Made by a program: the position numbers and the translations under genes. Source: Candidatus Latescibacterota bacterium (GTDB taxonomy: Bacteria; Latescibacterota; UBA2968; GCA-2709665). From it: 64,000 bases of DNA. Location: contig OZ244937.1 of NCBI GenBank assembly GCA_965222075.1, positions 3,008,001 to 3,072,000 on the forward strand. Reading direction: 5' to 3'. The notes under the pieces were generated by a model, which saw only the letters and a program-made list of their open reading frames with translations, searched no databases and was not told where the DNA came from. Below are positions 1 to 64,000 of this stretch, one piece after another. How positions within the stretch are numbered: the first letter of the stretch is position 1; every line of letters starts with the position of its first letter.

Positions 1-363
1 GTCCGAAGCAAAATACAGCCGGTCACCCCAGTCGAACCCCACCCATTTGATGTCCTCCTTCATAGACTCCACATATTCTGTTTCTTCCCTCACCGGGTTG
101 GTATCGTCAAAACGCAAATTGCAGATTCCGCCGAACGCTTCCGCCACACCAAAATTCAGGCAAAACCCAAAGGCATTGCCAATATGCAAATACCCGTTCG
201 GCTCCGGCGGAAATCGGGTCACAATACGGCCGTGTTTCCCTGTCTTCAGGTCTTCCCGGATAATATCCCGGATAAAATCAGACGGCGCGTCTTCGCCTGC
301 CTGCCGAGCAGATCTCGGCGCAGGCAGGCCCGCTTCCACGTTCTTCTCTTCTACCTGTTCCAT
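1..363 (-). CDS. glnS: Glutaminyl-tRNA synthetase, N-terminal part (runs off window)
   Basis: Manual translation of the minus strand from ATG 363: [10 protein letters not shown]...[45 protein letters not shown]...[41 protein letters not shown]; not in the ORF track. Confidence 0.95.
296..328. repeat. 33-bp CCTG...CAGG hairpin element inserted in frame in glnS
   Basis: cctgcctgccgagcagatctcggcgcaggcagg; removal leaves [12 protein letters not shown] in frame. Confidence 0.8.
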
Positions 364-573
364 AAGCGTCGCCTCGCGTGAATACAACCGAATCCGTCGA
401 AGCAATATGCCTCTCATCGTTATTGGACAGAAGCCTGAAAAACCGCCAGTTATCGAGAAAACGCCTCACCCAATTATATCAAACAAGCACGGTATGATCA
501 AGAAATTCTTGAGCACGGCCCTCTACTGCAATCCAACATGGCCTGCCTGACACACACAAAGGAAGCCACAGAA

Positions 574-3500
574 TTACGAAGTTCCATCCCTCCAGAAAAA
601 GAGACTGCTTCGTTCCCGGCAGAACTCATAAAATGCCTTAAAACACCTGTTGGCCTTCAAGTCCTCCTCCATTTGAGGCACGGTTGAGAAAAACATCCGG
701 CTTCCCACCACAATCAGCTTCTGTCTTGCGCGTGTGATTGCCACGTTGAAACGGTTCGGATTGTTCAGAAAATGGCTCGTGATATGATCCGGATCGGATG
801 CCGTAAATGCGAACAGGATCACATCCCGTTCGGCCCCCTGAACGCGCTCTACAGTATCGATCAGGGGAAGCGTCTCGCCCACGAGCAACCTCCCAAGCCG
901 GTCTGCGGTGGCGTTGTTCTGCGCTCGATGTGGGGAAATCAAGGCCAGTTGATCTGCGGTCAAACCGTATCTGCTCATCAGCCGATAGGCAAGTTCAGTC
1001 ACAATTTCAACTTCCGGATCCGACTTCTGGTGGCACCCCCGATGATCCACCACCAGGAGTGAGACCGGTTTTTCAGGGTCAAGAACGCAATCCAACAAAT
1101 CGTTCTGTCGGGGGTCACTTAAAACAAGCCGGCTATGGGCGTTGTCAGCCGCGGCGACAAGCGTCCCGTCGTACCAGGTCCGGCTTGGAAAAGCACACAG
1201 CTCCTCATTCATCCGATAGGTCTGATCCAGCCGGACACGGCATGCCGGACCATAACAATCCAGAAGATGGGAAAGGACCGACCGATGCGCGTCGAACGTC
1301 GCGCCTGCATCCTCACCGTAGTCTCCCAGAACCACGGGCGGCAGCTGTTTCACATCGCCGTAAAAGAGAACTTTTCCCTTTCCATAAATCAGGCTCAGAA
1401 GCGCCTGGGGGATGAGCACCTGAGAAGCCTCATCGAAAACAACCCGGTCAAACACCTGGGGAAAGGCGCCTTTGCGTCCCTCAAACATCTGATAAAGCCC
1501 AAACCCCGTAGCACCCAGAATCACATAAGGATATTCCGCAAGCGCTTCCACACTGTCCAGGGGTTCTACGCGCCAGCCGCCTTCTACCGCCGGGTCTTCC
1601 CCTTCCCAGCGTCCCCACTTCAGACACTTCCCCGGAAAGTCCTGCAAGCCGTGCTGTCTGACCAGTGTCACCACCTTTTGCAGCACCTGGTCAATGGCCT
1701 GATGCGTCAATGCGCTCACCACAATACGCAGCGGCACCCCCACCTCCCGGGCTTGTTGAATGAGGGCGATCAACGTCCAGCCCAGCAAATGCGTCTTACC
1801 CGTTCCCGGCGGCCCCTCAATCAAGCTCACGCGGTACTGGAAAGGAAGGGCCAGCGCCTGCTGCTGCGTCGGGTTGAGTCCCGATACCGGCCCAAACGCA
1901 CCCAGCCAGTTCTGCGCCCAGCGCAGCCCTTCGGGGTCCTGGTCTGTGGACCACCCGCCCGAAAACAGCTTCGACAGCGGATGGGGGCGGTCCGCAGAAA
2001 AAACCGTCCGAACCGCGTGGACCAGCTTTGGACCGTTCCAGTCGGTCACGTCCTCCTCTAAGGAACAGACCAGCCGCCGATTCAGGGCCAGCCGCCCCTG
2101 TCGGGAATGCACCCACACCCGACCGGCATTCCGATCGTCCGCAGCCAGAATAACGGGAAAGCCGCTTTGAAGATCGGGCGTGCCGACCGGTGCAAGTTTA
2201 AGAAAATCGCCCTCACGAAATTTTGAAACCCCGGCCTCCGGATCGGTCTCAAACCCGTAAAGAAAACGGCCTTCGTCGTCAAGCGCCGTCTCCTGAAAAC
2301 GCAGCGGACCCATGGCCCGGAAGCGCTCCACGCGTTCTTCTAAAGTATATGCCTGCAGGGTGAGAATATCCTCTTCTCGAAGTCGCTTTTCCTCCTCTAA
2401 AAAATTCAAATACGGCGTCTCCGGCGCGTAGACCACACCGGGCACCACCTCCCAGCCCCTCTGTTCCCACTCGCTCTCCAGATGCGAAGACGCCCATCGC
2501 CAGACCCCCGCCTGAAGGGTCAGAATAGCGTCCACGCGTTCGGCCATCTCCCTCCGCTGACCTTCGTTCCGCGCCCATTCTTCGGGCAAAACACAGGGGG
2601 CGTCATCTGCATGGAACAGACTCTCCGGCTCACGCAGTTCCGGCTTCAGCCCCAGCAGGCGTCCAAGGGAAAAAAGCGTCAAATTACCGGGCGCGGGGAG
2701 GTCGAAATGCGCCCCAACCAGCCGCCGCAGGTCGGTCCGGTGGGTGCGTTCGTGCGCCCACAGGAAGGCCAGCTCTGTCGCCTCGCCCCACACCTGGAGC
2801 GCCTGCCAGCACCGCTCCCCAAAATGAAACACGTGCGGCCCCTGTCCTCCTTCAACGCTTTCTTCCCACACCTTCAAAAATCGCTCTGTAAAAGCCTGCA
2901 ACACCTGCGGCAGTTCACCCTCCGATGCGTCAACCCAGACCTGGCCGTCTACAACGGTCCCCCCCCGCAACGCCCGCCAGCCTGCACCGCGCGGCAACCC
3001 CGAAATCGGGTCTTCAATCAGATGGATGAAAATGGCCGTTGAAAGGTTATCCGGAAAAAGCCGGGTCTTCCGTTCCCGAAGGCCAATCCGGTTTGTTCTC
3101 AGAGCCGTAAGACGGCCCTCCAGCAGTTCTCGCTGGTGCGGGCTGAAAAGATCGCCCTCGACCGGTTCTTGAGACGGTCGTTCAAACCACGCACCGGCTG
3201 CCTCTACGGTCTTCAGCCCAAGCGCCCGAAACTTCTGCAAAGCGCCCGCAGTCAATTGCGGCAGAAACAGCACGTCTTCTACCCCGAGCGCCTCCCGGTA
3301 ACAATGCTCAAAATTGGGACAGGTCGTGCAGTGGGTCCGGAGCCGATAGGTCGCTTCCGAAGGCGCCTTCAGCAAAACCTCGCCCACATTTCGAAAGAGC
3401 ATGGGAAACGCGGCCAGATAAGGCTGGAGATCAAACCTGTGCTGCTCGGGCGCCTCAGTCCGTAGGCGTGGACGCAGCATCAGAAAACCCGAAGCGGCAA

Positions 3501-6369
3501 CCTCGGCCTGCACCTGTGGGCGAATCAACGCCTTCAGCATCAGGGCGTAAAACGCCACCTGCCATTTCTGGCTGTCATAGGGCATCCGACTATCCTTGAT
3601 ATCCCCCACCTCTATCAGCGGCCCCCGATCCCCCATCGAAACCCGGATGAGATCGGGAATACCAACCCCGTCTACGCCGCACAGCCAATCGTCTTCCCGG
3701 CCCAGCACGGATGGCAGGATCAGGACGGCCTGAGCGAGCACAAACGACCGGTCCGGCTCCGATTCGACTCTGTGGACCAGGCATTTCAGCTGTTCTAAAG
3801 ACGCTTCAAACCGCGCCTTCAGGGAATGCCTCCGGCCATCGGCATCGATCTCCTCCACAACGGACAGCGCCTCTCCACTATCCCGGATGTGGTCCAGCAC
3901 TCGCCGCTCGTGCAGCCTTCCCCGCTCCATCCGCAGCGCTCCTGAATCCGTATCTCCCCCTCGCCATTCGGGGGGACGCTGGTCGGGCGGCATAAAATTG
4001 AGACTCAGCCACCGTTCACACTGCTGATGCCCAAGATAGGCCCCTACCATCGTCCCGGTAAGCGTCCGCGGCCGGTGCCGCGCATCCGGTCCAAACGCGA
4101 ACACATCCTGTTTTACGCCAATGCCCCACCGCTGCTTTTCTCCTGTCAACAGGGCATCTACCCCAGGCGCCGTATCAAACAGAACCGGCGTGCGCCGCTC
4201 CGCTTCTTGCACCTCCTGTTCAAGTACGGTGGGATCTCCTGAAACCACCTCCGAAGATCGGTCTGAATACCGGCGAAAAACCTCCGCGATCCGGCAATCA
4301 AAAAGAAAATCCGTCAGTTCCTCCACCAGCAACGCACGTGGCAAAACCGCACAGAAGGCATTCAACGGAAACAGCCCGCACAGGGCTTCCAGGTGCCGCT
4401 CTGTCCACCGGGAAAACGCCTCTTTCTCTGTGGGCAGAGAAAGGGTTTGGAAATCAATCCGATGTGAACAGTCGATCCCAACCTCATCGGAGACCACGGT
4501 AAGATCCTCCGGACGAGGACTTAAGTCGTGTTCAACCGTCCACTGAAGCACCAGATTGCCCACAGATCCGAGATAAGTCCAATAGCGGTAAAGCCCTCCC
4601 ACCCCGCGTCCAACCTCAATACCGTTATCCAGCACCACCCTTCGCCCGGCGCGATCCAGTGCGGTCTCCAACAGCCTCCGGGTGCGGGCAAACAGCCCCG
4701 GCGCCTGCGCTTCGGCGCCTGCCCGGAACACCTCCCGAATCGATTGGGCCACTTCGTAGGAAATCCGGAAGCCGGCGCCCAGCCAGAAAAGCTCCTTCTC
4801 GTCTAACCGGTCCACGGGCCGCGCCACCACATGCCTCCGCTCTCCGGCCTCGATCTTCAGAACCTGAAGGCGCTTCCCTGCAAGCTGCACCCGATCTCCC
4901 GGTTCAAGCTGTCGGACAACCGATTTCGGAAGGTCCGCAATCGCCTCTCCCGAAAGCTCTAAGGTATAATCCACCTCGGCTTCGGGGAAATTGCTCCAGA
5001 TCCGTCGTTCCAGAAAACAATCCCGGTAGCGCCGCCCGCCCCGGAAAAGGCCCCTGGTCCGGTCTTCCCGCAACCACCCCTGCCGGACCATCGAGGCAAA
5101 CAGAGGGTCAATGGCCTCCCGACGATCCGGAAACAGCGCCTGAAGAGCCGACAGGGAAATCCGCTTTTTCTCGTACAAACAGGAAAGGACCTGCTGGACC
5201 AGCACGCTGGGCAAGTCTCGGGGCTGGGGAGACTCAACGATGCCCTGCCGGGCCAGACGCAGTAGCCCCAAAAACCGAAAAAGCTGCGCCTCGGCCTCCT
5301 CTCCCCGGCAGATTCCCCAGAAGTGTGTGCAAGCCTCCCGGCGGTTGGACCGGCCGATGCGCTGGAGAAAGGCCGACGCCGAATCGGGCGGCTCGTAAAG
5401 CAGCACGCCGTCCACATCGCCGATATCGATGCCCAGTTCAAGCGTGCTTGTCGCAATACAGAGCGCGTGTGCACGGCGTCGAAACCGGTGCTCCACCCCC
5501 CGGCGTTCTTTCGACTTTAAATTGGAGTAGTGCAACTCGGTAACGCCCTGAAAACGCCCGTGGTGGCTTAAAAGCGAAAACAGCCGGTCGCAGCAGCTCC
5601 GGCTGTTGGCAAACACCAAAACCTTCCGGTAATCCCATACGTCGTAAAGATCGTCCAGCAGAGCGACGAGTTCGTGCTCATCGTTTTTCAGGTGAACGAA
5701 GTGGGGCGCAATCTCCCGCTGAACGGGCTCGGTTAACCGAACCGCATCGTCCCCAAACCCAAAAAATCGTACCACCGCATCCACGTCGGCAATCGTAGCC
5801 GAAAGGGCAACCTTCTGCACCGGCCCGGCCGTGCGGCGCTCTAAGCGCTGCAGCAAATAGGCCAGTTGTCGCCCCCGATAGCGATAAATCAGCGGATGCA
5901 CCTCGTCGATAATCACCGTACCGATGCGCTGTACAAAACCCCTCAGATCCGCGTTGGAGCTGCCCAGCGTGACATCCAAAGACTCGGGCGTCGTCAGCAG
6001 CAGATCCGGGCGCGCCCCACCGGCCCGCTTGAGATCCCCGGTGCGCACCCCCATCCGCAGGCCCAGCCGTTCGGCCAGAACCGGCGCCAGACGCCGCTCT
6101 AAGTCCACGGCTAAGGCCCGGGTGGGGACCACGTAAAGAACCGCCTGTTCTCGTCCCGATTGAATCACCCGTTCCATGCAGGGCGCCAGCACCGCCTCGG
6201 TCTTTCCCGACCCGGTTGCCGACTGCACAATCAGGTCTTTGCCCTCAAGCAGAGGTTCGATTGCCCGTTTCTGAATAGGATAAAGATAGGGAAAAGACCC
6301 GTAAAACGCCCGGTAAGTGTTGGGAAGTTGAAGGAGGGAGGAGGTTGAATCGTGGAGGAGAGGGGACAT
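574..6369 (-). CDS. Fusion: Lhr-like DEVH SF2 helicase + Fe-S PD-(D/E)xK (RecB/Cas4/TM0106-like) nuclease + Upf1/Dna2-like SF1 helicase
   Basis: SF2 motifs SATGSGKT, DEVH, SAT, TSTLELGIDIG, QRIGRSNR; nuclease C..., GIPD, DIK, QVAFY, CTTCPNFEHC; SF1 motifs GPPGTGKT, DEASQ, GDVKQLPP, YRM, VQGAERD, NVAITRAR. Confidence 0.9.
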   Translation of the reverse strand: MSPLLHDSTSSLLQLPNTYRAFYGSFPYLYPIQKRAIEPLLEGKDLIVQSATGSGKTEAVLAPCMERVIQSGREQAVLYVVPTRALAVDLERRLAPVLAERLGLRMGVRTGDLKRAGGARPDLLLTTPESLDVTLGSSNADLRGFVQRIGTVIIDEVHPLIYRYRGRQLAYLLQRLERRTAGPVQKVALSATIADVDAVVRFFGFGDDAVRLTEPVQREIAPHFVHLKNDEHELVALLDDLYDVWDYRKVLVFANSRSCCDRLFSLLSHHGRFQGVTELHYSNLKSKERRGVEHRFRRRAHALCIATSTLELGIDIGDVDGVLLYEPPDSASAFLQRIGRSNRREACTHFWGICRGEEAEAQLFRFLGLLRLARQGIVESPQPRDLPSVLVQQVLSCLYEKKRISLSALQALFPDRREAIDPLFASMVRQGWLREDRTRGLFRGGRRYRDCFLERRIWSNFPEAEVDYTLELSGEAIADLPKSVVRQLEPGDRVQLAGKRLQVLKIEAGERRHVVARPVDRLDEKELFWLGAGFRISYEVAQSIREVFRAGAEAQAPGLFARTRRLLETALDRAGRRVVLDNGIEVGRGVGGLYRYWTYLGSVGNLVLQWTVEHDLSPRPEDLTVVSDEVGIDCSHRIDFQTLSLPTEKEAFSRWTERHLEALCGLFPLNAFCAVLPRALLVEELTDFLFDCRIAEVFRRYSDRSSEVVSGDPTVLEQEVQEAERRTPVLFDTAPGVDALLTGEKQRWGIGVKQDVFAFGPDARHRPRTLTGTMVGAYLGHQQCERWLSLNFMPPDQRPPEWRGGDTDSGALRMERGRLHERRVLDHIRDSGEALSVVEEIDADGRRHSLKARFEASLEQLKCLVHRVESEPDRSFVLAQAVLILPSVLGREDDWLCGVDGVGIPDLIRVSMGDRGPLIEVGDIKDSRMPYDSQKWQVAFYALMLKALIRPQVQAEVAASGFLMLRPRLRTEAPEQHRFDLQPYLAAFPMLFRNVGEVLLKAPSEATYRLRTHCTTCPNFEHCYREALGVEDVLFLPQLTAGALQKFRALGLKTVEAAGAWFERPSQEPVEGDLFSPHQRELLEGRLTALRTNRIGLRERKTRLFPDNLSTAIFIHLIEDPISGLPRGAGWRALRGGTVVDGQVWVDASEGELPQVLQAFTERFLKVWEESVEGGQGPHVFHFGERCWQALQVWGEATELAFLWAHERTHRTDLRRLVGAHFDLPAPGNLTLFSLGRLLGLKPELREPESLFHADDAPCVLPEEWARNEGQRREMAERVDAILTLQAGVWRWASSHLESEWEQRGWEVVPGVVYAPETPYLNFLEEEKRLREEDILTLQAYTLEERVERFRAMGPLRFQETALDDEGRFLYGFETDPEAGVSKFREGDFLKLAPVGTPDLQSGFPVILAADDRNAGRVWVHSRQGRLALNRRLVCSLEEDVTDWNGPKLVHAVRTVFSADRPHPLSKLFSGGWSTDQDPEGLRWAQNWLGAFGPVSGLNPTQQQALALPFQYRVSLIEGPPGTGKTHLLGWTLIALIQQAREVGVPLRIVVSALTHQAIDQVLQKVVTLVRQHGLQDFPGKCLKWGRWEGEDPAVEGGWRVEPLDSVEALAEYPYVILGATGFGLYQMFEGRKGAFPQVFDRVVFDEASQVLIPQALLSLIYGKGKVLFYGDVKQLPPVVLGDYGEDAGATFDAHRSVLSHLLDCYGPACRVRLDQTYRMNEELCAFPSRTWYDGTLVAAADNAHSRLVLSDPRQNDLLDCVLDPEKPVSLLVVDHRGCHQKSDPEVEIVTELAYRLMSRYGLTADQLALISPHRAQNNATADRLGRLLVGETLPLIDTVERVQGAERDVILFAFTASDPDHITSHFLNNPNRFNVAITRARQKLIVVGSRMFFSTVPQMEEDLKANRCFKAFYEFCRERSSLFFWRDGTS

Positions 6370-6394
6370 GATAAGGGCTCGGAATGATGTGCGG

Positions 6395-7618
6395 CTACAA
6401 CACCCGTTCTTGATGCACCAGGTCCAGCTGGTCCACCAGCGCCTTCAGCTTGTAGCGGGTCTCCTGGCCCTGCATCTCGGCCAATCGTTCGGCCATCTCT
6501 TTGCGCACCCGTGCCGGCGGCGGCCGCCACTGGTAGGCCCTGCCGTGGAGGTGCATCAGTTTTCCGGCCAGTTCATCCCATTCCCGCCCGGATAGATCCT
6601 GTAACCGATAGCGCATCAGGCCTTTCCAGGTATCGGCATAATCCTTTTCAAAATAGGGCATTTCCAGGTCGCCCCGAACCTTCACCCGGTCGTATTCCTC
6701 TTCCTCTACCTTCTGAAAAAAGTCGTCCGTAAAAGCGAAAATCGGATAAAGATAACGAACCGTTGCCTCGGGGACAAACATCCGATCCAGGATCTGGTAA
6801 CTCCGGCTGCGGGCCGTAATACGCACCTGCGAGATCGATTCCCCCTCGTCAAACAGCAGCACCCACCCCCGGTACCCCATCTTCCGAAAAAGCCGGGCCA
6901 GCCCCCGGACCATCTGAAGATAAGGCTCGGCGCCCCGACAGGTCAGCGACGCCTGCATGTAGAAATCGACCTGCCGGTACTTGAGCGCGTGCCGCAGCCG
7001 GAAGACCGGCGCCACATCGCCTGCAAGCGCCCGGGAAAGCAGATAGGGAAATTCCCTTGGCCGGTACGACGCGTGTTTTTTGGTCTTCCGCTGCCGCCTG
7101 GAAAGCAAAACCGTCTTCTGCGCAATCCCCACCAGCACCGACCGGAACAGGTGGGGCATTTCCTCCGGCAGGAGGTCAACCACCCCGTTCTCAACCCCCT
7201 CGCCCGTCTGCCCCTCGGCCCACGTTCGCCACTGTGCAATCAACGACGCCCCGGTTCCCGGAAACCGCAGATTGGCCATCAGCGCCCGGTAAGTCTGCCG
7301 AAAATCGTGGAAGGCAACCTCCCGGGGATCCAGGTTGATCATACTGGTTACGAAATTTTCCCTCAGCGCCCGGCCCTGGATATAGGTCAAACTGTGCGAT
7401 TTCCCCTGCCCGTAGGCCCCGCAGATGCACAGGTGTGGGACCTTTCCTCGATCCAGCGCCTGGAACCCCCCGTCCACCGCCTGGTTCAGCCGCTCCTCGT
7501 GGGCCGTCAACAGCCGGACCGCCACCGGGTCGAACAGCCCCTCCCGCAGCCGTTCCACCGCGCGCCGCAAGTGAAAATCGGTCTCTCCGTCCAGCCTCTG
7601 AAAATCTCTCGTCCCCAT
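6395..7618 (-). CDS. BrxD/DUF2791-like P-loop ATPase (second copy)
   Basis: RRAVERLREG N-terminus, Walker A GAYGQGKS, Walker B VLLFDEGE; start reset to ATG 7618, which overlaps the upstream stop (TGATG). Confidence 0.85.
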   Translation of the reverse strand: MGTRDFQRLDGETDFHLRRAVERLREGLFDPVAVRLLTAHEERLNQAVDGGFQALDRGKVPHLCICGAYGQGKSHSLTYIQGRALRENFVTSMINLDPREVAFHDFRQTYRALMANLRFPGTGASLIAQWRTWAEGQTGEGVENGVVDLLPEEMPHLFRSVLVGIAQKTVLLSRRQRKTKKHASYRPREFPYLLSRALAGDVAPVFRLRHALKYRQVDFYMQASLTCRGAEPYLQMVRGLARLFRKMGYRGWVLLFDEGESISQVRITARSRSYQILDRMFVPEATVRYLYPIFAFTDDFFQKVEEEEYDRVKVRGDLEMPYFEKDYADTWKGLMRYRLQDLSGREWDELAGKLMHLHGRAYQWRPPPARVRKEMAERLAEMQGQETRYKLKALVDQLDLVHQERVL

Positions 7619-8922
7619 CACGCATCCCACTTCGGCTGAAGCTGCTCCACCTTCTCCTGCTCCATCTCCTGCTGGCTGGCCACAAGCTGCTCGCTCAGAT
7701 CCGCATCTTCGTCCGGAGGACTCCCCTGCTCGGCCATGTCCAGGAGGCGAATCACCTGTTTGATAAAAAGCCGAACTTCGCTTAAAAGCCCCATGCGCCT
7801 CTGGACAGCGCACACTTTTTTCATCAGCGCTTCCCCGATCTGGCCCTTTGTCTCCCACCTGTAAGCCAGCTCATGGATGCGGCACAGGCACAGCCCCAGT
7901 TCGAGCAGCTCTTTGGTCTCCAAAGGCGTCCTGTGCAAATCGATCAGCACGCTGCGGTAATTCAGTCGTTTGCCTTCGCCAATGGAGCGCACCCGACTCC
8001 AGAGCGCATCGTAAGACTTAAACCCCTTTTCCGAGAGGATCACATCGGGGATAATAGACATGAAAATGTGCAGGTAGGCCGCCTGCTCGGCATTGTCGAT
8101 CAGCAGCCGGACGTTCTCATAGGACGCATTGCGGATGGATGTCGATTGGGCAATCACCGTCTCTAACTCGTCCATCAGCAGAATCAGCCCCCTGTACCCC
8201 AAATGGTGCAAAAACGCAATCAAAGACCCCATAAAACGCTTGCTGTTGGTCTTGTCCAAAGCTTCAAAAATCTGGAACGGCTTTAACTCCCGCTTGCTTA
8301 CCCGCGCCCCTTCAAACCACTGGTAGAGCACTTCGCGCCCCTCAAGCCGGTCGCCTTCGGCCTCGCCCTCTTCCAGGGGTCTGAGTTGATTGTCCGCCAG
8401 CCCCATCAGCGCGTTGGCAAAATTGAGGTCCATCCCCGGAAGCGCGCGCAGAGATTCACCCAATGACGCCAGCCGCTCCTCAAGCGGAGGGCCCTCTTTT
8501 GTCGTCAGATCGGCCTTCAAGCTTTCTGTCCAGCCGTTGACCATCTGCCGGATACCCGTGCCTTCAAAAGTCCCGCAGAGTTGCCGGGCAATGGACTGGT
8601 AGACCACCTCGAATTTGTGGATGGGCACTTCGCGGGTGAGCACCACAAAGGATACCGCGAACGCCTTTTGCAGGGAAAGGTGTCGAACAATCGACATAAA
8701 ATGCGTCTTGCCGTCGCCGTAGTCCCCGTTGATAAAACGGACCTTGGCCCCGCCCTCCGCAATATAGTTATCTAAATCCTCTTCAATAAACTTCAGCCAG
8801 TTCTGGCGGCCCACCGTGAAAAACGGCACATGCTCGATCGGCACACTGCCCTTCCGGAGGTCTTCGATAATCGCCCGGGCCTCAAAGGGCTTCAACCTTT
8901 CCAGTTCTTCTCTGTGAGTCAT
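7618..8922 (-). CDS. BrxD/DUF2791-like P-loop ATPase (first copy)
   Basis: ARAIIEDLRKGSVP, GRQ, Walker A GDYGDGKTH, Walker B LILLMDELE, GFKSYDALWSRV. Confidence 0.88.
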   Translation of the reverse strand: MTHREELERLKPFEARAIIEDLRKGSVPIEHVPFFTVGRQNWLKFIEEDLDNYIAEGGAKVRFINGDYGDGKTHFMSIVRHLSLQKAFAVSFVVLTREVPIHKFEVVYQSIARQLCGTFEGTGIRQMVNGWTESLKADLTTKEGPPLEERLASLGESLRALPGMDLNFANALMGLADNQLRPLEEGEAEGDRLEGREVLYQWFEGARVSKRELKPFQIFEALDKTNSKRFMGSLIAFLHHLGYRGLILLMDELETVIAQSTSIRNASYENVRLLIDNAEQAAYLHIFMSIIPDVILSEKGFKSYDALWSRVRSIGEGKRLNYRSVLIDLHRTPLETKELLELGLCLCRIHELAYRWETKGQIGEALMKKVCAVQRRMGLLSEVRLFIKQVIRLLDMAEQGSPPDEDADLSEQLVASQQEMEQEKVEQLQPKWDA

Positions 8923-8942
8923 CGCTTACGCCCCTTTCGTCC

Positions 8943-9776
8943 TTATTTCTGAAAAGCAATCGTCGTAATCTGCCGCCGTTCGCCATCGCTGTCGATCAGC
9001 CAGAGGGCGCGGTTGCGTCCCGATCTGATCTGTAAGGCGTACCCATCCGAAGTGCCCCCTGTGTAGGCCTGAAAATAGCGCCAGAGGTCTACGGCGAACT
9101 GATCTAAGCTGTAGCCCCGGAACTTTCCCTTGTCCATATCCTGAAAAAAAGACTTGCTCTGAAGCGAAATCACGTATTCGAGATAAAACTGCTGCATCGG
9201 AACGGTCTCCCCCGGTTCCCCCTGCGCTTTCTTGAGAATATCCACGTAGACCTGAAAAAGCCCGTCGATAAACGCCTGCGGGTCGTAGGGACGGTCGTAA
9301 AGCTGCTGCTTCACCCTGCGAACCGCCGTGATAATACGCCTCGGGTCAACCGACTTCAACGTCTTGTTGTTGATCACGGTCTTCCGCACGGTAAAATCGA
9401 CGTTTCCCTCAATACCCTTCAAAACGGTAAACCGGGGAAAGTCGATCTTCATCGGAAGCTCGGCCTCTTTTGCCTGCGCCTTCAAATCTTTGATGAACTG
9501 GATGCGATAAAGCTCCACCTGTTCGTTGGCATAACCGCGCAGCTGATCCAGCAATGCCTTGCAGGCCTTCAGACCGGTCTCCGCTTCCACATCGCCGGCC
9601 ATCTTAGACCTGAGCAGTTCGTCGAGTTGAAAAAAATCGTTCCGGTCGGCGCACCGGATGCACTGCCGCACAAAATCGGCCATCCGCTGACGCCGGTTCA
9701 GCCGCTGTTGATAGGGCCTGAGCACCTCCGACAGCCCCTCCTGCATCTCTTCAAGAAATTCTCCATCATTTGCCAT
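8943..9776 (-). CDS. Hypothetical protein (277 aa), first gene of the ATPase-helicase operon
   Basis: Likely start MANDGEF at 9776 with AGGA upstream; 20-bp gap to next gene; no recognisable catalytic motif. Confidence 0.8.
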   Translation of the reverse strand: MANDGEFLEEMQEGLSEVLRPYQQRLNRRQRMADFVRQCIRCADRNDFFQLDELLRSKMAGDVEAETGLKACKALLDQLRGYANEQVELYRIQFIKDLKAQAKEAELPMKIDFPRFTVLKGIEGNVDFTVRKTVINNKTLKSVDPRRIITAVRRVKQQLYDRPYDPQAFIDGLFQVYVDILKKAQGEPGETVPMQQFYLEYVISLQSKSFFQDMDKGKFRGYSLDQFAVDLWRYFQAYTGGTSDGYALQIRSGRNRALWLIDSDGERRQITTIAFQK

Positions 9777-9865
9777 TCGGGATTCCTGACGGTTTAAGGG
9801 GTGGACGGGACAACTGATATGGCACACAAAATAACACGCCCGGAATGGAAAAGCAAGGCATACGA

Positions 9866-10099
9866 TCAGTCTGGCCATCCCGGTATTTTGCAGCTGTCAA
9901 ACCCTGGCTTCACCTGTTCTGGGAACATAGGCGAAACAACAAATTTGTCCTTTTGATCAAACCGGGTCAAAATACAAAAAGGCTCCTCCGATGGGTCATC
10001 TTCTTTTGCGCAGGACAGGCAGAGACCCGGTTTGGGTATCAGATCAGGCGTAATCTCCGTGCCGTCATCATCAAAGAACCGGAGTGGATGCGCTTCCAT
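9866..10099 (-). CDS. Small Cys-containing protein (DDDG-PDLIPKP-CxxC), possibly frameshifted near its C-terminus
   Basis: RBS-like GAAGGG before ATG; CLSC...C; an alternative frame continues CFAYVPRTGEARV* to a stop at 9897. Confidence 0.55.
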   Translation of the reverse strand: MEAHPLRFFDDDGTEITPDLIPKPGLCLSCAKEDDPSEEPFCILTRFDQKDKFVVSPMFPEQVKPGFDSCKIPGWPD

Positions 10100-10458
10100 T
10101 TTCTAACCCTTCTCACAATGTTCCAGAATCCAGGGCCAATCCCGCTGGATCGCCGCTTTCAGGGCCTCGACATCCGTTTTTCGTACCATCTTCTCCTCCG
10201 CCTATGTAGAAAATGCCAGCGAAAATCCACTTTCCACCTGAAAAGAAACTCCCAAATCCGGACCATAGACTCCGGATAATATAAGGAAATTCTCGCGCAT
10301 CAGAAAGTGTAATCCAGGCCCAAAATCTGGTGCCCGGATGGTGACCTTTAATCATTCTCTGCCCAACCAATACTTTCGTTCGAGTGGCCAGGAGATCAGC
10401 GCAATCCCCTTGAACCGCTCAAAGCGGCTGAAACCTTGGCGCCACCTGAAGATGGCGA

Positions 10459-10740
10459 TCAATCAAACAGGTTCAGTTGATCCAGTCCTCGACATCCACC
10501 AAAGGTCCAAGCCACATAAATCGCGCTTTTCCCTTTGATGTAACCCACCACTTGAGAAACCGCATACTTTGGGAGGACCGACACAAACATATGCACGTGA
10601 TCCCCCATCAGGTGGCCTTCCAATACCTAACTCTCCTTCTGGCGAGCCAATTCACGCAACACTTCGCCCAGATACTTACGCAAATGACCATACAACACTT
10701 TCTTCCGACATTTTGGAATCCACACCAAATGATACTTTAG
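10459..10740 (-). pseudogene. tnpA: IS200/IS605 TnpA (Y1 transposase) remnant
   Basis: KYHLVWIPKCRKKVLYG...KES*VLEGHLMGDHVHM (HUH)...YIKGKSAI; in-frame TAG, 5' end and catalytic-Tyr region missing; hairpin ccgct-caa-agcgg near 10415. Confidence 0.9.
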
Positions 10741-10805
10741 CCCTTCAGAAAAAGAATCTGAAAAATAGGTAGTGCCTCCAGGGTGAGGTGATAAAATGGT
10801 GCTGA

Positions 10806-10976
10806 GTGGTTGAGCCACCTTTGCCTGGTTGTTGAATTTCCGGCGTCTTTCCAAGGATTATGAAGTCTTGACACGAAATAGCGAAACGCTCATTCCTGCC
10901 TGTGCCAACGGCAGACAGGTACATTGCGATGATTCACCTTTTGATCAAGAGACTCGCTCCCAAATCTGAATTTTAA
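10806..10976 (+). pseudogene. IS5-family transposase C-terminal remnant
   Basis: Manual translation TFAWLLNFRRLSKDYEVLTRNSETLI[25-bp insert]YIAMIHLLIKRLA matches the typical IS5 C-terminus (ERTFAW...RRLSKDYE...IYIAMI). Confidence 0.85.
10895..10919. repeat. 25-bp CCTG...CAGG hairpin element inserted in the IS5 remnant
   Basis: cctgcctgtgccaacggcagacagg lies exactly between the Ile and Tyr codons. Confidence 0.85.
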
Positions 10977-11000
10977 AACGGCTTCTTAACGATTTGTCCA

Positions 11001-12203
11001 TTATATTTCCTCCAAGACGATCTCATATTTGGCAATGACGAAATTGTCAGGCTGATCATTCTGAATGTGATACAAAAAACCGTCTGCATCAGCGGCAATG
11101 CGTTGAAACCTTATTGGTATTTCCGATTGGAGAGGCATATCCGTCATTAAACATTGCCCTGTATTTACATCATACGCACTCAGGTAGTGAGAGCGCGTCC
11201 AGTTGGGTATGCCCCGGCGTACTTCTTCTGTTTGCAAAACCAACAAGAGTGAATGCTTAGCAACATACGCAATATCCACAAGAAATGTTATCGTCGAATG
11301 CTCGTTTTTCATTTTTTCAAAGGCCAATCTTGCTTTTGCTCTGTTGCTCAAATGTCGAAGTTTTGCCGCGTTTTTCTCAGCATCTTTATCAATCCACCTT
11401 GGTTTCGTAATCGGCGTTGCAACGTTGAAAACTCTGGAAACCGCATTCCTGTCGTCATATCTAACAACAATAGGGATGTTAAAGAACCAGAGATACGTTT
11501 GTGAATCGCCACTTGCGATAAATTTGGGAAATGACCACTTAAATTCCGCTAAAGGTTTGTCGAGTTTGTCACCGACGATCTCTTGATTGAATTTTCCATA
11601 ATAAGACAGTACGTTACCCAATGTATCAAATTCACAGATCAACCAGGGATAGGAGTATGATTGCCACTGCTTTTTGGGTAGTCCCACAGATTTCTGGCAG
11701 TGTAGAATGGTATGATGGAACGTGATTGCCACACGATTGCCCGAAGGTACTGACGTTTGCGTCTGGGTTCCAAAAGACCTTATGAACACGCCCGAAGTAT
11801 CAAACAGGGTTATTCTACGGGTTCCCTGGTCAAAACAAGCGACCATGTTGCCTTTGACATCCATCGTATATAAATAGCGAAATTCCCCAGGACCTTCGCC
11901 GCTTCTGCCCAAGGCGCGAATAAATCCGCCTTCCATAGAGAACATCAGAATTTGCTTCAGACTCTTGTCCATAAGATAAATTCGGTTTTCATCAACTATT
12001 ATTTTTAATATTTTTCCAATATAAGCTTCTTCTCTTTCTTTCAGGTGGATCTCGGAAACCTTCTCCATCCGTATCTGCCGGTTCTTCTTCGTATGCACGG
12101 TTGAACCTTGCAAAAGCGGTGTCTTTTCTTGAGGCATTTCCGCCTTTTGATTGCACGCAAAAAAGAAACAGAAAGCACAAAATAGAATGATTGAATTTGT
12201 CAT
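11001..12203 (-). CDS. 6-bladed beta-propeller (NHL-like) lipoprotein
   Basis: Lipobox-like FFAC; LGRSGEGPGEF motif; repeated (F/Y)DxxG blades; start placed at MTNSII. Confidence 0.75.
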   Translation of the reverse strand: MTNSIILFCAFCFFFACNQKAEMPQEKTPLLQGSTVHTKKNRQIRMEKVSEIHLKEREEAYIGKILKIIVDENRIYLMDKSLKQILMFSMEGGFIRALGRSGEGPGEFRYLYTMDVKGNMVACFDQGTRRITLFDTSGVFIRSFGTQTQTSVPSGNRVAITFHHTILHCQKSVGLPKKQWQSYSYPWLICEFDTLGNVLSYYGKFNQEIVGDKLDKPLAEFKWSFPKFIASGDSQTYLWFFNIPIVVRYDDRNAVSRVFNVATPITKPRWIDKDAEKNAAKLRHLSNRAKARLAFEKMKNEHSTITFLVDIAYVAKHSLLLVLQTEEVRRGIPNWTRSHYLSAYDVNTGQCLMTDMPLQSEIPIRFQRIAADADGFLYHIQNDQPDNFVIAKYEIVLEEI

Positions 12204-12319
12204 ACAAACAACCTTCTCGGAACACAATAACAAGGGAATAGAAATCGGGTTCAAGTCAGTAATTTCCGGTTACGCTCCGTTCCTCAACGCCATCTGAACT
12301 CTGCACGGCTCTCAATTAA

Positions 12320-15300
12320 TCACACTCGCTTTGCTTTGTAAAAAAGCGCGGGGAGTATCAATAATACGCCAACAGAGGAAAACCAGAGTCCACCGACAGT
12401 ACCCAAGGCAAAAGCGTGCCAGAGCGTGCCGTTTTGAAACCAGATTAAGAAGGGCAATAACCCGCCTATAGAAGTCGCGCCAGTGACCAGAATGGGACGA
12501 AGCCGACTCAGACAAACCTCGAATATTGCCGACTGGGGAAGAGGAGTTTGATTCTTCAGTGCTCTTTTTTGTAGCTGATAGAGTAAAATGATCGCGTTAT
12601 TAACAGAAATCCCTATCAAGAACACCATCGCAAAATATCCACCCTGTGTAAATACGCCGTCAAAAATGAAAAACACAAGAAAGAGCCCAATAAAAGCCAT
12701 TGGCACAGTCCAAAGAATGATAAAAGGTTGTCGAAAAGATTCATATAGTGCAGCCAAAATCATATAAATGAGGATAGCACTCAAAAAAACCGCACCCCAC
12801 AACGCCCCCTCATCATCAAAAAAATCAAATCCCCCCCTATTAAAACCATATCCCAGAGGCAAAACCATTGCGTCTCGGATTTTCCTGATAATTCGACCGC
12901 CATAGCGTCCTAGCCCTGCGTAGTCATAGGTCACCAAACGCGAGTAGGCTTGATTTCTTCTCTGAATAACGGGAAGTGTGGGGCGTTTTTCGATTTGTGC
13001 AATATCTTCTACTTTCAATACTCTTTCTGCGGCCTGTGTTTGTTTGTTCAGATCAGAAATGGTATGGACGCGATCTTCTGGGAGGTAATCTATATATACT
13101 GAAATATTCTTCTTTTGTCCCTCTATAGCAGACCGATACATTCCGTCCGGTAGGGTTAAACTGGAAATATGGCTGAACATTGCACCAACATCCTGATGCG
13201 CTTTCCACAATTGCTCTCTATCTGGTATTGCGACAACATTCCATGCAGGTTTTCTGCCAAATGATGCTTGATCTATCGAAATATTAGAGAAACGTCTGTG
13301 CTTAGAGATTTGCACAGCTAAATTTCGCGCTATTTCTTTTACCTTCAAATAATTATAACCACTCACGAAAGTGAAAAGTTTTGAGATATCAGCTCCTCTC
13401 ATATTCCGAAATCCCGGACCATACCCCTGAACTGAGCATTCTATGCCGCCAAGCGAAACAGCCACCTGCTCAAATACCTGGTGGAGCGTGATCAGTAAAT
13501 CATCTGGATCTTGCCTGCGCGCCATTTTAACCTTCAAAAGTGCTTCGTAATTATTCGCAACACGCGTTTCGTAATAAATATCTGAAGGAAATTTGTCCAA
13601 ATGGGTCTCAAATGCAGACACGACTTGTAAAAGATATTTGACCTCTGTATAACGAGGCATTTTAATTCCAACAGTTACATAACTTTCCTCTAATCTTACA
13701 CGTCCTTCCACAGATCCAACAATGGGAACATGGCGATAAAATAAATAATGGCTTCCCCCCAGCACAGTGTCAATATAAGGTCTCGCATTCAAGTACGCCT
13801 CACTTGCAAAGATCGCATCGTATAATTCAGCAAACCGCGATTTAATCATCTGTGTAGTAGATAATTCACGTCCACTCTCTGTGCTTTGAACACCAGATGC
13901 CATATTGTCTGGCAAGAGCCACATCGGTATTCCAAACAACCACACCATCGCAACCAGAGCAAATCGTCGGTAACGAATTGTTTTATTCAATAGCCACCAG
14001 TAAGCAGCTTGCCACCCACCTCGTTTTTCGGATTCGGTCTGAGCAGAAATAACCCCTTGAGGATGATTTTTTTTAGATCGCAAAATAAAGCGGTGGGTAG
14101 CGACATAAACCAGTGTAAAAGCAGACAAAGTCGAGGCTACGAGGGCGCTTGATACGACAATGGCAAAAGGTATGAGATAAAGTTTTGTTTGAGCCGACAA
14201 AATGACCAGAGGTAAAAACGCGCCAAGCGTCGTAAGCGTAGATGCGAGTATAGGCATTCTAACACTTCGAATGCCACTCTCTTCTAATGCACCAGTGTTG
14301 CGAGTCGCATGGTCTTTTTGCAACCGGTCAATAACCACAATAGCATTGTCAGCCATGATACCCAATGCAATGCCAAGCCCAATCAAAGTCACGCTGTTCA
14401 AACTGATTTTGCAAAAGAACATCACAATAAACGTCAAGCATAGAGAAAATATTAAAGAAACAAATACAATGATAACGGCTGGCACAGAACGAAACGCAAC
14501 AAGCAAAATCAAGAACAGACACCCGGCAGAAAAAACCACACTTTTAAGTAAAACCGAAATATCTTCTTTCAAATCCTGGCTTCTGTCTTGAATGACATCG
14601 ATTTTGACCTGGCGTGGTAAAGCACGTTCTTTTTTTAAATTCTCCAACTTTTTGTGAATATTGTCGGCAAGGGCTAAAATATTAGACCCCGGTTCGCGCG
14701 TGATTTCCATGACCACAAAGTCGCGCCCATTGATTCGAAAAAAAGTTTCGGGATCGTCATAATCGTATTTTATGGTCGCTATATCACCGAGCAAAACAGT
14801 CAGGTCGCCTGCTGAAATAGGCAATTTGGAAAGCGCGGAAACAGGGTGAGTATCCAAAGATTCTAATTTGACCCAGAATGTCTGGTCATTATTAGATATT
14901 TTTCCAAGATAAATTTTTCTATTAAATGCAGAGATTTGTTGATAAATCTCCCGGAGATTCAAGCCCAAAGAATTTATCATCGCTTGGGAAACTTCAATTC
15001 GCAAGACTTTCTGCGCCCCTCCAGTAATGCTAATTTCACCAACCCCATCCATACCGATAAGCTCAGGCCTTAAAATTTCTTCTGAAATTTTGCGAAGTTC
15101 ATGAAGGCTTTTTAAGCCCAATATTCTCAGACGCATAAAACCAATTTTATCGCGAAATTCTTTGGGAACATAAGGTCGAATTTTAGGAGGTTTAATCCCT
15201 TCGGGAAGTTGCTCATAGAAACGAGCCAATTTGTCTTTTAACTCCAGACGAATAAATGTCGGGTTGGCTGTTCTCAATAGCTCTATCGTCAACTGTGCAT

Positions 15301-15565
15301 AGCCAAAACCAGAACTGGAACTCACACTCTTAACGCCAGGGATGCTGACAGCGATCGCTTCAAGAGGTGCTGTTAATTGTGCCTCTATCGATTCTGGAGA
15401 AGCCCCTGTCCATGACGCAGAAAGACTCATCCGGGGATATTCTAAAGCAGGCAGCAGTTCAATAGGCAATTGCAAAACAGCGATCAGGCCAATCGAAATG
15501 ACAGCAATCGTAAACATGGCGACCGCTATGGGCCGCCTTTGTAATTTATCAGTAAATGTCATCAA
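12320..15565 (-). CDS. RND efflux permease (AcrB/AcrD/AcrF family), divergent copy
   Basis: 1081 aa, 12-TM pattern, PIELLP, GASPESIEAQLTAPLE, DNAIVV, LYESFRQP, RLRPILVT. Confidence 0.93.
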   Translation of the reverse strand: MMTFTDKLQRRPIAVAMFTIAVISIGLIAVLQLPIELLPALEYPRMSLSASWTGASPESIEAQLTAPLEAIAVSIPGVKSVSSSSGFGYAQLTIELLRTANPTFIRLELKDKLARFYEQLPEGIKPPKIRPYVPKEFRDKIGFMRLRILGLKSLHELRKISEEILRPELIGMDGVGEISITGGAQKVLRIEVSQAMINSLGLNLREIYQQISAFNRKIYLGKISNNDQTFWVKLESLDTHPVSALSKLPISAGDLTVLLGDIATIKYDYDDPETFFRINGRDFVVMEITREPGSNILALADNIHKKLENLKKERALPRQVKIDVIQDRSQDLKEDISVLLKSVVFSAGCLFLILLVAFRSVPAVIIVFVSLIFSLCLTFIVMFFCKISLNSVTLIGLGIALGIMADNAIVVIDRLQKDHATRNTGALEESGIRSVRMPILASTLTTLGAFLPLVILSAQTKLYLIPFAIVVSSALVASTLSAFTLVYVATHRFILRSKKNHPQGVISAQTESEKRGGWQAAYWWLLNKTIRYRRFALVAMVWLFGIPMWLLPDNMASGVQSTESGRELSTTQMIKSRFAELYDAIFASEAYLNARPYIDTVLGGSHYLFYRHVPIVGSVEGRVRLEESYVTVGIKMPRYTEVKYLLQVVSAFETHLDKFPSDIYYETRVANNYEALLKVKMARRQDPDDLLITLHQVFEQVAVSLGGIECSVQGYGPGFRNMRGADISKLFTFVSGYNYLKVKEIARNLAVQISKHRRFSNISIDQASFGRKPAWNVVAIPDREQLWKAHQDVGAMFSHISSLTLPDGMYRSAIEGQKKNISVYIDYLPEDRVHTISDLNKQTQAAERVLKVEDIAQIEKRPTLPVIQRRNQAYSRLVTYDYAGLGRYGGRIIRKIRDAMVLPLGYGFNRGGFDFFDDEGALWGAVFLSAILIYMILAALYESFRQPFIILWTVPMAFIGLFLVFFIFDGVFTQGGYFAMVFLIGISVNNAIILLYQLQKRALKNQTPLPQSAIFEVCLSRLRPILVTGATSIGGLLPFLIWFQNGTLWHAFALGTVGGLWFSSVGVLLILPALFYKAKRV

Positions 15566-18500
15566 TTTTTACGCACCACTATGCCATACAAGGCAGGCAC
15601 AGCGAATAAAATCAAAAAGGTTGACAACCCAATACCCCCAATAATCGTCCAGGCAAGCGGATGCCACAACTCAGCGCCTACCCCTTTGCTAAGCGCCATG
15701 GGAATCAATCCCAAAATCGTTGTGACCGTCGTCATAATAATAGGTCGAAGACGTTTTCGCCCGGCCTCCTGAATCGCGACCAGCAGAGTCGCTCCCTCTT
15801 TATATCGCTTATCAATAAAATCGATTTTAACAATAGAATCATTAACGACGATGCCCACCAGCACCACAATGCCAATCAGAGACATAATATTTAAAGATTG
15901 TCCTGTGATCAGGAGAGTAAAAACGACACCTGCCAGGGCAAGCGGAACTGCCGTGAGAATAACAAATGGCAGACGCAGAGACTCAAAATGGGACGCAATG
16001 ACCATAAAAACGAGAGCAACCGAAAGGGCAATAATGACGGTTAAATTATCGAACGACTCAGCGATAAAGGCATTTTGTCCCACGATTTCAACATGATATC
16101 CTTCGGGTATTTCCAGTTGGTTGAGATAAGCCTGTAAATTCTGAGAAATCTCGACGGGATCTTCTCCCCGAACGTCGGCCAAAATTGCCACAACTCTCGT
16201 GCCCTTTTCATGTCGAATTTCGGCATACCCCACGCCTTCTCTCACGCGAATAAATTCCCGCAGGGGTAGCATTGTACCAGACTGATGCGGTATTTCAGCA
16301 TTCAAGAGATCGGACAATTGCATCTGGGCATCTCGTTTTATTGTCACCTCTAAAGGTGTTTTGCTGCCAAAGGCTTCAATCTGGCTCGCCTCAACGCCGC
16401 GCAAGTACGCGCCTAAAAAATCAATGATCTGCTGTGATGTAATACCGTAGTGGGCGGTTCGGTCTCTGTCTATGTAAATGTGGTATTCGGGATTTCCAAG
16501 TTTCGGAACAATCCGAATGAAATCGAGTGAAGTCCAGGTGGTCAGTGTCTTTGCAATATTCTGTGCGATAGATTCGCATTTTTTTAAATCGGGTCCAAAG
16601 AAACGTATTTGAATCTCACTCGGAGATAACTGAAAAAGAGTTACAAAAGCGGACTGGGGTTCTTGAATTTCGATATCACAACCAGGAAATTCCCTTATGG
16701 TTTCCTGAACACGTTGAATAAACGGATCAAAAGAATAACCCTCCTTGAATCGTACTTCAATTTTTGCAGTTTCTACAGATACCTCATCGCGTTGTGTTGA
16801 CAAAACCGCATGTACAATACCCACTTGAGAAAAGACGTCTTTAACCCCCGGATGATCGAGAAATAAACCTTCTACTTTACTGGCAATATGGCGTGTGACA
16901 AGTAGATCCGTCCCCTGGGGTAGAGAAATTTTAATGGTGATGCCTCGCTGATCAACCGATGGCACAAGCTCTTTCTCAAGCCCTGAATACAGATAGGCAG
17001 AGAGTCCCAATAGGCATCCACAAATGCAGAGTACAAAGACGCGATGTTGAATCACCCACCGCAAACGCGCTTCATACCAGCGGGCAAATGCGTTAAACAC
17101 GGTCTGAAATGCGTCAAAAAGGAGATTAAAAACAAAAAAAATAGGCCGCGTAGCAAATGTTGTCAGGCCATGTAAGAATTGAAATAAACCGCGTGTTAAA
17201 TTCCGATGAAAATATCCGGGGTCTTCTGTTATGGTATCTGAGCTCGGAACATGATCTGATGATGTTTGTTCAATACCTCTGAGACGAGAAGTCAACATGG
17301 GAAGAAGGGTTAAAGACACCAAAAGGGAGATCAAAAGCACACATGTCACGGCCATTGAGAGGTCAAAAAAGAGCTCTCCTGCTAATCCTTTTACAAAAAC
17401 CATAGGGGAAAAAACGGAAACAGTGGTGAGGGTTGACGCTGTTACCGCGAGACTGATTTCACGACTTCCAGAAATTGCAGCCGACATAAGCGGCTTGCCG
17501 CTTTCCCGGTGTCTTTGAATATTTTCCAAAACGACGATAGAATTATCAACGATCAATCCCGTGCCTAACGCCAATCCACCTAAGGAAATAACGTTAAAAT
17601 TTATTTTCAGCAGGAACAGGAGGATGAATGTCGCAGTGATTGCTATCGGTATGGCGACACCAACCATCGCAGGAATTTTCCAGCCCCTTAAAAAAAGAAA
17701 AAGAACACCGAAGGCACAGCTGGCCCCTAAACACAGGGACATTAATACATTGTGAATAGCTTGCTCAATAAAAAATCCTTGATCTGAAATGACCCCTACT
17801 TTAAAGCCTGGAAATTCGCGCTGTATTTGACCCAAGATTCGATGCACTTCCCGACAGCTCAAGACGGTGTTGCTACTGCCTTCTTTTAAGATGGACAAAG
17901 CAACAACCTCTCGCCCATTCCAATTTGTAAAACCGGATCTTTCTCGATAAGATTCTAAAACTGATGCCACATTTGAAAGATAAATCACAGCTCCATTAGA
18001 TTTCCGTCCAATGATCGTTTTTTGAATATCCTCTACTGCTTGAAATTGGCCAATGGCCCGAAATGAATAACGAAAAAGTCCTTTTCGAATCGTGCCCACA
18101 GACCGCTGCGTCCAGTTGTTGCGGTCAAGTGCTTGAGCTACCTGGGGCAATGCAATCCCCATACTATTGAGGCGGTTTATGTCGACAATAACACTTATTT
18201 CGCGTTCAATACCCCCTAAAATAACCGCTTGAGCAATACCCTTTATCTGCTCCAACCTGCGTTTGGCAATAAATGTAACAAAATCTTTGAGTTCGATTAA
18301 TGCCTCAATCGCATCGGGCTGGTTCTTTGGATTTTCAAGGCGATTAGAAGTTACAACCAACGTCATAATGGGATCTGCAGCCGGATCAAACCGCAACAGA
18401 TTTGGCCTCCCTGCGGATTCCGGGAGCGCATAAGACAAATCATCGAGTTTCTCCCTCGCTTCCAAAAGCACCTGATCCATACGCGTTCCCCAATAAAACT

Positions 18501-18780
18501 CAAGCGTAACCAGGGAGATGCCTGACCTCGATACGGATTGTATGTTTCTAATTGACTTGAGTGTCGCAAACTGAGATTCGATTTGTTGCGTTATTTGGGT
18601 CTCAACTTCCTCGGGCGCAGCCCCTGGATATCTCGTTTCTATCACCAGACGAGGAATCGATATATCGGGAAGCAGTTCCACGCTTAAATGGGAAAACCCA
18701 AAAGCCCCCAAAAGGCAAAACGCGACAAAAAACATCAAAGTCGCAACGGGCCTTTTGACTGATAGTTCGGAGATATGCAT
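15562..18780 (-). CDS. RND efflux permease (AcrB/AcrD/AcrF family)
   Basis: 1072 aa, KRPVATLM, YPGAAPEEVE, VDNSIVVLENI, RLRPIIMT; 4-bp overlap with next gene. Confidence 0.95.
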   Translation of the reverse strand: MHISELSVKRPVATLMFFVAFCLLGAFGFSHLSVELLPDISIPRLVIETRYPGAAPEEVETQITQQIESQFATLKSIRNIQSVSRSGISLVTLEFYWGTRMDQVLLEAREKLDDLSYALPESAGRPNLLRFDPAADPIMTLVVTSNRLENPKNQPDAIEALIELKDFVTFIAKRRLEQIKGIAQAVILGGIEREISVIVDINRLNSMGIALPQVAQALDRNNWTQRSVGTIRKGLFRYSFRAIGQFQAVEDIQKTIIGRKSNGAVIYLSNVASVLESYRERSGFTNWNGREVVALSILKEGSSNTVLSCREVHRILGQIQREFPGFKVGVISDQGFFIEQAIHNVLMSLCLGASCAFGVLFLFLRGWKIPAMVGVAIPIAITATFILLFLLKINFNVISLGGLALGTGLIVDNSIVVLENIQRHRESGKPLMSAAISGSREISLAVTASTLTTVSVFSPMVFVKGLAGELFFDLSMAVTCVLLISLLVSLTLLPMLTSRLRGIEQTSSDHVPSSDTITEDPGYFHRNLTRGLFQFLHGLTTFATRPIFFVFNLLFDAFQTVFNAFARWYEARLRWVIQHRVFVLCICGCLLGLSAYLYSGLEKELVPSVDQRGITIKISLPQGTDLLVTRHIASKVEGLFLDHPGVKDVFSQVGIVHAVLSTQRDEVSVETAKIEVRFKEGYSFDPFIQRVQETIREFPGCDIEIQEPQSAFVTLFQLSPSEIQIRFFGPDLKKCESIAQNIAKTLTTWTSLDFIRIVPKLGNPEYHIYIDRDRTAHYGITSQQIIDFLGAYLRGVEASQIEAFGSKTPLEVTIKRDAQMQLSDLLNAEIPHQSGTMLPLREFIRVREGVGYAEIRHEKGTRVVAILADVRGEDPVEISQNLQAYLNQLEIPEGYHVEIVGQNAFIAESFDNLTVIIALSVALVFMVIASHFESLRLPFVILTAVPLALAGVVFTLLITGQSLNIMSLIGIVVLVGIVVNDSIVKIDFIDKRYKEGATLLVAIQEAGRKRLRPIIMTTVTTILGLIPMALSKGVGAELWHPLAWTIIGGIGLSTFLILFAVPALYGIVVRKN

Positions 18781-18804
18781 CGTCTGTCCAGAATCTCTTA
18801 AATT

Positions 18805-20034
18805 TTACGGCTCAATCGTCTTGACAACCGCAACAGGTGTATCGTGAGCGAGGTTGTAATGCCCAGAGACTATCACGGAATCTCCTTCTTGAACACCATC
18901 TAAGATCTCCGTATAGAACTCATTTTTTTTGCCGCTCATTATATACCGCCATTTTGCCAATCCATTTTCAACAACAAAAACAACATCTCTCTCATCTCGA
19001 TTTAAAATAGCCTCGGTCTTTACGACCAATCTATTACTGTAAACGAGAGCACCAATCCGAGCATTAGCAAACATGCCAGGTTTAAGCCTGAATCTGGGAT
19101 TATCTATTAAAATGCTTACTTCGCAAGTGCCTGTTTCAGGATCAACCATAGAACGAATCATATTTACCGTACCCGTGTAAACAGTATCGGGGTAAGCAAC
19201 AAAAATCACTTGAGCAGGTGCTCTCACATTGATATGGCGAATTTCGCTCTCTAACACACGGGAGTTAACAACGACGTGATCCAAATCGATCAGCCGTAGA
19301 ACCTCCTCGTCATTTCTTATCCAATCTCCCGAAGAGAAGTTCAAATCCACTACGTGACCATCAAATGGGGCATATAGCCTTGTTTGTTCAAGAGATAACC
19401 TGGCTCGCTCTACAGCGGTCCAGGCATTAATCAAACCAACTCTTCCAGCTATAAACCAGGATCGGTTATGTCTGGTGGATGTATTGGAGAGCCTTGAATT
19501 CGTCTTTCGGTTCTTTGTTTGACTGTCAAATGTCTTTAATTCTTCAGTCATCGAGGCCCGAAAGCGTTCCTCAACCTTTTCTAAAATATCTACACTTTCT
19601 GAAGGATTAAATCCCAGTTCAAGAGCGTATTGCGTCAACGTCGACATGTAGAGGTTTTTGGCATCAATTAATGCATAACTCTGTTCATCTGAATTCAGGG
19701 CGAATAAGAGTTGACCCTGTTTCACAAGCGTATTTTCTCGAATCGGTAATTCCGTAATCTGTCCGGGCTGTTTCGAAATGATCGACACTTCTCGCAGGGC
19801 TTTCGTATAACCCGTCGCACGGACGTGTTGTATCAATTTTTGTTTTGTTGCGATTGCCACTTCAATCGGTACAGGTTCTATGTTTAGCTGAACCTTAAGC
19901 GTTTCAACAGATGTCGTGTCGGGTGCGCTTTCACTTACGCTATGACGAATCGTCAAATTTTCAGAATTGAGAACGAATCCAATAAAAAAACCCCCGACTA
20001 TTACCAATATCCATTTTTTTTTCTTATTTTTCAT
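18805..20034 (-). CDS. RND periplasmic adaptor (membrane fusion protein)
   Basis: N-terminal anchor, GQITELPIRENTLVKQGQLLF, LYAPFDG, LKPGMFA; start at MKNKKKK. Confidence 0.92.
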   Translation of the reverse strand: MKNKKKKWILVIVGGFFIGFVLNSENLTIRHSVSESAPDTTSVETLKVQLNIEPVPIEVAIATKQKLIQHVRATGYTKALREVSIISKQPGQITELPIRENTLVKQGQLLFALNSDEQSYALIDAKNLYMSTLTQYALELGFNPSESVDILEKVEERFRASMTEELKTFDSQTKNRKTNSRLSNTSTRHNRSWFIAGRVGLINAWTAVERARLSLEQTRLYAPFDGHVVDLNFSSGDWIRNDEEVLRLIDLDHVVVNSRVLESEIRHINVRAPAQVIFVAYPDTVYTGTVNMIRSMVDPETGTCEVSILIDNPRFRLKPGMFANARIGALVYSNRLVVKTEAILNRDERDVVFVVENGLAKWRYIMSGKKNEFYTEILDGVQEGDSVIVSGHYNLAHDTPVAVVKTIEP

Positions 20035-20175
20035 AACCTTGAATCCGTTATACACGCAAGAAAAAAAAGCAATCGGGCTGTTTTCACTGCAATAAGACAA
20101 TTATTTGACAATATCAAGTAATAAATCCCTTGAAACAAGGGATTTATTTTTGCGGGGTTTCTCAAAAGGCAAATA

Positions 20176-20459
20176 TTAACTTTCCAACAGGGCGAGATCT
20201 TTAGGCGTTTCTTCCTCTCTTAATCCTTGGTTTGGCTCAGGGGGATGAAATGTGTCACCATCGGAAGATTCTCGATATTGATCTTGAAACAGCCGCCAGC
20301 AAACCCCGCGTTTTTGCATTAATTCCTCAGGGGTTCCTTGTTCTGCGATTTTACCATCCGACAGGCAAATCACTTCCTCAACCTTTTGTATCGTGGACCA
20401 GCGATGGCTAACCACAAGAATCGTCTTGTCTTTATAATGTGAACGCAATAAGTCATATA
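20176..20459 (-). pseudogene. C-terminal fragment of an ABC exporter ATPase domain, truncated by IS
   Basis: KTILVVSHRWSTI (H-loop), DGKIAEQGTPEELM; 5' part ends at the IS terminal repeat at 20460. Confidence 0.85.
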
Positions 20460-20494
20460 GGGTGCTGACTCGGCTTTACGTAGATATTTTCTGT

Positions 20495-20892
20495 CTATGC
20501 AGCATCGGCATAGTCAAGGAGTTCATCACCGTCATATCGAACTTGTTTATACTGACTCCAGAAAGCATCCCATCGTTTTGACTTGACATAAGTGCGTAAC
20601 TGCAAGATGCGTTGTCCGCCTTTCCACGACCATTGCATACCCGATCGACAAAGCCTTGTTTTGACCAGGGTTTTGCAAGCCGCTTCGACGGGTCCAGAGC
20701 CGATGGGCAGTCCTCTTCGACGGAAGTCTGCATAGGCCATCCGGTGTTTATTTCTTCGGAAGAAAGTTCGTTCGTCCTGTATGGCTTTCAATCGTTTTGG
20801 GCCCAGCTTTCGACGGCTTTTGTAATAGTCGATGGAGCGAATAAGGGTTTCTGCTGCGCCATCTTGGGTCAGTAGTTTGTGGTAATAGGTTT
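20495..20892 (-). pseudogene. Outer transposase, C-terminal part
   Basis: YHKLLTQDG...GLPIGSGPVEAACKTLVKTRLCRSGMQW; joins 22453-23538 in frame once the inner IS is removed. Confidence 0.9.
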
Positions 20893-22452
20893 GGGTGTAG
20901 CCTCGTTTTTACGCTGCGATTCTGTGAATTGTTATAGGTGTGGTTTGCTGCAGGTACCAGTTCCAGAAAGCATCCCATCGTTTCGATTGAACGAGGACTC
21001 GTAGGTTGAGGATCCGCTGGCCGCCTTCTCGAGTCCAGCGCATGCCGCTTCTTTTAAGCCGGTGGCCAACGATGGTCTTGGCAGCGGCCTCCACAGGGCC
21101 ACTGGCAATGATCAACCCCAAGGCGTGATAGCGAGCGTATTCCATTTTGTCCCGGTTGTTGCGGAAGTAGCCCAGTTCGACGCTCGCTTGGCGATAGCGT
21201 TTTGATCCGCTTGGCAGTTTGCGGCGGTGGTAGGATAGGGAGCGGATCAGGCCCTTTATGGCATTGGGTTCATGGCGCAATTTGTGCCGCCAAGATCGGT
21301 ACCAGCGATCTGCTTTCGCCGAGGCCTTGCCGAAAAGATGCTCGGCGGCCTTGGACAGGTGGTGCGCTGCGTGATAGAAGTCCAGAATGCGGGTGAACCC
21401 GTCGAACACACTTTGCTGGTCTACAGTATGCCAGATCGCTCGTTTGCCGTCGGCCAACACGACCCGGTGGTCATAGCTTCCCTGCTGCAAGGCCTTTGCC
21501 GTCTGGTCCACCAAGCCGTTGACCAGGGTCTCCATCTTCGTCTCGGGCATACGCGCGGCATAGCGCACGTCAACGCGTTGGGGCTCTTCCGTCTCCGGAT
21601 GCAGCGGCGTCAGGTAGGTGGCGACCATGCCCACACCCGCCTCCTTCCAGGCCGTGGGCGCGCTGTTGGTGTCCCTATCCATCGGTCGTTGGGGTGGACG
21701 CCCGCGCTTGGGCGCTGGTTCCCGCAAGGGCACGGTGACCCCGTCCCAACTCACCACCAGGGTGTCGGCTTGGGCATTTAGGGGCGCCGCCTCTTGCAAG
21801 GCCAACTCGAGCTGTTGGGTACCGTCCTCGGCACACTGCCCGACGGTGGTCAACAGGTGCTGAATCGCGGTGCGGGAAGGCGGCTCGGGCAGCACTTCAG
21901 CCAAGCTGTCCTCCACTTCGGCCGGGACCAGGCGGGCACTTAGAAACGCCGTCACGCGCTCCAGCGCCGGTACCATGAAACGATTCACCATGCCGCAGCG
22001 CTCATCCAAAGGCACCCGGCTTGCCCCGCCCCGGTCGTGCTGATACAGCCGTCGTGGCATCACAACCTTGCCCCACAGGGTCATCCACTCCTTGTTGACC
22101 ACTTGCTTGAATCGGTATACCCGATCCTCACTTACCACCGTCTCGTCCGCGATCTCACAGGCCTGCGCCAGGTGTTGGAACCCAGCCCGACCGATGTCGT
22201 CCAAAGAGGCTCGAAGCTCGTCCATCACCTCGCCGAATGCCTCTGGTCCTGATTGCTCCGACTGCAGGTGTTGCTCCCACTGGAGGACATTTTCTTGCAA
22301 TTTCGCTATACAAGCACTCAGATTCTGTGTATCTTCCATCTGGGACCCCCTTCCGGGTTTTGGGCTTAAGTGTATACACCCAAAAATACATTCGTACCCG
22401 GATTTGGGGTCCCTCTTTTTGAAAAAAGCTGCGTAAATCAAAACCTACACCC
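20893..22452 (-). mobile_element. ISKra4/ISLre2-like IS (inner, apparently intact, 1560 bp)
   Basis: TIRs GGGTGTAG-N7-TTTACGC; 8-bp TSD ATAGGTTT at 20885-20892 and 22453-22460. Confidence 0.93.
20909..22339 (-). CDS. DDE transposase (ISKra4/ISLre2-like, UPF0236-type)
   Basis: SWDG, LADG, LDFYHAAHHL, SGPVEAAAKTIVGHRLKRSGMRW; start MEDTQ. Confidence 0.92.
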   Translation of the reverse strand: MEDTQNLSACIAKLQENVLQWEQHLQSEQSGPEAFGEVMDELRASLDDIGRAGFQHLAQACEIADETVVSEDRVYRFKQVVNKEWMTLWGKVVMPRRLYQHDRGGASRVPLDERCGMVNRFMVPALERVTAFLSARLVPAEVEDSLAEVLPEPPSRTAIQHLLTTVGQCAEDGTQQLELALQEAAPLNAQADTLVVSWDGVTVPLREPAPKRGRPPQRPMDRDTNSAPTAWKEAGVGMVATYLTPLHPETEEPQRVDVRYAARMPETKMETLVNGLVDQTAKALQQGSYDHRVVLADGKRAIWHTVDQQSVFDGFTRILDFYHAAHHLSKAAEHLFGKASAKADRWYRSWRHKLRHEPNAIKGLIRSLSYHRRKLPSGSKRYRQASVELGYFRNNRDKMEYARYHALGLIIASGPVEAAAKTIVGHRLKRSGMRWTREGGQRILNLRVLVQSKRWDAFWNWYLQQTTPITIHRIAA

Positions 22453-23538
22453 ATAGGTTTCATACCAGCTTTGCGCTTTTGCTGATTTTTTGCCAAACAG
22501 GAGTTCGGCAGCCCCAGACAGATGTTCTGTCGTGTGATAAAAATCCACCAGTTTTTCATAACCGGTGAACCAAGGCGTGGTATCAGCATATTTCCACAAT
22601 CCTCGTGCCCCATCACACAGGAACACTTTCTCAACCTCATCTTTCAGTTGTCCTTCAATATGATCGAGTTCTTCCTCAAAGCGCCTTTTCAACGTTTGGC
22701 TACCCTCTTCGGGCATTTGTGCCACATACCGAGAGACCAAGCGCTTTGGTGGGGTGCCGTCCTTTGGAGGTGCCCCATAAAAGGACAGGCTGCCCACCAG
22801 GGCCTGTTTGAAATGAGTCGGGCTTTCTTGGGAGGGTTTTTCCCCCGGCCTCTCTTGCCTGCCTGTGCGTGCAGCCGCACGCACGCAGACAGGTGGACGC
22901 CCGCGTTTTTTCCCCGGCCCCTTGAGCCTGAGGTTTGTCCCATCCAGGCTGGCCACCATCACCTTTGTCCCTTCGGGGGTCTCCTCCTTCTGGCGGATCG
23001 ACTGGTTGAGGGTTTCATCCATCGTTTCCAGCCAGGTGCCCGTCTCTTCTGCGATGTGTTTGATCGCTGTGGCAGAAGGCTGATACAAAGCTGTCTTTTC
23101 CAGCACATTGACCGTTTCCTCTGGCGTGATAAGGGAAACCGCGAACAATACCGCTTCACGAACTTCTACGGTGGCAAACTCACCCACCATACCCCACATC
23201 ACATCCAAGGGCACATAAGAAGACCCCCCTTCATCGGCCTGAAACAGATTTCGAGAAAGCTTCATCTTCCCAAAGGGAGTCAAAAACGTCTTCTCACTTT
23301 GTTGCTTAAACCGATACAGCACACCCTCAACCTGTTTTGGCACCTCATCCACTTCGTAGGCTTCCAAAAACGTGCGAAGACCTGCGATCCCACAAGCCTT
23401 GAGGGCTTCACCAAGCCCACTTGTGACCTGTTCTGCCAATTGAGGGGTCAAGCTCTCCAGGTCCAGATTTTTGCAATGGGCGCTCAATTTTTGCTTAAAT
23501 TCCCAGGTGGCGGCTTCGATCATCTCTGCGAGGTCCAT
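22453..23538 (-). pseudogene. Outer transposase, N-terminal part
   Basis: SLDG, LCDG, VDFYHTTEHL; paralogous to the inner transposase; AAGGAG RBS. Confidence 0.9.
22858..22893. repeat. 36-bp CCTG...CAGG hairpin element inserted in frame in the outer transposase
   Basis: Removal gives KRGRPQERP, matching KRGRPPQRP of the inner paralogue. Confidence 0.88.
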
Positions 23539-23647
23539 CTTGGGCTCCTTTCCCGAATCTATACAACTTTATGGTTTTCAGCTTGTTGTATAATCGGGAT
23601 CTGGAGCCCTTTATGCAACTGCTTTACGTAAAATCAGAACAGCACCC

Positions 23648-24430
23648 ATGAGAAAGAACAAGAGGTGGCCAAAGACCTGATCAAAGCGCATCCCAATGCG
23701 CCCAAGCGTGTCGTCGCCCTTTTGGCCGGAAAAACGGGAAAAACTATCAGCACTTCCAGCCTAAGAAGGATTGCCAAAGGGACCGGCTTACGTTGGAAGC
23801 GAGTCAGAAAATCCGTCAAATCGAAACGAAACGATAAGGCGTTTGAAGAGGGGAAAAAAGAGCTTGAAGGGTTAAAAAAAACACCGGACCGGAGCGCTTG
23901 ATCTGTTCTATTATGATGAAGCCGGATTTTCTCTGGACCCTTACATTCCCTACGCCTGGCAACCTGTTGGGCAAACCATAGAGATACCCGCCGCAAAAGG
24001 CAAACGCCTCAATGTTTTGGGATTTTTCAACACGGATAATGATCTGACGCCTTTCTGTGTAGAAGGCAGCGTTGACACACAGACAGTCATCGGATGCTTT
24101 GACGCCTTTTGCGATACCATCACCAAGAAGACCGTGGTGGTGATAGATAATGCCCCCATCCACAAATCGCAGGCATTTCAGGAGAAGATACCAACTTGGC
24201 AGAAGAAAGGACTCTTCCTTTACTTTTTACCAAAATATTCTCCTGAACTCAATCTGATCGAAAACTTGTGGCGCTTTATCAAGTATTACTGGCTGCCCTT
24301 TTCGGCCTATTTGAATTTCGAGGCTTTGGTTGAAGCTGTTGAAGATATTTTGGTGAACGTGGGAACGAAATACCAAATCTCTTTTCAGTAGATCCTTCAA
24401 TATGTCAGAAAATTTGTGAACGACTACTTA
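23648..24430 (+). mobile_element. IS630-family element, 5'-truncated, two frames joined at an A8 run
   Basis: HTH part (LRWKRVRKS) to 23901; DDE part YYDEAGF...IDNAPIH...LPKYSPELNLIE to 24391; A8 at 23874-23881; ends ...ACTACTTA. Confidence 0.88.
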
Positions 24431-24592
24431 CCTCCCACTTGTGCTGAATCTTGCGGTATGCCTCCCGGATCTCCTGTTGCCGGGCCTTCGACAGCGTGAG
24501 CCAGTCTTTCACGGGGTGACGTTGAAAGTAGTCAAGCTTTTCGGCCGTGGCCCTCTCTCTGGTGCGGAATGCGCGGCAATCTCATCTCTGTT

Positions 24593-24979
24593 TTAGAAAA
24601 ACCAGCCCTCGGGATCTGGGTACGCTTCTTCGCGCAACTCGTATTTCAAACCTTTTATGCACCGAATAATCATCCAGATCACCCAAAATACCCACACCGC
24701 CCCGCCAACCACGACCATTAACAGCATAAGGTCTCGGCTCACAACGACCATTAACAGCACAATGCCTGCGATCATGAGGTACAACAATCCAATCCAGAAC
24801 GTGCGAATTTGAAACCGATAGTGCGAAGCCAACCACTCAGGTGCGTCCGATCGGTTCACATAGGCCATAATAACGCCAATCAAACCCGTGATACCGACAA
24901 AAAGCTCGGCCAGATATAGAATGTAAACGATCCTGGCTATATTTGTGGCCGCCGAATGTGTTCGTTCTGTATCAGCCAT
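24593..24979 (-). CDS. DUF4870-like small membrane protein
   Basis: VYILY, GVIMAYV, SHYRFQIRTFW, RCIKGL; AGGAGG RBS. Confidence 0.85.
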   Translation of the reverse strand: MADTERTHSAATNIARIVYILYLAELFVGITGLIGVIMAYVNRSDAPEWLASHYRFQIRTFWIGLLYLMIAGIVLLMVVVSRDLMLLMVVVGGAVWVFWVIWMIIRCIKGLKYELREEAYPDPEGWFF

Positions 24980-24997
24980 CGAGTCCTCCTTTTGTGA

Positions 24998-25231
24998 TCA
25001 GGTCACGACAAAAGTCGCTTCAACTTCTTCACCCTCTTTATATCTGATCCAATTGAAGTGGACCCCAAAGTCAAGACCAATTTTGGGCGCATTGGGGTTG
25101 TCCCTTATCTGAGGGTTTGTTACGGATGAAGCTGACCTGGCCTGCTGAAGAACTTCTAAAAAAGACAGTGATTCTGATTTGGGGACTGTTCCTGGTGCCA
25201 CAAAACTGCACGATGTGTTGTCACTTCTCAT
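24998..25231 (-). CDS. Hypothetical small protein
   Basis: ORF only; collinear with the downstream gene; start uncertain. Confidence 0.3.
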   Translation of the reverse strand: MRSDNTSCSFVAPGTVPKSESLSFLEVLQQARSASSVTNPQIRDNPNAPKIGLDFGVHFNWIRYKEGEEVEATFVVT

Positions 25232-25235
25232 CTAT

Positions 25236-25251
25236 AGCAACCCGCATTCCC
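25236..25251 (-). promoter_or_regulatory. Possible sigma54 -24/-12 promoter
   Basis: Minus strand GGGAATGCGGGTTGCT = GG-N10-GC with TTGCT; imperfect CAC. Confidence 0.35.
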
Positions 25252-25359
25252 ATTTTGTCCGGAAAACAAAAAAGCACTTGAAAAACTCTCAAGTGCCTTG
25301 AAAAACAATAAGATAAATCTTTGACCGGTTACAACTTGAGAACCCTTTTCAAAAACAAC

Positions 25360-25500
25360 CGCCAACAAATGTTGGCGCATATTCCATACCTGTAGAGTCT
25401 TTACAAAACAAAATGTCCGCAACCTACTGTACAATATAAACTAAGGTTCGCCAACATGCGTTGGCAACCCTTGTGACCGTGTACTGCCAACAGGGGTTTA
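25360..25500. promoter_or_regulatory. Repeated palindromes GCCAAC-N4-GTTGGC, candidate upstream activator sites
   Basis: Copies at 25361-25376 and 25450-25465, half site at 25486. Confidence 0.55.
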
Positions 25501-28500
25501 CATATCAGAGCCACTCCCTCTCCGTATCTCCAACCGGGCCATCTTCTTCTGCAGACCATACCGGGTTAGACCCAATCTGGCAGCAGCCTGAGTTATATTT
25601 CCCTCGCACTCTGCCAGCATCCTGATAATCGTTTGCTTTTCAAATGCGTCAACATGCGCCTTGAGATATCCCTTCTGAGAAAGATCCGCTCCCGGTTCTA
25701 CTCCGGTACTGATCGGGGCCGAAAAGAGATCCGACGAAATCTCTCCTCCTTCCTCCACAATCGCCACCACACGGCGGACCTCATTCTCAAGTTCCCGTAC
25801 ATTGCCCGGCCACGCGTACCCCATCAAGGCCTGAATAGCCTCTATCGTAAATCCCTTCACCGATTTACCCGTCTCTTCCGTCACGCGTTTCAGCAGCCCC
25901 TCCGCCAACAGGGGGATATCTTCTGAAAATTGCCTCAGGGACGGCATTTCAATCTGCAACACCCGCAACCGGTAGTACAGGTCTTCCCGGAAAGTCCCCT
26001 GCTCCACATCGACTTCTAAGTCCCGGTTGGTTGCTGCAATGACCCGAACATCTACCTTCCGGGCCGTATTCTCTCCGATCCTCCTGATTTCACCTTCTTG
26101 CAGCACCCTTAACAGATTGGATTGAACCTCAGGGGAAGCATCACCGATCTCATCTAAAAAAACCGTACCACCCTCAGCTGCCTCAAACAGGCCTTCCTGA
26201 TCATTCACAGCACCTGTAAAGGCGCCCTTCTGATGTCCAAACAGTTGGCTTTGCAGCAGTTCTGGTGAAAGTGCTGCACAATTCTGAGAGAGAAACGGAC
26301 CGTCTTTCCGGGCACTATTGTAATGAATAGCACGCGTTGCCAGTTCTTTGCCTGTACCGGTTTCGCCCCGGAGCAGCACGGTAACATCCATACCTGCCGC
26401 CTGCTCGATGAGTTGATACACCTTCTGCATCGCTTCACTTTGTCCTATCAGTTCCCCAAGCTGATATCTTCCTTCCACTTGCTGTTGCAGATGAAGCGTC
26501 TGGTTCTTCACCTGGGTATGCACCCGGGCATTATGTATCGCTATAGAAACCATATTTCCGAAGGCAGACAGAAATAACCGATCTTCTTCAGAAAACACAT
26601 TCGTTACCCCTCTGCAATCTACATACAACGCCCCGGTTCCACCTTCCTCTGCATGAAAGAGGGGTACGCAGAGAACCGACCGAATGTCATAATCAATCAC
26701 ACTTTGATACCCGCCGAACCGTTCATCGGCTCGTGCATCCAGGCTCAGGATGGGGTTATTTTGCTCGACAACCTCTCGAATGATGCCCCGGCTAATCTCT
26801 TCCGCCGTCTCATCCTGAATGTCGTGCGACCGGGCAACTTGAATCCGGATCTCTCCCGCAGATTCGTCCTTTAACACAACAATTGCCCGTTCGGCCTTGC
26901 TGATTTTCAGCAGGCGATCCAGAACGCGATCCAAAAGGGGATTCAAATCAAGCAGTGTGATCAGGTCGCCACTTACCTCGTAGAGTGTACGCAGGCGATC
27001 CTGAGAAAGCTTATCACTTACCAGGGTTAACGGTTGATCTTCATCTATTTCTGAAATCCGTTCAAGCAGGCCGACAGCCCTCTGCTCAAAATACGTCGCT
27101 CCCATCTCCTCAAATCCCGCTCTGGCAACCTCGACGTGCGACCGTGCAAATTCCTGATTCCCTCTTTCCAGGAAAAATTCCCCCGCCTGCATATATGCCC
27201 GCATCCTGGCGAATCCTCTGGCCCTATCCCGAACCCCAACCGCTTTCTCGAATGCCTCTCTGGCCTCATCATAACGGCCTGCTGCTGAAAGGGCTTTGCC
27301 AATTCCAGCCCAAATCGAAATATGAATATTGCCGCTTAACCCTACACCTGGTCGCACCCGGTCCGCCCAGGCAAGCGCCTGATCCATATCACCGGACGCA
27401 ACCGCCACCTCCATCAACAGGACATAAGCCATGTAAATCAGCCGGTCACGTCCCGTCTCGGATAAAAGCATCTCAGCTTCACGGGCGTACGTCTCAGCCC
27501 GATCGAACTCCCCGGTCTCTAAAACCAACCTCCCCAAAGAGAGCAATACACTTGCCTGCACTGCCTTAGCACCACGCCTGTGCCAGACATCATAGGTTTC
27601 CTGGTAAATTTCTTCAGCCCGACCGAACTCCCCTGTGCAGAAATACACCCATCCCAAATGATGCAAGCTGACATGTCGGTAGTTCTGGTCCTCTACCTGA
27701 TCCTGAAGGCCTAAGGCAGACTCAAAGCAGGATTGGGCTTCTTGAAGCCGGTTTTCCATTAATGCTGCATATCCCAGATAACTGTATGCGCGTACTTTAT
27801 AAACAGGCTCTCCAAAATTCCGACATTTTTCAGCGGCAAATCGACAACATTTTATCGCATCTTCTACCTTACCCCCCACCTCATACACGCTCGACAACTG
27901 GACCAGGGTGTCTAATTCACTTCGCTCATCCCCCAATTGCTGGTAAATAGCCAGGGCATCCCGCAAGTTGGTTTCTGCGGTCCGGACCTCTTGCGGATTA
28001 TTGATTATACCCAAAAGCATCAATGCACGCGCCTTTTGCGCCAACATCTGATCGGATGCCAGTTCGGTCACCTTCCCAATCTTTGCCTTCGCCTCTTCAT
28101 ATCGGCCACATCCGATTAAAGCTTTTGCATAGTCACACAGAAAATCCAAACCTTCTACCCTCTTTTGGGACGACTGGATCAAAACTTCATCAGAAAACAA
28201 CCCCTGTTCAAAAGCCGTTTGGAAAAGCTCAACAGCCCGTGCAAAAGCGAACGAATCCAATGCCTTCCGTCCGGCTTTGACCAGGTAGCGTCTCATCCGC
28301 TCTGCATCTCCTGCCCTGGAAACATGATAGGCCAAATCGTCCAGGCGTTCGTCCTCACCTTTTTCATAGAGGTTCTCCAGGCTTTTCCCCACCGTCAGAT
28401 GCAGCAGTTCACGCTTCTTTTCCGAAAGGCCCTGATAAATCGCTTGCTGAAACAATACATGACAAAAACGATACCTCCCCTCGTAATCTTCCAAATCTTG

Positions 28501-30414
28501 AATCAGACCAAGGCGCCCCAAATCTTCGAGTATCTCCAGAAGCTCAAATTCATCGCCGCGCCAGATTTCCGAAATCAGACCAAACGAAAATGCCCCTCGA
28601 AACACCGAGGCGTATTCCAGCACCTTGTTCTGCTCCAACCTCAGCTTCTTGATCCGTATTCTGATCATCTCCGCCACCCCGGACGGTACCAGTGTCTTTG
28701 GGACAGATTGCCACACCCACTTCCCCTCTTTCTCCCGGTAGACCACACCAGTCGCAATCAGCTCCCGGACCAGCGCAATGACAAAAAAGGGGCTCCCTCC
28801 GGTTTTTTCGAAAAGGTCTTGAGCGATCTCCTTCGGAATATTTCGCTCACCCAGCATCGATGCGGCAAGATGCCCCACATCCGTCAGGGTTAAATTGTTC
28901 AACTGAAGGTGAGCATCCCCTTGCATCTCAATGCTATGAAAAAATTCTTCTATCCTTTCGGGTAAAGACGCTCCTTCAACCCTTCGGCAGGTGAGACATA
29001 ACAGGATCGGTGTTTGCTCCCGATCTCTTCTCAGAAGATTCAGATATTCAACGGTCAACTCATCTGCCCATTGAATATCTTCAATACACAGCAGCATCGG
29101 TTGTTCCCGGCTCAGACGCTTTACAAATTCTGCCAACATTTCCATAACCGGGTAAGGGTCTGAATGCTTGATCTGCATCTGTCGCCCAGGAAGATGCAAA
29201 GACCCGCCTCTTCCCTCTTCACCGTCAACCAACTTCCCGATATTCCAGCCCTCTTTATGCCTGTGAACCTCCCCACTGAACGCCTCAATCAACGGTTCAT
29301 AAGCCCGTCCATTGACCTCGTAACAATTGCCCTGTAACACCTGCATCCCCAGAACCCGCGCATCTCCTTGCAACTCTTCCATCATCCCCGACTTTCCAAT
29401 GCCGGCCTCGCCACTGATCAAAACAACGCGCCGCATCCCATTTTGAACCTCCTTCACCAGATCCCGGAGGACCTTCATCTCCCCATCTCGCCCTACAAAT
29501 TGAGGATAAAGCATTGGAGTCGATGGAAGCGATACGGGAAGCGTGCTTTCTCTGTACCGAGAATCTTGAATACCGACACGCTGTAGTGATTTCAGCAAAG
29601 CCTCCACTGAGTGATACCGATCAATCGGTTCCTTCTCCAGCAACTTCATCACCACCTGTTGAAGCTGCGCGGAGATCCCCTTGCGATGTGTTCTGAGAGG
29701 TCGTGGCAGATCTCTGAAGTGTTGTAATATCACTGAGACAGGATTCGCGCCCGTAAATGGAGGCGTTCCCGTCAGGATTTCATACATGATCGCGCCCAGC
29801 GAATAGAGATCCGAACGCTGATCCACCCATTTCCCCTTGATCTGCTCAGGCGACATATATTCCACAGTACCGATCGTCATACCCGGTTGGGTCAGGGATA
29901 GATCCTTCGGTTGCCGCAACCGCACCAGCCCGAAATCCAGAATGGTCACGGCAAAATTCCCATCTGCTTCACAGATCATAATATTAGAGGGTTTCAAATC
30001 GCGATGTACCCACCCCCGCTCGTGAATATGGGCCAGCCCCTCCCCAATTTGGTGAATAAGAGAAAAAAAGTGCGAATCGATTAATTGCGCTCTCTTCTCC
30101 CCCTCCTTCACCCAGACATCCAGGGAATTGCCGGAAATGTAATCCATAGCGAAATAGGGCCTGCCCTTATACATGCCCCACTGGTGGGGCCGTACGATTC
30201 GGGGGTGCCGGATCCTGGAAAGAATACTGAATTCTCTCAGAAATCGCTGACGTACTTCACCCTGGTCTACAGCTGTATTGAGCACCTTAAGTGCCGCATC
30301 TCCATCCCCCTGCAGATCCCGCACACGATATACAGCTCCCATACCACCGCTTCCCAGGTGGGATAGAATTTCGTAGCGACTGTCAACAACTGTTCCCGGA
30401 TCTAACTCTGCCAT
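25498..30414 (-). CDS. Ser/Thr kinase - P-loop ATPase - TPR - GAF - sigma54-dependent activator (Fis HTH)
   Basis: [20 protein letters not shown]; [16 protein letters not shown]; TPR helices; IRSVLCVPL; [30 protein letters not shown]. Confidence 0.93.
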
Positions 30415-30421
30415 GCGACCC

Positions 30422-31444
30422 TCAACAGCGTAAAATGGATTTGCTTAACCGTGAAATTTCGGTATACCCTTTCTCAGCTGCATAGCTGCACAGTGCAGAG
30501 AGAAACGCGCGCTCCCGCCGGTTCAAATCCAGTTCCGGATTCTGCCCCAAATGTGTTTGAACAAACTGAAGGTCCCGTATTATTTCTTCCGCCAACATAG
30601 AATTCGCCACAATCCATAGACGCTTCAACAGTGCCTTAAGATCATATTCCGGATTTTCAGGTGTATCTGAAGCGTCAGTCAAATAGGCTCCCAGGGGAAG
30701 CTCCCAATAGGCCTTTTGCAGAATAATACGATGATACCATAAGTGCTTTTCACTTAACAACGATATATCGAATGTATCTTTAGCCGACCCCCTGCTCCCC
30801 TCATGCTTCCGAATCTTCACCGTTGGACGTTCGATAACACCTGCCTTAAAGCCAGCCCTTACCAGCCGGATCCACATGTCGTAGTCCTGTGCCCGGATTA
30901 ACCGTTCATCATAGTGTCCTGCACGATCGTAGCATTGCTTTCGAACGACAACCGAACCGCTACAAATAAAATTGCTGCTTAAGAGTCGGGCCAGCATCTC
31001 TCCTTCAGAAGGAGTAAGAGGCTCGATGGTCCGGATAACACAATCAGGATTTTCATCGTTGAAAATCTCAAAGCCTGTATAAATAAATCCTATTTCAGGA
31101 TCTTCTTTAAACAGGGATATGTGTGCTTCTATCTTATCCGCCAGGGCGATATCGTCATCATCGAAGATCCAGACATAATCGCCTGTGACATACCGTAGCC
31201 CGAGGTTCACGGCAGAGGACTTACCGCCGTTTGGCTTCTCGAGATACACAATACAATCTTTGAAAGTCTCCAACCTCTCCTTCGTTTCATCTGTAGACCC
31301 GTCATTGACAACAACGATCTCTAAATTCCTATAAGTTTGTCCCAATACGCTTTTGAGCGACTGGATCAGATACGCAGCTCGATTGTAGGTTGGGATAATG
31401 ACTGAGACTTGTTCTTGATTTTTCATGTTATTCGACATTGACAA
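30422..31444 (-). CDS. Family 2 glycosyltransferase
   Basis: [32 protein letters not shown]. Confidence 0.93.
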
Positions 31445-31724
31445 TCCTGGTCAACTCCCACTCTTCCCTATCCCTCTGCTGGTCTTCTCTTAAAGTAATA
31501 TGAGACCTTCCCTCCCGACCAAACACCCGGAACTTAGCATACCTTACCAAAAATATTACTTCAGATGAAGGAAATGTCAAGCAGCAGTTGTCATGCTCCC
31601 TTTGGGGCACCCATTGAGGATGAAAACAGTTGCGTTGACAGATTGGCGTCGCAGCAGCAGTAGCGACGTTTGATTTCCCCCCACCGGCGCGCCTTACGCC
31701 CCCCCACCGCTCAGCCGTCGCCTG

Positions 31725-31790
31725 GTGGGCAACCACAAGGGTTGCCCCTACAAATGCAACGGCGTGGACAACCACGAGGGGTGCCCACGC
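31725..31790. repeat. GTAG-type REP-like hairpin pair
   Basis: gggcaaccacaagggttgcccctac followed by degenerate ggacaaccacgaggggtgccc. Confidence 0.6.
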
Positions 31791-31797
31791 AAATGCT

Positions 31798-32036
31798 GCG
31801 GGGTTGAAGGGGCTTTTCCGCGCGGTTCCGTCCATCACCATCGTCCAAAAACGCCCCAAAGGTCCGCAGGGCAGAAGCTTCCGTTTCCACCACAGGGGCA
31901 ATTCGCGGAAAAGCAGCCCCCGCCTGCCTGTGCGTGCTGCACGCACGCAGCAGGCGCGGTGCGCGCCGCGCCTGCCTGTGCGTCGCACGCAGACAGGCAG
32001 GCAGGCGCCCTTCTTTTTCGGCCTTTTTCCTGGGCG
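31798..32036 (+). repeat. ~240-bp non-coding repeat, copy A (contains CCTG...CAGG inserts at 31923-31954 and 31971-31997)
   Basis: Shares ggggttgaaggggcttttccgcgc...aaaggtccgcagggcagaa...ttcgcggaaaagcagcccccg...gcccttctttttcggccttttt with 34083-34324. Confidence 0.85.
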
Positions 32037-32078
32037 GGCAACGAACGTCAACCTGCCGCTTCACCTCCTCCGCCTTTC

Positions 32079-32117
32079 TCCCCCTTTCCTCTCAGGAAAG
32101 GGGGCCGGGGGGATAGG
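32079..32117. repeat. CCCC-TCCTCTCAGGA-GGGG REP-like hairpin
   Basis: Similar copies at 38077-38110 (inverted) and 38285-38319. Confidence 0.65.
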
Positions 32118-32337
32118 TCACTATACCGCAACACATCCACCGGGTTCGCCCGCGCCGCACGGACCACTTAAACCCAAGAAACACAATAAGTTCTTCTGAA
32201 ATCTGAAAGCCTATTTTCTAAGCAGCAGCGTCTGAGCAGCCCCCGCGGCCTTTTTCCTGGGCGAAGGTGAAAAAGGCCAAAAGCAAAAAAGACACCCGCT
32301 CGGTATGAGCGGGTGTTATAAAAATAAAAAAAGAATA

Positions 32338-32411
32338 TGGCTGCCCCCCAGGGATTCGAACCCCGATCCTGCGGTCCAGAGCCGCATGTCTTGCCCTTAG
32401 ACGAGGGGGCA
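32338..32411 (-). tRNA. tRNA-Gln(CTG)
   Basis: Acceptor TGCCCCC/GGGGGCA, anticodon arm TGCGG-CTCTGGA-CCGCA, GTTCGAATC, encoded CCA. Confidence 0.96.
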
Positions 32412-32473
32412 GCACAAACAATCAGGGAATTGAAATGACGTCGGATTTATTGAAAAGCTTTCCGGTCCCCGCC

Positions 32474-33916
32474 TTAATCCGCCGGAACCGTATCCTCCTG
32501 TCCCAAAACCTCAAGCGCCTTCCGCATCCGTCGGATGCAGGTCTCCTTTCCCAGCACCTCCATCAACTCGAACAGCCCCGGCCCGAAGCCGACGCCGCTT
32601 AGCGCCAGTCGGGTCGGGTGAATCAGCTTCGCCGTGGAAATCCCCAGTTCACCGGCCAGCGTCCGCGTGGCCGCTTCGACCTCCGATTCGCCGAACCCCT
32701 CCAGCGCCTCCAGCCGCGAAATCAGCGTCTCCAGCCGGGCCGGCGTATCGGCCTTCCACTGCTTCTTCCTGGCCTTTCCCTCGTAGTGATCCGGATCGTT
32801 GAAAAAATATCCGAACGTCCGGAACTCCTGAAGCGTGCGGACCCGGGGCTGCAGCAGACCCACGATCTTCTCCAACACCGCCCTCCGGGCGTCCGCCTCA
32901 CCGTCCTTAATCCACCCCTCGTCCCTCCAGCGCCACACCGCCTCCTGCACCAGGTCTGCATGCGGTTTTGCCCGGATGTGCTCGCCGTTGAGCCATTCCA
33001 GCTTCTGCTCGTCGAACACCGCATCCTTTTCCAGCATGCCCTCAACGGTGAAAGCCTCGATCAATTCCTCACGCGTAAAAAACTCCCGCCCGTCCCCCGG
33101 CGCCCATCCCAGCAGCGCCAGGAAATTGAACATCGCTTCGGACAGATAGCCCTTCTCCCGGTATTCCGTAACCGTGGTCTCTCCACGACGCTTGCTCAAC
33201 TTCCTCCCGTCCGGACCCAGCGTGAGCGTATTGTGCGCATACTCCGGAACTTCCCACCCCAGCGCCTCAAACAGCATCATCTGCTTGGGCGTATTGGAGA
33301 GGTGATCGCCCCCCCGCAGCACAAAGCTAACCCCCATCTCGTAGTCGTCCACCACCACGGCAAGGTGGTAAGTGGGAGACCCATCGGCCCGGAGAATAAC
33401 GAAATCCGAGATCACGCTGTTGTCCCAGCGAGACTCGCCCCGGATCCGGTCGTTCCACACTGTCTCCCCTTCCGGAATCCGAAAGCGCACCACCTTCGGC
33501 AGCCCCTGGGCCTCCTTTTCCGCGCGCTGTTCCGGGGTCAGATCCCGGTCGAACCTGAGCGGCCGCTTCTCCGCCACGGCCTGCTCGCGCTCGGCCTCCA
33601 ACGCTTCGGGGGTCAGATAAGAATAGTAGGCATGCCCACTTTCCAAAAGCTGTTCTGCCGCCTTGCGGTGAGCCTCCACATTCTGCGACTGATACACCGG
33701 CTCGCCGTCAAACGCAATGCCCAGCCAGCCCAAGCCTTCCAAGATCGTCGATAGCGATGCCTCAGTATACCGTTTCCGGTCAGTATCCTCCACCCGCAAC
33801 AGCAGCTTGCCACCGTAATGCTGTACGTAAAGATAGTTGAACAGCGCCGTACGCGCATTGCCCAGGTGAAACCCGCCCGTAGGGGAAGGCGCAAATCGAA
33901 GAATTGTCTCAGCCAT
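32474..33916 (-). CDS. gltX: Glutamyl-tRNA synthetase
   Basis: RFAPSPTG-HLGN, LRVEDTD, RGGDHLSNT, KLSKR; start MAETILRF. Confidence 0.97.
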   Translation of the reverse strand: MAETILRFAPSPTGGFHLGNARTALFNYLYVQHYGGKLLLRVEDTDRKRYTEASLSTILEGLGWLGIAFDGEPVYQSQNVEAHRKAAEQLLESGHAYYSYLTPEALEAEREQAVAEKRPLRFDRDLTPEQRAEKEAQGLPKVVRFRIPEGETVWNDRIRGESRWDNSVISDFVILRADGSPTYHLAVVVDDYEMGVSFVLRGGDHLSNTPKQMMLFEALGWEVPEYAHNTLTLGPDGRKLSKRRGETTVTEYREKGYLSEAMFNFLALLGWAPGDGREFFTREELIEAFTVEGMLEKDAVFDEQKLEWLNGEHIRAKPHADLVQEAVWRWRDEGWIKDGEADARRAVLEKIVGLLQPRVRTLQEFRTFGYFFNDPDHYEGKARKKQWKADTPARLETLISRLEALEGFGESEVEAATRTLAGELGISTAKLIHPTRLALSGVGFGPGLFELMEVLGKETCIRRMRKALEVLGQEDTVPAD

Positions 33917-34082
33917 AGGTCCAAAAAAAGGCAAAAACGGCGAAGAGAAAATCCGCCGCAAAATCAACGAATTATACACATTACATGTACGAAATAATCA
34001 ATGAGAACCGGGTTTAGGGATCAAAGCACCTGGGAACGAGGGATCTCGCCCTCTCACCCGTCTCGCCTCCCCTGCCTTCGGG

Positions 34083-34324
34083 GCGGGGTTGAAGGGGCTT
34101 TTCCGCGCAGATCCCCCCAGCACCACCGCCCAAAAACGCCCAAAAGGTCCGCAGGGCAGAAACGCCTGCTTACACCACAAGGGCAGTTCGCGGAAAAGCA
34201 GCCCCCGCCCCGCGGCGTCTCACGCACGCAGCGGCGTTTGAGCGGCCTGCCTGCAGCGCGGTGCGCCGCGCAGGCAGGCGCCCTTCTTTTTCGGCCTTTT
34301 TCTTGGGCGTGCAAGAAAAAGGCC
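34083..34324 (+). repeat. ~240-bp non-coding repeat, copy B (CCTG...CAGG insert at 34246-34278)
   Basis: Direct repeat of 31798-32036; partial copies at 32235-32278 and 34483-34513. Confidence 0.85.
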
Positions 34325-34412
34325 TCGCCGAAGGCATGGAGTGTGGAGGGGTTGTGGATGACGGAGACCGCAAGGTTATCTTCCAGGCAGCCTCTCAGTA
34401 TGTCAGAAATAT

Positions 34413-34441
34413 AATATAGAACCTGACCCCCTGCAAGTCAA
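34413..34441 (-). promoter_or_regulatory. Sigma70-type promoter upstream of gltX
   Basis: TTGACT-17 bp-TATATT. Confidence 0.55.
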
Positions 34442-34804
34442 ACCGAATGGATCGCCCAGGCTGAGAAGCTCCCCGCACACAGCGCCCTTCTTTTTCGGCC
34501 TTTTTCTTGGGCGAGGCAAGTTTCCGGAAAAAGCTTGTTAGAGGAACGTTTAATAAGGCATTAGAACAAAAGAACAGCCTTTCTTGGACCCGGGTATCTA
34601 CCAAAAGGTTATTTCGAGCAATCCAGGCAATCGGTCGTGTCGAAGCAAGTTTTTATGCCTCTAAAAAGAAGCTTGTTTGTGTTCCCTGTTTGCGATACAT
34701 TACCAACAACCAAAGACGGCGGCACCCATGGCCGGGGTTGATCCATGCGCCTGCGTACCACCAAACGCGGCAAGCAACGCTCAAGCTACTCCTTGAACCG
34801 CACG

Positions 34805-34831
34805 CCTGCCTGTGCGCCGCACGCAGACAGG
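34805..34831. repeat. 27-bp CCTG...CAGG hairpin element
   Basis: cctgcctgtgcgccgcacgcagacagg just upstream of the OMP start. Confidence 0.8.
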
Positions 34832-34848
34832 CAGACTGGGAAAAACCG

Positions 34849-35859
34849 ATGATCCGTTTCCACACATCATGGCTTCGGACAGCGCTTGTCGCGGCAGTCG
34901 CAGCGGCGGCTATGCCGGCCATGGCATTCGCGCAGCCCGTCCCGCCCACCACATCGCCTGTCGCCACCGGCCTACCTGCAGCGCAGAGCACTGCGCCTGC
35001 CTGTGCGCCTGCCTGTGCCGTTGGCACGGCAGACAGGTCGCACGCTTGCCTGCGCGCTGCGCGCCTGCCTGTGCGTTGCACGCAGACAGGCAAGCAGACA
35101 GACAGGCAGGCAGGCACGGCGGGGTCGGTATCTTCGGGGCCCACATCCCGGGATGATTTCTACCTCCGGGCCGGAGTTGTTCTCGACAGATCGGAAAAAA
35201 CGCGGTTCAAAGATGCGGACTGTACGAGCACCTCTCCGGCGGCCCTCTATGGCTGCGGGAACGGTATCGACAACGCGCCCCTGAGTTCGCTCGGCGATTT
35301 CGGAACGATGGCCGGTTTCGAGCTCGGGCTCGGCTATGCCGTGGCGCCCGCCCTGCGGCTCGAAGCCGTCATTCAGTACCGCCCGAACTTCTCCTTCGAA
35401 GGCCGCGCCAATTTTACTCAAACCACGGATCAACAAGCCGTCTCCGCGGACCTGTCCTCCCTGACCGGCATGCTTGCCGCTTACCTGGACCTCCCCGAAC
35501 TCGGCCTGCCCCGGCCCGGTCCCTTCAGCCCGTTCATCGGCGCCGGCGGCGGCCTGTCCCGCATCAATATCGATGAAACACATATGGCCTTCCCGAAGAC
35601 GACGACCATTGTTCCAGGCGGACAACGGGGCAATTTTGCCTGGATGCTGATGGCGGGATTCGCGGCATCCCCGCGGGAGAAGATAACGCTCGACCTCGCC
35701 TGGCGTTACACGGATCACGGCGCCGTCGAAACCGGCAGGGCCAAAGGCCGGATCGTCTGGCGCGACGGGAACCGCGACCCGCTGGAGATCGACCTCGCCG
35801 GAACGAGGGCCGACCTGCGAGGGCATGGACTCAGACTATCCTTGCGCTACGCATTCTGA
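34849..35859 (+). CDS. Outer-membrane beta-barrel protein (opacity/OmpA-like)
   Basis: Signal peptide MIRF...AMAFA, LGLGY, LRLE, PFIGAGGG, FAW, LDLAWRY, C-terminal LRYAF. Confidence 0.85.
   Translation: MIRFHTSWLRTALVAAVAAAAMPAMAFAQPVPPTTSPVATGLPAAQSTAPACAPACAVGTADRSHACLRAARLPVRCTQTGKQTDRQAGTAGSVSSGPTSRDDFYLRAGVVLDRSEKTRFKDADCTSTSPAALYGCGNGIDNAPLSSLGDFGTMAGFELGLGYAVAPALRLEAVIQYRPNFSFEGRANFTQTTDQQAVSADLSSLTGMLAAYLDLPELGLPRPGPFSPFIGAGGGLSRINIDETHMAFPKTTTIVPGGQRGNFAWMLMAGFAASPREKITLDLAWRYTDHGAVETGRAKGRIVWRDGNRDPLEIDLAGTRADLRGHGLRLSLRYAF
34971..35114. repeat. 144-bp in-frame nest of CCTG...CAGG elements within the OMP gene
   Basis: Several cctgcctg openings closed by cagacagg/caggcagg; length divisible by 3. 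Confidence 0.85.
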
Positions 35860-36083
35860 ATCCGGCGGCGCGGTCCGGTCTCCCCGGACGAGGCCATTCG
35901 GGCTGTCCCCGCATTCCGGAGTTGACTGTTTTAAACCGGGAGGGGTGTCAGGATGCAGTTACCATCGGGGGGGTCAGTGGAATACCGGGCGTCTGTGCGC
36001 AGGCAGGCGCGGTGGGTGAGCGCGCGGCCGGAGAGCCGCGGGGAAAAGAGCGTCAGCTGTTCGTCGGATGCGTTGAAAAATAG

Positions 36084-36176
<93 letters not shown>

Positions 36177-36209
36177 GGATCGCTAATCTTCACATGAGCT
36201 TAACTGTAA

Positions 36210-36238
36210 ATTATAACAAAAACAACCGCCAAAATCAA
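36210..36238 (-). promoter_or_regulatory. Sigma70 promoter of tRNA-Ser(GCT)
   Basis: TTGATT-17 bp-TATAAT. Confidence 0.65.
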
Positions 36239-36296
36239 GCCAAAACCCATGCCTCTTACCGCTTTTTGTATTTCGCGTCCCAGGAGGAACTTCGCT

Positions 36297-37160
36297 ATGT
36301 TCAGATGGACACTGATTGTCCTGTCGCTGGCCGTTTCCGGCTCAGCATTCGCGCAGAGAGACTTGTCCGGGGTCGAGATCAAAGCCACCAAACTCTCGGA
36401 TCACGTCTACATGCTGGAGGGACGTGGCGGCAACATCGGCGTGTCCGTCGGCAAAGACGGCGTCCTGATCATCGACGATCAGTTCGCGCCACTGGCCGAG
36501 AAGATTAGAGCCGTCATCGGTGAGCTGGGGGGCGCTGATCCGACCTTCATCCTGAACACGCACCATCACGGCGACCACACGGGCGGCAATGCATCTTTCG
36601 GCAAGAAAGGCGTCATTGTCGCACACCGGAATGTCCGAAATCGACTTGCCGCCGAACGCGTTGACGATAAGCCTCTGCCTGAAGCCGCCCTGCCGGAGAT
36701 TACCTTCGACGAAGGTCTCTCAATTCACTTCAACGGCGAAGAACTACGCGTCGTCCACTTCCCGAATGCCCACACCGACGGAGACGGCGTCGTCTTCTTT
36801 ACCGAATCCAACGTCGTCCACACCGGGGACCTCTTCTTCAACGGCAGATTTCCATACGTCGACCTCTCCAGCGGTGGAAGCGTTCAGGGATACACAGAGG
36901 CCGTCCGGTCCCTCCTGAAGCAAATTCCTGCCGATGCGGAAATCATCCCCGGCCACGGACCGCTCGCCAGGCTGGACGACCTGAGAACATCGCTCGAGAT
37001 GCTGGAAATGACCGTAGACCTCGTCCGGCAGGCCATCGGGGCCGGCAAGACGCTCGAGGAAATTCAGACCGCAGGGGTACCTGAAAAGTGGCAGTCGTGG
37101 GGCGAAGGATGGATGAGCACCGACCGCTGGCTCTCCATCGTCTACAACAGCTACAAATAG
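36297..37160 (+). CDS. Secreted MBL-fold metallo-hydrolase
   Basis: AGGAGG RBS, signal peptide, NTHHHGDHTGGN, AHTDGD, HTGD, IPGHG. Confidence 0.92.
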   Translation: MFRWTLIVLSLAVSGSAFAQRDLSGVEIKATKLSDHVYMLEGRGGNIGVSVGKDGVLIIDDQFAPLAEKIRAVIGELGGADPTFILNTHHHGDHTGGNASFGKKGVIVAHRNVRNRLAAERVDDKPLPEAALPEITFDEGLSIHFNGEELRVVHFPNAHTDGDGVVFFTESNVVHTGDLFFNGRFPYVDLSSGGSVQGYTEAVRSLLKQIPADAEIIPGHGPLARLDDLRTSLEMLEMTVDLVRQAIGAGKTLEEIQTAGVPEKWQSWGEGWMSTDRWLSIVYNSYK

Positions 37161-37242
37161 GCGTTGCCGGGTCTCAGCCGAAGCATCCATTGACTGCCGG
37201 CCAATCCCATCATTCCACGCTCGGATGGTCTCGAGCTTCTTG

Positions 37243-37554
37243 TTACTCCTTCCCCAACGGTTCGATGGAGAGTCTGAAACCGAGGCTGTTCAGGATTTTC
37301 TCCATTGTGTCCAAACGTGGATTGCCCTCTCTGGATAGCGCCTTGTATACATGGGCTCGGTTCAGGTTCGCCTGCCTGGCCAATCTTCCCAGGCCGCCCT
37401 GAGCCGCGGCTACATCTTTGAGCGCAAGCAGAAAGGCGGATATATCCTGGTCTCTGGCGTATTCCTCCAGGGAAACCTCAAGGTAGGCGCAAGCTCGTTC
37501 TGGATCGCTGAGGAATTCGAGATGGTGTTTTTCAAACGGGACGGAAGTTTTCAT
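37243..37554 (-). CDS. Addiction-module antidote (HTH, HI1420/HigA-like)
   Basis: FLLALKDVAAAQGGLGRLA...VYKALS-EGNPRLDT; ATGA overlap with toxin. Confidence 0.92.
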   Translation of the reverse strand: MKTSVPFEKHHLEFLSDPERACAYLEVSLEEYARDQDISAFLLALKDVAAAQGGLGRLARQANLNRAHVYKALSREGNPRLDTMEKILNSLGFRLSIEPLGKE

Positions 37555-37877
37555 CGGGAACGCTCCTTGTAGTCAGTCAGATAGGTTTTGGCCTGCTCGA
37601 TATCTCTCTGCTGCGTACTCTTGTCCCCGCCGCAGAGCAGGAGTACGATGTCGTGCCCTACACGGGTGAAATAGATTCGAAAACCCGGACCAAAGTCGAG
37701 GCGCATCTCAATAACACCGCCACCGACCGGTCGGTGGTCGCCCAAAAGGCCCAGGCTCAAACGGCGGAGACGGGCTTCTATGCGAGCCTGTGTCCGGATA
37801 TCCCGGAGCGTGCTGAACCATTCAGTGAAGGGCTGCTTAGCGTTTTGGGCGACGTAGATTTCAACGGTGAATTCCAT
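37551..37877 (-). CDS. RelE/ParE-family toxin (HI1419/HigB-like killer protein)
   Basis: PFTEWF, GLLGD-PVGGGVIEMRLDFGPGFRIYF, LLCGGDKSTQQRDI. Confidence 0.93.
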   Translation of the reverse strand: MEFTVEIYVAQNAKQPFTEWFSTLRDIRTQARIEARLRRLSLGLLGDHRPVGGGVIEMRLDFGPGFRIYFTRVGHDIVLLLCGGDKSTQQRDIEQAKTYLTDYKERSR

Positions 37878-38076
37878 TAGACCTAAAATAAGCGAGTATG
37901 AGCAATTTGAAACACTTAAATTCTCCCTAATACGCTGCAACTCAGGCGATTATGAAAATATCGGCTGTCTGTAAAAATGGGGCATTTCAAGTGAAAACCG
38001 GATTTTCGCGTGTTTTTTTTCGAATAGATTGTCCTTCAGGGCTTTAGCCTGAATAATTCACAAAAAAAAGGACCTC

Positions 38077-38319
38077 TCCCCCCGGCCCCCTCTCCTGCGA
38101 GGAGAGGGGGAGCCGAACGAAGTGTTGCGTAAACAACGTTTTACACATTCTGTGATTGCTCGGACAACGCCATCTCGTCACCCTCCCAATTGCAATTCGC
38201 CGACCAATCACGATGTTTCGACCGGATTTTCTTTCATTCGAAACGTCTTCATCCAATCCAACCGTTCATTAACCGATCACAGTTCCCCCTTCCTCTCAGG
38301 AAGGGGGGCAGGGGGTAGG
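38077..38319. repeat. Inverted pair of REP-like hairpins (38077-38110, 38285-38319)
   Basis: cccccggccccctctcctgcgaggagagggg and ccccttcctctcaggaaggggggcagggggtagg. Confidence 0.6.
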
Positions 38320-38583
38320 TCTCGTCTGTTTCAAACGACCCAAATCCAGAATGTATTACACATGGGGATTCACTCTCTCTATTCACTCAGAAGCTGTTTT
38401 TGCTTCGTGATACCGCTATCCGTGAAAATTCATGAATTATGTCAGGTTAGATGATTTTCCGATGTTCGGGATCGCTTCAACACGCTTATTTTAGGCCTAG
38501 TGCATCGCGGTGTAAATCTTTACACATGACAGCACTGCGGCTAATCTACTTGAGTCCCACGTTTTGGCGGAACTACATGGCGA

Positions 38584-39030
38584 TCAGGGAAATGGGTAAT
38601 AACTTTCGCCACGATGCACTAGTTTCTGCAATGCGAGGCCCGCAAAATCCGATGGTGAAGTCTGTTTCAGGTCAATGTAATGGACAGTGTCTGGCAAGCC
38701 GGGAATTGGAGTGTCGTCAAATCTCGCCGGCAGAATGTATTCCTGCTTTTCTTTCAATGCTCGGGCTTGCGCGCTTCGTCGCTCATGACTCGTCCACACC
38801 TTGTCGGCGTATTCTTTAGAAGCAAAGAGGATGCAGTACCTACAGAGATACTGATAGATCTTGTCCAGATGGGAATACAGATCCTTACCCCATAACTCTG
38901 CTTTAGCGTAGTCGTCAAAGAAGACACGGACGCCGCGCGACTTAAGTTTGTCAGCGATTTGTTCTACGTATCCCCGTTGTTCTCCGGCGAACGACAAGCA
39001 GACATCGTATTCAAAGTCTTTCTTACCCAT
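38584..39030 (-). CDS. Stand-alone TIR-domain protein (148 aa)
   Basis: YDVCLSFAGEQR, VRVFFD, LWGKDL, SKEY...WTSHE (catalytic Glu), YILP. Confidence 0.92.
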   Translation of the reverse strand: MGKKDFEYDVCLSFAGEQRGYVEQIADKLKSRGVRVFFDDYAKAELWGKDLYSHLDKIYQYLCRYCILFASKEYADKVWTSHERRSAQARALKEKQEYILPARFDDTPIPGLPDTVHYIDLKQTSPSDFAGLALQKLVHRGESYYPFP

Positions 39031-39439
39031 AAACAGCTCACCCTGTTTTTCCCGGTGCGACTGTGCTGATTCCAGCAACAACTCCGCGATTTCCGCAGCC
39101 GCCCGATCAACCGCTGCACTTCCCTATAGAGGCCCCGCACTTCCTTCAGCGTGTCATGAATCCCCGCCATGGCTCCCCTGACGGAATCTTTACCGACTGT
39201 CCATGGATTTCAATTTCATCGGCGGGACCCAATCCGAATGAGTTGCAGCGAGGCGATCTGTACGTGTTCCGGCTTCTTGCTGGGTTATCGATCTCGTTTT
39301 TCCTGAACCGCAAGTAGTGAAGGTGCGGTCTAACGCCGAAAAGTTCCGTGCATCCCCATTCATAACTGTATAAAATTGTATATGCTGACGACATAGTATA
39401 CGGTAACTTGTTTTATTTAAGTAAGTTACGAAATATATT

Positions 39440-39527
39440 TGGCGGTGGGGGTGGGATTCGAACCCACGGACCCGTGAGGATCAACGGTTTTCAAGACCGT
39501 CTCCTTCGACCGCTCGGACACCCCACC
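39440..39527 (-). tRNA. tRNA-Ser(TGA)
   Basis: GGTGGGG acceptor, ACGGT-CTTGAAA-ACCGT, long variable arm, CCA. Confidence 0.96.
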
Positions 39528-39541
39528 GGATCGTAGAAAAG

Positions 39542-39570
39542 ATAATAGAAAAGCCCCCACCCACTGTCAA
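39542..39570 (-). promoter_or_regulatory. Sigma70 promoter of tRNA-Ser(TGA)
   Basis: TTGACA-17 bp-TATTAT; a divergent TTGACA-18 bp-TACTTT at 39596-39625 faces acpS. Confidence 0.7.
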
Positions 39571-39740
39571 GCAATTTGTCCTGAAAAGATTGGAGTTGAC
39601 AAGTCGGGTACACAACCCTTACTTTGTTCCCATCTGCCGCCTGCCGGTCCACATTTTTTCCTCCTGATCCCTGACACAAAAAACGGTTGCTTTGATATGT
39701 TGATTCCTGTATTTTTAGGCGAGTTTAGAACCGGTTTCGG

Positions 39741-40136
39741 ATGGGCAGGCAGGTGATTGCCGCCATCGGAATAGACCTGGTGGATATCGACCGTATTCGG
39801 GCGGCCCACACACGCTGGGGCGACCGGTTTTTGAACCGGGTCTACACCCCCCACGAAATCGCTTACTGCTTCAAAAAGGGTAAAAATTACCGCTCTTTAG
39901 CGGCCCGTTTTGCCGCCAAAGAGGCCACCATGAAGGCCCTCGGCACCGGCTGGAAACGCGGGGTCCGGTGGGTTGACCTCGAAGTGATGCGCAAACCCGG
40001 TTCTGCGCCCGAGATGGTCCTGCACGGACGGTCCGCAGAATTGGCGGCAGGACGCCGCTTTCTGGTAAGCCTCACCCATACCGATACCCAGGCCATCGCC
40101 GTTGTCATCGCCCAATCGCCTCCCTCAACAACCTGA
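39741..40136 (+). CDS. acpS: Holo-ACP synthase
   Basis: GIDLVDIDRI, LAARFAAKEATMKALGTG, VSLTH; true start may be GTG 39753. Confidence 0.96.
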   Translation: MGRQVIAAIGIDLVDIDRIRAAHTRWGDRFLNRVYTPHEIAYCFKKGKNYRSLAARFAAKEATMKALGTGWKRGVRWVDLEVMRKPGSAPEMVLHGRSAELAAGRRFLVSLTHTDTQAIAVVIAQSPPSTT

Positions 40137-40146
40137 AAGCGGTCAG

Positions 40147-41754
40147 ATGGGGCAGGCCCACACCCAGCTTATCACCGGCGGGCAGATGGCCCGCATCGAC
40201 CAGAGGGCCATCCAGGGCGGCACATCCGGCGATTGCCTGATGGAAGCGGCCGGCCGGGGTGTGGCCCGCGTCCTTAAAGACCTGCTGGGCGGTTTCCAAA
40301 ATCGCAAGATCACCCTCCTCTGCGGCAAGGGGAACAACGGCGGCGACGGCCTTGTCGTCGCCCGCCTGGCCTCCCTGGACGGCGCTGCGGTCCGCGCCTT
40401 CCTCTTTGCATCCGCAGACGACGTAGCAGGCGATGCCCGACTCAATCTCAACCGGGCTTACGGGTGCGGCCTTCACATCGAAGAGATTCAGGCGCCTGAA
40501 GACCTCCCAACGGTCCGGCAGGCCCTTGCAGACGCTCACGCCGCGGTCGATGCCCTCCTGGGCACCGGCATCCGGGGAGGCGCTAAGGGCCTGATCGCAG
40601 ACGCCATCGCCCTGCTGAAAGAGGCCCGCTGCCCCATCCTGGCCGTCGATGTCCCCTCCGGGCTCGACGCCGACACCGGCCGCGCTGAAGAACCCTGCGC
40701 AGCCGCTGCTTGTACGGTCACCTTCGGGCAACCCAGGCTGGGTCAGTTCCTCTATCCGGGACGTTCTCTCTGTGGCCGCCTGCACCTGATCGACATCGGT
40801 CTGCCGGCATCGGCGGTCGAGGCCGAATCCGCTCAAACCTATCTGGTTGCCGCCTGCGGAGGCGCGCCGTTGCTGCCCCACAGGCAGCCAACGGCCCACA
40901 AGGGAGTCTGCGGGCGGGTGGCCATTGTCGCCGGGTCCGTCGGCTTAACCGGAGCGGCGGCCCTCTCGGCAGGCGCCGCCCTCAGAGCGGGCGCGGGGCT
41001 GGTCACAGTCGGTGTCCCCGAAAGCCTCAACAACATCCTGGAAGTCAAGCTCACCGAAGCCATGACCTGCCCCCTGCCGGAGGTCCGGAAGGCGCGCTGT
41101 GTCGCCCTTCGCGCCAGAGGTGAGATCCGGAGGCTTATCGCTCAGGCCGACTGTTTTGCCCTCGGCCCGGGCCTTGGCGCCCACCGGGAAACCGTCGAAC
41201 TGGTCAAACGGATCATCCAGGACGTTCGCATCCCAACCGTCCTGGATGCGGATGCCCTCAACGCCCTTGCCGGAGAGGTCAACCGCCTGACCGCGCTTTG
41301 CGCCCCGGCGGTCATCACGCCCCATCCGGGAGAATTCAGCCGCCTGACCGGAACCGACACATCGGAGGTCCTGTCAGACCCCCTCGGTGCGGCGCAGAGC
41401 CTGGCGACAGCCGTGGGCGTGACAGTCGTACTCAAAGGCGCTCCCACCGTGGTGGCAACCCCGGATGGAGACCGCTTTGTCAATCCCAGCGGCAACGCCG
41501 GCATGGCCACGGGAGGCGCCGGAGATGTCCTCACCGGCATCCTCGCCGCACTCATCGGTCAGGGCCTGGGGGTCGTGCAGGCAGCCTGTCTGGGCGTCTA
41601 CCTGCACGGCCTGGCCGGGGACCTCGCCGCCGAAACCCGGGGGCAGGCAGGCCTTGTTGCAGGAGATATCGTCTCTGCCCTGCCAGCGGCAGAGCAGCAG
41701 ATTCGAAACGGAGAGGATCAACATCGCTACATTCAGCTCTATTCGGACAGCTAG
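40147..41754 (+). CDS. nnr: Bifunctional NAD(P)H-hydrate epimerase/dehydratase (YjeF)
   Basis: CGKGNNGGDG, DALLGTG, DVPSG, DADAL, TPHPGEF, ATGGAGDVL. Confidence 0.95.
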   Translation: MGQAHTQLITGGQMARIDQRAIQGGTSGDCLMEAAGRGVARVLKDLLGGFQNRKITLLCGKGNNGGDGLVVARLASLDGAAVRAFLFASADDVAGDARLNLNRAYGCGLHIEEIQAPEDLPTVRQALADAHAAVDALLGTGIRGGAKGLIADAIALLKEARCPILAVDVPSGLDADTGRAEEPCAAAACTVTFGQPRLGQFLYPGRSLCGRLHLIDIGLPASAVEAESAQTYLVAACGGAPLLPHRQPTAHKGVCGRVAIVAGSVGLTGAAALSAGAALRAGAGLVTVGVPESLNNILEVKLTEAMTCPLPEVRKARCVALRARGEIRRLIAQADCFALGPGLGAHRETVELVKRIIQDVRIPTVLDADALNALAGEVNRLTALCAPAVITPHPGEFSRLTGTDTSEVLSDPLGAAQSLATAVGVTVVLKGAPTVVATPDGDRFVNPSGNAGMATGGAGDVLTGILAALIGQGLGVVQAACLGVYLHGLAGDLAAETRGQAGLVAGDIVSALPAAEQQIRNGEDQHRYIQLYSDS

Positions 41755-41776
41755 CCCACGATAGAAAGCAATCAGA

Positions 41777-42292
41777 ATGCCCAACATTCGAGAAAGCATC
41801 AACGAGATGATTGAGGAGTCCTACCTCCTTAGTCTCAGCGAAAGCGAAATCAGAATGGATCTGGAACGCTTTGTAGAAATGTGCAGCAGGGTAATAAGTG
41901 AAAACATTCACGACAAGAAACAGATGCAAAAATTGTCTGAAAAGCTGGCCAGAGCCCGTGCGCTCAGCCTGGTTGAAGATTACCAGGGGACGGAAGACAG
42001 TGAAATCTTCACCGAAAGCCAGTCCGTCAGACCCTCTCGGAAACGCTTTGCAGAAAAAGTGGCCCGAAACAAGCGCCTCATCCTTCGGGCCATCAGAGAG
42101 TGCGACCCCAGACTGGAGGGACTGATCGAACAGGAACGCTTCCCGGGCATCTCTCAGGGGCAATTCACCCAGCCCCTCCCTCTCCATACCGGATCAAAAA
42201 GCAGAGCCAAAGACCTCTTCCTCAAGTCCTGTTATCTGATCACCCTGTTTTTCGTGCTGTTTTTGGTCTACCTGGCCCTCCTCCAGATTTGA
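41777..42292 (+). CDS. Hypothetical protein with C-terminal transmembrane helix
   Basis: 171-aa ORF in operon orientation; hydrophobic C-terminus. Confidence 0.7.
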   Translation: MPNIRESINEMIEESYLLSLSESEIRMDLERFVEMCSRVISENIHDKKQMQKLSEKLARARALSLVEDYQGTEDSEIFTESQSVRPSRKRFAEKVARNKRLILRAIRECDPRLEGLIEQERFPGISQGQFTQPLPLHTGSKSRAKDLFLKSCYLITLFFVLFLVYLALLQI

Positions 42293-42365
42293 TCGGAAAA
42301 CCTCCTCAGATGCCGTTTCCAATCCACCTGCGGTCCCCCCAACAAGGTCGCAGGCGTTTTTATAG

Positions 42366-42399
42366 GAAAGGTGAAAGGTGAAAGGTGAAAGGTGAAAGG
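42366..42399 (+). repeat. Heptamer tandem repeat (GAAAGGT) x ~5
   Basis: Directly visible upstream of carB. Confidence 0.9.
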
Positions 42400-42430
42400 C
42401 CCTTTGCCTTCTGCCTGCTCACCGCTGATG

Positions 42431-43882
42431 ATGCCCAAACGCACCGACATCCGGAAAGTCATGCTCATCGGCTCCGGCCCCATCATCATCGGCCAGGCCT
42501 GTGAGTTCGACTATTCCGGCACCCAGGCGTGCAAGGCCCTCAAAGAAGAGGGCTACACCGTCGTCCTGGTCAACTCCAACCCCGCCACCATCATGACCGA
42601 TCCCGAGATGGCCGAGCGGACCTACGTGGAACCGGTGACCCCCGATGTCTGCGCCGCCGTGATCGAACGGGAACGGCCCGACGCCCTCCTGCCCACCCTG
42701 GGCGGACAGACCGGCCTCAACGTTGCGATGGACCTCCACCGTGAGGGCGTCCTGGAGCGGTTCGGCGTGGAAATGATCGGCGCCAAACCCGAAGCCATCG
42801 AAAAGGCCGAAAACCGGGAGCGGTTCCAGGAAGCCATAACCCGCATCGGCCTCGACTGCCCCAAAGGAGGGTTTGCCCACACCTTCGAAGGCGCGATGGA
42901 GATCGTCGTCGACATCGGCTACCCGGCCATTATCCGTCCCTCCTATACCCTGGGCGGCACCGGCGCGGGAACGGCCTACAACGCCGAAGAGTTCGAACAG
43001 GCCGCAGCCCAGGGGCTCGACCTGTCTCCCATCACCGAAATCCTTGTGGAAGAGTCCGTCATCGGCTGGAAAGAATTCGAACTGGAGGTCATGCGCGACC
43101 TCAACGACAACGTGGTAATCATCTGCTCCATCGAAAACTTCGACCCAATGGGCATCCACACCGGCGATTCCATCACCGTGGCGCCGGTGCAGACCCTCAC
43201 CGACAAGGAATACCAGCAGATGCGGGATGCCGCCATCGACATCATCCGCGAAATCGGCGTGGAGACCGGCGGGTCCAACATCCAGTTCGCCGTCCACCCC
43301 GATACCGGCCGCATGGTCATTATCGAAATGAACCCCCGCGTCTCCCGGTCTTCCGCCCTCGCCTCCAAGGCCACCGGCTTCCCGATTGCCAAAATCGCCG
43401 CCAAGCTCGCCGTGGGCTACACCCTGGACGAGATCCGGAACGACATCACCCGGGAAACGCCCGCCTCCTTTGAGCCGGCCATCGACTACTGCGTGGTCAA
43501 GATCCCCCGCTGGACCTTCGAGAAATTCCCCCAGACCCAGGACCTGCTGGGCACCCAGATGAAGTCCGTAGGCGAAACCATGGCCATCGGCCGAACCTTC
43601 AAAGAGGCCCTGCAGAAGGGCCTCCGCTCCCTCGAAATCGGCCGCGCCGGCCTCGGCGCAGACGGAAAAGACCTCGACATCGCACAACTCGACCGCACAA
43701 CCGTCGAACACTACCTCCGGACGCCCAATTCCGAGCGCCTCTTCTACCTCAAAGCGGCCTACCAGATGGGCTTTGCCACTTCCGAAATCTACGACCTGAC
43801 CGGCATCGATCCCTGGTTTCTGGAAAACATGCGGCAGATCGTAGACATGGAAAAGGAACTCGCCGGGCTGATGGCTCCGTAA
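42431..43882 (+). CDS. carB: Carbamoyl-phosphate synthase large subunit, N-terminal section
   Basis: [42 protein letters not shown]; stops in the oligomerisation domain. Confidence 0.95.
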
Positions 43883-43909
43883 GAGCACGGCATGCCCCAA
43901 ATATAACCT

Positions 43910-45742
43910 ATGCCGACCCAACAACACACCCTCGACGACCTGCGCGCCCGCATCGGCCGTGACGACCTCCTCAGGGCCAAACAGTACGGCTTTTCCGACC
44001 GGCAGCTGGCCCACCTCTGGAAGACCGATGAGTGGGCCGTACGCGCCTTCCGCAAGGAACTCGGCGTTGTGGCCACCTTCAAAACCGTAGATACCTGCGC
44101 CGCCGAATTCGAGGCCTATACCCCCTACCACTACTCCACCTACGAACGTGAAAACGAGGCCATTCAGTCCAACCGGAAAAAGATCCTGATCCTGGGCGGT
44201 GGTCCCAACCGCATCGGCCAGGGCATCGAATTCGACTACTGCTGCGTGCACGCCTCCTTTGCCCTGAAAAAGGACGGCTATGAGACCATCATGGCCAACT
44301 CCAACCCCGAGACCGTCAGCACCGACTACGACACCTCCGACAAGCTCTACTTTGAACCGCTCACCGCCGAGGACATCCTCAACATCGCCGATGTGGAAGC
44401 GCCCGACGGGGTCATCGTCCAGTTCGGCGGGCAGACCCCGCTCAACCTCGCCCGCGACCTGGAGCGGGGCGGGGTCACCATTATCGGGACCTCTCCCGAC
44501 AGCATCGACCTGGCCGAAGACCGGAGACGCTTTGGCGCCCTCATCCAAAGCCTGGGCATCCGCCAGTCCGACAACGGCACCGCCACCGGCGTGGACGAGG
44601 CCGTATCCATAGCCGAATCAATCGGGTACCCGGTGCTGGTTCGCCCCTCCTACGTCCTGGGGGGGCGCGCCATGGCCATCGTCTACGAACAGGAAGCCCT
44701 CCTCAGGTACATGGACGAAGCCATCCAGGCCTCGCCCGAACACCCCGTGCTCATCGACCGCTTCCTCGAAGACGCCTACGAATTCGACGTCGACGCCGTA
44801 GCCGACGCCACCGCCGTGGTCATCGGAGGGATCATGCAACACATCGAAAGCGCGGGCGTCCACTCCGGAGACAGCGCCTGTGTGCTCCCCCCTTACATGA
44901 TCTCTGAGGAAAACCTCGCCGAACTCCGGGCGCACACCCATGCCCTGGCCCACGCGCTCAACGTGGTGGGCCTGATGAACGTGCAGTATGCCATCCAGGA
45001 CGAGGAAGTCTACATCCTCGAGGTCAACCCCCGGGCCTCCCGCACCGTGCCCTTCGTCAGCAAAGCCACTGGTATCCCGCTGGCCCAGGTCGCCGCCCGC
45101 GCGATGGTCGGTCGGTCTCTCAAGGAACAGGGCATCACCGATGAGATCGCCATCGACCATATCGCGGTGAAAGAGGCCGTGCTCCCCTTTACCAAATTTC
45201 CGGGGGTAGACACCCTTCTGGGTCCCGAAATGAAGTCCACCGGCGAGGTCATGGGCATCGGCACCGACTTCGGCCTCAGCTTCCACAAGGCCCAGCTCGG
45301 CGCAGGGGTGCGGTTGCCGGCCGAAGGGACCGTCTTCGTCAGCGTCAACGACCGGGACAAGGAGGCCGTGGTCCCCATCGCCCGGCGCCTTGCCGACCTC
45401 GGATTCCGCATTGTGGCCACCCGGGGCACCCGCGACCACCTGAAGGCGCAGAATATTCCGGCCGAACGCATCTTCAAAATTCAAGAGGGGCGTCCCCACA
45501 TCGTGGATGCGATCAAAAACAAAACCATCGCCCTGATGATCAACACGCCCGCAGGCGAAAAAGCCCAGGCGGACGACCACCAGATCCGGCGCGCCGCCCT
45601 GCAATACGGCGTCCCCTACACCACCACGCTCGCCGGGGCTGCCGCTGCCGTGGCCGGCATTGAATCCCTGAAAAGAAACGGCTCCATCCAGGTCCGATCC
45701 CTTCAGGAGTTCCACCAGCAGGAGGCCCCGCCGATCCCATGA
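43910..45742 (+). CDS. carB: Carbamoyl-phosphate synthase large subunit, C-terminal section
   Basis: [50 protein letters not shown] domain. Confidence 0.95.
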
Positions 45743-48114
45743 AACACTTCTGGCGATTTGGAAATCCGGCCCTTTTTATCCTCCTCTCGTTGACCGCTGT
45801 GGGCTGTGTGTATTACAATACCTTTTACAATGCCCTCAAACGCTACGAGGAGGCCGAACGGAAACGCCGGGATGCGGAAACCAGGTCCAGCAGGCAGGCC
45901 GAGCACGCCTACCAGGCGCTTTATATGAGCGTGATCCGGAAGGCCTCGGTCGTACTGGATCGCCACCCCGAAAGCAAATGGGTGGACGACAGCCTCCTCA
46001 TCATCGGCAAGGCCTTCTACTGGCGCAAGCAATACGACGAGTCCCTGCTTAAATTCCAGGAGCTTCAAGAGAACTTCCCCCAAAGTGAACTCATCGAAGA
46101 ATCCCTCTACTGGCAGGGGCTCGCCCTGTGGGCCGCAGAACGGATAGACGAGGCGCGGGGTATCCTGGAAATCCTTGTAGAAGCGTCCAACCCCACCTTT
46201 TCCCCAAAGGCCCAGCTTGCGCTGGCCGAACTGGAAGCCGGAGAGGGCAATTATGACGCCGCGATAGACGCCTATCATCATCTTCTGCCGCAATTTAAAG
46301 AAAAAAAGCTGAAGGCCGAGACCCGAAAGGGGCTTGGAAATGCTTACTTCCAGCTGAAGCGCTACGACGAAGCCCTCCAGGCCTACGAAAATGCCCTGGC
46401 CTCCAAACCCGACCCCACAACCAACTACCAGATCCGCCTCCGCATCGGGCGCATCCTGGAACTTCAGGGAAGACTGAAGGAGGCCATGCAGGCCTATCAA
46501 AAGATCTTGAAGATCAAACGCTTTCGGTCCTACGCGCCGGACATCCGTCTCAAACAGGCCAACGTCTACCTCCTGATGGGGCGTCTGGAAGAGACCCTGG
46601 AGGTATACCAGGAGGTCATCCGGCAAAACCCCCGCACCGATCAAAGTGCCGAAGCTTACTACCGGATGGGGTTGATTAATCAGAAACAGCGGAAGGATCT
46701 GGACCGGGCCAAAGAACACTTTGAACAGGCGCGCAGGGAAAAAGGAAACTCTAAAATCTCCCTGTTGGCCCGGGATCGGCTGACAGACCTCGCCGACCTG
46801 AGAAAATATCGGAAAGCCGCCGAAGCAGACAGCATGAAAAACCCCGAGCCCCTCTTCAACCTGGCCGAACTTTACCTCTTCAATCTGGAAGACCCCGATA
46901 CCGCTCTGGCCATCTATCAGAAAGTCCTGGAAGTGGCCGACACAACCGAATATACCCCCAAGTCCCTCTACGCAATCGGCCTGATCTATGCCGACAGCCT
47001 GAAGGATGAGCAGGCCGCACAAAAAACCTTCCGGAAACTGATCGACGCCTATCCGGCGAGCTCCTATGCGGTCGCGGCCCAGGAACGCACCCGGCAGAAA
47101 CGCACGGACGACGCCCTGGCCGAAGCCCGATTCCTCGAAGCCGAAGCCCTCGCCCGGGGGGGGACAGGCGTAGCGGAGGTCTTGACCATCCTCGAACAGG
47201 TCACCGAAGCATACCCCAAAAGCCTCTTTGCGCCCAAAGCCCTTTACACCCTGGCCTGGACCTACGAGAACCGGCTCGACAGCATCGAAGTGGCGCGTGT
47301 CCACTATCAGCGCCTGATAGACCGGTATCCTCTGACCGCATTTTCCGAAGTGGCCAGAGAAAAACTGGAGAAAGGCTTTGTCGACCCCACGGCGACGGAT
47401 GGCGCCGATTCGGTTCAGGCGGCCGAATCCGTCCGGCCCGATTCCGATGCCGCCCTTCAGGACACCCTTTCCGACACCGCCCCGGACGATTTATCGCCGC
47501 AGGGGGAAGAGGCGGATCTTGTAGCGTTCTGGGAGGCAGAGACGAAGCCGGTCATGATCAAACACGTTGACGCCCAGTACCCGGAGGAGGCGCGATTTGA
47601 GAACGCTGAAGGCGAAGTCTTCCTCAGGTTCCGGATCGGAAAAGAAGGCTGGGTAGAAGAGGTGAAGGTGCTCAAGGGGGACGAAGTCTTCAGACAGGCC
47701 GCAATCGACGCCGTCAAACAATTTATGTTTGAACCCGCCACACAAAACGACAAACCCGTACGGGTTTGGGTGCCCTATGCCATCGAATTTAAACCGTCGT
47801 CGGAGGCTGCCAGGGCGGATGAAGGTCTCGTAGACTTCTGGAAGGTAGAGAAAAAACCGGTCCTGGTCGAACGCGTTGCCCCCGAATATCCGGAGGAGGC
47901 ACAGTGGGAGAACCTGGAAGGCGAGGTGCTCGTCAGGTTCCAGGTTGGAAAAGATGGCCGGGTGGAACAGGTGGAGGTGCTCGAAGGAGAAAAGGTCTTC
48001 AGACAGGCCGCAATTGATGCGGTCAGGCAATTTGTCTTTGAACCTGCCACGCACGACTTCAGGCCTGTACGGGTCCGGGTGATTGAATCCATCAAATTTA
48101 AGATACCGGATTGA
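45739..48114 (+). CDS. TPR lipoprotein with two C-terminal TonB_C domains
   Basis: Lipobox AVGC, many TPR motifs (YP-S), two repeats YPEEA..EGEV...G-V...[16 protein letters not shown]. Confidence 0.85.
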
Positions 48115-48166
48115 GATAACATTAGACGACACTTCCGGATTCAACGGGTATAACCCGATCGGCACC

Positions 48167-48961
48167 ATGATCCCGCACCTTCTTCAGGAAGACGCAGAGA
48201 TTCTTCTCAACGAGCCGGCCGCCCGGGGCATCTACCTGATGCGGCTCTCCGCTCCGCAGGTCGCCCGCGCCATCCGGCCGGCCCAGTTTGTGCAGATCCG
48301 GACCGACCCGGGCCTCTCTCCCTTCCTGCGGCGTCCCTTCAGCGCCCTTCGGGTGGATCGGGAAGAGGGGTGGATCGACATCTTCTACGATGTGATCGGC
48401 CCGGGTACCCGCCGGATGCAGGAAGCCGCTCCTGGCCAGACGCTCAACCTGCTTGGCCCCCTCGGCCTCCCCTTCTCCCCGCCACGGGCCGACCGCCTCC
48501 TCCTGGTGGCAGGCGGCGTCGGCCTCGTTCCCCTGGCCTTTTGGGCCTGGGACTGCCCCGGGCAACGCGCCCACACGGTCTTCCTGATGGGCGCTGCAGG
48601 CCGGGACCGCATGCCCGACATGGACCGGTTGCTGCCCCCCGGCCTGGAGGTCCACCTCGCCACAGACGACGGCAGCCTGGGACACCGGGGCTTTGTAACC
48701 GACCTGATCGCCGCACACGTCACTTCAGATCAAACGGTGATCTTCACCTGCGGCCCCCACCCCATGATGGCCCATGTGGTGGCCATCGCCGCCGATCTCA
48801 ACCTGTCCTGCTATGCCTCTCTGGAGAACCACATGGGCTGTGGATTTGGGGCCTGCGTCGGATGCGTTGTCGAATACCGTGAAGCGCAGCGCGAAGACCG
48901 CCGTTTCCGTCGGATCTGCGTAGAAGGCCCGGTGGTGGACGCCCACGCCGTTGTCTGGTAA
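48167..48961 (+). CDS. pyrK: Dihydroorotate dehydrogenase electron-transfer subunit
   Basis: LRRPFS, GPLG, AGGVG, CGP, MGCGFGACVGC...C. Confidence 0.95.
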   Translation: MIPHLLQEDAEILLNEPAARGIYLMRLSAPQVARAIRPAQFVQIRTDPGLSPFLRRPFSALRVDREEGWIDIFYDVIGPGTRRMQEAAPGQTLNLLGPLGLPFSPPRADRLLLVAGGVGLVPLAFWAWDCPGQRAHTVFLMGAAGRDRMPDMDRLLPPGLEVHLATDDGSLGHRGFVTDLIAAHVTSDQTVIFTCGPHPMMAHVVAIAADLNLSCYASLENHMGCGFGACVGCVVEYREAQREDRRFRRICVEGPVVDAHAVVW

Positions 48962-49061
48962 AAAGACAGCCGCATCACGCCCCCCCACAAACCCCGATGT
49001 TTGTCCCAACGGGGCAGGGTGGGGGTGGACTGGCGACTCACGGCGACTCACGACTGAGTCT

Positions 49062-49985
49062 ATGGATCTCTCCTCACACATCGGCGGCGGACTCATCCTC
49101 AAAAATCCGGTCATGATGGCCTCCGGCTGTTTTGGCCACGCAGCTGAGTACGCCCACCTCTTCGACCTGAGCCGGATCGGCGGTATCGTCACCAAAACCA
49201 TCACCCACCACCCCCGTGCCGGCAATCCCTACCCCCGGACCGCCGAGACCCCTTCGGGCATGCTCAACGCCATTGGACTGACCAATCCGGGGCTTGAAGG
49301 ATTTGTTGCGGAAAAGGTCCCCGCGCTCCAGGCGCTTTCCACCGTACGGGTGGTCAGCATTGCCGGTACCTCAGACGATGAATTCGCCGAAATGGCGCGG
49401 CGTCTTAACGACCTGCCCGGCATCGACGCCCTGGAGCTGAACATCTCCTCTCCCAACATGAAAGATGGCGGGATGCTCTTCGGGTGCCGGGAACGTGCCG
49501 CCCACAGCGTCACAGCAGCCGTAAAAGCGGTCTCCCGGCTGCCCATCATCGTCAAGCTGTCCCCCAATGTAACCGACATTGGGGCGGTAGCTGCTGCGGT
49601 GGAAGAGGGCGGGGCAGACGGCATCGCCCTCATCAACACCCTCCTGGGCCTGGCCGTGGACATCTCCTCCAGGCGGCCTGTGCTCGGCAATATCACCGGC
49701 GGGCTTTCCGGGCCGGCAATCAAACCCGTAGCCCTGGCCATGGTCTGGAAAGTCGCAAACCGGGTCTCGGTCCCCATCACCGGCATGGGAGGCATCACCA
49801 CGGCCGAGGACGCCGTTGAATTTCTGATCGTCGGGGCATCCGCCGTTCAGGTCGGAACGGCAACATTTGTCAACCCCTGGGCGGCTCTGGAGATCGTCGA
49901 TGGAATGGTCGACTACTGTAAGGCCCACAACATCGCCCGACTCTCTGATCTCGTGGGAAGCCTTGAAACAGAGCCTCTCACTTAG
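49062..49985 (+). CDS. pyrD: Dihydroorotate dehydrogenase family 1B catalytic subunit
   Basis: LKNPVMMASG, NAIGLTNPG, ELNISSPN, VKLSPN, GGLSGPAIKP. Confidence 0.95.
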   Translation: MDLSSHIGGGLILKNPVMMASGCFGHAAEYAHLFDLSRIGGIVTKTITHHPRAGNPYPRTAETPSGMLNAIGLTNPGLEGFVAEKVPALQALSTVRVVSIAGTSDDEFAEMARRLNDLPGIDALELNISSPNMKDGGMLFGCRERAAHSVTAAVKAVSRLPIIVKLSPNVTDIGAVAAAVEEGGADGIALINTLLGLAVDISSRRPVLGNITGGLSGPAIKPVALAMVWKVANRVSVPITGMGGITTAEDAVEFLIVGASAVQVGTATFVNPWAALEIVDGMVDYCKAHNIARLSDLVGSLETEPLT

Positions 49986-50460
49986 ACGGTGCGCGCTCCG
50001 GCGCCCTCTGATCCTGATCCTGTGCGCCATCAGTCTGGCAGCGGGCTGCGTCTCTCGCCCCCGGTACCGTACCAATCCCCTGCCGTCTCAGCCTGCCGAA
50101 AAGCCGGCGGACGAGAAGGAGGGGCAGAAGCATTCCCTCTCCCCAATTTCTACGCAGGGGGCCTATCAGGTCGGTCTCTCTTCCTACTATGCCCACAAAT
50201 TTCACGGGAGACCGACCGCCAGCGGAGAGATCTTCGACATGAACGGCCTCACCGCCGCCCACCGGGAACTCGCGCTTGGCACGGTTATCCGGGTCACCCA
50301 CCTCAACAACGGCCGCAGCGTCGTCGTCAAGGTCAACGACCGGGGGCCCTTCATAGAAGGCCGCATCCTCGACCTCTCCCTGGGCGCCGCCCTCGAAATC
50401 GACATGGTCGAAGAAGGGGTGGCCAGGGTCAAAATCGAAATCGTCAAACCCGTGGACTAA
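49963..50460 (+). CDS. rlpA: Septal-ring lytic transglycosylase RlpA-family lipoprotein
   Basis: LAAGC lipobox, SYY...FHGRPTASGE, TAAH, VNDRGPF, ILDLS; probable TTG start. Confidence 0.9.
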   Translation: MKQSLSLRRCALRRPLILILCAISLAAGCVSRPRYRTNPLPSQPAEKPADEKEGQKHSLSPISTQGAYQVGLSSYYAHKFHGRPTASGEIFDMNGLTAAHRELALGTVIRVTHLNNGRSVVVKVNDRGPFIEGRILDLSLGAALEIDMVEEGVARVKIEIVKPVD

Positions 50461-50476
50461 CCCCTGCCACAAACAC

Positions 50477-50518
50477 AACGGTCGCCCTCCACTCCGGAAG
50501 GCGACCGTTTGCGTTTTT
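50477..50518 (+). terminator. Intrinsic terminator after rlpA
   Basis: aacggtcgcc/ggcgaccgtt stem followed by T-rich tail, between convergent genes. Confidence 0.7.
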
Positions 50519-50587
50519 AACATTCTCCCGGGTCTTGAAACGCCGGGAAGAGAAGGTCGATAGGGAAAAACATACGACCGTGTGCCC

Positions 50588-51787
50588 CTACTGAGCCTCC
50601 CCCCGGGCCGATACCCTCCGAAACTGAATCTCCACAGGGAAATCAAACCCCCGCATTCGTCCAAGTATCCTCCAGTTGACCAGGTCTACGGCCGTCAGTC
50701 CCGGCCCCCCCTCCTGCTGAAGCAGCGTTCCCACATAGGCCCGGGAGCCGTCCGGAGAGACCCCCACCGTAGAGGTGGCATCGCCCACCCTCAGGCGCTT
50801 GGAAATCAGGTTGCGCTTCACATCAATGGCCAGCAGCAATCCATCCGAGACAACATAGAGCGTCTTTCCATCCGGAGAAAACGTGAGCCCCTGGGCCCCG
50901 CTACCGTCCAGCTGGATGGCCCCCACCACGCGATCCGAGACCAGATCCAGGACCGAAATGACCCCTCGATCCAGATTGGCCACGTAGGCCCGAAGGCCGT
51001 CCGCCGTGACCCCCACCTCCGCCGGCCTCGCGCCGATGACAATGCGCCCTACCACCTCCCGGCGTTCCAGATCGACCACCGAAACATCGCGGCTGTCAGT
51101 ATTGATCACATAGAGCTTTTTTCCATCCGGAGCAAGGTCCAGGCCCACCGGCCTTTCCCCCACCGCGATGGTATCCACAGTCGCCCGTGCCACCAGGTCC
51201 ACAATCCGCAGGCGGTCGGTTCGCTCCTCCGTCACATAGGCAAGCTTCCCATCCCGGCTCAGTTCTATCCTCCCCTGTGAATTCGTGGGCACGGTAAACA
51301 CGGCCTCATGCTTTGTGTCCAGCGCAAACAGGCCGAATACTTCCGACACATAGATCGATTTCTGGTCCTGTGAAACCCGGATGCTGCCGGGTCCCCGGAA
51401 AGGGAGATAGTCGATAAGCAGGTGGGTGTCAAAATCGAAGACCCCCACCGAATTGTCCGGGAAATCGGCCACGTACACGGCATAGCCCATCTGCTCCGGT
51501 TCATCAGGCTCACGGTTTCCATACGCGGCGCTAAACGAGATAAAATCCTGAAAATCGATCGTCCCATCCCCGTTCAGATCCATCCGGGCGTTGAACCCCG
51601 GTTCTCCGGAACGGGTGTTGAACGTGTGGGAGAACAGCACGAAATCTTTGAACCCCACCTCTCCATCGCCATCGAAATCCGACGCCATTGGCCCTTCGGC
51701 CACCCAGAAAATACGGCTTCCCTGCGCCTGAAGGTCCTGCACGCTCAGCATACACAAAAAAAGAAAAAAGAGAACTGACCGTTTCAT
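50588..51787 (-). CDS. Secreted YVTN beta-propeller with dockerin/EF-hand-like domain
   Basis: Signal peptide; DFDGDGEVGFKDF and DLNGDGTIDFQDF; repeats PDG-(A/L)YV. Confidence 0.85.
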   Translation of the reverse strand: MKRSVLFFLFLCMLSVQDLQAQGSRIFWVAEGPMASDFDGDGEVGFKDFVLFSHTFNTRSGEPGFNARMDLNGDGTIDFQDFISFSAAYGNREPDEPEQMGYAVYVADFPDNSVGVFDFDTHLLIDYLPFRGPGSIRVSQDQKSIYVSEVFGLFALDTKHEAVFTVPTNSQGRIELSRDGKLAYVTEERTDRLRIVDLVARATVDTIAVGERPVGLDLAPDGKKLYVINTDSRDVSVVDLERREVVGRIVIGARPAEVGVTADGLRAYVANLDRGVISVLDLVSDRVVGAIQLDGSGAQGLTFSPDGKTLYVVSDGLLLAIDVKRNLISKRLRVGDATSTVGVSPDGSRAYVGTLLQQEGGPGLTAVDLVNWRILGRMRGFDFPVEIQFRRVSARGEAQ

Positions 51788-51983
51788 AAAAGCGCCTCAT
51801 TAAGGTCTCTTCACCCAGGGTGCGTCTCTCCGGACGCACCCCTTCTACTTCATGCTCCACCACCACGGCGGAATAAAAGCCCTTCCGAAATCCGAAATAG
51901 CAGAGCCACCCCGGCAGTACACCTGAGGTGGCCCTTAAGAGCCTGTTAACCTCTCTCCGATACGGGCATGCGTCACAGCCGCT

Positions 51984-52217
51984 TTAAGTCGGATGTTCTA
52001 CATCCTCTTCTGACGGTGACGGTGCGGCCTCCTGCTCATCCGACGCAGCCCTGCCGTTAAACCGGCTGCGCATCTCCTGTGCGGCCGATTCCAGTTGCTT
52101 ATATGCGCGCCGGCCGAGCTCGGATGACAGCAGAACGCCCAGCGCCCCTCCGACAAAGGCACCGGTAAAAAAACCCGTCCAGAAGAAATCCTTATGGACT
52201 TGAGGGTTCCGGACCAT
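51984..52217 (-). CDS. YtxH-like small membrane protein
   Basis: FWTGFFTGAFVGGALGVLL; GAAGGAGG RBS. Confidence 0.7.
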   Translation of the reverse strand: MVRNPQVHKDFFWTGFFTGAFVGGALGVLLSSELGRRAYKQLESAAQEMRSRFNGRAASDEQEAAPSPSEEDVEHPT

Positions 52218-52325
52218 CTCTCGCCTCCTTCATGCAGATTCAACTCGATGTCTTCCTTCAAGTTTACCATAATAATTTCACCGATCTCAGCACAGAAGTC
52301 AAGTGGAAAGAGGACGATACGAGAA

Positions 52326-52697
52326 TCACGTCTCTGCGAACGCCTCTCGTGCCGTAACCAGCGCATCCCAGGTTGCGGGAAATCCACCAAAGGCGCACAT
52401 CTGCAGAATCACCTCCTCCACCTCCTGCCGCGTAGCCCCCGCTCCCAGCGCCCGGTCGATGTGCGTCCGAAGCTGCTCCTGGCGTCCCAGAACGGTCAGC
52501 GCCGACACCGTACAGAGCAACCGGGTCCTCAAATCCAGCCCCTCCCGGGCATAGAGATCGCCCATCACGAACTCCATCACAAACCGCTCGAACTCGGGGT
52601 GCAACTCCCGAAACCGATGGACCACCTCATTCGCAGCCTGTTCTCCAACCATCTGATGCATCAGCGCCAGGCCCTTTTCATACCGTTCGGAAGCCAT
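52326..52697 (-). CDS. Carboxymuconolactone decarboxylase family protein
   Basis: GDLYAREGLDLRTR, H...ALGAGAT-QEVEEVILQ...GFP. Confidence 0.9.
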   Translation of the reverse strand: MASERYEKGLALMHQMVGEQAANEVVHRFRELHPEFERFVMEFVMGDLYAREGLDLRTRLLCTVSALTVLGRQEQLRTHIDRALGAGATRQEVEEVILQMCAFGGFPATWDALVTAREAFAET

Positions 52698-52713
52698 CCG
52701 ATGCCCTCCTGGT

Positions 52714-55452
52714 TCAGGGGCCCGAAAATCGGGCCTCTCCCACAGACGCCACCACCCCTTCACCTACCTTCACAAAAGCCGAGGTCCGGATCCGACACGT
52801 CACCCGCCCCGGAATCTCCCGGAGTGGAAAAAAGAGGTGCCGTGCCCCCCCGCCTTCCACCGAGAACCCCGGATCGTCCTCCAGCACCAGGCGCGACTGT
52901 TCGCCTGCCCGGTCCACCCCCTGCACGCGACACCCCCGCGTTGTCCCATCGCCGAACGTTACGATCCCCACGGCCCCCTTCAGCGCATCCCCTTCCGGCA
53001 GATCCCCCTCCACGATCAGAGCATCGCATTCTGCGCCATCTTCCAATCTTAAGACAGCCACAACCTCCCCCTCATAAGCGCCGCTTCCCGTCAGAGTATA
53101 ATCCCCCCACCCCAGCTGCGTACCGCCCCACAGCCCCATCATCTCCGGCGTCCCGTCCCGCTCCCGCACAAACCCCATCTCCCCCTGAAGGTGGAGATCC
53201 CCCACAACTGCCGGCCCATCGCCCGACCCGATCCGATGGACAATATGATCCGTAACACCGTGGTGTCGCACAGACAGCGCCATCACATCCCCCTCCCCCG
53301 TCTCCACAGTGACCTCCTCTAAGAACACCTCCCCCTGAAAAGGCTCATGCACCGCCGCGAACCGGCTTGACAGGGGGGCCGCGCCTCTCCTCCGCAGCAG
53401 AAAAATGGGCATCCGGTAGCGGTCCACCAGCGCGTCATTCTCCTCGGCGCGCCGGAAAGACATCGCATCCCCCAGGAAAACCTCGGACCCCGACAGCCCC
53501 GGCAGGTGTGTGCGCACACCCACCGGCGACGCTGACACCGCAAAAGTAACCGTCAGCCCGTTCCCCGCTTCTCCCCGGGACACATGCTGGAAATAGGCGT
53601 AGCTGGGATTCCGTCCCTCCGCCTCTCCCCGGTCCGCCTCTCCCGTCGGATACCGGACCTGAACCCCGGGCAGCAGGTTCTCGCCGTAGGGCGCAAGCGG
53701 AACGCTCACCGCCCCCGACCCATCGTGGTCCGCGCTTCCGTGCAGCGCCCAGTCGTGCTGTGCGCCTCCCGCCACGCGGAACAGGTCCACAACATACACA
53801 TCTCCGCCGTTCGTGGGAATAAGCATAATCACCCGCCTGTACGTTTCTGCGAGTCCGGGATATGCGCCTTCCCCGTTCGCCTCCATCCACTGCACCTGTT
53901 CATAGGCAGCCTCAAAGGCAAACAGCCGACCGTCCGACGGGCCCTGGTCGCCCTGTGTATACTGCCGCTGTTCGTCGATCACCACCGTATTGTGACACAG
54001 CGTGCTCGTACTCCAGGACCGGAAACGCGTGTGCGTATAGCCCACGTCGGACAGCAGCTCATGTCCCCTGGCGAACAGGGCCAGGTTCAGGTTGTCCGCG
54101 TGTTCGTGGCCATAGCCTCCGGAGAAATGCAGGTGGACCTGCACCTGGTCCTCCCCGTCGCCCCGCCCCAGCCAGGCGTGTCCCACGCCCGCAAACAGCG
54201 TCGAGACCGAGCGCTCCACCACCCTGGAATTACTGAAGTGGGCCCAGTTATCGTGCACCGGCAGCCCCCGTCCGTCGGGGTAGCGGAAGAGGTCGGGAAT
54301 GCGCTTTGCCCTGGCGATAATCGGAATCTCCTGCTCCAGATCGATATTGTCGAACCGCGTACCGTCTTCCGGGTGCACATACCCCGGAGGGTCCGAATAC
54401 CCGCGCAGCGCCCTGAACACCCGCGCCATCCCCCCCATCGTCATCCGGTGGTACCCCACGCTCCCCTCCAGCCAGAACCCGTCCACGTAGAACTTCCGTT
54501 CAAACAGCCCCCGGCTCTGGCGCACCCCCTCGTGGACCAGCCCGGGGTCTCCCAGCACCCGCCCGATAGCGATGTAGCCCTCGTAAATACGGGGCGCCGC
54601 ATTGCCGTAGTCGGTCTCGTGCAACCTGTCCTGCCGGATCGCCCCCCGGAAAAAATCCTCCTCAATCCGCGCCTTCACATCCACTCCCGCCTCTTTCAAC
54701 AGCTGCTCCAGTTCCCCGCTGGCGTAGATCCAATCGTACGCATACACCAGATCCAGGGGCATCTCGTCGTGCCGCCAGCGTCCCCACTTGCCGCCCCCAT
54801 TGGGATAGGGCGGTTGCAGCGCAAACCCCTTGGGCCGGTGCGGCCAGTCCCGGCTCACCAGGAATCCCGGATAGTACCGGGCAAACGCGTCCAGGATCAG
54901 CGCCGCGCGCCGGGCATACACCCGGTCCCCTGTCATCTGGTAAAGCTCCCCCAACGCCTTTGCTTTATTAGAAAAGTAGGACCGGGCCTCCCGCCAGCCC
55001 CTTGCAGTGAACAGATATTTGTATCCCGTCTCGTCCTCCCAGTAAGGATACGCCACCTCTTCCCCCACCGGATTCACCACCCGCATCACCTTATCTTCGG
55101 GGTACGTTTCATTCGGAAAAACCATCCCGCAGTACTTGCACTTCACATGGTGCGGATCGTCGATTGACCACCCAAGCTGCCCCTCCTGTGTCCCCTCCTC
55201 GCAGTTGGGGCACCCCATAAACCGGAACCCCGTCCGGTCCGGCACCAGTGCGACCATCTCCTCCTCGGACATCTCCACGATCCTGGCAACAGACCGCACC
55301 AACCGCTTGATTCGCTCCGCAGACGCCTCAACAGGATAAACCGGATGGGCAACTTCCGCCGCCAGACCGGACCTCACAGTACCGAAAAGCAGAATCGCCA
55401 TACAGCCTGAAACCACAGCGCAAAAACCGGCCAGAACGCTCATCTCTTCCAT
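52714..55452 (-). CDS. Heparinase II/III-like lyase, paralogue 1
   Basis: DGFWLEGSVGYH, GHEHADNL, DVGY, HNTVVID; N-terminal CxxC...CxxC; start MEEMSV with GGAGG RBS and hydrophobic leader. Confidence 0.85.
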   Translation of the reverse strand: MEEMSVLAGFCAVVSGCMAILLFGTVRSGLAAEVAHPVYPVEASAERIKRLVRSVARIVEMSEEEMVALVPDRTGFRFMGCPNCEEGTQEGQLGWSIDDPHHVKCKYCGMVFPNETYPEDKVMRVVNPVGEEVAYPYWEDETGYKYLFTARGWREARSYFSNKAKALGELYQMTGDRVYARRAALILDAFARYYPGFLVSRDWPHRPKGFALQPPYPNGGGKWGRWRHDEMPLDLVYAYDWIYASGELEQLLKEAGVDVKARIEEDFFRGAIRQDRLHETDYGNAAPRIYEGYIAIGRVLGDPGLVHEGVRQSRGLFERKFYVDGFWLEGSVGYHRMTMGGMARVFRALRGYSDPPGYVHPEDGTRFDNIDLEQEIPIIARAKRIPDLFRYPDGRGLPVHDNWAHFSNSRVVERSVSTLFAGVGHAWLGRGDGEDQVQVHLHFSGGYGHEHADNLNLALFARGHELLSDVGYTHTRFRSWSTSTLCHNTVVIDEQRQYTQGDQGPSDGRLFAFEAAYEQVQWMEANGEGAYPGLAETYRRVIMLIPTNGGDVYVVDLFRVAGGAQHDWALHGSADHDGSGAVSVPLAPYGENLLPGVQVRYPTGEADRGEAEGRNPSYAYFQHVSRGEAGNGLTVTFAVSASPVGVRTHLPGLSGSEVFLGDAMSFRRAEENDALVDRYRMPIFLLRRRGAAPLSSRFAAVHEPFQGEVFLEEVTVETGEGDVMALSVRHHGVTDHIVHRIGSGDGPAVVGDLHLQGEMGFVRERDGTPEMMGLWGGTQLGWGDYTLTGSGAYEGEVVAVLRLEDGAECDALIVEGDLPEGDALKGAVGIVTFGDGTTRGCRVQGVDRAGEQSRLVLEDDPGFSVEGGGARHLFFPLREIPGRVTCRIRTSAFVKVGEGVVASVGEARFSGP

Positions 55453-55487
55453 CGGAAACCTCCAGGGTGTAATCAGGGCTGAATTCT

Positions 55488-56714
55488 CTAAGCCGCTTCG
55501 TGCGCCCCCAGCACGGCCCGGGCCACGCGCAGCATATTCCCCCCCAGAATCTTCTGAATATCCTCGTCCGAATACCCGCGCTGGACCAGCCCCACGGTAA
55601 AAATCGGCCAGTTGGTCCACGCCAGGCTCTTCACCATATGGTCCTGCCGCCACTGCTCCCCAAACGCATCCGGCGGCCAGAAATACGCCCAGCGGGGCCT
55701 CGTCGACCGCCGCTTCGGAATCTTCTTCCGTTCCGCTTCCCCCGCCCGGGACGCATAGGCGGTATCCGTCCCGATTGTCACGTGATCCGCGCCAAACGTC
55801 CTGGCCGCATAATCGACATGGTCCAGCAGGGCGTTAATATCCCCACTCCTCCCCAAAAACGAAGGAATGCAGCAAATCCCGAGATATCCCCCGGTATCCA
55901 CAATCGCACGGATCACCTCGTCCGGCTTGCCCCGAATATGTTCGTTCACCGCGCAGCAGCCCGAATGGCTCGCCACCATCGGGCGCTCAGACGCCCGGGC
56001 CGCCTCCAGGCTGGTCTGCCACCCCGCGTGCGCCACATCCACGATCACCCCTACCCGGTTCATCTCCGCCACCACCGCCCGCCCAAAATCGCTCAGCCCT
56101 CCGTTGGCCGGCTCTGCGCACCCGTCCCCGATCATATTCCGCCGGTTGTAGGTCAGGTGCATCATCCGGATGCCCAGTTGGTAAAAAATCCGGATATACC
56201 ACAGCTCCTCCTCCACCGAAACCCACTCCTGGGTAAGCGGCACCCCGTTGCCGCTCATGTAAAAACAGTGCTTGTTCTGCGCTTTGGCCGCAACAATATC
56301 GTCGGGCCTCACCGCCCTCAGCAGATAATCCCGCATCATATCCGTCACGTACGTAAACCGCGCCAGCCGTTTCATCAGCCGCATCGGCGACTGCCCTTCC
56401 TCCCCCGCATTCTGAAAAATACACGTCACTCCGGCCGCATCCCAGGCCTCCCTGAACTCCGCCCGCTCCCCGGCATCGGTCGCGCACCGGGTCATCGACA
56501 TATCCTCGTGCATATCCTTCAACTCCGCCTCCGAAGCCCCCGCTTCAACCGCGGCACCCATCGCATCGCCATCCAAAGCCGACCGGGGCGCAAAACCGTA
56601 TGTATCGCACACAATTGCGTTTTGATGCAGCTCCAGCCCGTGCTCCAGGTCTTTCGCGCTCGGCTTCAGAATCCCCAGCGCCACATCCCGTGCATTTTGA
56701 ATCTTCTCGTTCAT
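55488..56714 (-). CDS. Membrane dipeptidase (M19)-like amidohydrolase
   Basis: GIRMMHLTYN, GLSDFG, DVAH, ASHS, IGTD, KILGGN. Confidence 0.88.
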   Translation of the reverse strand: MNEKIQNARDVALGILKPSAKDLEHGLELHQNAIVCDTYGFAPRSALDGDAMGAAVEAGASEAELKDMHEDMSMTRCATDAGERAEFREAWDAAGVTCIFQNAGEEGQSPMRLMKRLARFTYVTDMMRDYLLRAVRPDDIVAAKAQNKHCFYMSGNGVPLTQEWVSVEEELWYIRIFYQLGIRMMHLTYNRRNMIGDGCAEPANGGLSDFGRAVVAEMNRVGVIVDVAHAGWQTSLEAARASERPMVASHSGCCAVNEHIRGKPDEVIRAIVDTGGYLGICCIPSFLGRSGDINALLDHVDYAARTFGADHVTIGTDTAYASRAGEAERKKIPKRRSTRPRWAYFWPPDAFGEQWRQDHMVKSLAWTNWPIFTVGLVQRGYSDEDIQKILGGNMLRVARAVLGAHEAA

Positions 56715-56730
56715 CTCAAACTCCTTGTAA

Positions 56731-57585
56731 TCACCCTTCTCCCAGCAGCTTCCGGGCATTTTTGTACTTCACCTCCTCGAACGCCTCTTCCGGCAGATCC
56801 AGGCGCAGCAGAAGATCCATCAACCGCGTGTGGAAATGGTCGCGGGCGAACAGCAGCTTGTCCTGAAATTCGATCAGAAAATCCCGGCTGAACGCCTCGT
56901 CCCGTTCCAGCGCCGGCACCCCGTTGCCGGAGAGATCCGCATACAAATTGTCGTACTTCCGCAGCATCTCCGGCACCCTGCCTCCCGGCAGCACCGGTCC
57001 TCCGGGAGCGGGGATCTTGTCGAACAGGTCGTCCCCGGAGATATGCGCCCAGAACCCCTTTGCGTGCCCGATGAAAACCGTCTCCGGGCAGGCCACAATC
57101 GCCCGCTCCAATGCGTCCATCGTCCCGCCGTACCAGGTGTTCGGACGGGGATAGGCAGGTCCGCGGTCGATCGCGTACTCAAGGTGAATCGTAATCGGCA
57201 GCTTCGCCTCTCCGCAAAAGTGATACATCCGGATCAGGTCCGGATCGTCAAACGGCACGCGCACCTTCAGCTCGCCCGCCAGCCGGACCCCGTGGATCTC
57301 CACCGCCGCCTTCAGCCGGTCGATCGCATCCGGACGCTTCGGGTCCGGCATATACCCCAGCACGAATCGCTCCGGAGCCTCCCGGCCCACCTGCAGCACG
57401 TCCCGAAACGGGATCACCCCTCCCCCCGGCGGCAGATGGGCGTTGAGGTTCGGACTGTAATCCGTCTCCGGACACTCCCACGTCAGCAGCCACATCTCAT
57501 CGATGCCCTGTTCGTCCATATTCTTCAGAATCTTCGGCCCATCGTGCCCGTGCCAGTTCGGATGGTTGTGCGCATCGATCAGCAT
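56731..57585 (-). CDS. Amidohydrolase_2 family protein
   Basis: IDAHNH, GELK, IHL, FIGH, LYADLS, LLFARD. Confidence 0.88.
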   Translation of the reverse strand: MLIDAHNHPNWHGHDGPKILKNMDEQGIDEMWLLTWECPETDYSPNLNAHLPPGGGVIPFRDVLQVGREAPERFVLGYMPDPKRPDAIDRLKAAVEIHGVRLAGELKVRVPFDDPDLIRMYHFCGEAKLPITIHLEYAIDRGPAYPRPNTWYGGTMDALERAIVACPETVFIGHAKGFWAHISGDDLFDKIPAPGGPVLPGGRVPEMLRKYDNLYADLSGNGVPALERDEAFSRDFLIEFQDKLLFARDHFHTRLMDLLLRLDLPEEAFEEVKYKNARKLLGEG

Positions 57586-57608
57586 CGTTCACCCCTTTAA
57601 CGGTTGCG

Positions 57609-58637
57609 TCAGATTCCCCCTAAATCCACATCGTGGGCGTTCTCATCGGCTGCCTTCTGAATCGTAATCGCAATCCGCGACGCCCGGATCACCGACCCGG
57701 TGCACAGCTCATCCGCCTCCGTCTCATCCCGGACATCCCGCACAAAAGACTTCAGGTGTCCTCCCGGATTGCCCGTCGGTATCGCCCGTCCACCCACCGC
57801 TTTACCGGTACCTGACGCGAGCACGATCTTGTCCGCATTCTGGGCAATCTCTAAAACGCCCTTGCGACCCCAGAACGTCGTCCGCCAGTACCACGGCAGC
57901 TTATACCCCGCGCCGTCGGGCATAAAGTACGACACATCGCCCAGCACCCCGCACCCGTTGTCCATCGTCAGCATCATCTGCGCCCCGTCTTCAAAATGCG
58001 GGGACTCCGGCGCAAACGCGTTCCAGCACCGGGCCGCGTTTACCGTCGCAAATTTCAGGCCGGTCATCCACGGAATACTGTCCACTGCGTGGATCGCAAT
58101 ATCGGTAATCGTCCCCCCGTGCTTCCCCGGCTCAAAATACCACCCCGGCCGGGAACCTGAAAGCAGCGGGTGCTGCCCATCGAACCCAATTGCGTGCACC
58201 TCTCCGATCGTCCCGTCCAGGATCAGCCTTCGCGCGCCGATGGCGCTGCCTAAGTCCCGCCGCGTCAGCATACAGCCCACCTTCAGCCCCATCTCCTGAG
58301 AGAGCCGTTCGATCTCGTCCAACTCGCCCAGGTCCGTGCACAGCGGCTTGTCCGCAATCACGTGCTTTCCCTCACGCAGCGCCTGTACCGCTATGCTCCC
58401 CCGCCGGGCGAAATAGTCTCCGATCGCCACCACGTCGCACGGCGCCTCCAAGAGCATATCCTCGAACCTGGAATGGGTCATCTCAACCCCCTTCCGGACG
58501 GCCTCCTCCCGCGCCGCCGCATCCTCCTCGCACGCGGCCACCAGCTCGACCCCTTCCACCTCTTTCTCTCTCACCCGCTTGTAAAGCGTCTGAATGTGAT
58601 CGTGCCGAAAACCCATAAAGGCGAACCTGAGAGACAT
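57609..58637 (-). CDS. Gfo/Idh/MocA oxidoreductase
   Basis: GKHVIADKP, GTIGEV, GGTITDIAIH. Confidence 0.9.
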   Translation of the reverse strand: MSLRFAFMGFRHDHIQTLYKRVREKEVEGVELVAACEEDAAAREEAVRKGVEMTHSRFEDMLLEAPCDVVAIGDYFARRGSIAVQALREGKHVIADKPLCTDLGELDEIERLSQEMGLKVGCMLTRRDLGSAIGARRLILDGTIGEVHAIGFDGQHPLLSGSRPGWYFEPGKHGGTITDIAIHAVDSIPWMTGLKFATVNAARCWNAFAPESPHFEDGAQMMLTMDNGCGVLGDVSYFMPDGAGYKLPWYWRTTFWGRKGVLEIAQNADKIVLASGTGKAVGGRAIPTGNPGGHLKSFVRDVRDETEADELCTGSVIRASRIAITIQKAADENAHDVDLGGI

Positions 58638-58675
58638 CTAAAACGCCTCCTTTCGCGCTAAAAACGGTGAAACCC

Positions 58676-61399
58676 CTATCCAGAACCTGAGAACTGAGCC
58701 TCCCCCACAGACGCGACCTCCGGCTCTCCGTCACCCAGCCTCACAAACGCCGAGGTTCGTACTCGGAAACTCACCTGCCCCGGCATCTTCCGCTGTGGAA
58801 AGCTGAGGCGCCGCGCTCCGTCGCCCTCTACTGAAATCCCCGGATCTTCCTCCAGGACCAAATGCCGTTCTTCGCCAACCCGCTTCACCTCCGCGACCCG
58901 GCACCCAAATGTAGAGCCGTCTCCGAAAGTCGCGATAGCGGTCGCACCTTTCATCCCCTCTCCTTCCGGAAGATACGCCTGGACAACCAGTGCGTTGTAC
59001 GGTGCGCCTTCCGCCTCTCGCAGTACAGCCATGACCTTTCCTTCGTAGACCCCACTTCCCGACAGAACATAAGCTCCCCACCGGATTTCAACGCCGCCCC
59101 ACACCCCCATCATCTCCGGAATCCCTTCCCGTTCTCGCACAAACCCCACCTCTCCCTCTATGCGGAGATTGCCCACCCGGAGCGGCCCCCTGCCCGGTTC
59201 GGCCCGGTGCACGATGTGGTCCGTCACTCCGTGATGCCGCACCCTCAAAGCGATCGCATCCCCCTCCGGCGTCTCCAGCGTCACGGAATCCACAAACGGC
59301 TCACCCTCATAAGGCTCGTGCACCGCTGCGAAACAGCTCGACAGCGGCGGCGGCCCTTCTCGCCGGGCCAGAAAGATCGGCATCCGGTACCGGTTCAGCA
59401 GCGCATCGTTCTCCTCTGCCCGCCGCAGCGAAGGCGCATCGCCCAGAAACACCTCCGCCCCCGACAGTCCGGGCAGGTGCGACCGCACGCCCACCGGCGA
59501 CTCGGACACCGTAAACGTCACCGTCGCCCCGTCGGTCACCTCTCCGCGGGACACGTTCTGAAAGAAGGCATAGCTTGGATTCCTCCCCTCCGCTTCGCCC
59601 TGGTCTCTCTCATACGCCGGAAACCGGACCTTCACACCGGGCAGCAGGTTCTCTGCATAGGGCTGGAGGGGAACGCTGATCGTTGCGTCTCCGTCCCAAT
59701 CCGCGTTACCGTGCAGCGCCCAGTCGTGCTGCGATCCCCCGACCACGCGGAAAAGGTCCACCGCATAGGTATCCGTTCCCCCTGCATCCACAAACATCAC
59801 AGTCCGCCGGTAGACCTTCGCCAGTCCCGGATAGGCCTGCTCTGCGCTCGCCTCCATCCACTGCACCGGTTCAAACGCCGTCTCGAAGCCCAGCAGCCGT
59901 CCGTCCGAAGGTCCCCCATCCCCCTGGGTATACTGCCGGTGCTCGTCGATAAGCACTGTATTGTGACCCAACGTACTCTTGCTCCACGCCCGGTAGCGCG
60001 TGTGCGTATAACCCAGGTCCGGCAGCAACTCCTGCCCCCTGGCGAACAGCGCTATGCTCAGATTGTCCGCGTGTTCGTGCCCGTACCCCCCGGAGAAGTG
60101 CAGGTGAACCTGCGCCTGCGCCTCGCCTCCCCCTCGTCCAAGCCATGCGTGTCCCATCCCCGAAAGCAGTGTTGAAACCGACCGTTCGGGCACCTTGAGA
60201 TTCCGACGCACCCTGGGCTCCTGAAGATAGGCCCAGTTGTCGTGAAACGGAACCGGCCGCCCATCCGGATAGTGGCAGATTTCCAGAATGCGGTTCGCCC
60301 GCCCGATGATTGGAGTGTCCCGCTCCAGGTCCAGATCCTCAAACCGCGTACCGTCCTCCGGATCGGTGTACCCCGGCGGATCGGAGTAGCCCCGAAGCGC
60401 ATCCAGAACCTCCGTCATCCCCCGCATCGTCATCCGGTGGTATCCCACGCTCCCCTCGCACCAGAACCCGTCGGCGAAAAACCGCCGCTCAAACAGCCCC
60501 ACGCTCCGGCGCACCGCCTCGTGAACCAGGCCCGGATCGCCCAGCACACGTCCAATGACGGCATACCCCTCGTAGATGCGGGGGCTTGCATTGCCGTACT
60601 GAGGCCCGTGGTACTCGTCCTGGCGAACCGCCCCCCGGAAAAAATTGTTCTCAATCCGGGCCTTTACATCCACTCCAACCTCTCCCGACAGTCGCTTTAA
60701 CTCCCCGCTATTATAAATCGAATCGTACGCGTACACCAGATCCGTGGGCATCTCATCCGCCCGCCATCGCCCCCACTTGCCGCCCGTATTCGGATAGGGC
60801 GGCTCTAAAACGAACCCCTTTTGCTGATTTGCGCGGTCGCTGCTCACCAGAAACCCCGGATAATATCGGGCAAAGGCGTCCAGGATCAACGCCGCACGCC
60901 GCGCATACGCCCGGTCTCCCGTCGCCTGATAAAGCGCTCCCAGATCCTCACCTCGGGCCGCAAAATACACCCGCGCCTCCCGCCAGGCCTTCGCGCTGAA
61001 CAGATACCGGTACCCCATCTCGTCTTCCCAGTAGGGATATTCCACTTCCTCGCCCACCGGATTCGTCATCCGCATCACCCGGTCTTCCCGATACTGCTCG
61101 TTCGGAAAAACCATTCCGCAGTACGTACACCGCACCCGGTGCGGATCGTCAATCGACCAGGTAAGTTGCCCCTCCTGCGTGCCTTCGTCACAGTTGGCGC
61201 ACCCCACAAACCGGAACCCCGTCTTATCCGGCGCCAGCCCCACCATCTCCGCTTCGCTCATCCCCGTCAACGGCGCCACCGCCTCCTTCAGCGCCTCAAC
61301 CCGCTCCCGTGAGGCCGTCACCGGATAGACCGGATGCCCAACCTCCACCGCCTCGAGGTTGGCCGATCCCCTTTGCATTTTGCACTTTTCATTTTTCAT
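58676..61399 (-). CDS. Heparinase II/III-like lyase, paralogue 2
   Basis: Same motifs as paralogue 1; start uncertain (61399 or 61378) because a heptamer repeat overlaps it. Confidence 0.85.
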   Translation of the reverse strand: MKNEKCKMQRGSANLEAVEVGHPVYPVTASRERVEALKEAVAPLTGMSEAEMVGLAPDKTGFRFVGCANCDEGTQEGQLTWSIDDPHRVRCTYCGMVFPNEQYREDRVMRMTNPVGEEVEYPYWEDEMGYRYLFSAKAWREARVYFAARGEDLGALYQATGDRAYARRAALILDAFARYYPGFLVSSDRANQQKGFVLEPPYPNTGGKWGRWRADEMPTDLVYAYDSIYNSGELKRLSGEVGVDVKARIENNFFRGAVRQDEYHGPQYGNASPRIYEGYAVIGRVLGDPGLVHEAVRRSVGLFERRFFADGFWCEGSVGYHRMTMRGMTEVLDALRGYSDPPGYTDPEDGTRFEDLDLERDTPIIGRANRILEICHYPDGRPVPFHDNWAYLQEPRVRRNLKVPERSVSTLLSGMGHAWLGRGGGEAQAQVHLHFSGGYGHEHADNLSIALFARGQELLPDLGYTHTRYRAWSKSTLGHNTVLIDEHRQYTQGDGGPSDGRLLGFETAFEPVQWMEASAEQAYPGLAKVYRRTVMFVDAGGTDTYAVDLFRVVGGSQHDWALHGNADWDGDATISVPLQPYAENLLPGVKVRFPAYERDQGEAEGRNPSYAFFQNVSRGEVTDGATVTFTVSESPVGVRSHLPGLSGAEVFLGDAPSLRRAEENDALLNRYRMPIFLARREGPPPLSSCFAAVHEPYEGEPFVDSVTLETPEGDAIALRVRHHGVTDHIVHRAEPGRGPLRVGNLRIEGEVGFVREREGIPEMMGVWGGVEIRWGAYVLSGSGVYEGKVMAVLREAEGAPYNALVVQAYLPEGEGMKGATAIATFGDGSTFGCRVAEVKRVGEERHLVLEEDPGISVEGDGARRLSFPQRKMPGQVSFRVRTSAFVRLGDGEPEVASVGEAQFSGSG

Positions 61400-61406
61400 T
61401 TTTCAT
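61372..61406. repeat. Heptamer tandem repeat TTT(G/T)CA(T/C) x5
   Basis: tttgcat tttgcac ttttcat ttttcat ttttcat. Confidence 0.8.
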
Positions 61407-61437
61407 TTCCCACCCTGCCAGAAGGCCTCTCGTCTCC

Positions 61438-64000
61438 CTACCTTGCCCCCGAAAACTGCGCCTCTCCCACAGACCTGACCTCAGGCTCTCCGTCACCCAG
61501 CCTCACAAACGCCGAGGTTCGGATCTGATACTTCACGCCCCCCGGCACCTTGCGGCGCGGACAAAACAGATACTGCATGCCGCCCTCCGCCACCGCAACA
61601 CCCGGATCGCTCTCCAGGATCACGTGCGTCTCCCCCCCGGTCCGCCTCACCTCTACAACGCCGTACCCAAGCGTGGCGCCGTCCCCAAAGCCCACAATCG
61701 CGGTCGCCCCCTTTAACGCCTCTCCCTCCGGCAACTCGCCCGTTACCTTCAGCGCATCGTACGCATCCCCGGCCTCTTTCCGGAGCGCCCCCCTCACCTC
61801 CCCTTCGTAGGTTCCACCTCCCGACAGCACCCGATCTCGCCACCTCAGTTCGGTGCCCCCCCACAGTCCCATCTCCTCCAAAACGCCCTCCCGCTCCCGC
61901 ACGAACCCCACCTCTCCCTCTATGCGGAGATTGCCCACCCGGAGCGGCCCCCTGCCCGGTTCGGCCCGGTGCACGATGTGGTCCGTCACCCCGTGATGCC
62001 GCACCCTCAAAGCGATCGCATCCCCCTCCGGCGTCTCCAGCGTCACGGAATCCACAAACGGCTCACCCTCATAAGGCTCGTGCACCGCCGCAAAACAGCT
62101 CGACAGCGGCGCCGGTCCCTCCCGCCGCACCAGAAAGATCGGCATCCGGTAACGGTCCAGCACCGCATCGTTCTCCTCCGCCCGGCGGATCGACGGCGCA
62201 TCCCCTGAGAAAACCTCCGCACCCCCCAGCGCAGGCAGATGCGTCCGTATCCCCACGGGCGACTCTGAAACTGAAATATTCACCGACACCCCATCGGTCA
62301 CCTCTCCCCGGCACACGTTTTGAAAGAACCCGTAACCCGGATGCCTCCCCCCCGCCTCTCCCGGGTCCTTCGCATTTTCGGGCAGCCGGACCTCAACGCC
62401 GGGAAGCATGTGCTCCGCATAGAATTTCAGGGGAACGCCGACCTCTGCCCCGCTGTCCCGGTCCGCGCTCCCGTGGATCACCCAGTCGTGCCGGGAGCCT
62501 CCAACCACGCGGAACAGATCCACAACGTACACACCCCCCCTGCCTGCATCCACCAGCATCACCGTTCGCCCGTATACCTCCGCCAGCCCCGGATACGACC
62601 GCTCCCCTCGCGCGGCTACCCACTGAACCGATTCAACCCCCGTCTCAAACGCCAGCAGGTGTCCATCTCCGGGCACGTGCTTGTTCCGGTCCCCCGTAAA
62701 CTGCTCCTCCCCGTCGATCACCACCGTATTGTGGCAAAGCGTGCTGATGCTCCACTGCCTGTAGCGCGAGTGCGTATACCCCAGATCCGGCAGGAGTTCC
62801 TGCCCCCTGGCGAACAGCATCAGATTCAGCGTATCGCCGTGGCTGTGCCCGTACGCCCCCTCGGAAAAGTGCAGGTGAACCTGTACCTGCTCTTTCCCTT
62901 CTCCCTGTCCCAGCCACGCATGCCCCACACCTGCCAGCAGCGTCGAAACTGAACGCTCCGGTGCAGGGAGAGCGGGGACCCGCGCCCACCCATCGTGCAC
63001 CGGTATCGTCCGTCCATCGGGATACCGGCACATATCCAAAAGGCGTCTCGCCCGGGCAATAACCGGAAATTCCACCTCCGGATCAAGCGCCTCAAACCGC
63101 TTTCCGTCCACCGGGTCAACATAATCCGGAGGGTCCGAATAGCCCTTCAGCGCATCCAGCACCCCCTGCATCCCCCGCATCGTATACCCGTGATAGTCCA
63201 CGCTCCCCTGGCACCAGAACCCGTCCACAAAAAACCACCGTTCAAACAGGCCCTTGCTCCGGCGCACCGCCTCGTGGACCAGCCCCGGGTCTCCCAGTAC
63301 CCGCCCGAGCACGGCATATCCCTCATAGGTACCAGGACTCGCATTGGTATAGAGAGGACCGTGAAAATCGTCCTGGCGCACCCCGCCCCGAAAAAAATCC
63401 TTCTCAATCCGTTCCCTGACATCTACCCCAACCGCTTCGGACAACCGCTCCAATTCCCCGCTGTCGTATATCCAGTCATACGCAAACACCAGATCCGTGG
63501 GAATCTCGATATACCGCCACTCCCCCCACTTCCCGCCCCGCCTCGGAAAAGGCGGCTCCCGGTAAAATGCCTTGGGCGTATGCACCTCGTCCAAACACAC
63601 CAGAAACCCCGGATAGTACCGGGCAAACGCGTCTAAGATCAGCGCCGCTCGGCGCGCATACGTCCGCTCTCCCGTCGCCTGGAACAGCGCTCCCATATCC
63701 TTCGCCAGGGAAGCGAAGTAAAACCGCGCGCACCACCATCCTTTCGCGCTGAAAAAGTACCGGTTCCCGTCCCTGTCTTCCCAATAGGGATACGCAACCT
63801 CTTCCCCAACCGGATTGGTCACCTTCAAAACCCGGTCTTCGGGATAGGTCTCATTGGGAAAACCCATACCGCAGTACCGGCACGTCACGTAGTGAGGATC
63901 TTCAATCGTCCAGACAAGCTGACTCTCGTGCGTGCCTTCATTGCAATCGGGGCATCCCATAAACCGGAACCCTGTCCTGTCCGGCGCCAGCCCCACCATC
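61438..64000 (-). CDS. Heparinase II/III-like lyase, paralogue 3 (5' end outside window)
   Basis: CPDC...CRYC, DGFWCQGSVDYH, GHSHGD, DLGY, HNTVVID. Confidence 0.85.
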   Translation of the reverse strand, partial: MVGLAPDRTGFRFMGCPDCNEGTHESQLVWTIEDPHYVTCRYCGMGFPNETYPEDRVLKVTNPVGEEVAYPYWEDRDGNRYFFSAKGWWCARFYFASLAKDMGALFQATGERTYARRAALILDAFARYYPGFLVCLDEVHTPKAFYREPPFPRRGGKWGEWRYIEIPTDLVFAYDWIYDSGELERLSEAVGVDVRERIEKDFFRGGVRQDDFHGPLYTNASPGTYEGYAVLGRVLGDPGLVHEAVRRSKGLFERWFFVDGFWCQGSVDYHGYTMRGMQGVLDALKGYSDPPDYVDPVDGKRFEALDPEVEFPVIARARRLLDMCRYPDGRTIPVHDGWARVPALPAPERSVSTLLAGVGHAWLGQGEGKEQVQVHLHFSEGAYGHSHGDTLNLMLFARGQELLPDLGYTHSRYRQWSISTLCHNTVVIDGEEQFTGDRNKHVPGDGHLLAFETGVESVQWVAARGERSYPGLAEVYGRTVMLVDAGRGGVYVVDLFRVVGGSRHDWVIHGSADRDSGAEVGVPLKFYAEHMLPGVEVRLPENAKDPGEAGGRHPGYGFFQNVCRGEVTDGVSVNISVSESPVGIRTHLPALGGAEVFSGDAPSIRRAEENDAVLDRYRMPIFLVRREGPAPLSSCFAAVHEPYEGEPFVDSVTLETPEGDAIALRVRHHGVTDHIVHRAEPGRGPLRVGNLRIEGEVGFVREREGVLEEMGLWGGTELRWRDRVLSGGGTYEGEVRGALRKEAGDAYDALKVTGELPEGEALKGATAIVGFGDGATLGYGVVEVRRTGGETHVILESDPGVAVAEGGMQYLFCPRRKVPGGVKYQIRTSAFVRLGDGEPEVRSVGEAQFSGAR

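Follow-up and report, generated by a model that had tools for sequence, protein, structure and literature searches.

According to our analysis, the window (64,000 nucleotides of contig OZ244937.1 from a Candidatus Latescibacterota genome) encodes a giant protein of 1931 amino acids in one uninterrupted open reading frame on the minus strand (574–6369, read from 6369 to 574). A BrxHI/Lhr-like SF2 helicase, a PD-(D/E)XK nuclease, an RNase_H_2-type domain, an Upf1/Dna2-type barrel and an SF1B motor follow one another in this single chain. Its gene is the last of a tight four-gene cassette, where it follows a gene for a 277-aa protein (U277) and two genes for BrxD-like AAA+ ATPases (Table 1). With modest confidence, we regard the cassette as an accessory system, directed probably at phages or plasmids, with the giant protein as its effector. 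Next to Shango and BREX type 2 it would be a third branch of the helicase-ATPase module that occurs in them as SngB-SngC and BrxD-BrxHI.

Table 1. Domains of the giant protein and the other genes of the cassette, with positions in the window.
Feature	Residues or length	Position	Strand	Basis
Complete BrxHI/Lhr-like SF2 helicase	1–700	4270..6369	-	Two RecA domains and C-terminal BrxHI domains; PADLOC, motifs
PD-(D/E)XK nuclease, Cas4/AddB/Dna2 type	~770–1034	3268..4062	-	One N-terminal and three C-terminal cysteines; Pfam, Foldseek
Helix pair, then RNase H-like domain (Pfam RNase_H_2, TM0106-type) without DxE	~1035–1320	2410..3267	-	Model, Foldseek, hhalign
Helical stalk and beta-barrel, as in Upf1/Ighmbp2/Dna2	~1321–1495	1885..2409	-	Model, Foldseek
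SF1B (Upf1/Dna2-like) motor	1496–1931	574..1884 (stop codon included)	-	Pfam, NCBIfam, sequence relatives
U277, first cassette gene	277 aa	8943..9776	-	No named family, no confident fold match
BrxD-like AAA+ ATPase, paralogue 1	434 aa	7618..8922	-	Pfam BrxC_BrxD 5.9e-57
BrxD-like AAA+ ATPase, paralogue 2	407 aa	6395..7618	-	Pfam BrxC_BrxD 7e-25, PADLOC BrxD 1.3e-18

Architecture of the giant protein

An earlier note on this DNA had described a single polypeptide with SF2, nuclease and SF1 modules, and this was borne out, the motifs being found where the note had placed them or a few bases away. A stop or misjoin near 4100–4250, which the note had named as grounds for rejecting its reading, was not found: contigs of three independent runs bridge this region (X7 covers 1681–6371 with 11 differing letters and 0 gaps; X12 and X4 cover 3134–9900 and 3875–6336, with no insertions or deletions listed). 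The fusion is also not unique, and neither motor appears to be inactive: among the 120 related clusters listed, which share 33–100% identity with the giant protein over its middle region, 105 have both motors (DEAD and AAA_12) in one chain of 1882–2174 aa, and the catalytic motifs are kept. Split forms, for which the note had proposed a search, exist as well: at the loci L082 and L051 the two halves are separate genes. Within the phylum, a frame of 1895–1959 aa is open in 8 other genomes, and all nine matching genomes are free of stops. Nothing was found in favour of explaining the fusion by a misjoin in the assembly, by read-through from one gene into another or by decay of a pseudogene. This explanation is refuted by the contigs bridging 3875–6336 and beyond, the listed fused clusters and the open frames; conservation of all motifs argues further against it, and its probability is negligible. 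To judge from these comparisons, the fusion of the SF2 and nuclease-SF1 parts is real and old. The motif set is far beyond chance.

The helicase motifs are essentially invariant among 41 aligned homologues, with a few positions at 40/41. In the SF2 module, Walker A (GSGKT, residues 53–57, nt 6199–6213), DEVH (155–158), SAT (190–192) and QRIGR (336–340) provide motifs I, II (DExH), III and VI, which are kept in all 41 (H158 in 40, T57 as T or S), so that all the Lhr-like motifs reported earlier are present. The PADLOC profile BrxHI (PDLC02503) matches over its whole length (6.5e-92; residues 26–699 against positions 22–688 of 698), the SngC profile matches at 2.1e-72 (243 bits), and Pfam finds DEAD (5.7e-34) and Helicase_C (3.5e-16). 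The closest solved relatives by sequence are mycobacterial and Escherichia coli Lhr (5v9x, 1.5e-31; 7lhl, 7e-31), with a phmmer alignment that spans only residues 22–274. Lhr has a C-terminal extension of its own, which is unrelated to the nuclease-SF1 part of the giant protein and gave no match to it in the sequence search. The best NCBIfam match of the N-terminus, far below its cut-off, is the ligase-associated DNA-damage-response DEXH helicase (3.1e-58). In a tree of SF2 domains, the fused forms make up one clade (SH-aLRT 100), and this clade together with the two-ATPase forms (99) is set apart from the clades of Shango and of actinobacterial BrxHI.

The nuclease has a lone cysteine in QQCERW (782–787, nt 4009–4026), followed by PDL (905–907), DIK (923–925), QVAFY (937–941) and CTTCPNFEHC (1014–1023, nt 3301–3330). 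The bracketing of a PD...DIK...QxxxY core by one cysteine and a CxxC-x5-C motif had been noticed previously and holds across the family: C784, C1014, C1017 and C1023 occur in 41/41 homologues, and the catalytic residues are largely conserved (D906 in 40, D923 in 37 with Glu in 3 more, K925 in 39, Q937 in 40, Y941 in 36). Such a 1 + 3 cysteine staple binds a 4Fe-4S cluster in AddB, Cas4 and Dna2, and the same is predicted for the giant protein. The Pfam match to PDDEXK_1 is marginal for the whole protein (3.3e-4, 21.1 bits, under the 22-bit cut-off) and just above the cut-off for the middle segment alone (9.2e-5, 22.9 bits). Matches to Cas4 and TIGR03491 are weak (TIGR03491 6.7e-4, with 18.7 bits where the cut-off is 97), and Foldseek relates the nuclease to Dna2, AdnAB, AddB, MGME1, Exo5 and RecE.

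The suggestion that a degenerate RNase H-like fold of the TM0106 type lies between nuclease and SF1 motor was verified through a relative from Erythrobacter. The segment has the order beta-beta-beta-alpha-beta-alpha-beta-alpha in the predicted model, with Foldseek rows that include the PolC exonuclease (2p1j_B), an exonuclease-bearing DinG and Argonaute. No direct match to Pfam RNase_H_2 (PF13482) was obtained in the giant protein even at E<=10. An hhalign comparison aligned residues 806–1929 of the family profile with the 1148-aa protein of the Erythrobacter locus L082 (979 columns, E 8.3e-31, probability 99.85%); residues ~1109–1251 fall on 336–478 of the latter, inside its PF13482 match (336–518, 6e-21). 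The L082 protein and its 1142-aa counterpart at L051 (RNase_H_2 9.5e-25) are nuclease-RNase_H_2-SF1 proteins that have the DxE motif and a direct RNase_H_2 match, whereas the giant protein has neither and is fused to an SF2 helicase; in its family DxE is replaced by H-x-(V/L/I), with H1116 at the first Asp (His in 33/41) and V/L/I at 1118 for Glu (30/41). The stalk and barrel appear in the model as helices followed by six strands, and the Foldseek matches to Ighmbp2 (4b3g_A, 3.4e-4) and Upf1 (9qdq_A, 4.0e-4), which come with no aligned ranges, are probably due to this segment, to which we assign them from the domain order.

The full Upf1/Dna2-type motif set of the SF1 motor is likewise present and conserved, with GPPGTGKT at 1519–1526 (nt 1792–1815), DEASQ at 1646–1650, TYRMN at 1717–1721, QGAERD at 1844–1849 and RFNVAITRA at 1873–1881; the residues checked in motifs I–VI occur in 41/41 homologues, except P1677 (40/41). 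Pfam finds AAA_12 (1.6e-28) and AAA_11 (2.1e-19), NCBIfam an IGHMBP2 family match (1.9e-43), and the nearest solved relative is Dna2 (5eaw; residues 1495–1898 against 624–1026, 6.8e-23), followed by Upf1, Sen1 and Ighmbp2. Eukaryotic Dna2 (PDB 5EAN/5EAW), which is also the top Foldseek match of the middle model (4.9e-5), shares with the giant protein the order of an Fe-S-type PD-(D/E)XK nuclease, a barrel and an SF1B motor, but lacks the RNase_H_2-type insert between nuclease and barrel and the whole SF2 helicase in front. The TM-scores to Dna2 are low (0.16), and the relative placement of the domains therefore differs.

The four-gene cassette and its distribution

The cassette genes are separated by gaps of 20 and 25 nt and by one stop/start overlap, in which the ATG of ATPase paralogue 2 overlaps the TGA of paralogue 1, as read directly in the sequence. 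This context, with the giant gene as the last of a conserved four-gene cassette, was absent from the earlier note. The order U277, ATPase, ATPase, giant enzyme recurs in 6 of the 11 loci compared, where the large protein is 37–96% identical and U277 lies directly upstream of the ATPases. All 7 of 7 orthologues of each ATPase keep Walker A (GDGKT in paralogue 1, GQGKS in paralogue 2) and Walker B (DE) unchanged. Paralogue 1 also matches the PADLOC profiles BrxD (1.1e-41) and SngB (2.7e-33). A 487-aa frame for paralogue 2 (6395–7858) was rejected as an over-extension, distant orthologues aligning only from about residue 89 of this long frame.

The frame of U277 is open up to 9878, and its homologues begin at the Met at 9776. 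U277 gave no Pfam, NCBIfam or PADLOC match (Pfam and PADLOC searched at E<=1 to 10; PADLOC 2023 contains no model for the family), and its predicted model (pLDDT 89.2) had no Foldseek match in PDB or BFVD at E<=1e-3. Its homologues form 531 clusters at 90% identity, all unnamed or hypothetical and mostly of 277–286 aa; at 50% identity, 404 representatives reach E<=1e-3. The 120 homologues listed are 60–99% identical to U277, and the named members come from several phyla.

On one side of the cassette in the host genome lies a gene for a class I tRNA synthetase of the Glu/Gln type, on the other an operon for RND efflux; within the stretches examined around the cassette, neither an integrase nor a tRNA nor a known defence gene was found. 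Flanking genes are in common only among close kin, and at L006 and L089 the neighbours are again of the housekeeping type. The fused gene is patchily distributed: it was found in 9 of 168 genomes and 4 of 49 genera of the phylum, in 5 of 41 genomes of relatives, and in just one of 21 further genomes from the host's own family. By source names, the giant-protein/U277 family occurs in cable bacteria (Electrothrix), Desulfobacterota, Gemmatimonadota and Latescibacterota, and the middle region is 33–40% identical in the more distant homologues listed, Electrothrix and Desulfobacula included. The records annotate the family only as DEAD/DEAH box helicase, AAA domain-containing protein or hypothetical protein.

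Several loci carry unfused versions. At L012, at L015 and on the 27-kb plasmid pDESTI.01, an unfused cassette is accompanied by a distant U277 homologue (hhalign 95.4% and 94.2% for L012 and L015), and on the plasmid it lies beside AbiEi/AbiEii. At L007, two ATPases and an unfused SF2 helicase are followed by a separate SF1 helicase, and no U277 homologue was found at this locus. The Erythrobacter locus L082 contains a true Shango system (SngA 1.6e-98, SngB 2.3e-179, SngC 2.7e-270), preceded by a TIR/Cap17-like effector gene and directly followed by the separate nuclease-RNase_H_2-SF1 gene, which is homologous to the C-terminal two thirds of the giant protein. This adjacency may be mere co-location on an island, because only 1 of the 6 TerB-type Shango loci examined shows it.

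Relation to Shango, BREX type 2 and RecBCD-type enzymes

Shango and the cassette have in common a BrxC_BrxD-family AAA+ ATPase followed by an Lhr-like SF2 helicase, with a third gene in front, and the SngB and SngC profiles match the cassette proteins. Shango is reported to lower the plating of several phages. The cassette differs in having a duplicated ATPase and, joined to its helicase in one chain, a Dna2-like nuclease-helicase. It encodes no TerB protein, and its first gene is U277 instead of SngA (TerB_N/TerB/TerB_C). The SngC score is 243 bits in the giant protein against 897 in the true member at L082, the SngB scores of the two ATPases are 114 and 41 bits against 595, and in the tree the SF2 domain is not part of the Shango (TerB) clade. 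By first gene, member-level scores and clade, the cassette is thus not a Shango system.

In PADLOC and NCBIfam, three of the cassette proteins are best named as BrxD and BrxHI from BREX type 2 (Pgl), and two genes for BrxD/SngB-type ATPases lie directly upstream of the BrxHI/SngC-type helicase. One report (PMC12839542) describes BrxHI and BrxD, the latter an AAA+ ATPase of the ORC/Cdc6 type, as a tightly linked pair in which BrxD possibly loads the helicase. The NCBIfam BREX_BrxD scores of the cassette ATPases (140 bits for paralogue 1, 66 for paralogue 2) are far under the 350-bit equivalog cut-off. PglZ, PglX, PglW and BrxC were not found among the ORFs scanned around the cassette; the only two PglZ-domain genes of the host genome lie at 0.63 and 0.68 Mb, more than 2.3 Mb from the cassette at 3.01 Mb. 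By gene content and scores at this locus, the cassette is not a BREX type 2 system either.

With RecBCD, AddAB and AdnAB the giant protein shares the concept of two motors and a PD-(D/E)XK nuclease, Fe-S-stapled in AddB, and AddB and AdnAB chains are among the Foldseek rows for its nuclease. These enzymes, however, are multi-subunit and have SF1 motors only, whereas the giant protein combines SF2 and SF1B in one chain, and the homology to RecB, RecC, AddAB or AdnAB that Foldseek and the sequence search revealed was limited to the fold of the nuclease and to generic motor domains. The context of the cassette points to a conflict system related to Shango and BREX type 2 rather than to a recombination enzyme.

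Proposed function and its alternatives

Lhr translocates 3'->5', and Upf1/Dna2-like SF1B enzymes move 5'->3'. By family membership, the SF1B motor would be expected to move 5'->3', and the giant protein may be a bipolar, RecBCD-like enzyme. We propose that the two presumably active ORC/Cdc6-type BrxD paralogues and U277, possibly in a complex with the giant enzyme, control it or load it on DNA, where it would engage an end, a gap or a fork with both motors. The Lhr-like motor would run 3'->5' on one strand and the Dna2-like motor 5'->3' on the other, so that the two would advance along the duplex in one common direction. The putative Fe-S-stapled nuclease between them could then cut the unwound strand, and the RNase H-like domain, having lost DxE, would most likely serve as a scaffold or nucleic-acid-binding module. 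Foreign DNA of phages or plasmids is the probable target. Counting for a defence role are the BrxD/SngB and BrxHI/SngC profile matches, the Shango neighbour at L082, the patchy distribution and the plasmid version adjoining AbiE. The housekeeping neighbours in the host genome, at L006 and at L089 count against it, as does the conservation of U277 and BrxD paralogue 1, which is unusual for immune genes; the BrxD and BrxHI scores well below those of true members count against the link to Shango and BREX type 2.

The enzymes behind the two halves, Lhr and Dna2, both act in repair. The cassette might instead be an accessory machine for genome maintenance in which the Lhr-like and Dna2-like chain works on stalled forks, flaps, double-strand ends or R-loops of the cell itself, with the AAA+ pair as its loader. 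This would agree with the closest solved relatives, with the DNA-damage-response family as the best NCBIfam match of the N-terminus, with the housekeeping genes around the cassette in the host genome, with the very high conservation of U277 and BrxD paralogue 1, and with the many records of the giant protein or U277 from cable bacteria; an RNase H-like domain and Sen1/Upf1-like motors would also suit the handling of RNA:DNA hybrids. However, a gene present in so few genomes of its phylum and family, with flanks that vary among lineages, an unfused version next to an Abi toxin-antitoxin pair on a plasmid, BREX type 2 and Shango components as nearest profiled relatives, and an RNase H-like domain without DxE speak against it, and we consider maintenance rather improbable. 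Alternatively, the system may be defensive but not bipolar: one motor, most likely SF2, would sense a signal or act as a switch and so set free the Dna2-like nuclease-helicase, and at no time would both motors translocate jointly, each on its own strand. The two halves are joined by a low-confidence and probably flexible linker (model residues 1–25, pLDDT <50) and exist as separate genes at L082 and L051, and the SF2 helicase alone suffices in the unfused cassettes (L012, L015, pDESTI.01); Hachiman offers a precedent in HamB, which is proposed as a sensor helicase. Against this, both motors keep every catalytic motif in 41/41 homologues, which suggests only that both hydrolyse ATP and would suit the bipolar reading and this one alike; we regard a sensor role as unlikely.

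Returning to the defence reading with two opposed motors, its boldest form is tentative and in our view doubtful: that the giant protein is the first enzyme to place opposed SF2 (3'->5') and SF1B (5'->3') motors around an Fe-S nuclease within one chain, a self-contained RecBCD-like degrader loaded or switched on by a hetero-oligomer of two ORC/Cdc6-type ATPases and a new-fold protein in an unnamed anti-phage or anti-plasmid system, and that it reveals the role of the BrxD-BrxHI and SngB-SngC pairs. For the mechanism of these pairs, the accessible portions of the literature on BREX type 2 and Shango offer proposals only. The cassette hard-wires a module of this type to a nuclease-helicase with recognisable catalytic sites and so offers an effector logic of helicase delivery and Dna2-like degradation; if this is true, the task of BrxD-BrxHI and SngB-SngC would be to bring a helicase onto foreign DNA on behalf of a partner nuclease. 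The giant protein may also serve as a natural single-chain model for the coordination of two motors of presumably opposite polarity, and U277 represents an uncharacterised family without a recognisable fold. The giant-protein family occurs in environmentally important groups, cable bacteria among them.

Architecture of the giant protein

According to our analysis, the giant gene is a single unbroken minus-strand ORF of 1931 codons, and its product, as judged from the sequence, unites in one polypeptide ATPase motors from two superfamilies, a PD-(D/E)XK site that is intact and the 1+3 cysteines that bind 4Fe-4S in AddB, Cas4 and Dna2. All the motifs that the earlier note had read there were recovered where it placed them or within a few bases. 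Pfam detected DEAD (residues 30–196, 5.7e-34) and Helicase_C (238–343) in the N-terminal part and AAA_11/AAA_12 at 1498–1891 (best 1.6e-28), and the match to PDDEXK_1 at 885–1021 in the whole protein was marginal. In PADLOC, residues 26–699 cover the whole BrxHI profile (positions 22–688 of 698, 6.5e-92), SngC of Shango also matches this N-terminal part (2.1e-72), and the C-terminus matches the generic SF1 parts of the DpdJ and MkoA models. The sequence search of solved structures placed Lhr nearest to the N-terminal motor (5v9x, 1.5e-31; 7lhl, 7e-31) and Dna2 nearest to the C-terminal one (1495–1898 against 624–1026, 6.8e-23), followed by Upf1, a 5'-3' RNA helicase-like protein, Ighmbp2 and Sen1. 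Ski2/Hel308-like SF2 enzymes, Lhr among them, translocate 3'→5', and Dna2, Upf1, Sen1 and Ighmbp2 translocate 5'→3'.

The DpdJ model of PADLOC, PDLC02895 (2112 positions), matches the SF1 part of the giant protein with its positions 45–477 and, weakly, an SF2 motif of SngC with positions 1290–1329. Taken together, these two matches suggest that some Dpd proteins could be two-helicase chains in the reversed order.

Among 41 full-length homologues (46–86% identical overall), the checked SF2 and SF1 motif residues were invariant with the exception of H158 and P1677 (40/41 each), T57 (T or S) and V157. The four cysteines were present in all 41, and the nuclease residues were retained nearly as well: D906 and Q937 in 40, K925 in 39, D923 in 37 (with E in three others) and Y941 in 36. 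The earlier note had considered that one module of the engine might be inactive; the conservation of the motor and nuclease motifs speaks against this.

Residues 700–1500 were folded with an alignment of 48 homologues (801-residue model, mean pLDDT 84.2, pTM 0.75). The model starts with a disordered linker (pLDDT <50 over the first ~25 residues), followed by an alpha/beta nuclease core with the three-cysteine helices at its end, a helix pair, a beta-beta-beta-alpha-beta-alpha-beta-alpha domain, a long helical stalk and a six-stranded barrel. The top Foldseek match in the PDB was Dna2 (5ean_A, 4.9e-5, 772 columns, TM 0.16), and Ighmbp2 and Upf1 came next. Nuclease-type matches (AdnAB, AddB, MGME1, Exo5 and RecE) and pointers to the RNase H-like fold (exonuclease-bearing DinG chains, the PolC exonuclease domain 2p1j_B and Argonautes) were also obtained, these rows carrying no aligned ranges and being assigned to domains by the domain content of the targets themselves.

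The RNase H-like domain has no direct match in Pfam or PADLOC, and TIGR03491 (the TM0106 family) reached only 6.7e-4 on the giant protein. It was recognized solely through a profile alignment to a 1148-aa protein of Erythrobacter sp. AP23 (locus L082), in which Pfam finds RNase_H_2 at 336–518 (6e-21) and then AAA_11/AAA_12. The profile of the giant-protein family (41 sequences) aligns over 979 columns, 806–1929 on 58–1144, with a probability of 99.85% and an E-value of 8.3e-31, and thereby places residues ~1109–1251 on the start of the RNase_H_2 domain. The D-F-E of the Erythrobacter protein is H-L-I in the giant-protein family (H1116 is His in 33/41 sequences and position 1118 is V, L or I in 30/41), and D1213 is retained in 40/41. 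The earlier note had suspected a degenerate RNase H-like domain of the TM0106 type, and this was right in view of this alignment and of the altered D-F-E positions, and the domain is the sole module that looks dead.

Spread of the fusion and composition of the cassette

The search with the middle region of the giant protein yielded 150 clusters at E ≤ 1e-3 among 8000 candidates scored. Both DEAD and AAA_12 were present in 105 of the 120 clusters listed, with lengths of 1882–2174 aa; the other 15 were shorter (1120–1755 aa), several of them on short contigs. The sources named among the matches listed were Gemmatimonadetes, Latescibacteria, SAR324, Desulfococcaceae, Desulfobacula and Desulfobacter, together with many members of Candidatus Electrothrix. 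The fusion, whose uniqueness had been raised as a doubt in the earlier note, is thus recurrent, and split genes also exist elsewhere. Within the phylum, the gene was found in 9 of 168 genomes (the window's own included) and 4 of 49 genera, always as an open frame of 1895–1959 aa. Five of the 41 nearest genomes, again including the window's own, carry it; besides its own, these amount to one of 21 in the same family and three of 19 in a sister family.

In 13 sequencing runs from five studies, a fraction of 0.74 or more of the words sampled from 3600–4800 was present. Contigs from three runs, placed on 400–9900, span 1681–6371, 3134–9900 and 3875–6336 with substitutions only; they bridge the region near 4100–4250, where a stop or misjoin had been suspected, and the fusion stands. 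An assembly misjoin is refuted by these independent contigs, the two-motor clusters and the open frames in nine genomes. Short contigs of the metatranscriptome run X19, which is labelled as a sponge metagenome, lie on 1791–1980, 4326–4541 and 6859–7071 and differ from the operon by at most one letter each. They hint at expression of the operon and at the habitat, with DNA carry-over as a possible source.

Features of the cassette and its surroundings
Feature	Position	Strand	Matches or remarks
Near-consensus promoter-like site	501–473	minus	TTGATC, 17 nt, TATAAT, with TG; before the tRNA synthetase gene
Glu/Gln-type class I tRNA synthetase gene	starts 417		downstream of cassette
Giant gene	574–6369	minus	
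BrxD-like AAA+ ATPase paralogue 2	6395–7618	minus	Pfam BrxC_BrxD 7e-25; PADLOC BrxD 1.3e-18
BrxD-like AAA+ ATPase paralogue 1	7618–8922	minus	Pfam BrxC_BrxD 5.9e-57; PADLOC BrxD 1.1e-41, SngB 2.7e-33
277-aa protein gene	8943–9776 (start at Met 9776)	minus	
Beta-propeller gene and RND efflux operon			upstream of cassette in the window
Single-chain regulator, 1638 aa	25498–30414	minus	

The giant gene is tightly packed into an operon whose other members encode two AAA+ ATPases, both intact, and a conserved 277-aa protein. The ATG of ATPase paralogue 2 overlaps the TGA of paralogue 1 and is its true start; a 487-aa ORF at 6395–7858, which would overlap the upstream ATPase by 240 nt, is an over-extended artefact of ORF listing. 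Walker A and B are kept in both paralogues in 7/7 orthologues. Of the 11 loci compared, six (L004, L006 and L089–L092) show the identical four-gene order, and the giant protein is 37–96% identical across them; one further locus, L005, is truncated at its contig end. In L004, an AAA_14/DUF4143-type ATPase gene (Pfam) lies upstream of the cassette at 274–1506. In L005, the second ATPase and the giant gene are separated by a 403-aa P-loop ORF (2427–3638), which judged by eye resembles AAA_14/DUF4143.

The start of the first cassette gene follows its homologues, and a 311-aa frame at 8943–9878 was rejected as over-extended because it adds 34 N-terminal codons beyond almost all of them. The 277-aa protein has no match in Pfam, NCBIfam or PADLOC. 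Its 531 homologous clusters are all unnamed or hypothetical, as are those of the ESM Atlas search, which returned unnamed clusters only; 404 representatives (50% identity) were found at E ≤ 1e-3, the full-length ones nearly all of 260–300 aa. The predicted structure (pLDDT 89.2) comprises a long hairpin of helices, a small domain of beta strands and a C-terminal half of mixed helical/beta character. Foldseek searches of PDB and BFVD with this model returned nothing at E ≤ 1e-3, and the weak rows (E 0.9–5: Cdt1, Stn1, MukE/F, JetABC and ORC subunits) give a hint of winged-helix modules. Prediction of a complex with BrxD paralogue 1 scored 0.00 in two runs and speaks neither for nor against an interaction.

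Relation to unfused systems, BREX type 2 and Shango

In two loci, L012 (WOR-3) and L015 (Anaerolineae), a small protein and two ATPases are followed by a 677–710-aa helicase, and these small proteins are remotely homologous to the 277-aa protein (hhalign 95.4%, 2e-8; 94.2%, 1.1e-7). The 26.9-kb plasmid pDESTI.01 of Desulfomonile tiedjei likewise encodes a hypothetical protein of 279 aa, two proteins annotated "BREX system ATP-binding domain" and a 701-aa DEAD/DEAH helicase with 36% identity to the SF2 part of the giant protein, next to AbiEi/AbiEii, an RNase HI gene and a PD-(D/E)XK nuclease gene. In L007 (Chloroflexia), two ATPases and an unfused SF2 helicase precede a separate 1256-aa RecD/PIF1-like SF1 helicase (10065–13835), whose N-terminal 630 residues have no Pfam match. 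This helicase was rejected as a homologous partner, since only the generic SF1 domain 1A is common, and is considered an analogous one.

The Erythrobacter locus L082 contains a true Shango (SngA 1.6e-98, SngB 2.3e-179, SngC 2.7e-270) with the gene of the 1148-aa nuclease-RNase_H_2-SF1 protein directly behind it and those of a TIR/Cap17-like effector (ATP nucleosidase) and an RNase T-type exonuclease in front. This region (2149–13510) is a defense island, and its genes run in one direction. Such a gene stands beside Shango in one of the six TerB-type loci of the set; the protein also occurs stand-alone in L051 and, in more distant form, in L008, L009, L017 and L076. Since each of the two modules is found on its own and, in at least one case, next to the other, the giant gene looks like a fusion of both.

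In BREX type 2, according to PMC12839542, BrxHI is tightly linked to BrxD, an AAA+ ATPase of the ORC/Cdc6 type that is proposed to load or activate the helicase. Shango combines an ATPase and a helicase with a TerB protein, and its description reports reduced plating of several Pseudomonas phages (10.1101/2022.11.11.516204). The module of a BrxD-type ATPase and an Lhr-like helicase is common to both systems and to the cassette. However, the cassette has no TerB protein and no PglZ nearby, the two PglZ domains of the genome lying >2.3 Mb away, and its two ATPases score 140 and 66 bits for BrxD, where the cut-off is 350 bits. The fused proteins formed one clade (SH-aLRT 100) in a tree of 55 SF2 domains (quick search, LG+G4), and a split with a support of 99 set them, together with the unfused two-ATPase helicases of L007 and L010, apart from the TerB-Shango, the Bacteroidota/Bacillota and the actinobacterial BrxHI-like clades; the branches of L010 and L035 are long and their placement is unsure. 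Loci with a best SF2 alignment of <450 query residues, including L012 and L015, were left out of the tree. Given the lack of TerB and of a nearby PglZ, the sub-cut-off BrxD and the separate SF2 clade, the locus is neither BREX type 2 nor Shango. The two PglZ-domain genes of the genome, L094 and L095 (G000:C1:625840-626352 and 682374-682952), lie in open frames of 679 and 534 aa.

The literature searched gave no account of the fusion or of the cassette of four genes; Supplementary Data S1 of PMC12839542, on BREX neighborhoods, could list such loci. The parts and the helicase-ATPase module are known, the fusion and the first component are new, and the ATPase is duplicated.

Possible role and surroundings

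We propose that the motors would run on opposite strands of a DNA end or fork and travel together, the nuclease would degrade the unwound DNA, and the AAA+ pair with the 277-aa protein may gate or load the giant enzyme. The logic would be the same as that of RecBCD, but contained in one chain with a Dna2-like half. The SF2 half may instead be a sensor-switch, as proposed for HamB of Hachiman; this role stays beside the bipolar model, since a flexible linker tethers the SF2 half and unfused cassettes make do with that half alone.

As for the purpose of the cassette, we lean slightly toward a defense or conflict system. Against defense stand the lack of island context in the window's genome, the housekeeping-type neighbors at some other loci and the very high conservation of the 277-aa protein and ATPase 1. 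Accessory genome maintenance would be the alternative, and we regard it as rather unlikely. Neither the 277-aa protein nor the giant protein's middle region had a match in the phage collections.

The flanks of the cassette are common only to close kin, and no tRNA genes or integration marks were detected in 30 kb of the window or in the 16 kb to its left. G+C is ~0.43 over the RND efflux operon (12000–20000) and ~0.60–0.64 elsewhere (2000–8000, 40000–64000); due to this window-wide swing of 0.43–0.64, base composition was rejected as a sign of transfer and gives no basis for regarding the cassette as foreign. The acquired piece may rather be the efflux block, with its low G+C. A promoter and terminator scan of 300–11000 gave counts at the level of shuffled sequence and nothing usable for the operon. 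The promoter-like site before the tRNA synthetase gene suggests that this gene probably has its own promoter and is outside the cassette transcript. Farther away, the 1638-aa regulator combines a Ser/Thr protein kinase, AAA_16 (STAND-like), TPR, GAF, a sigma-54 activator and HTH_8 in one chain.
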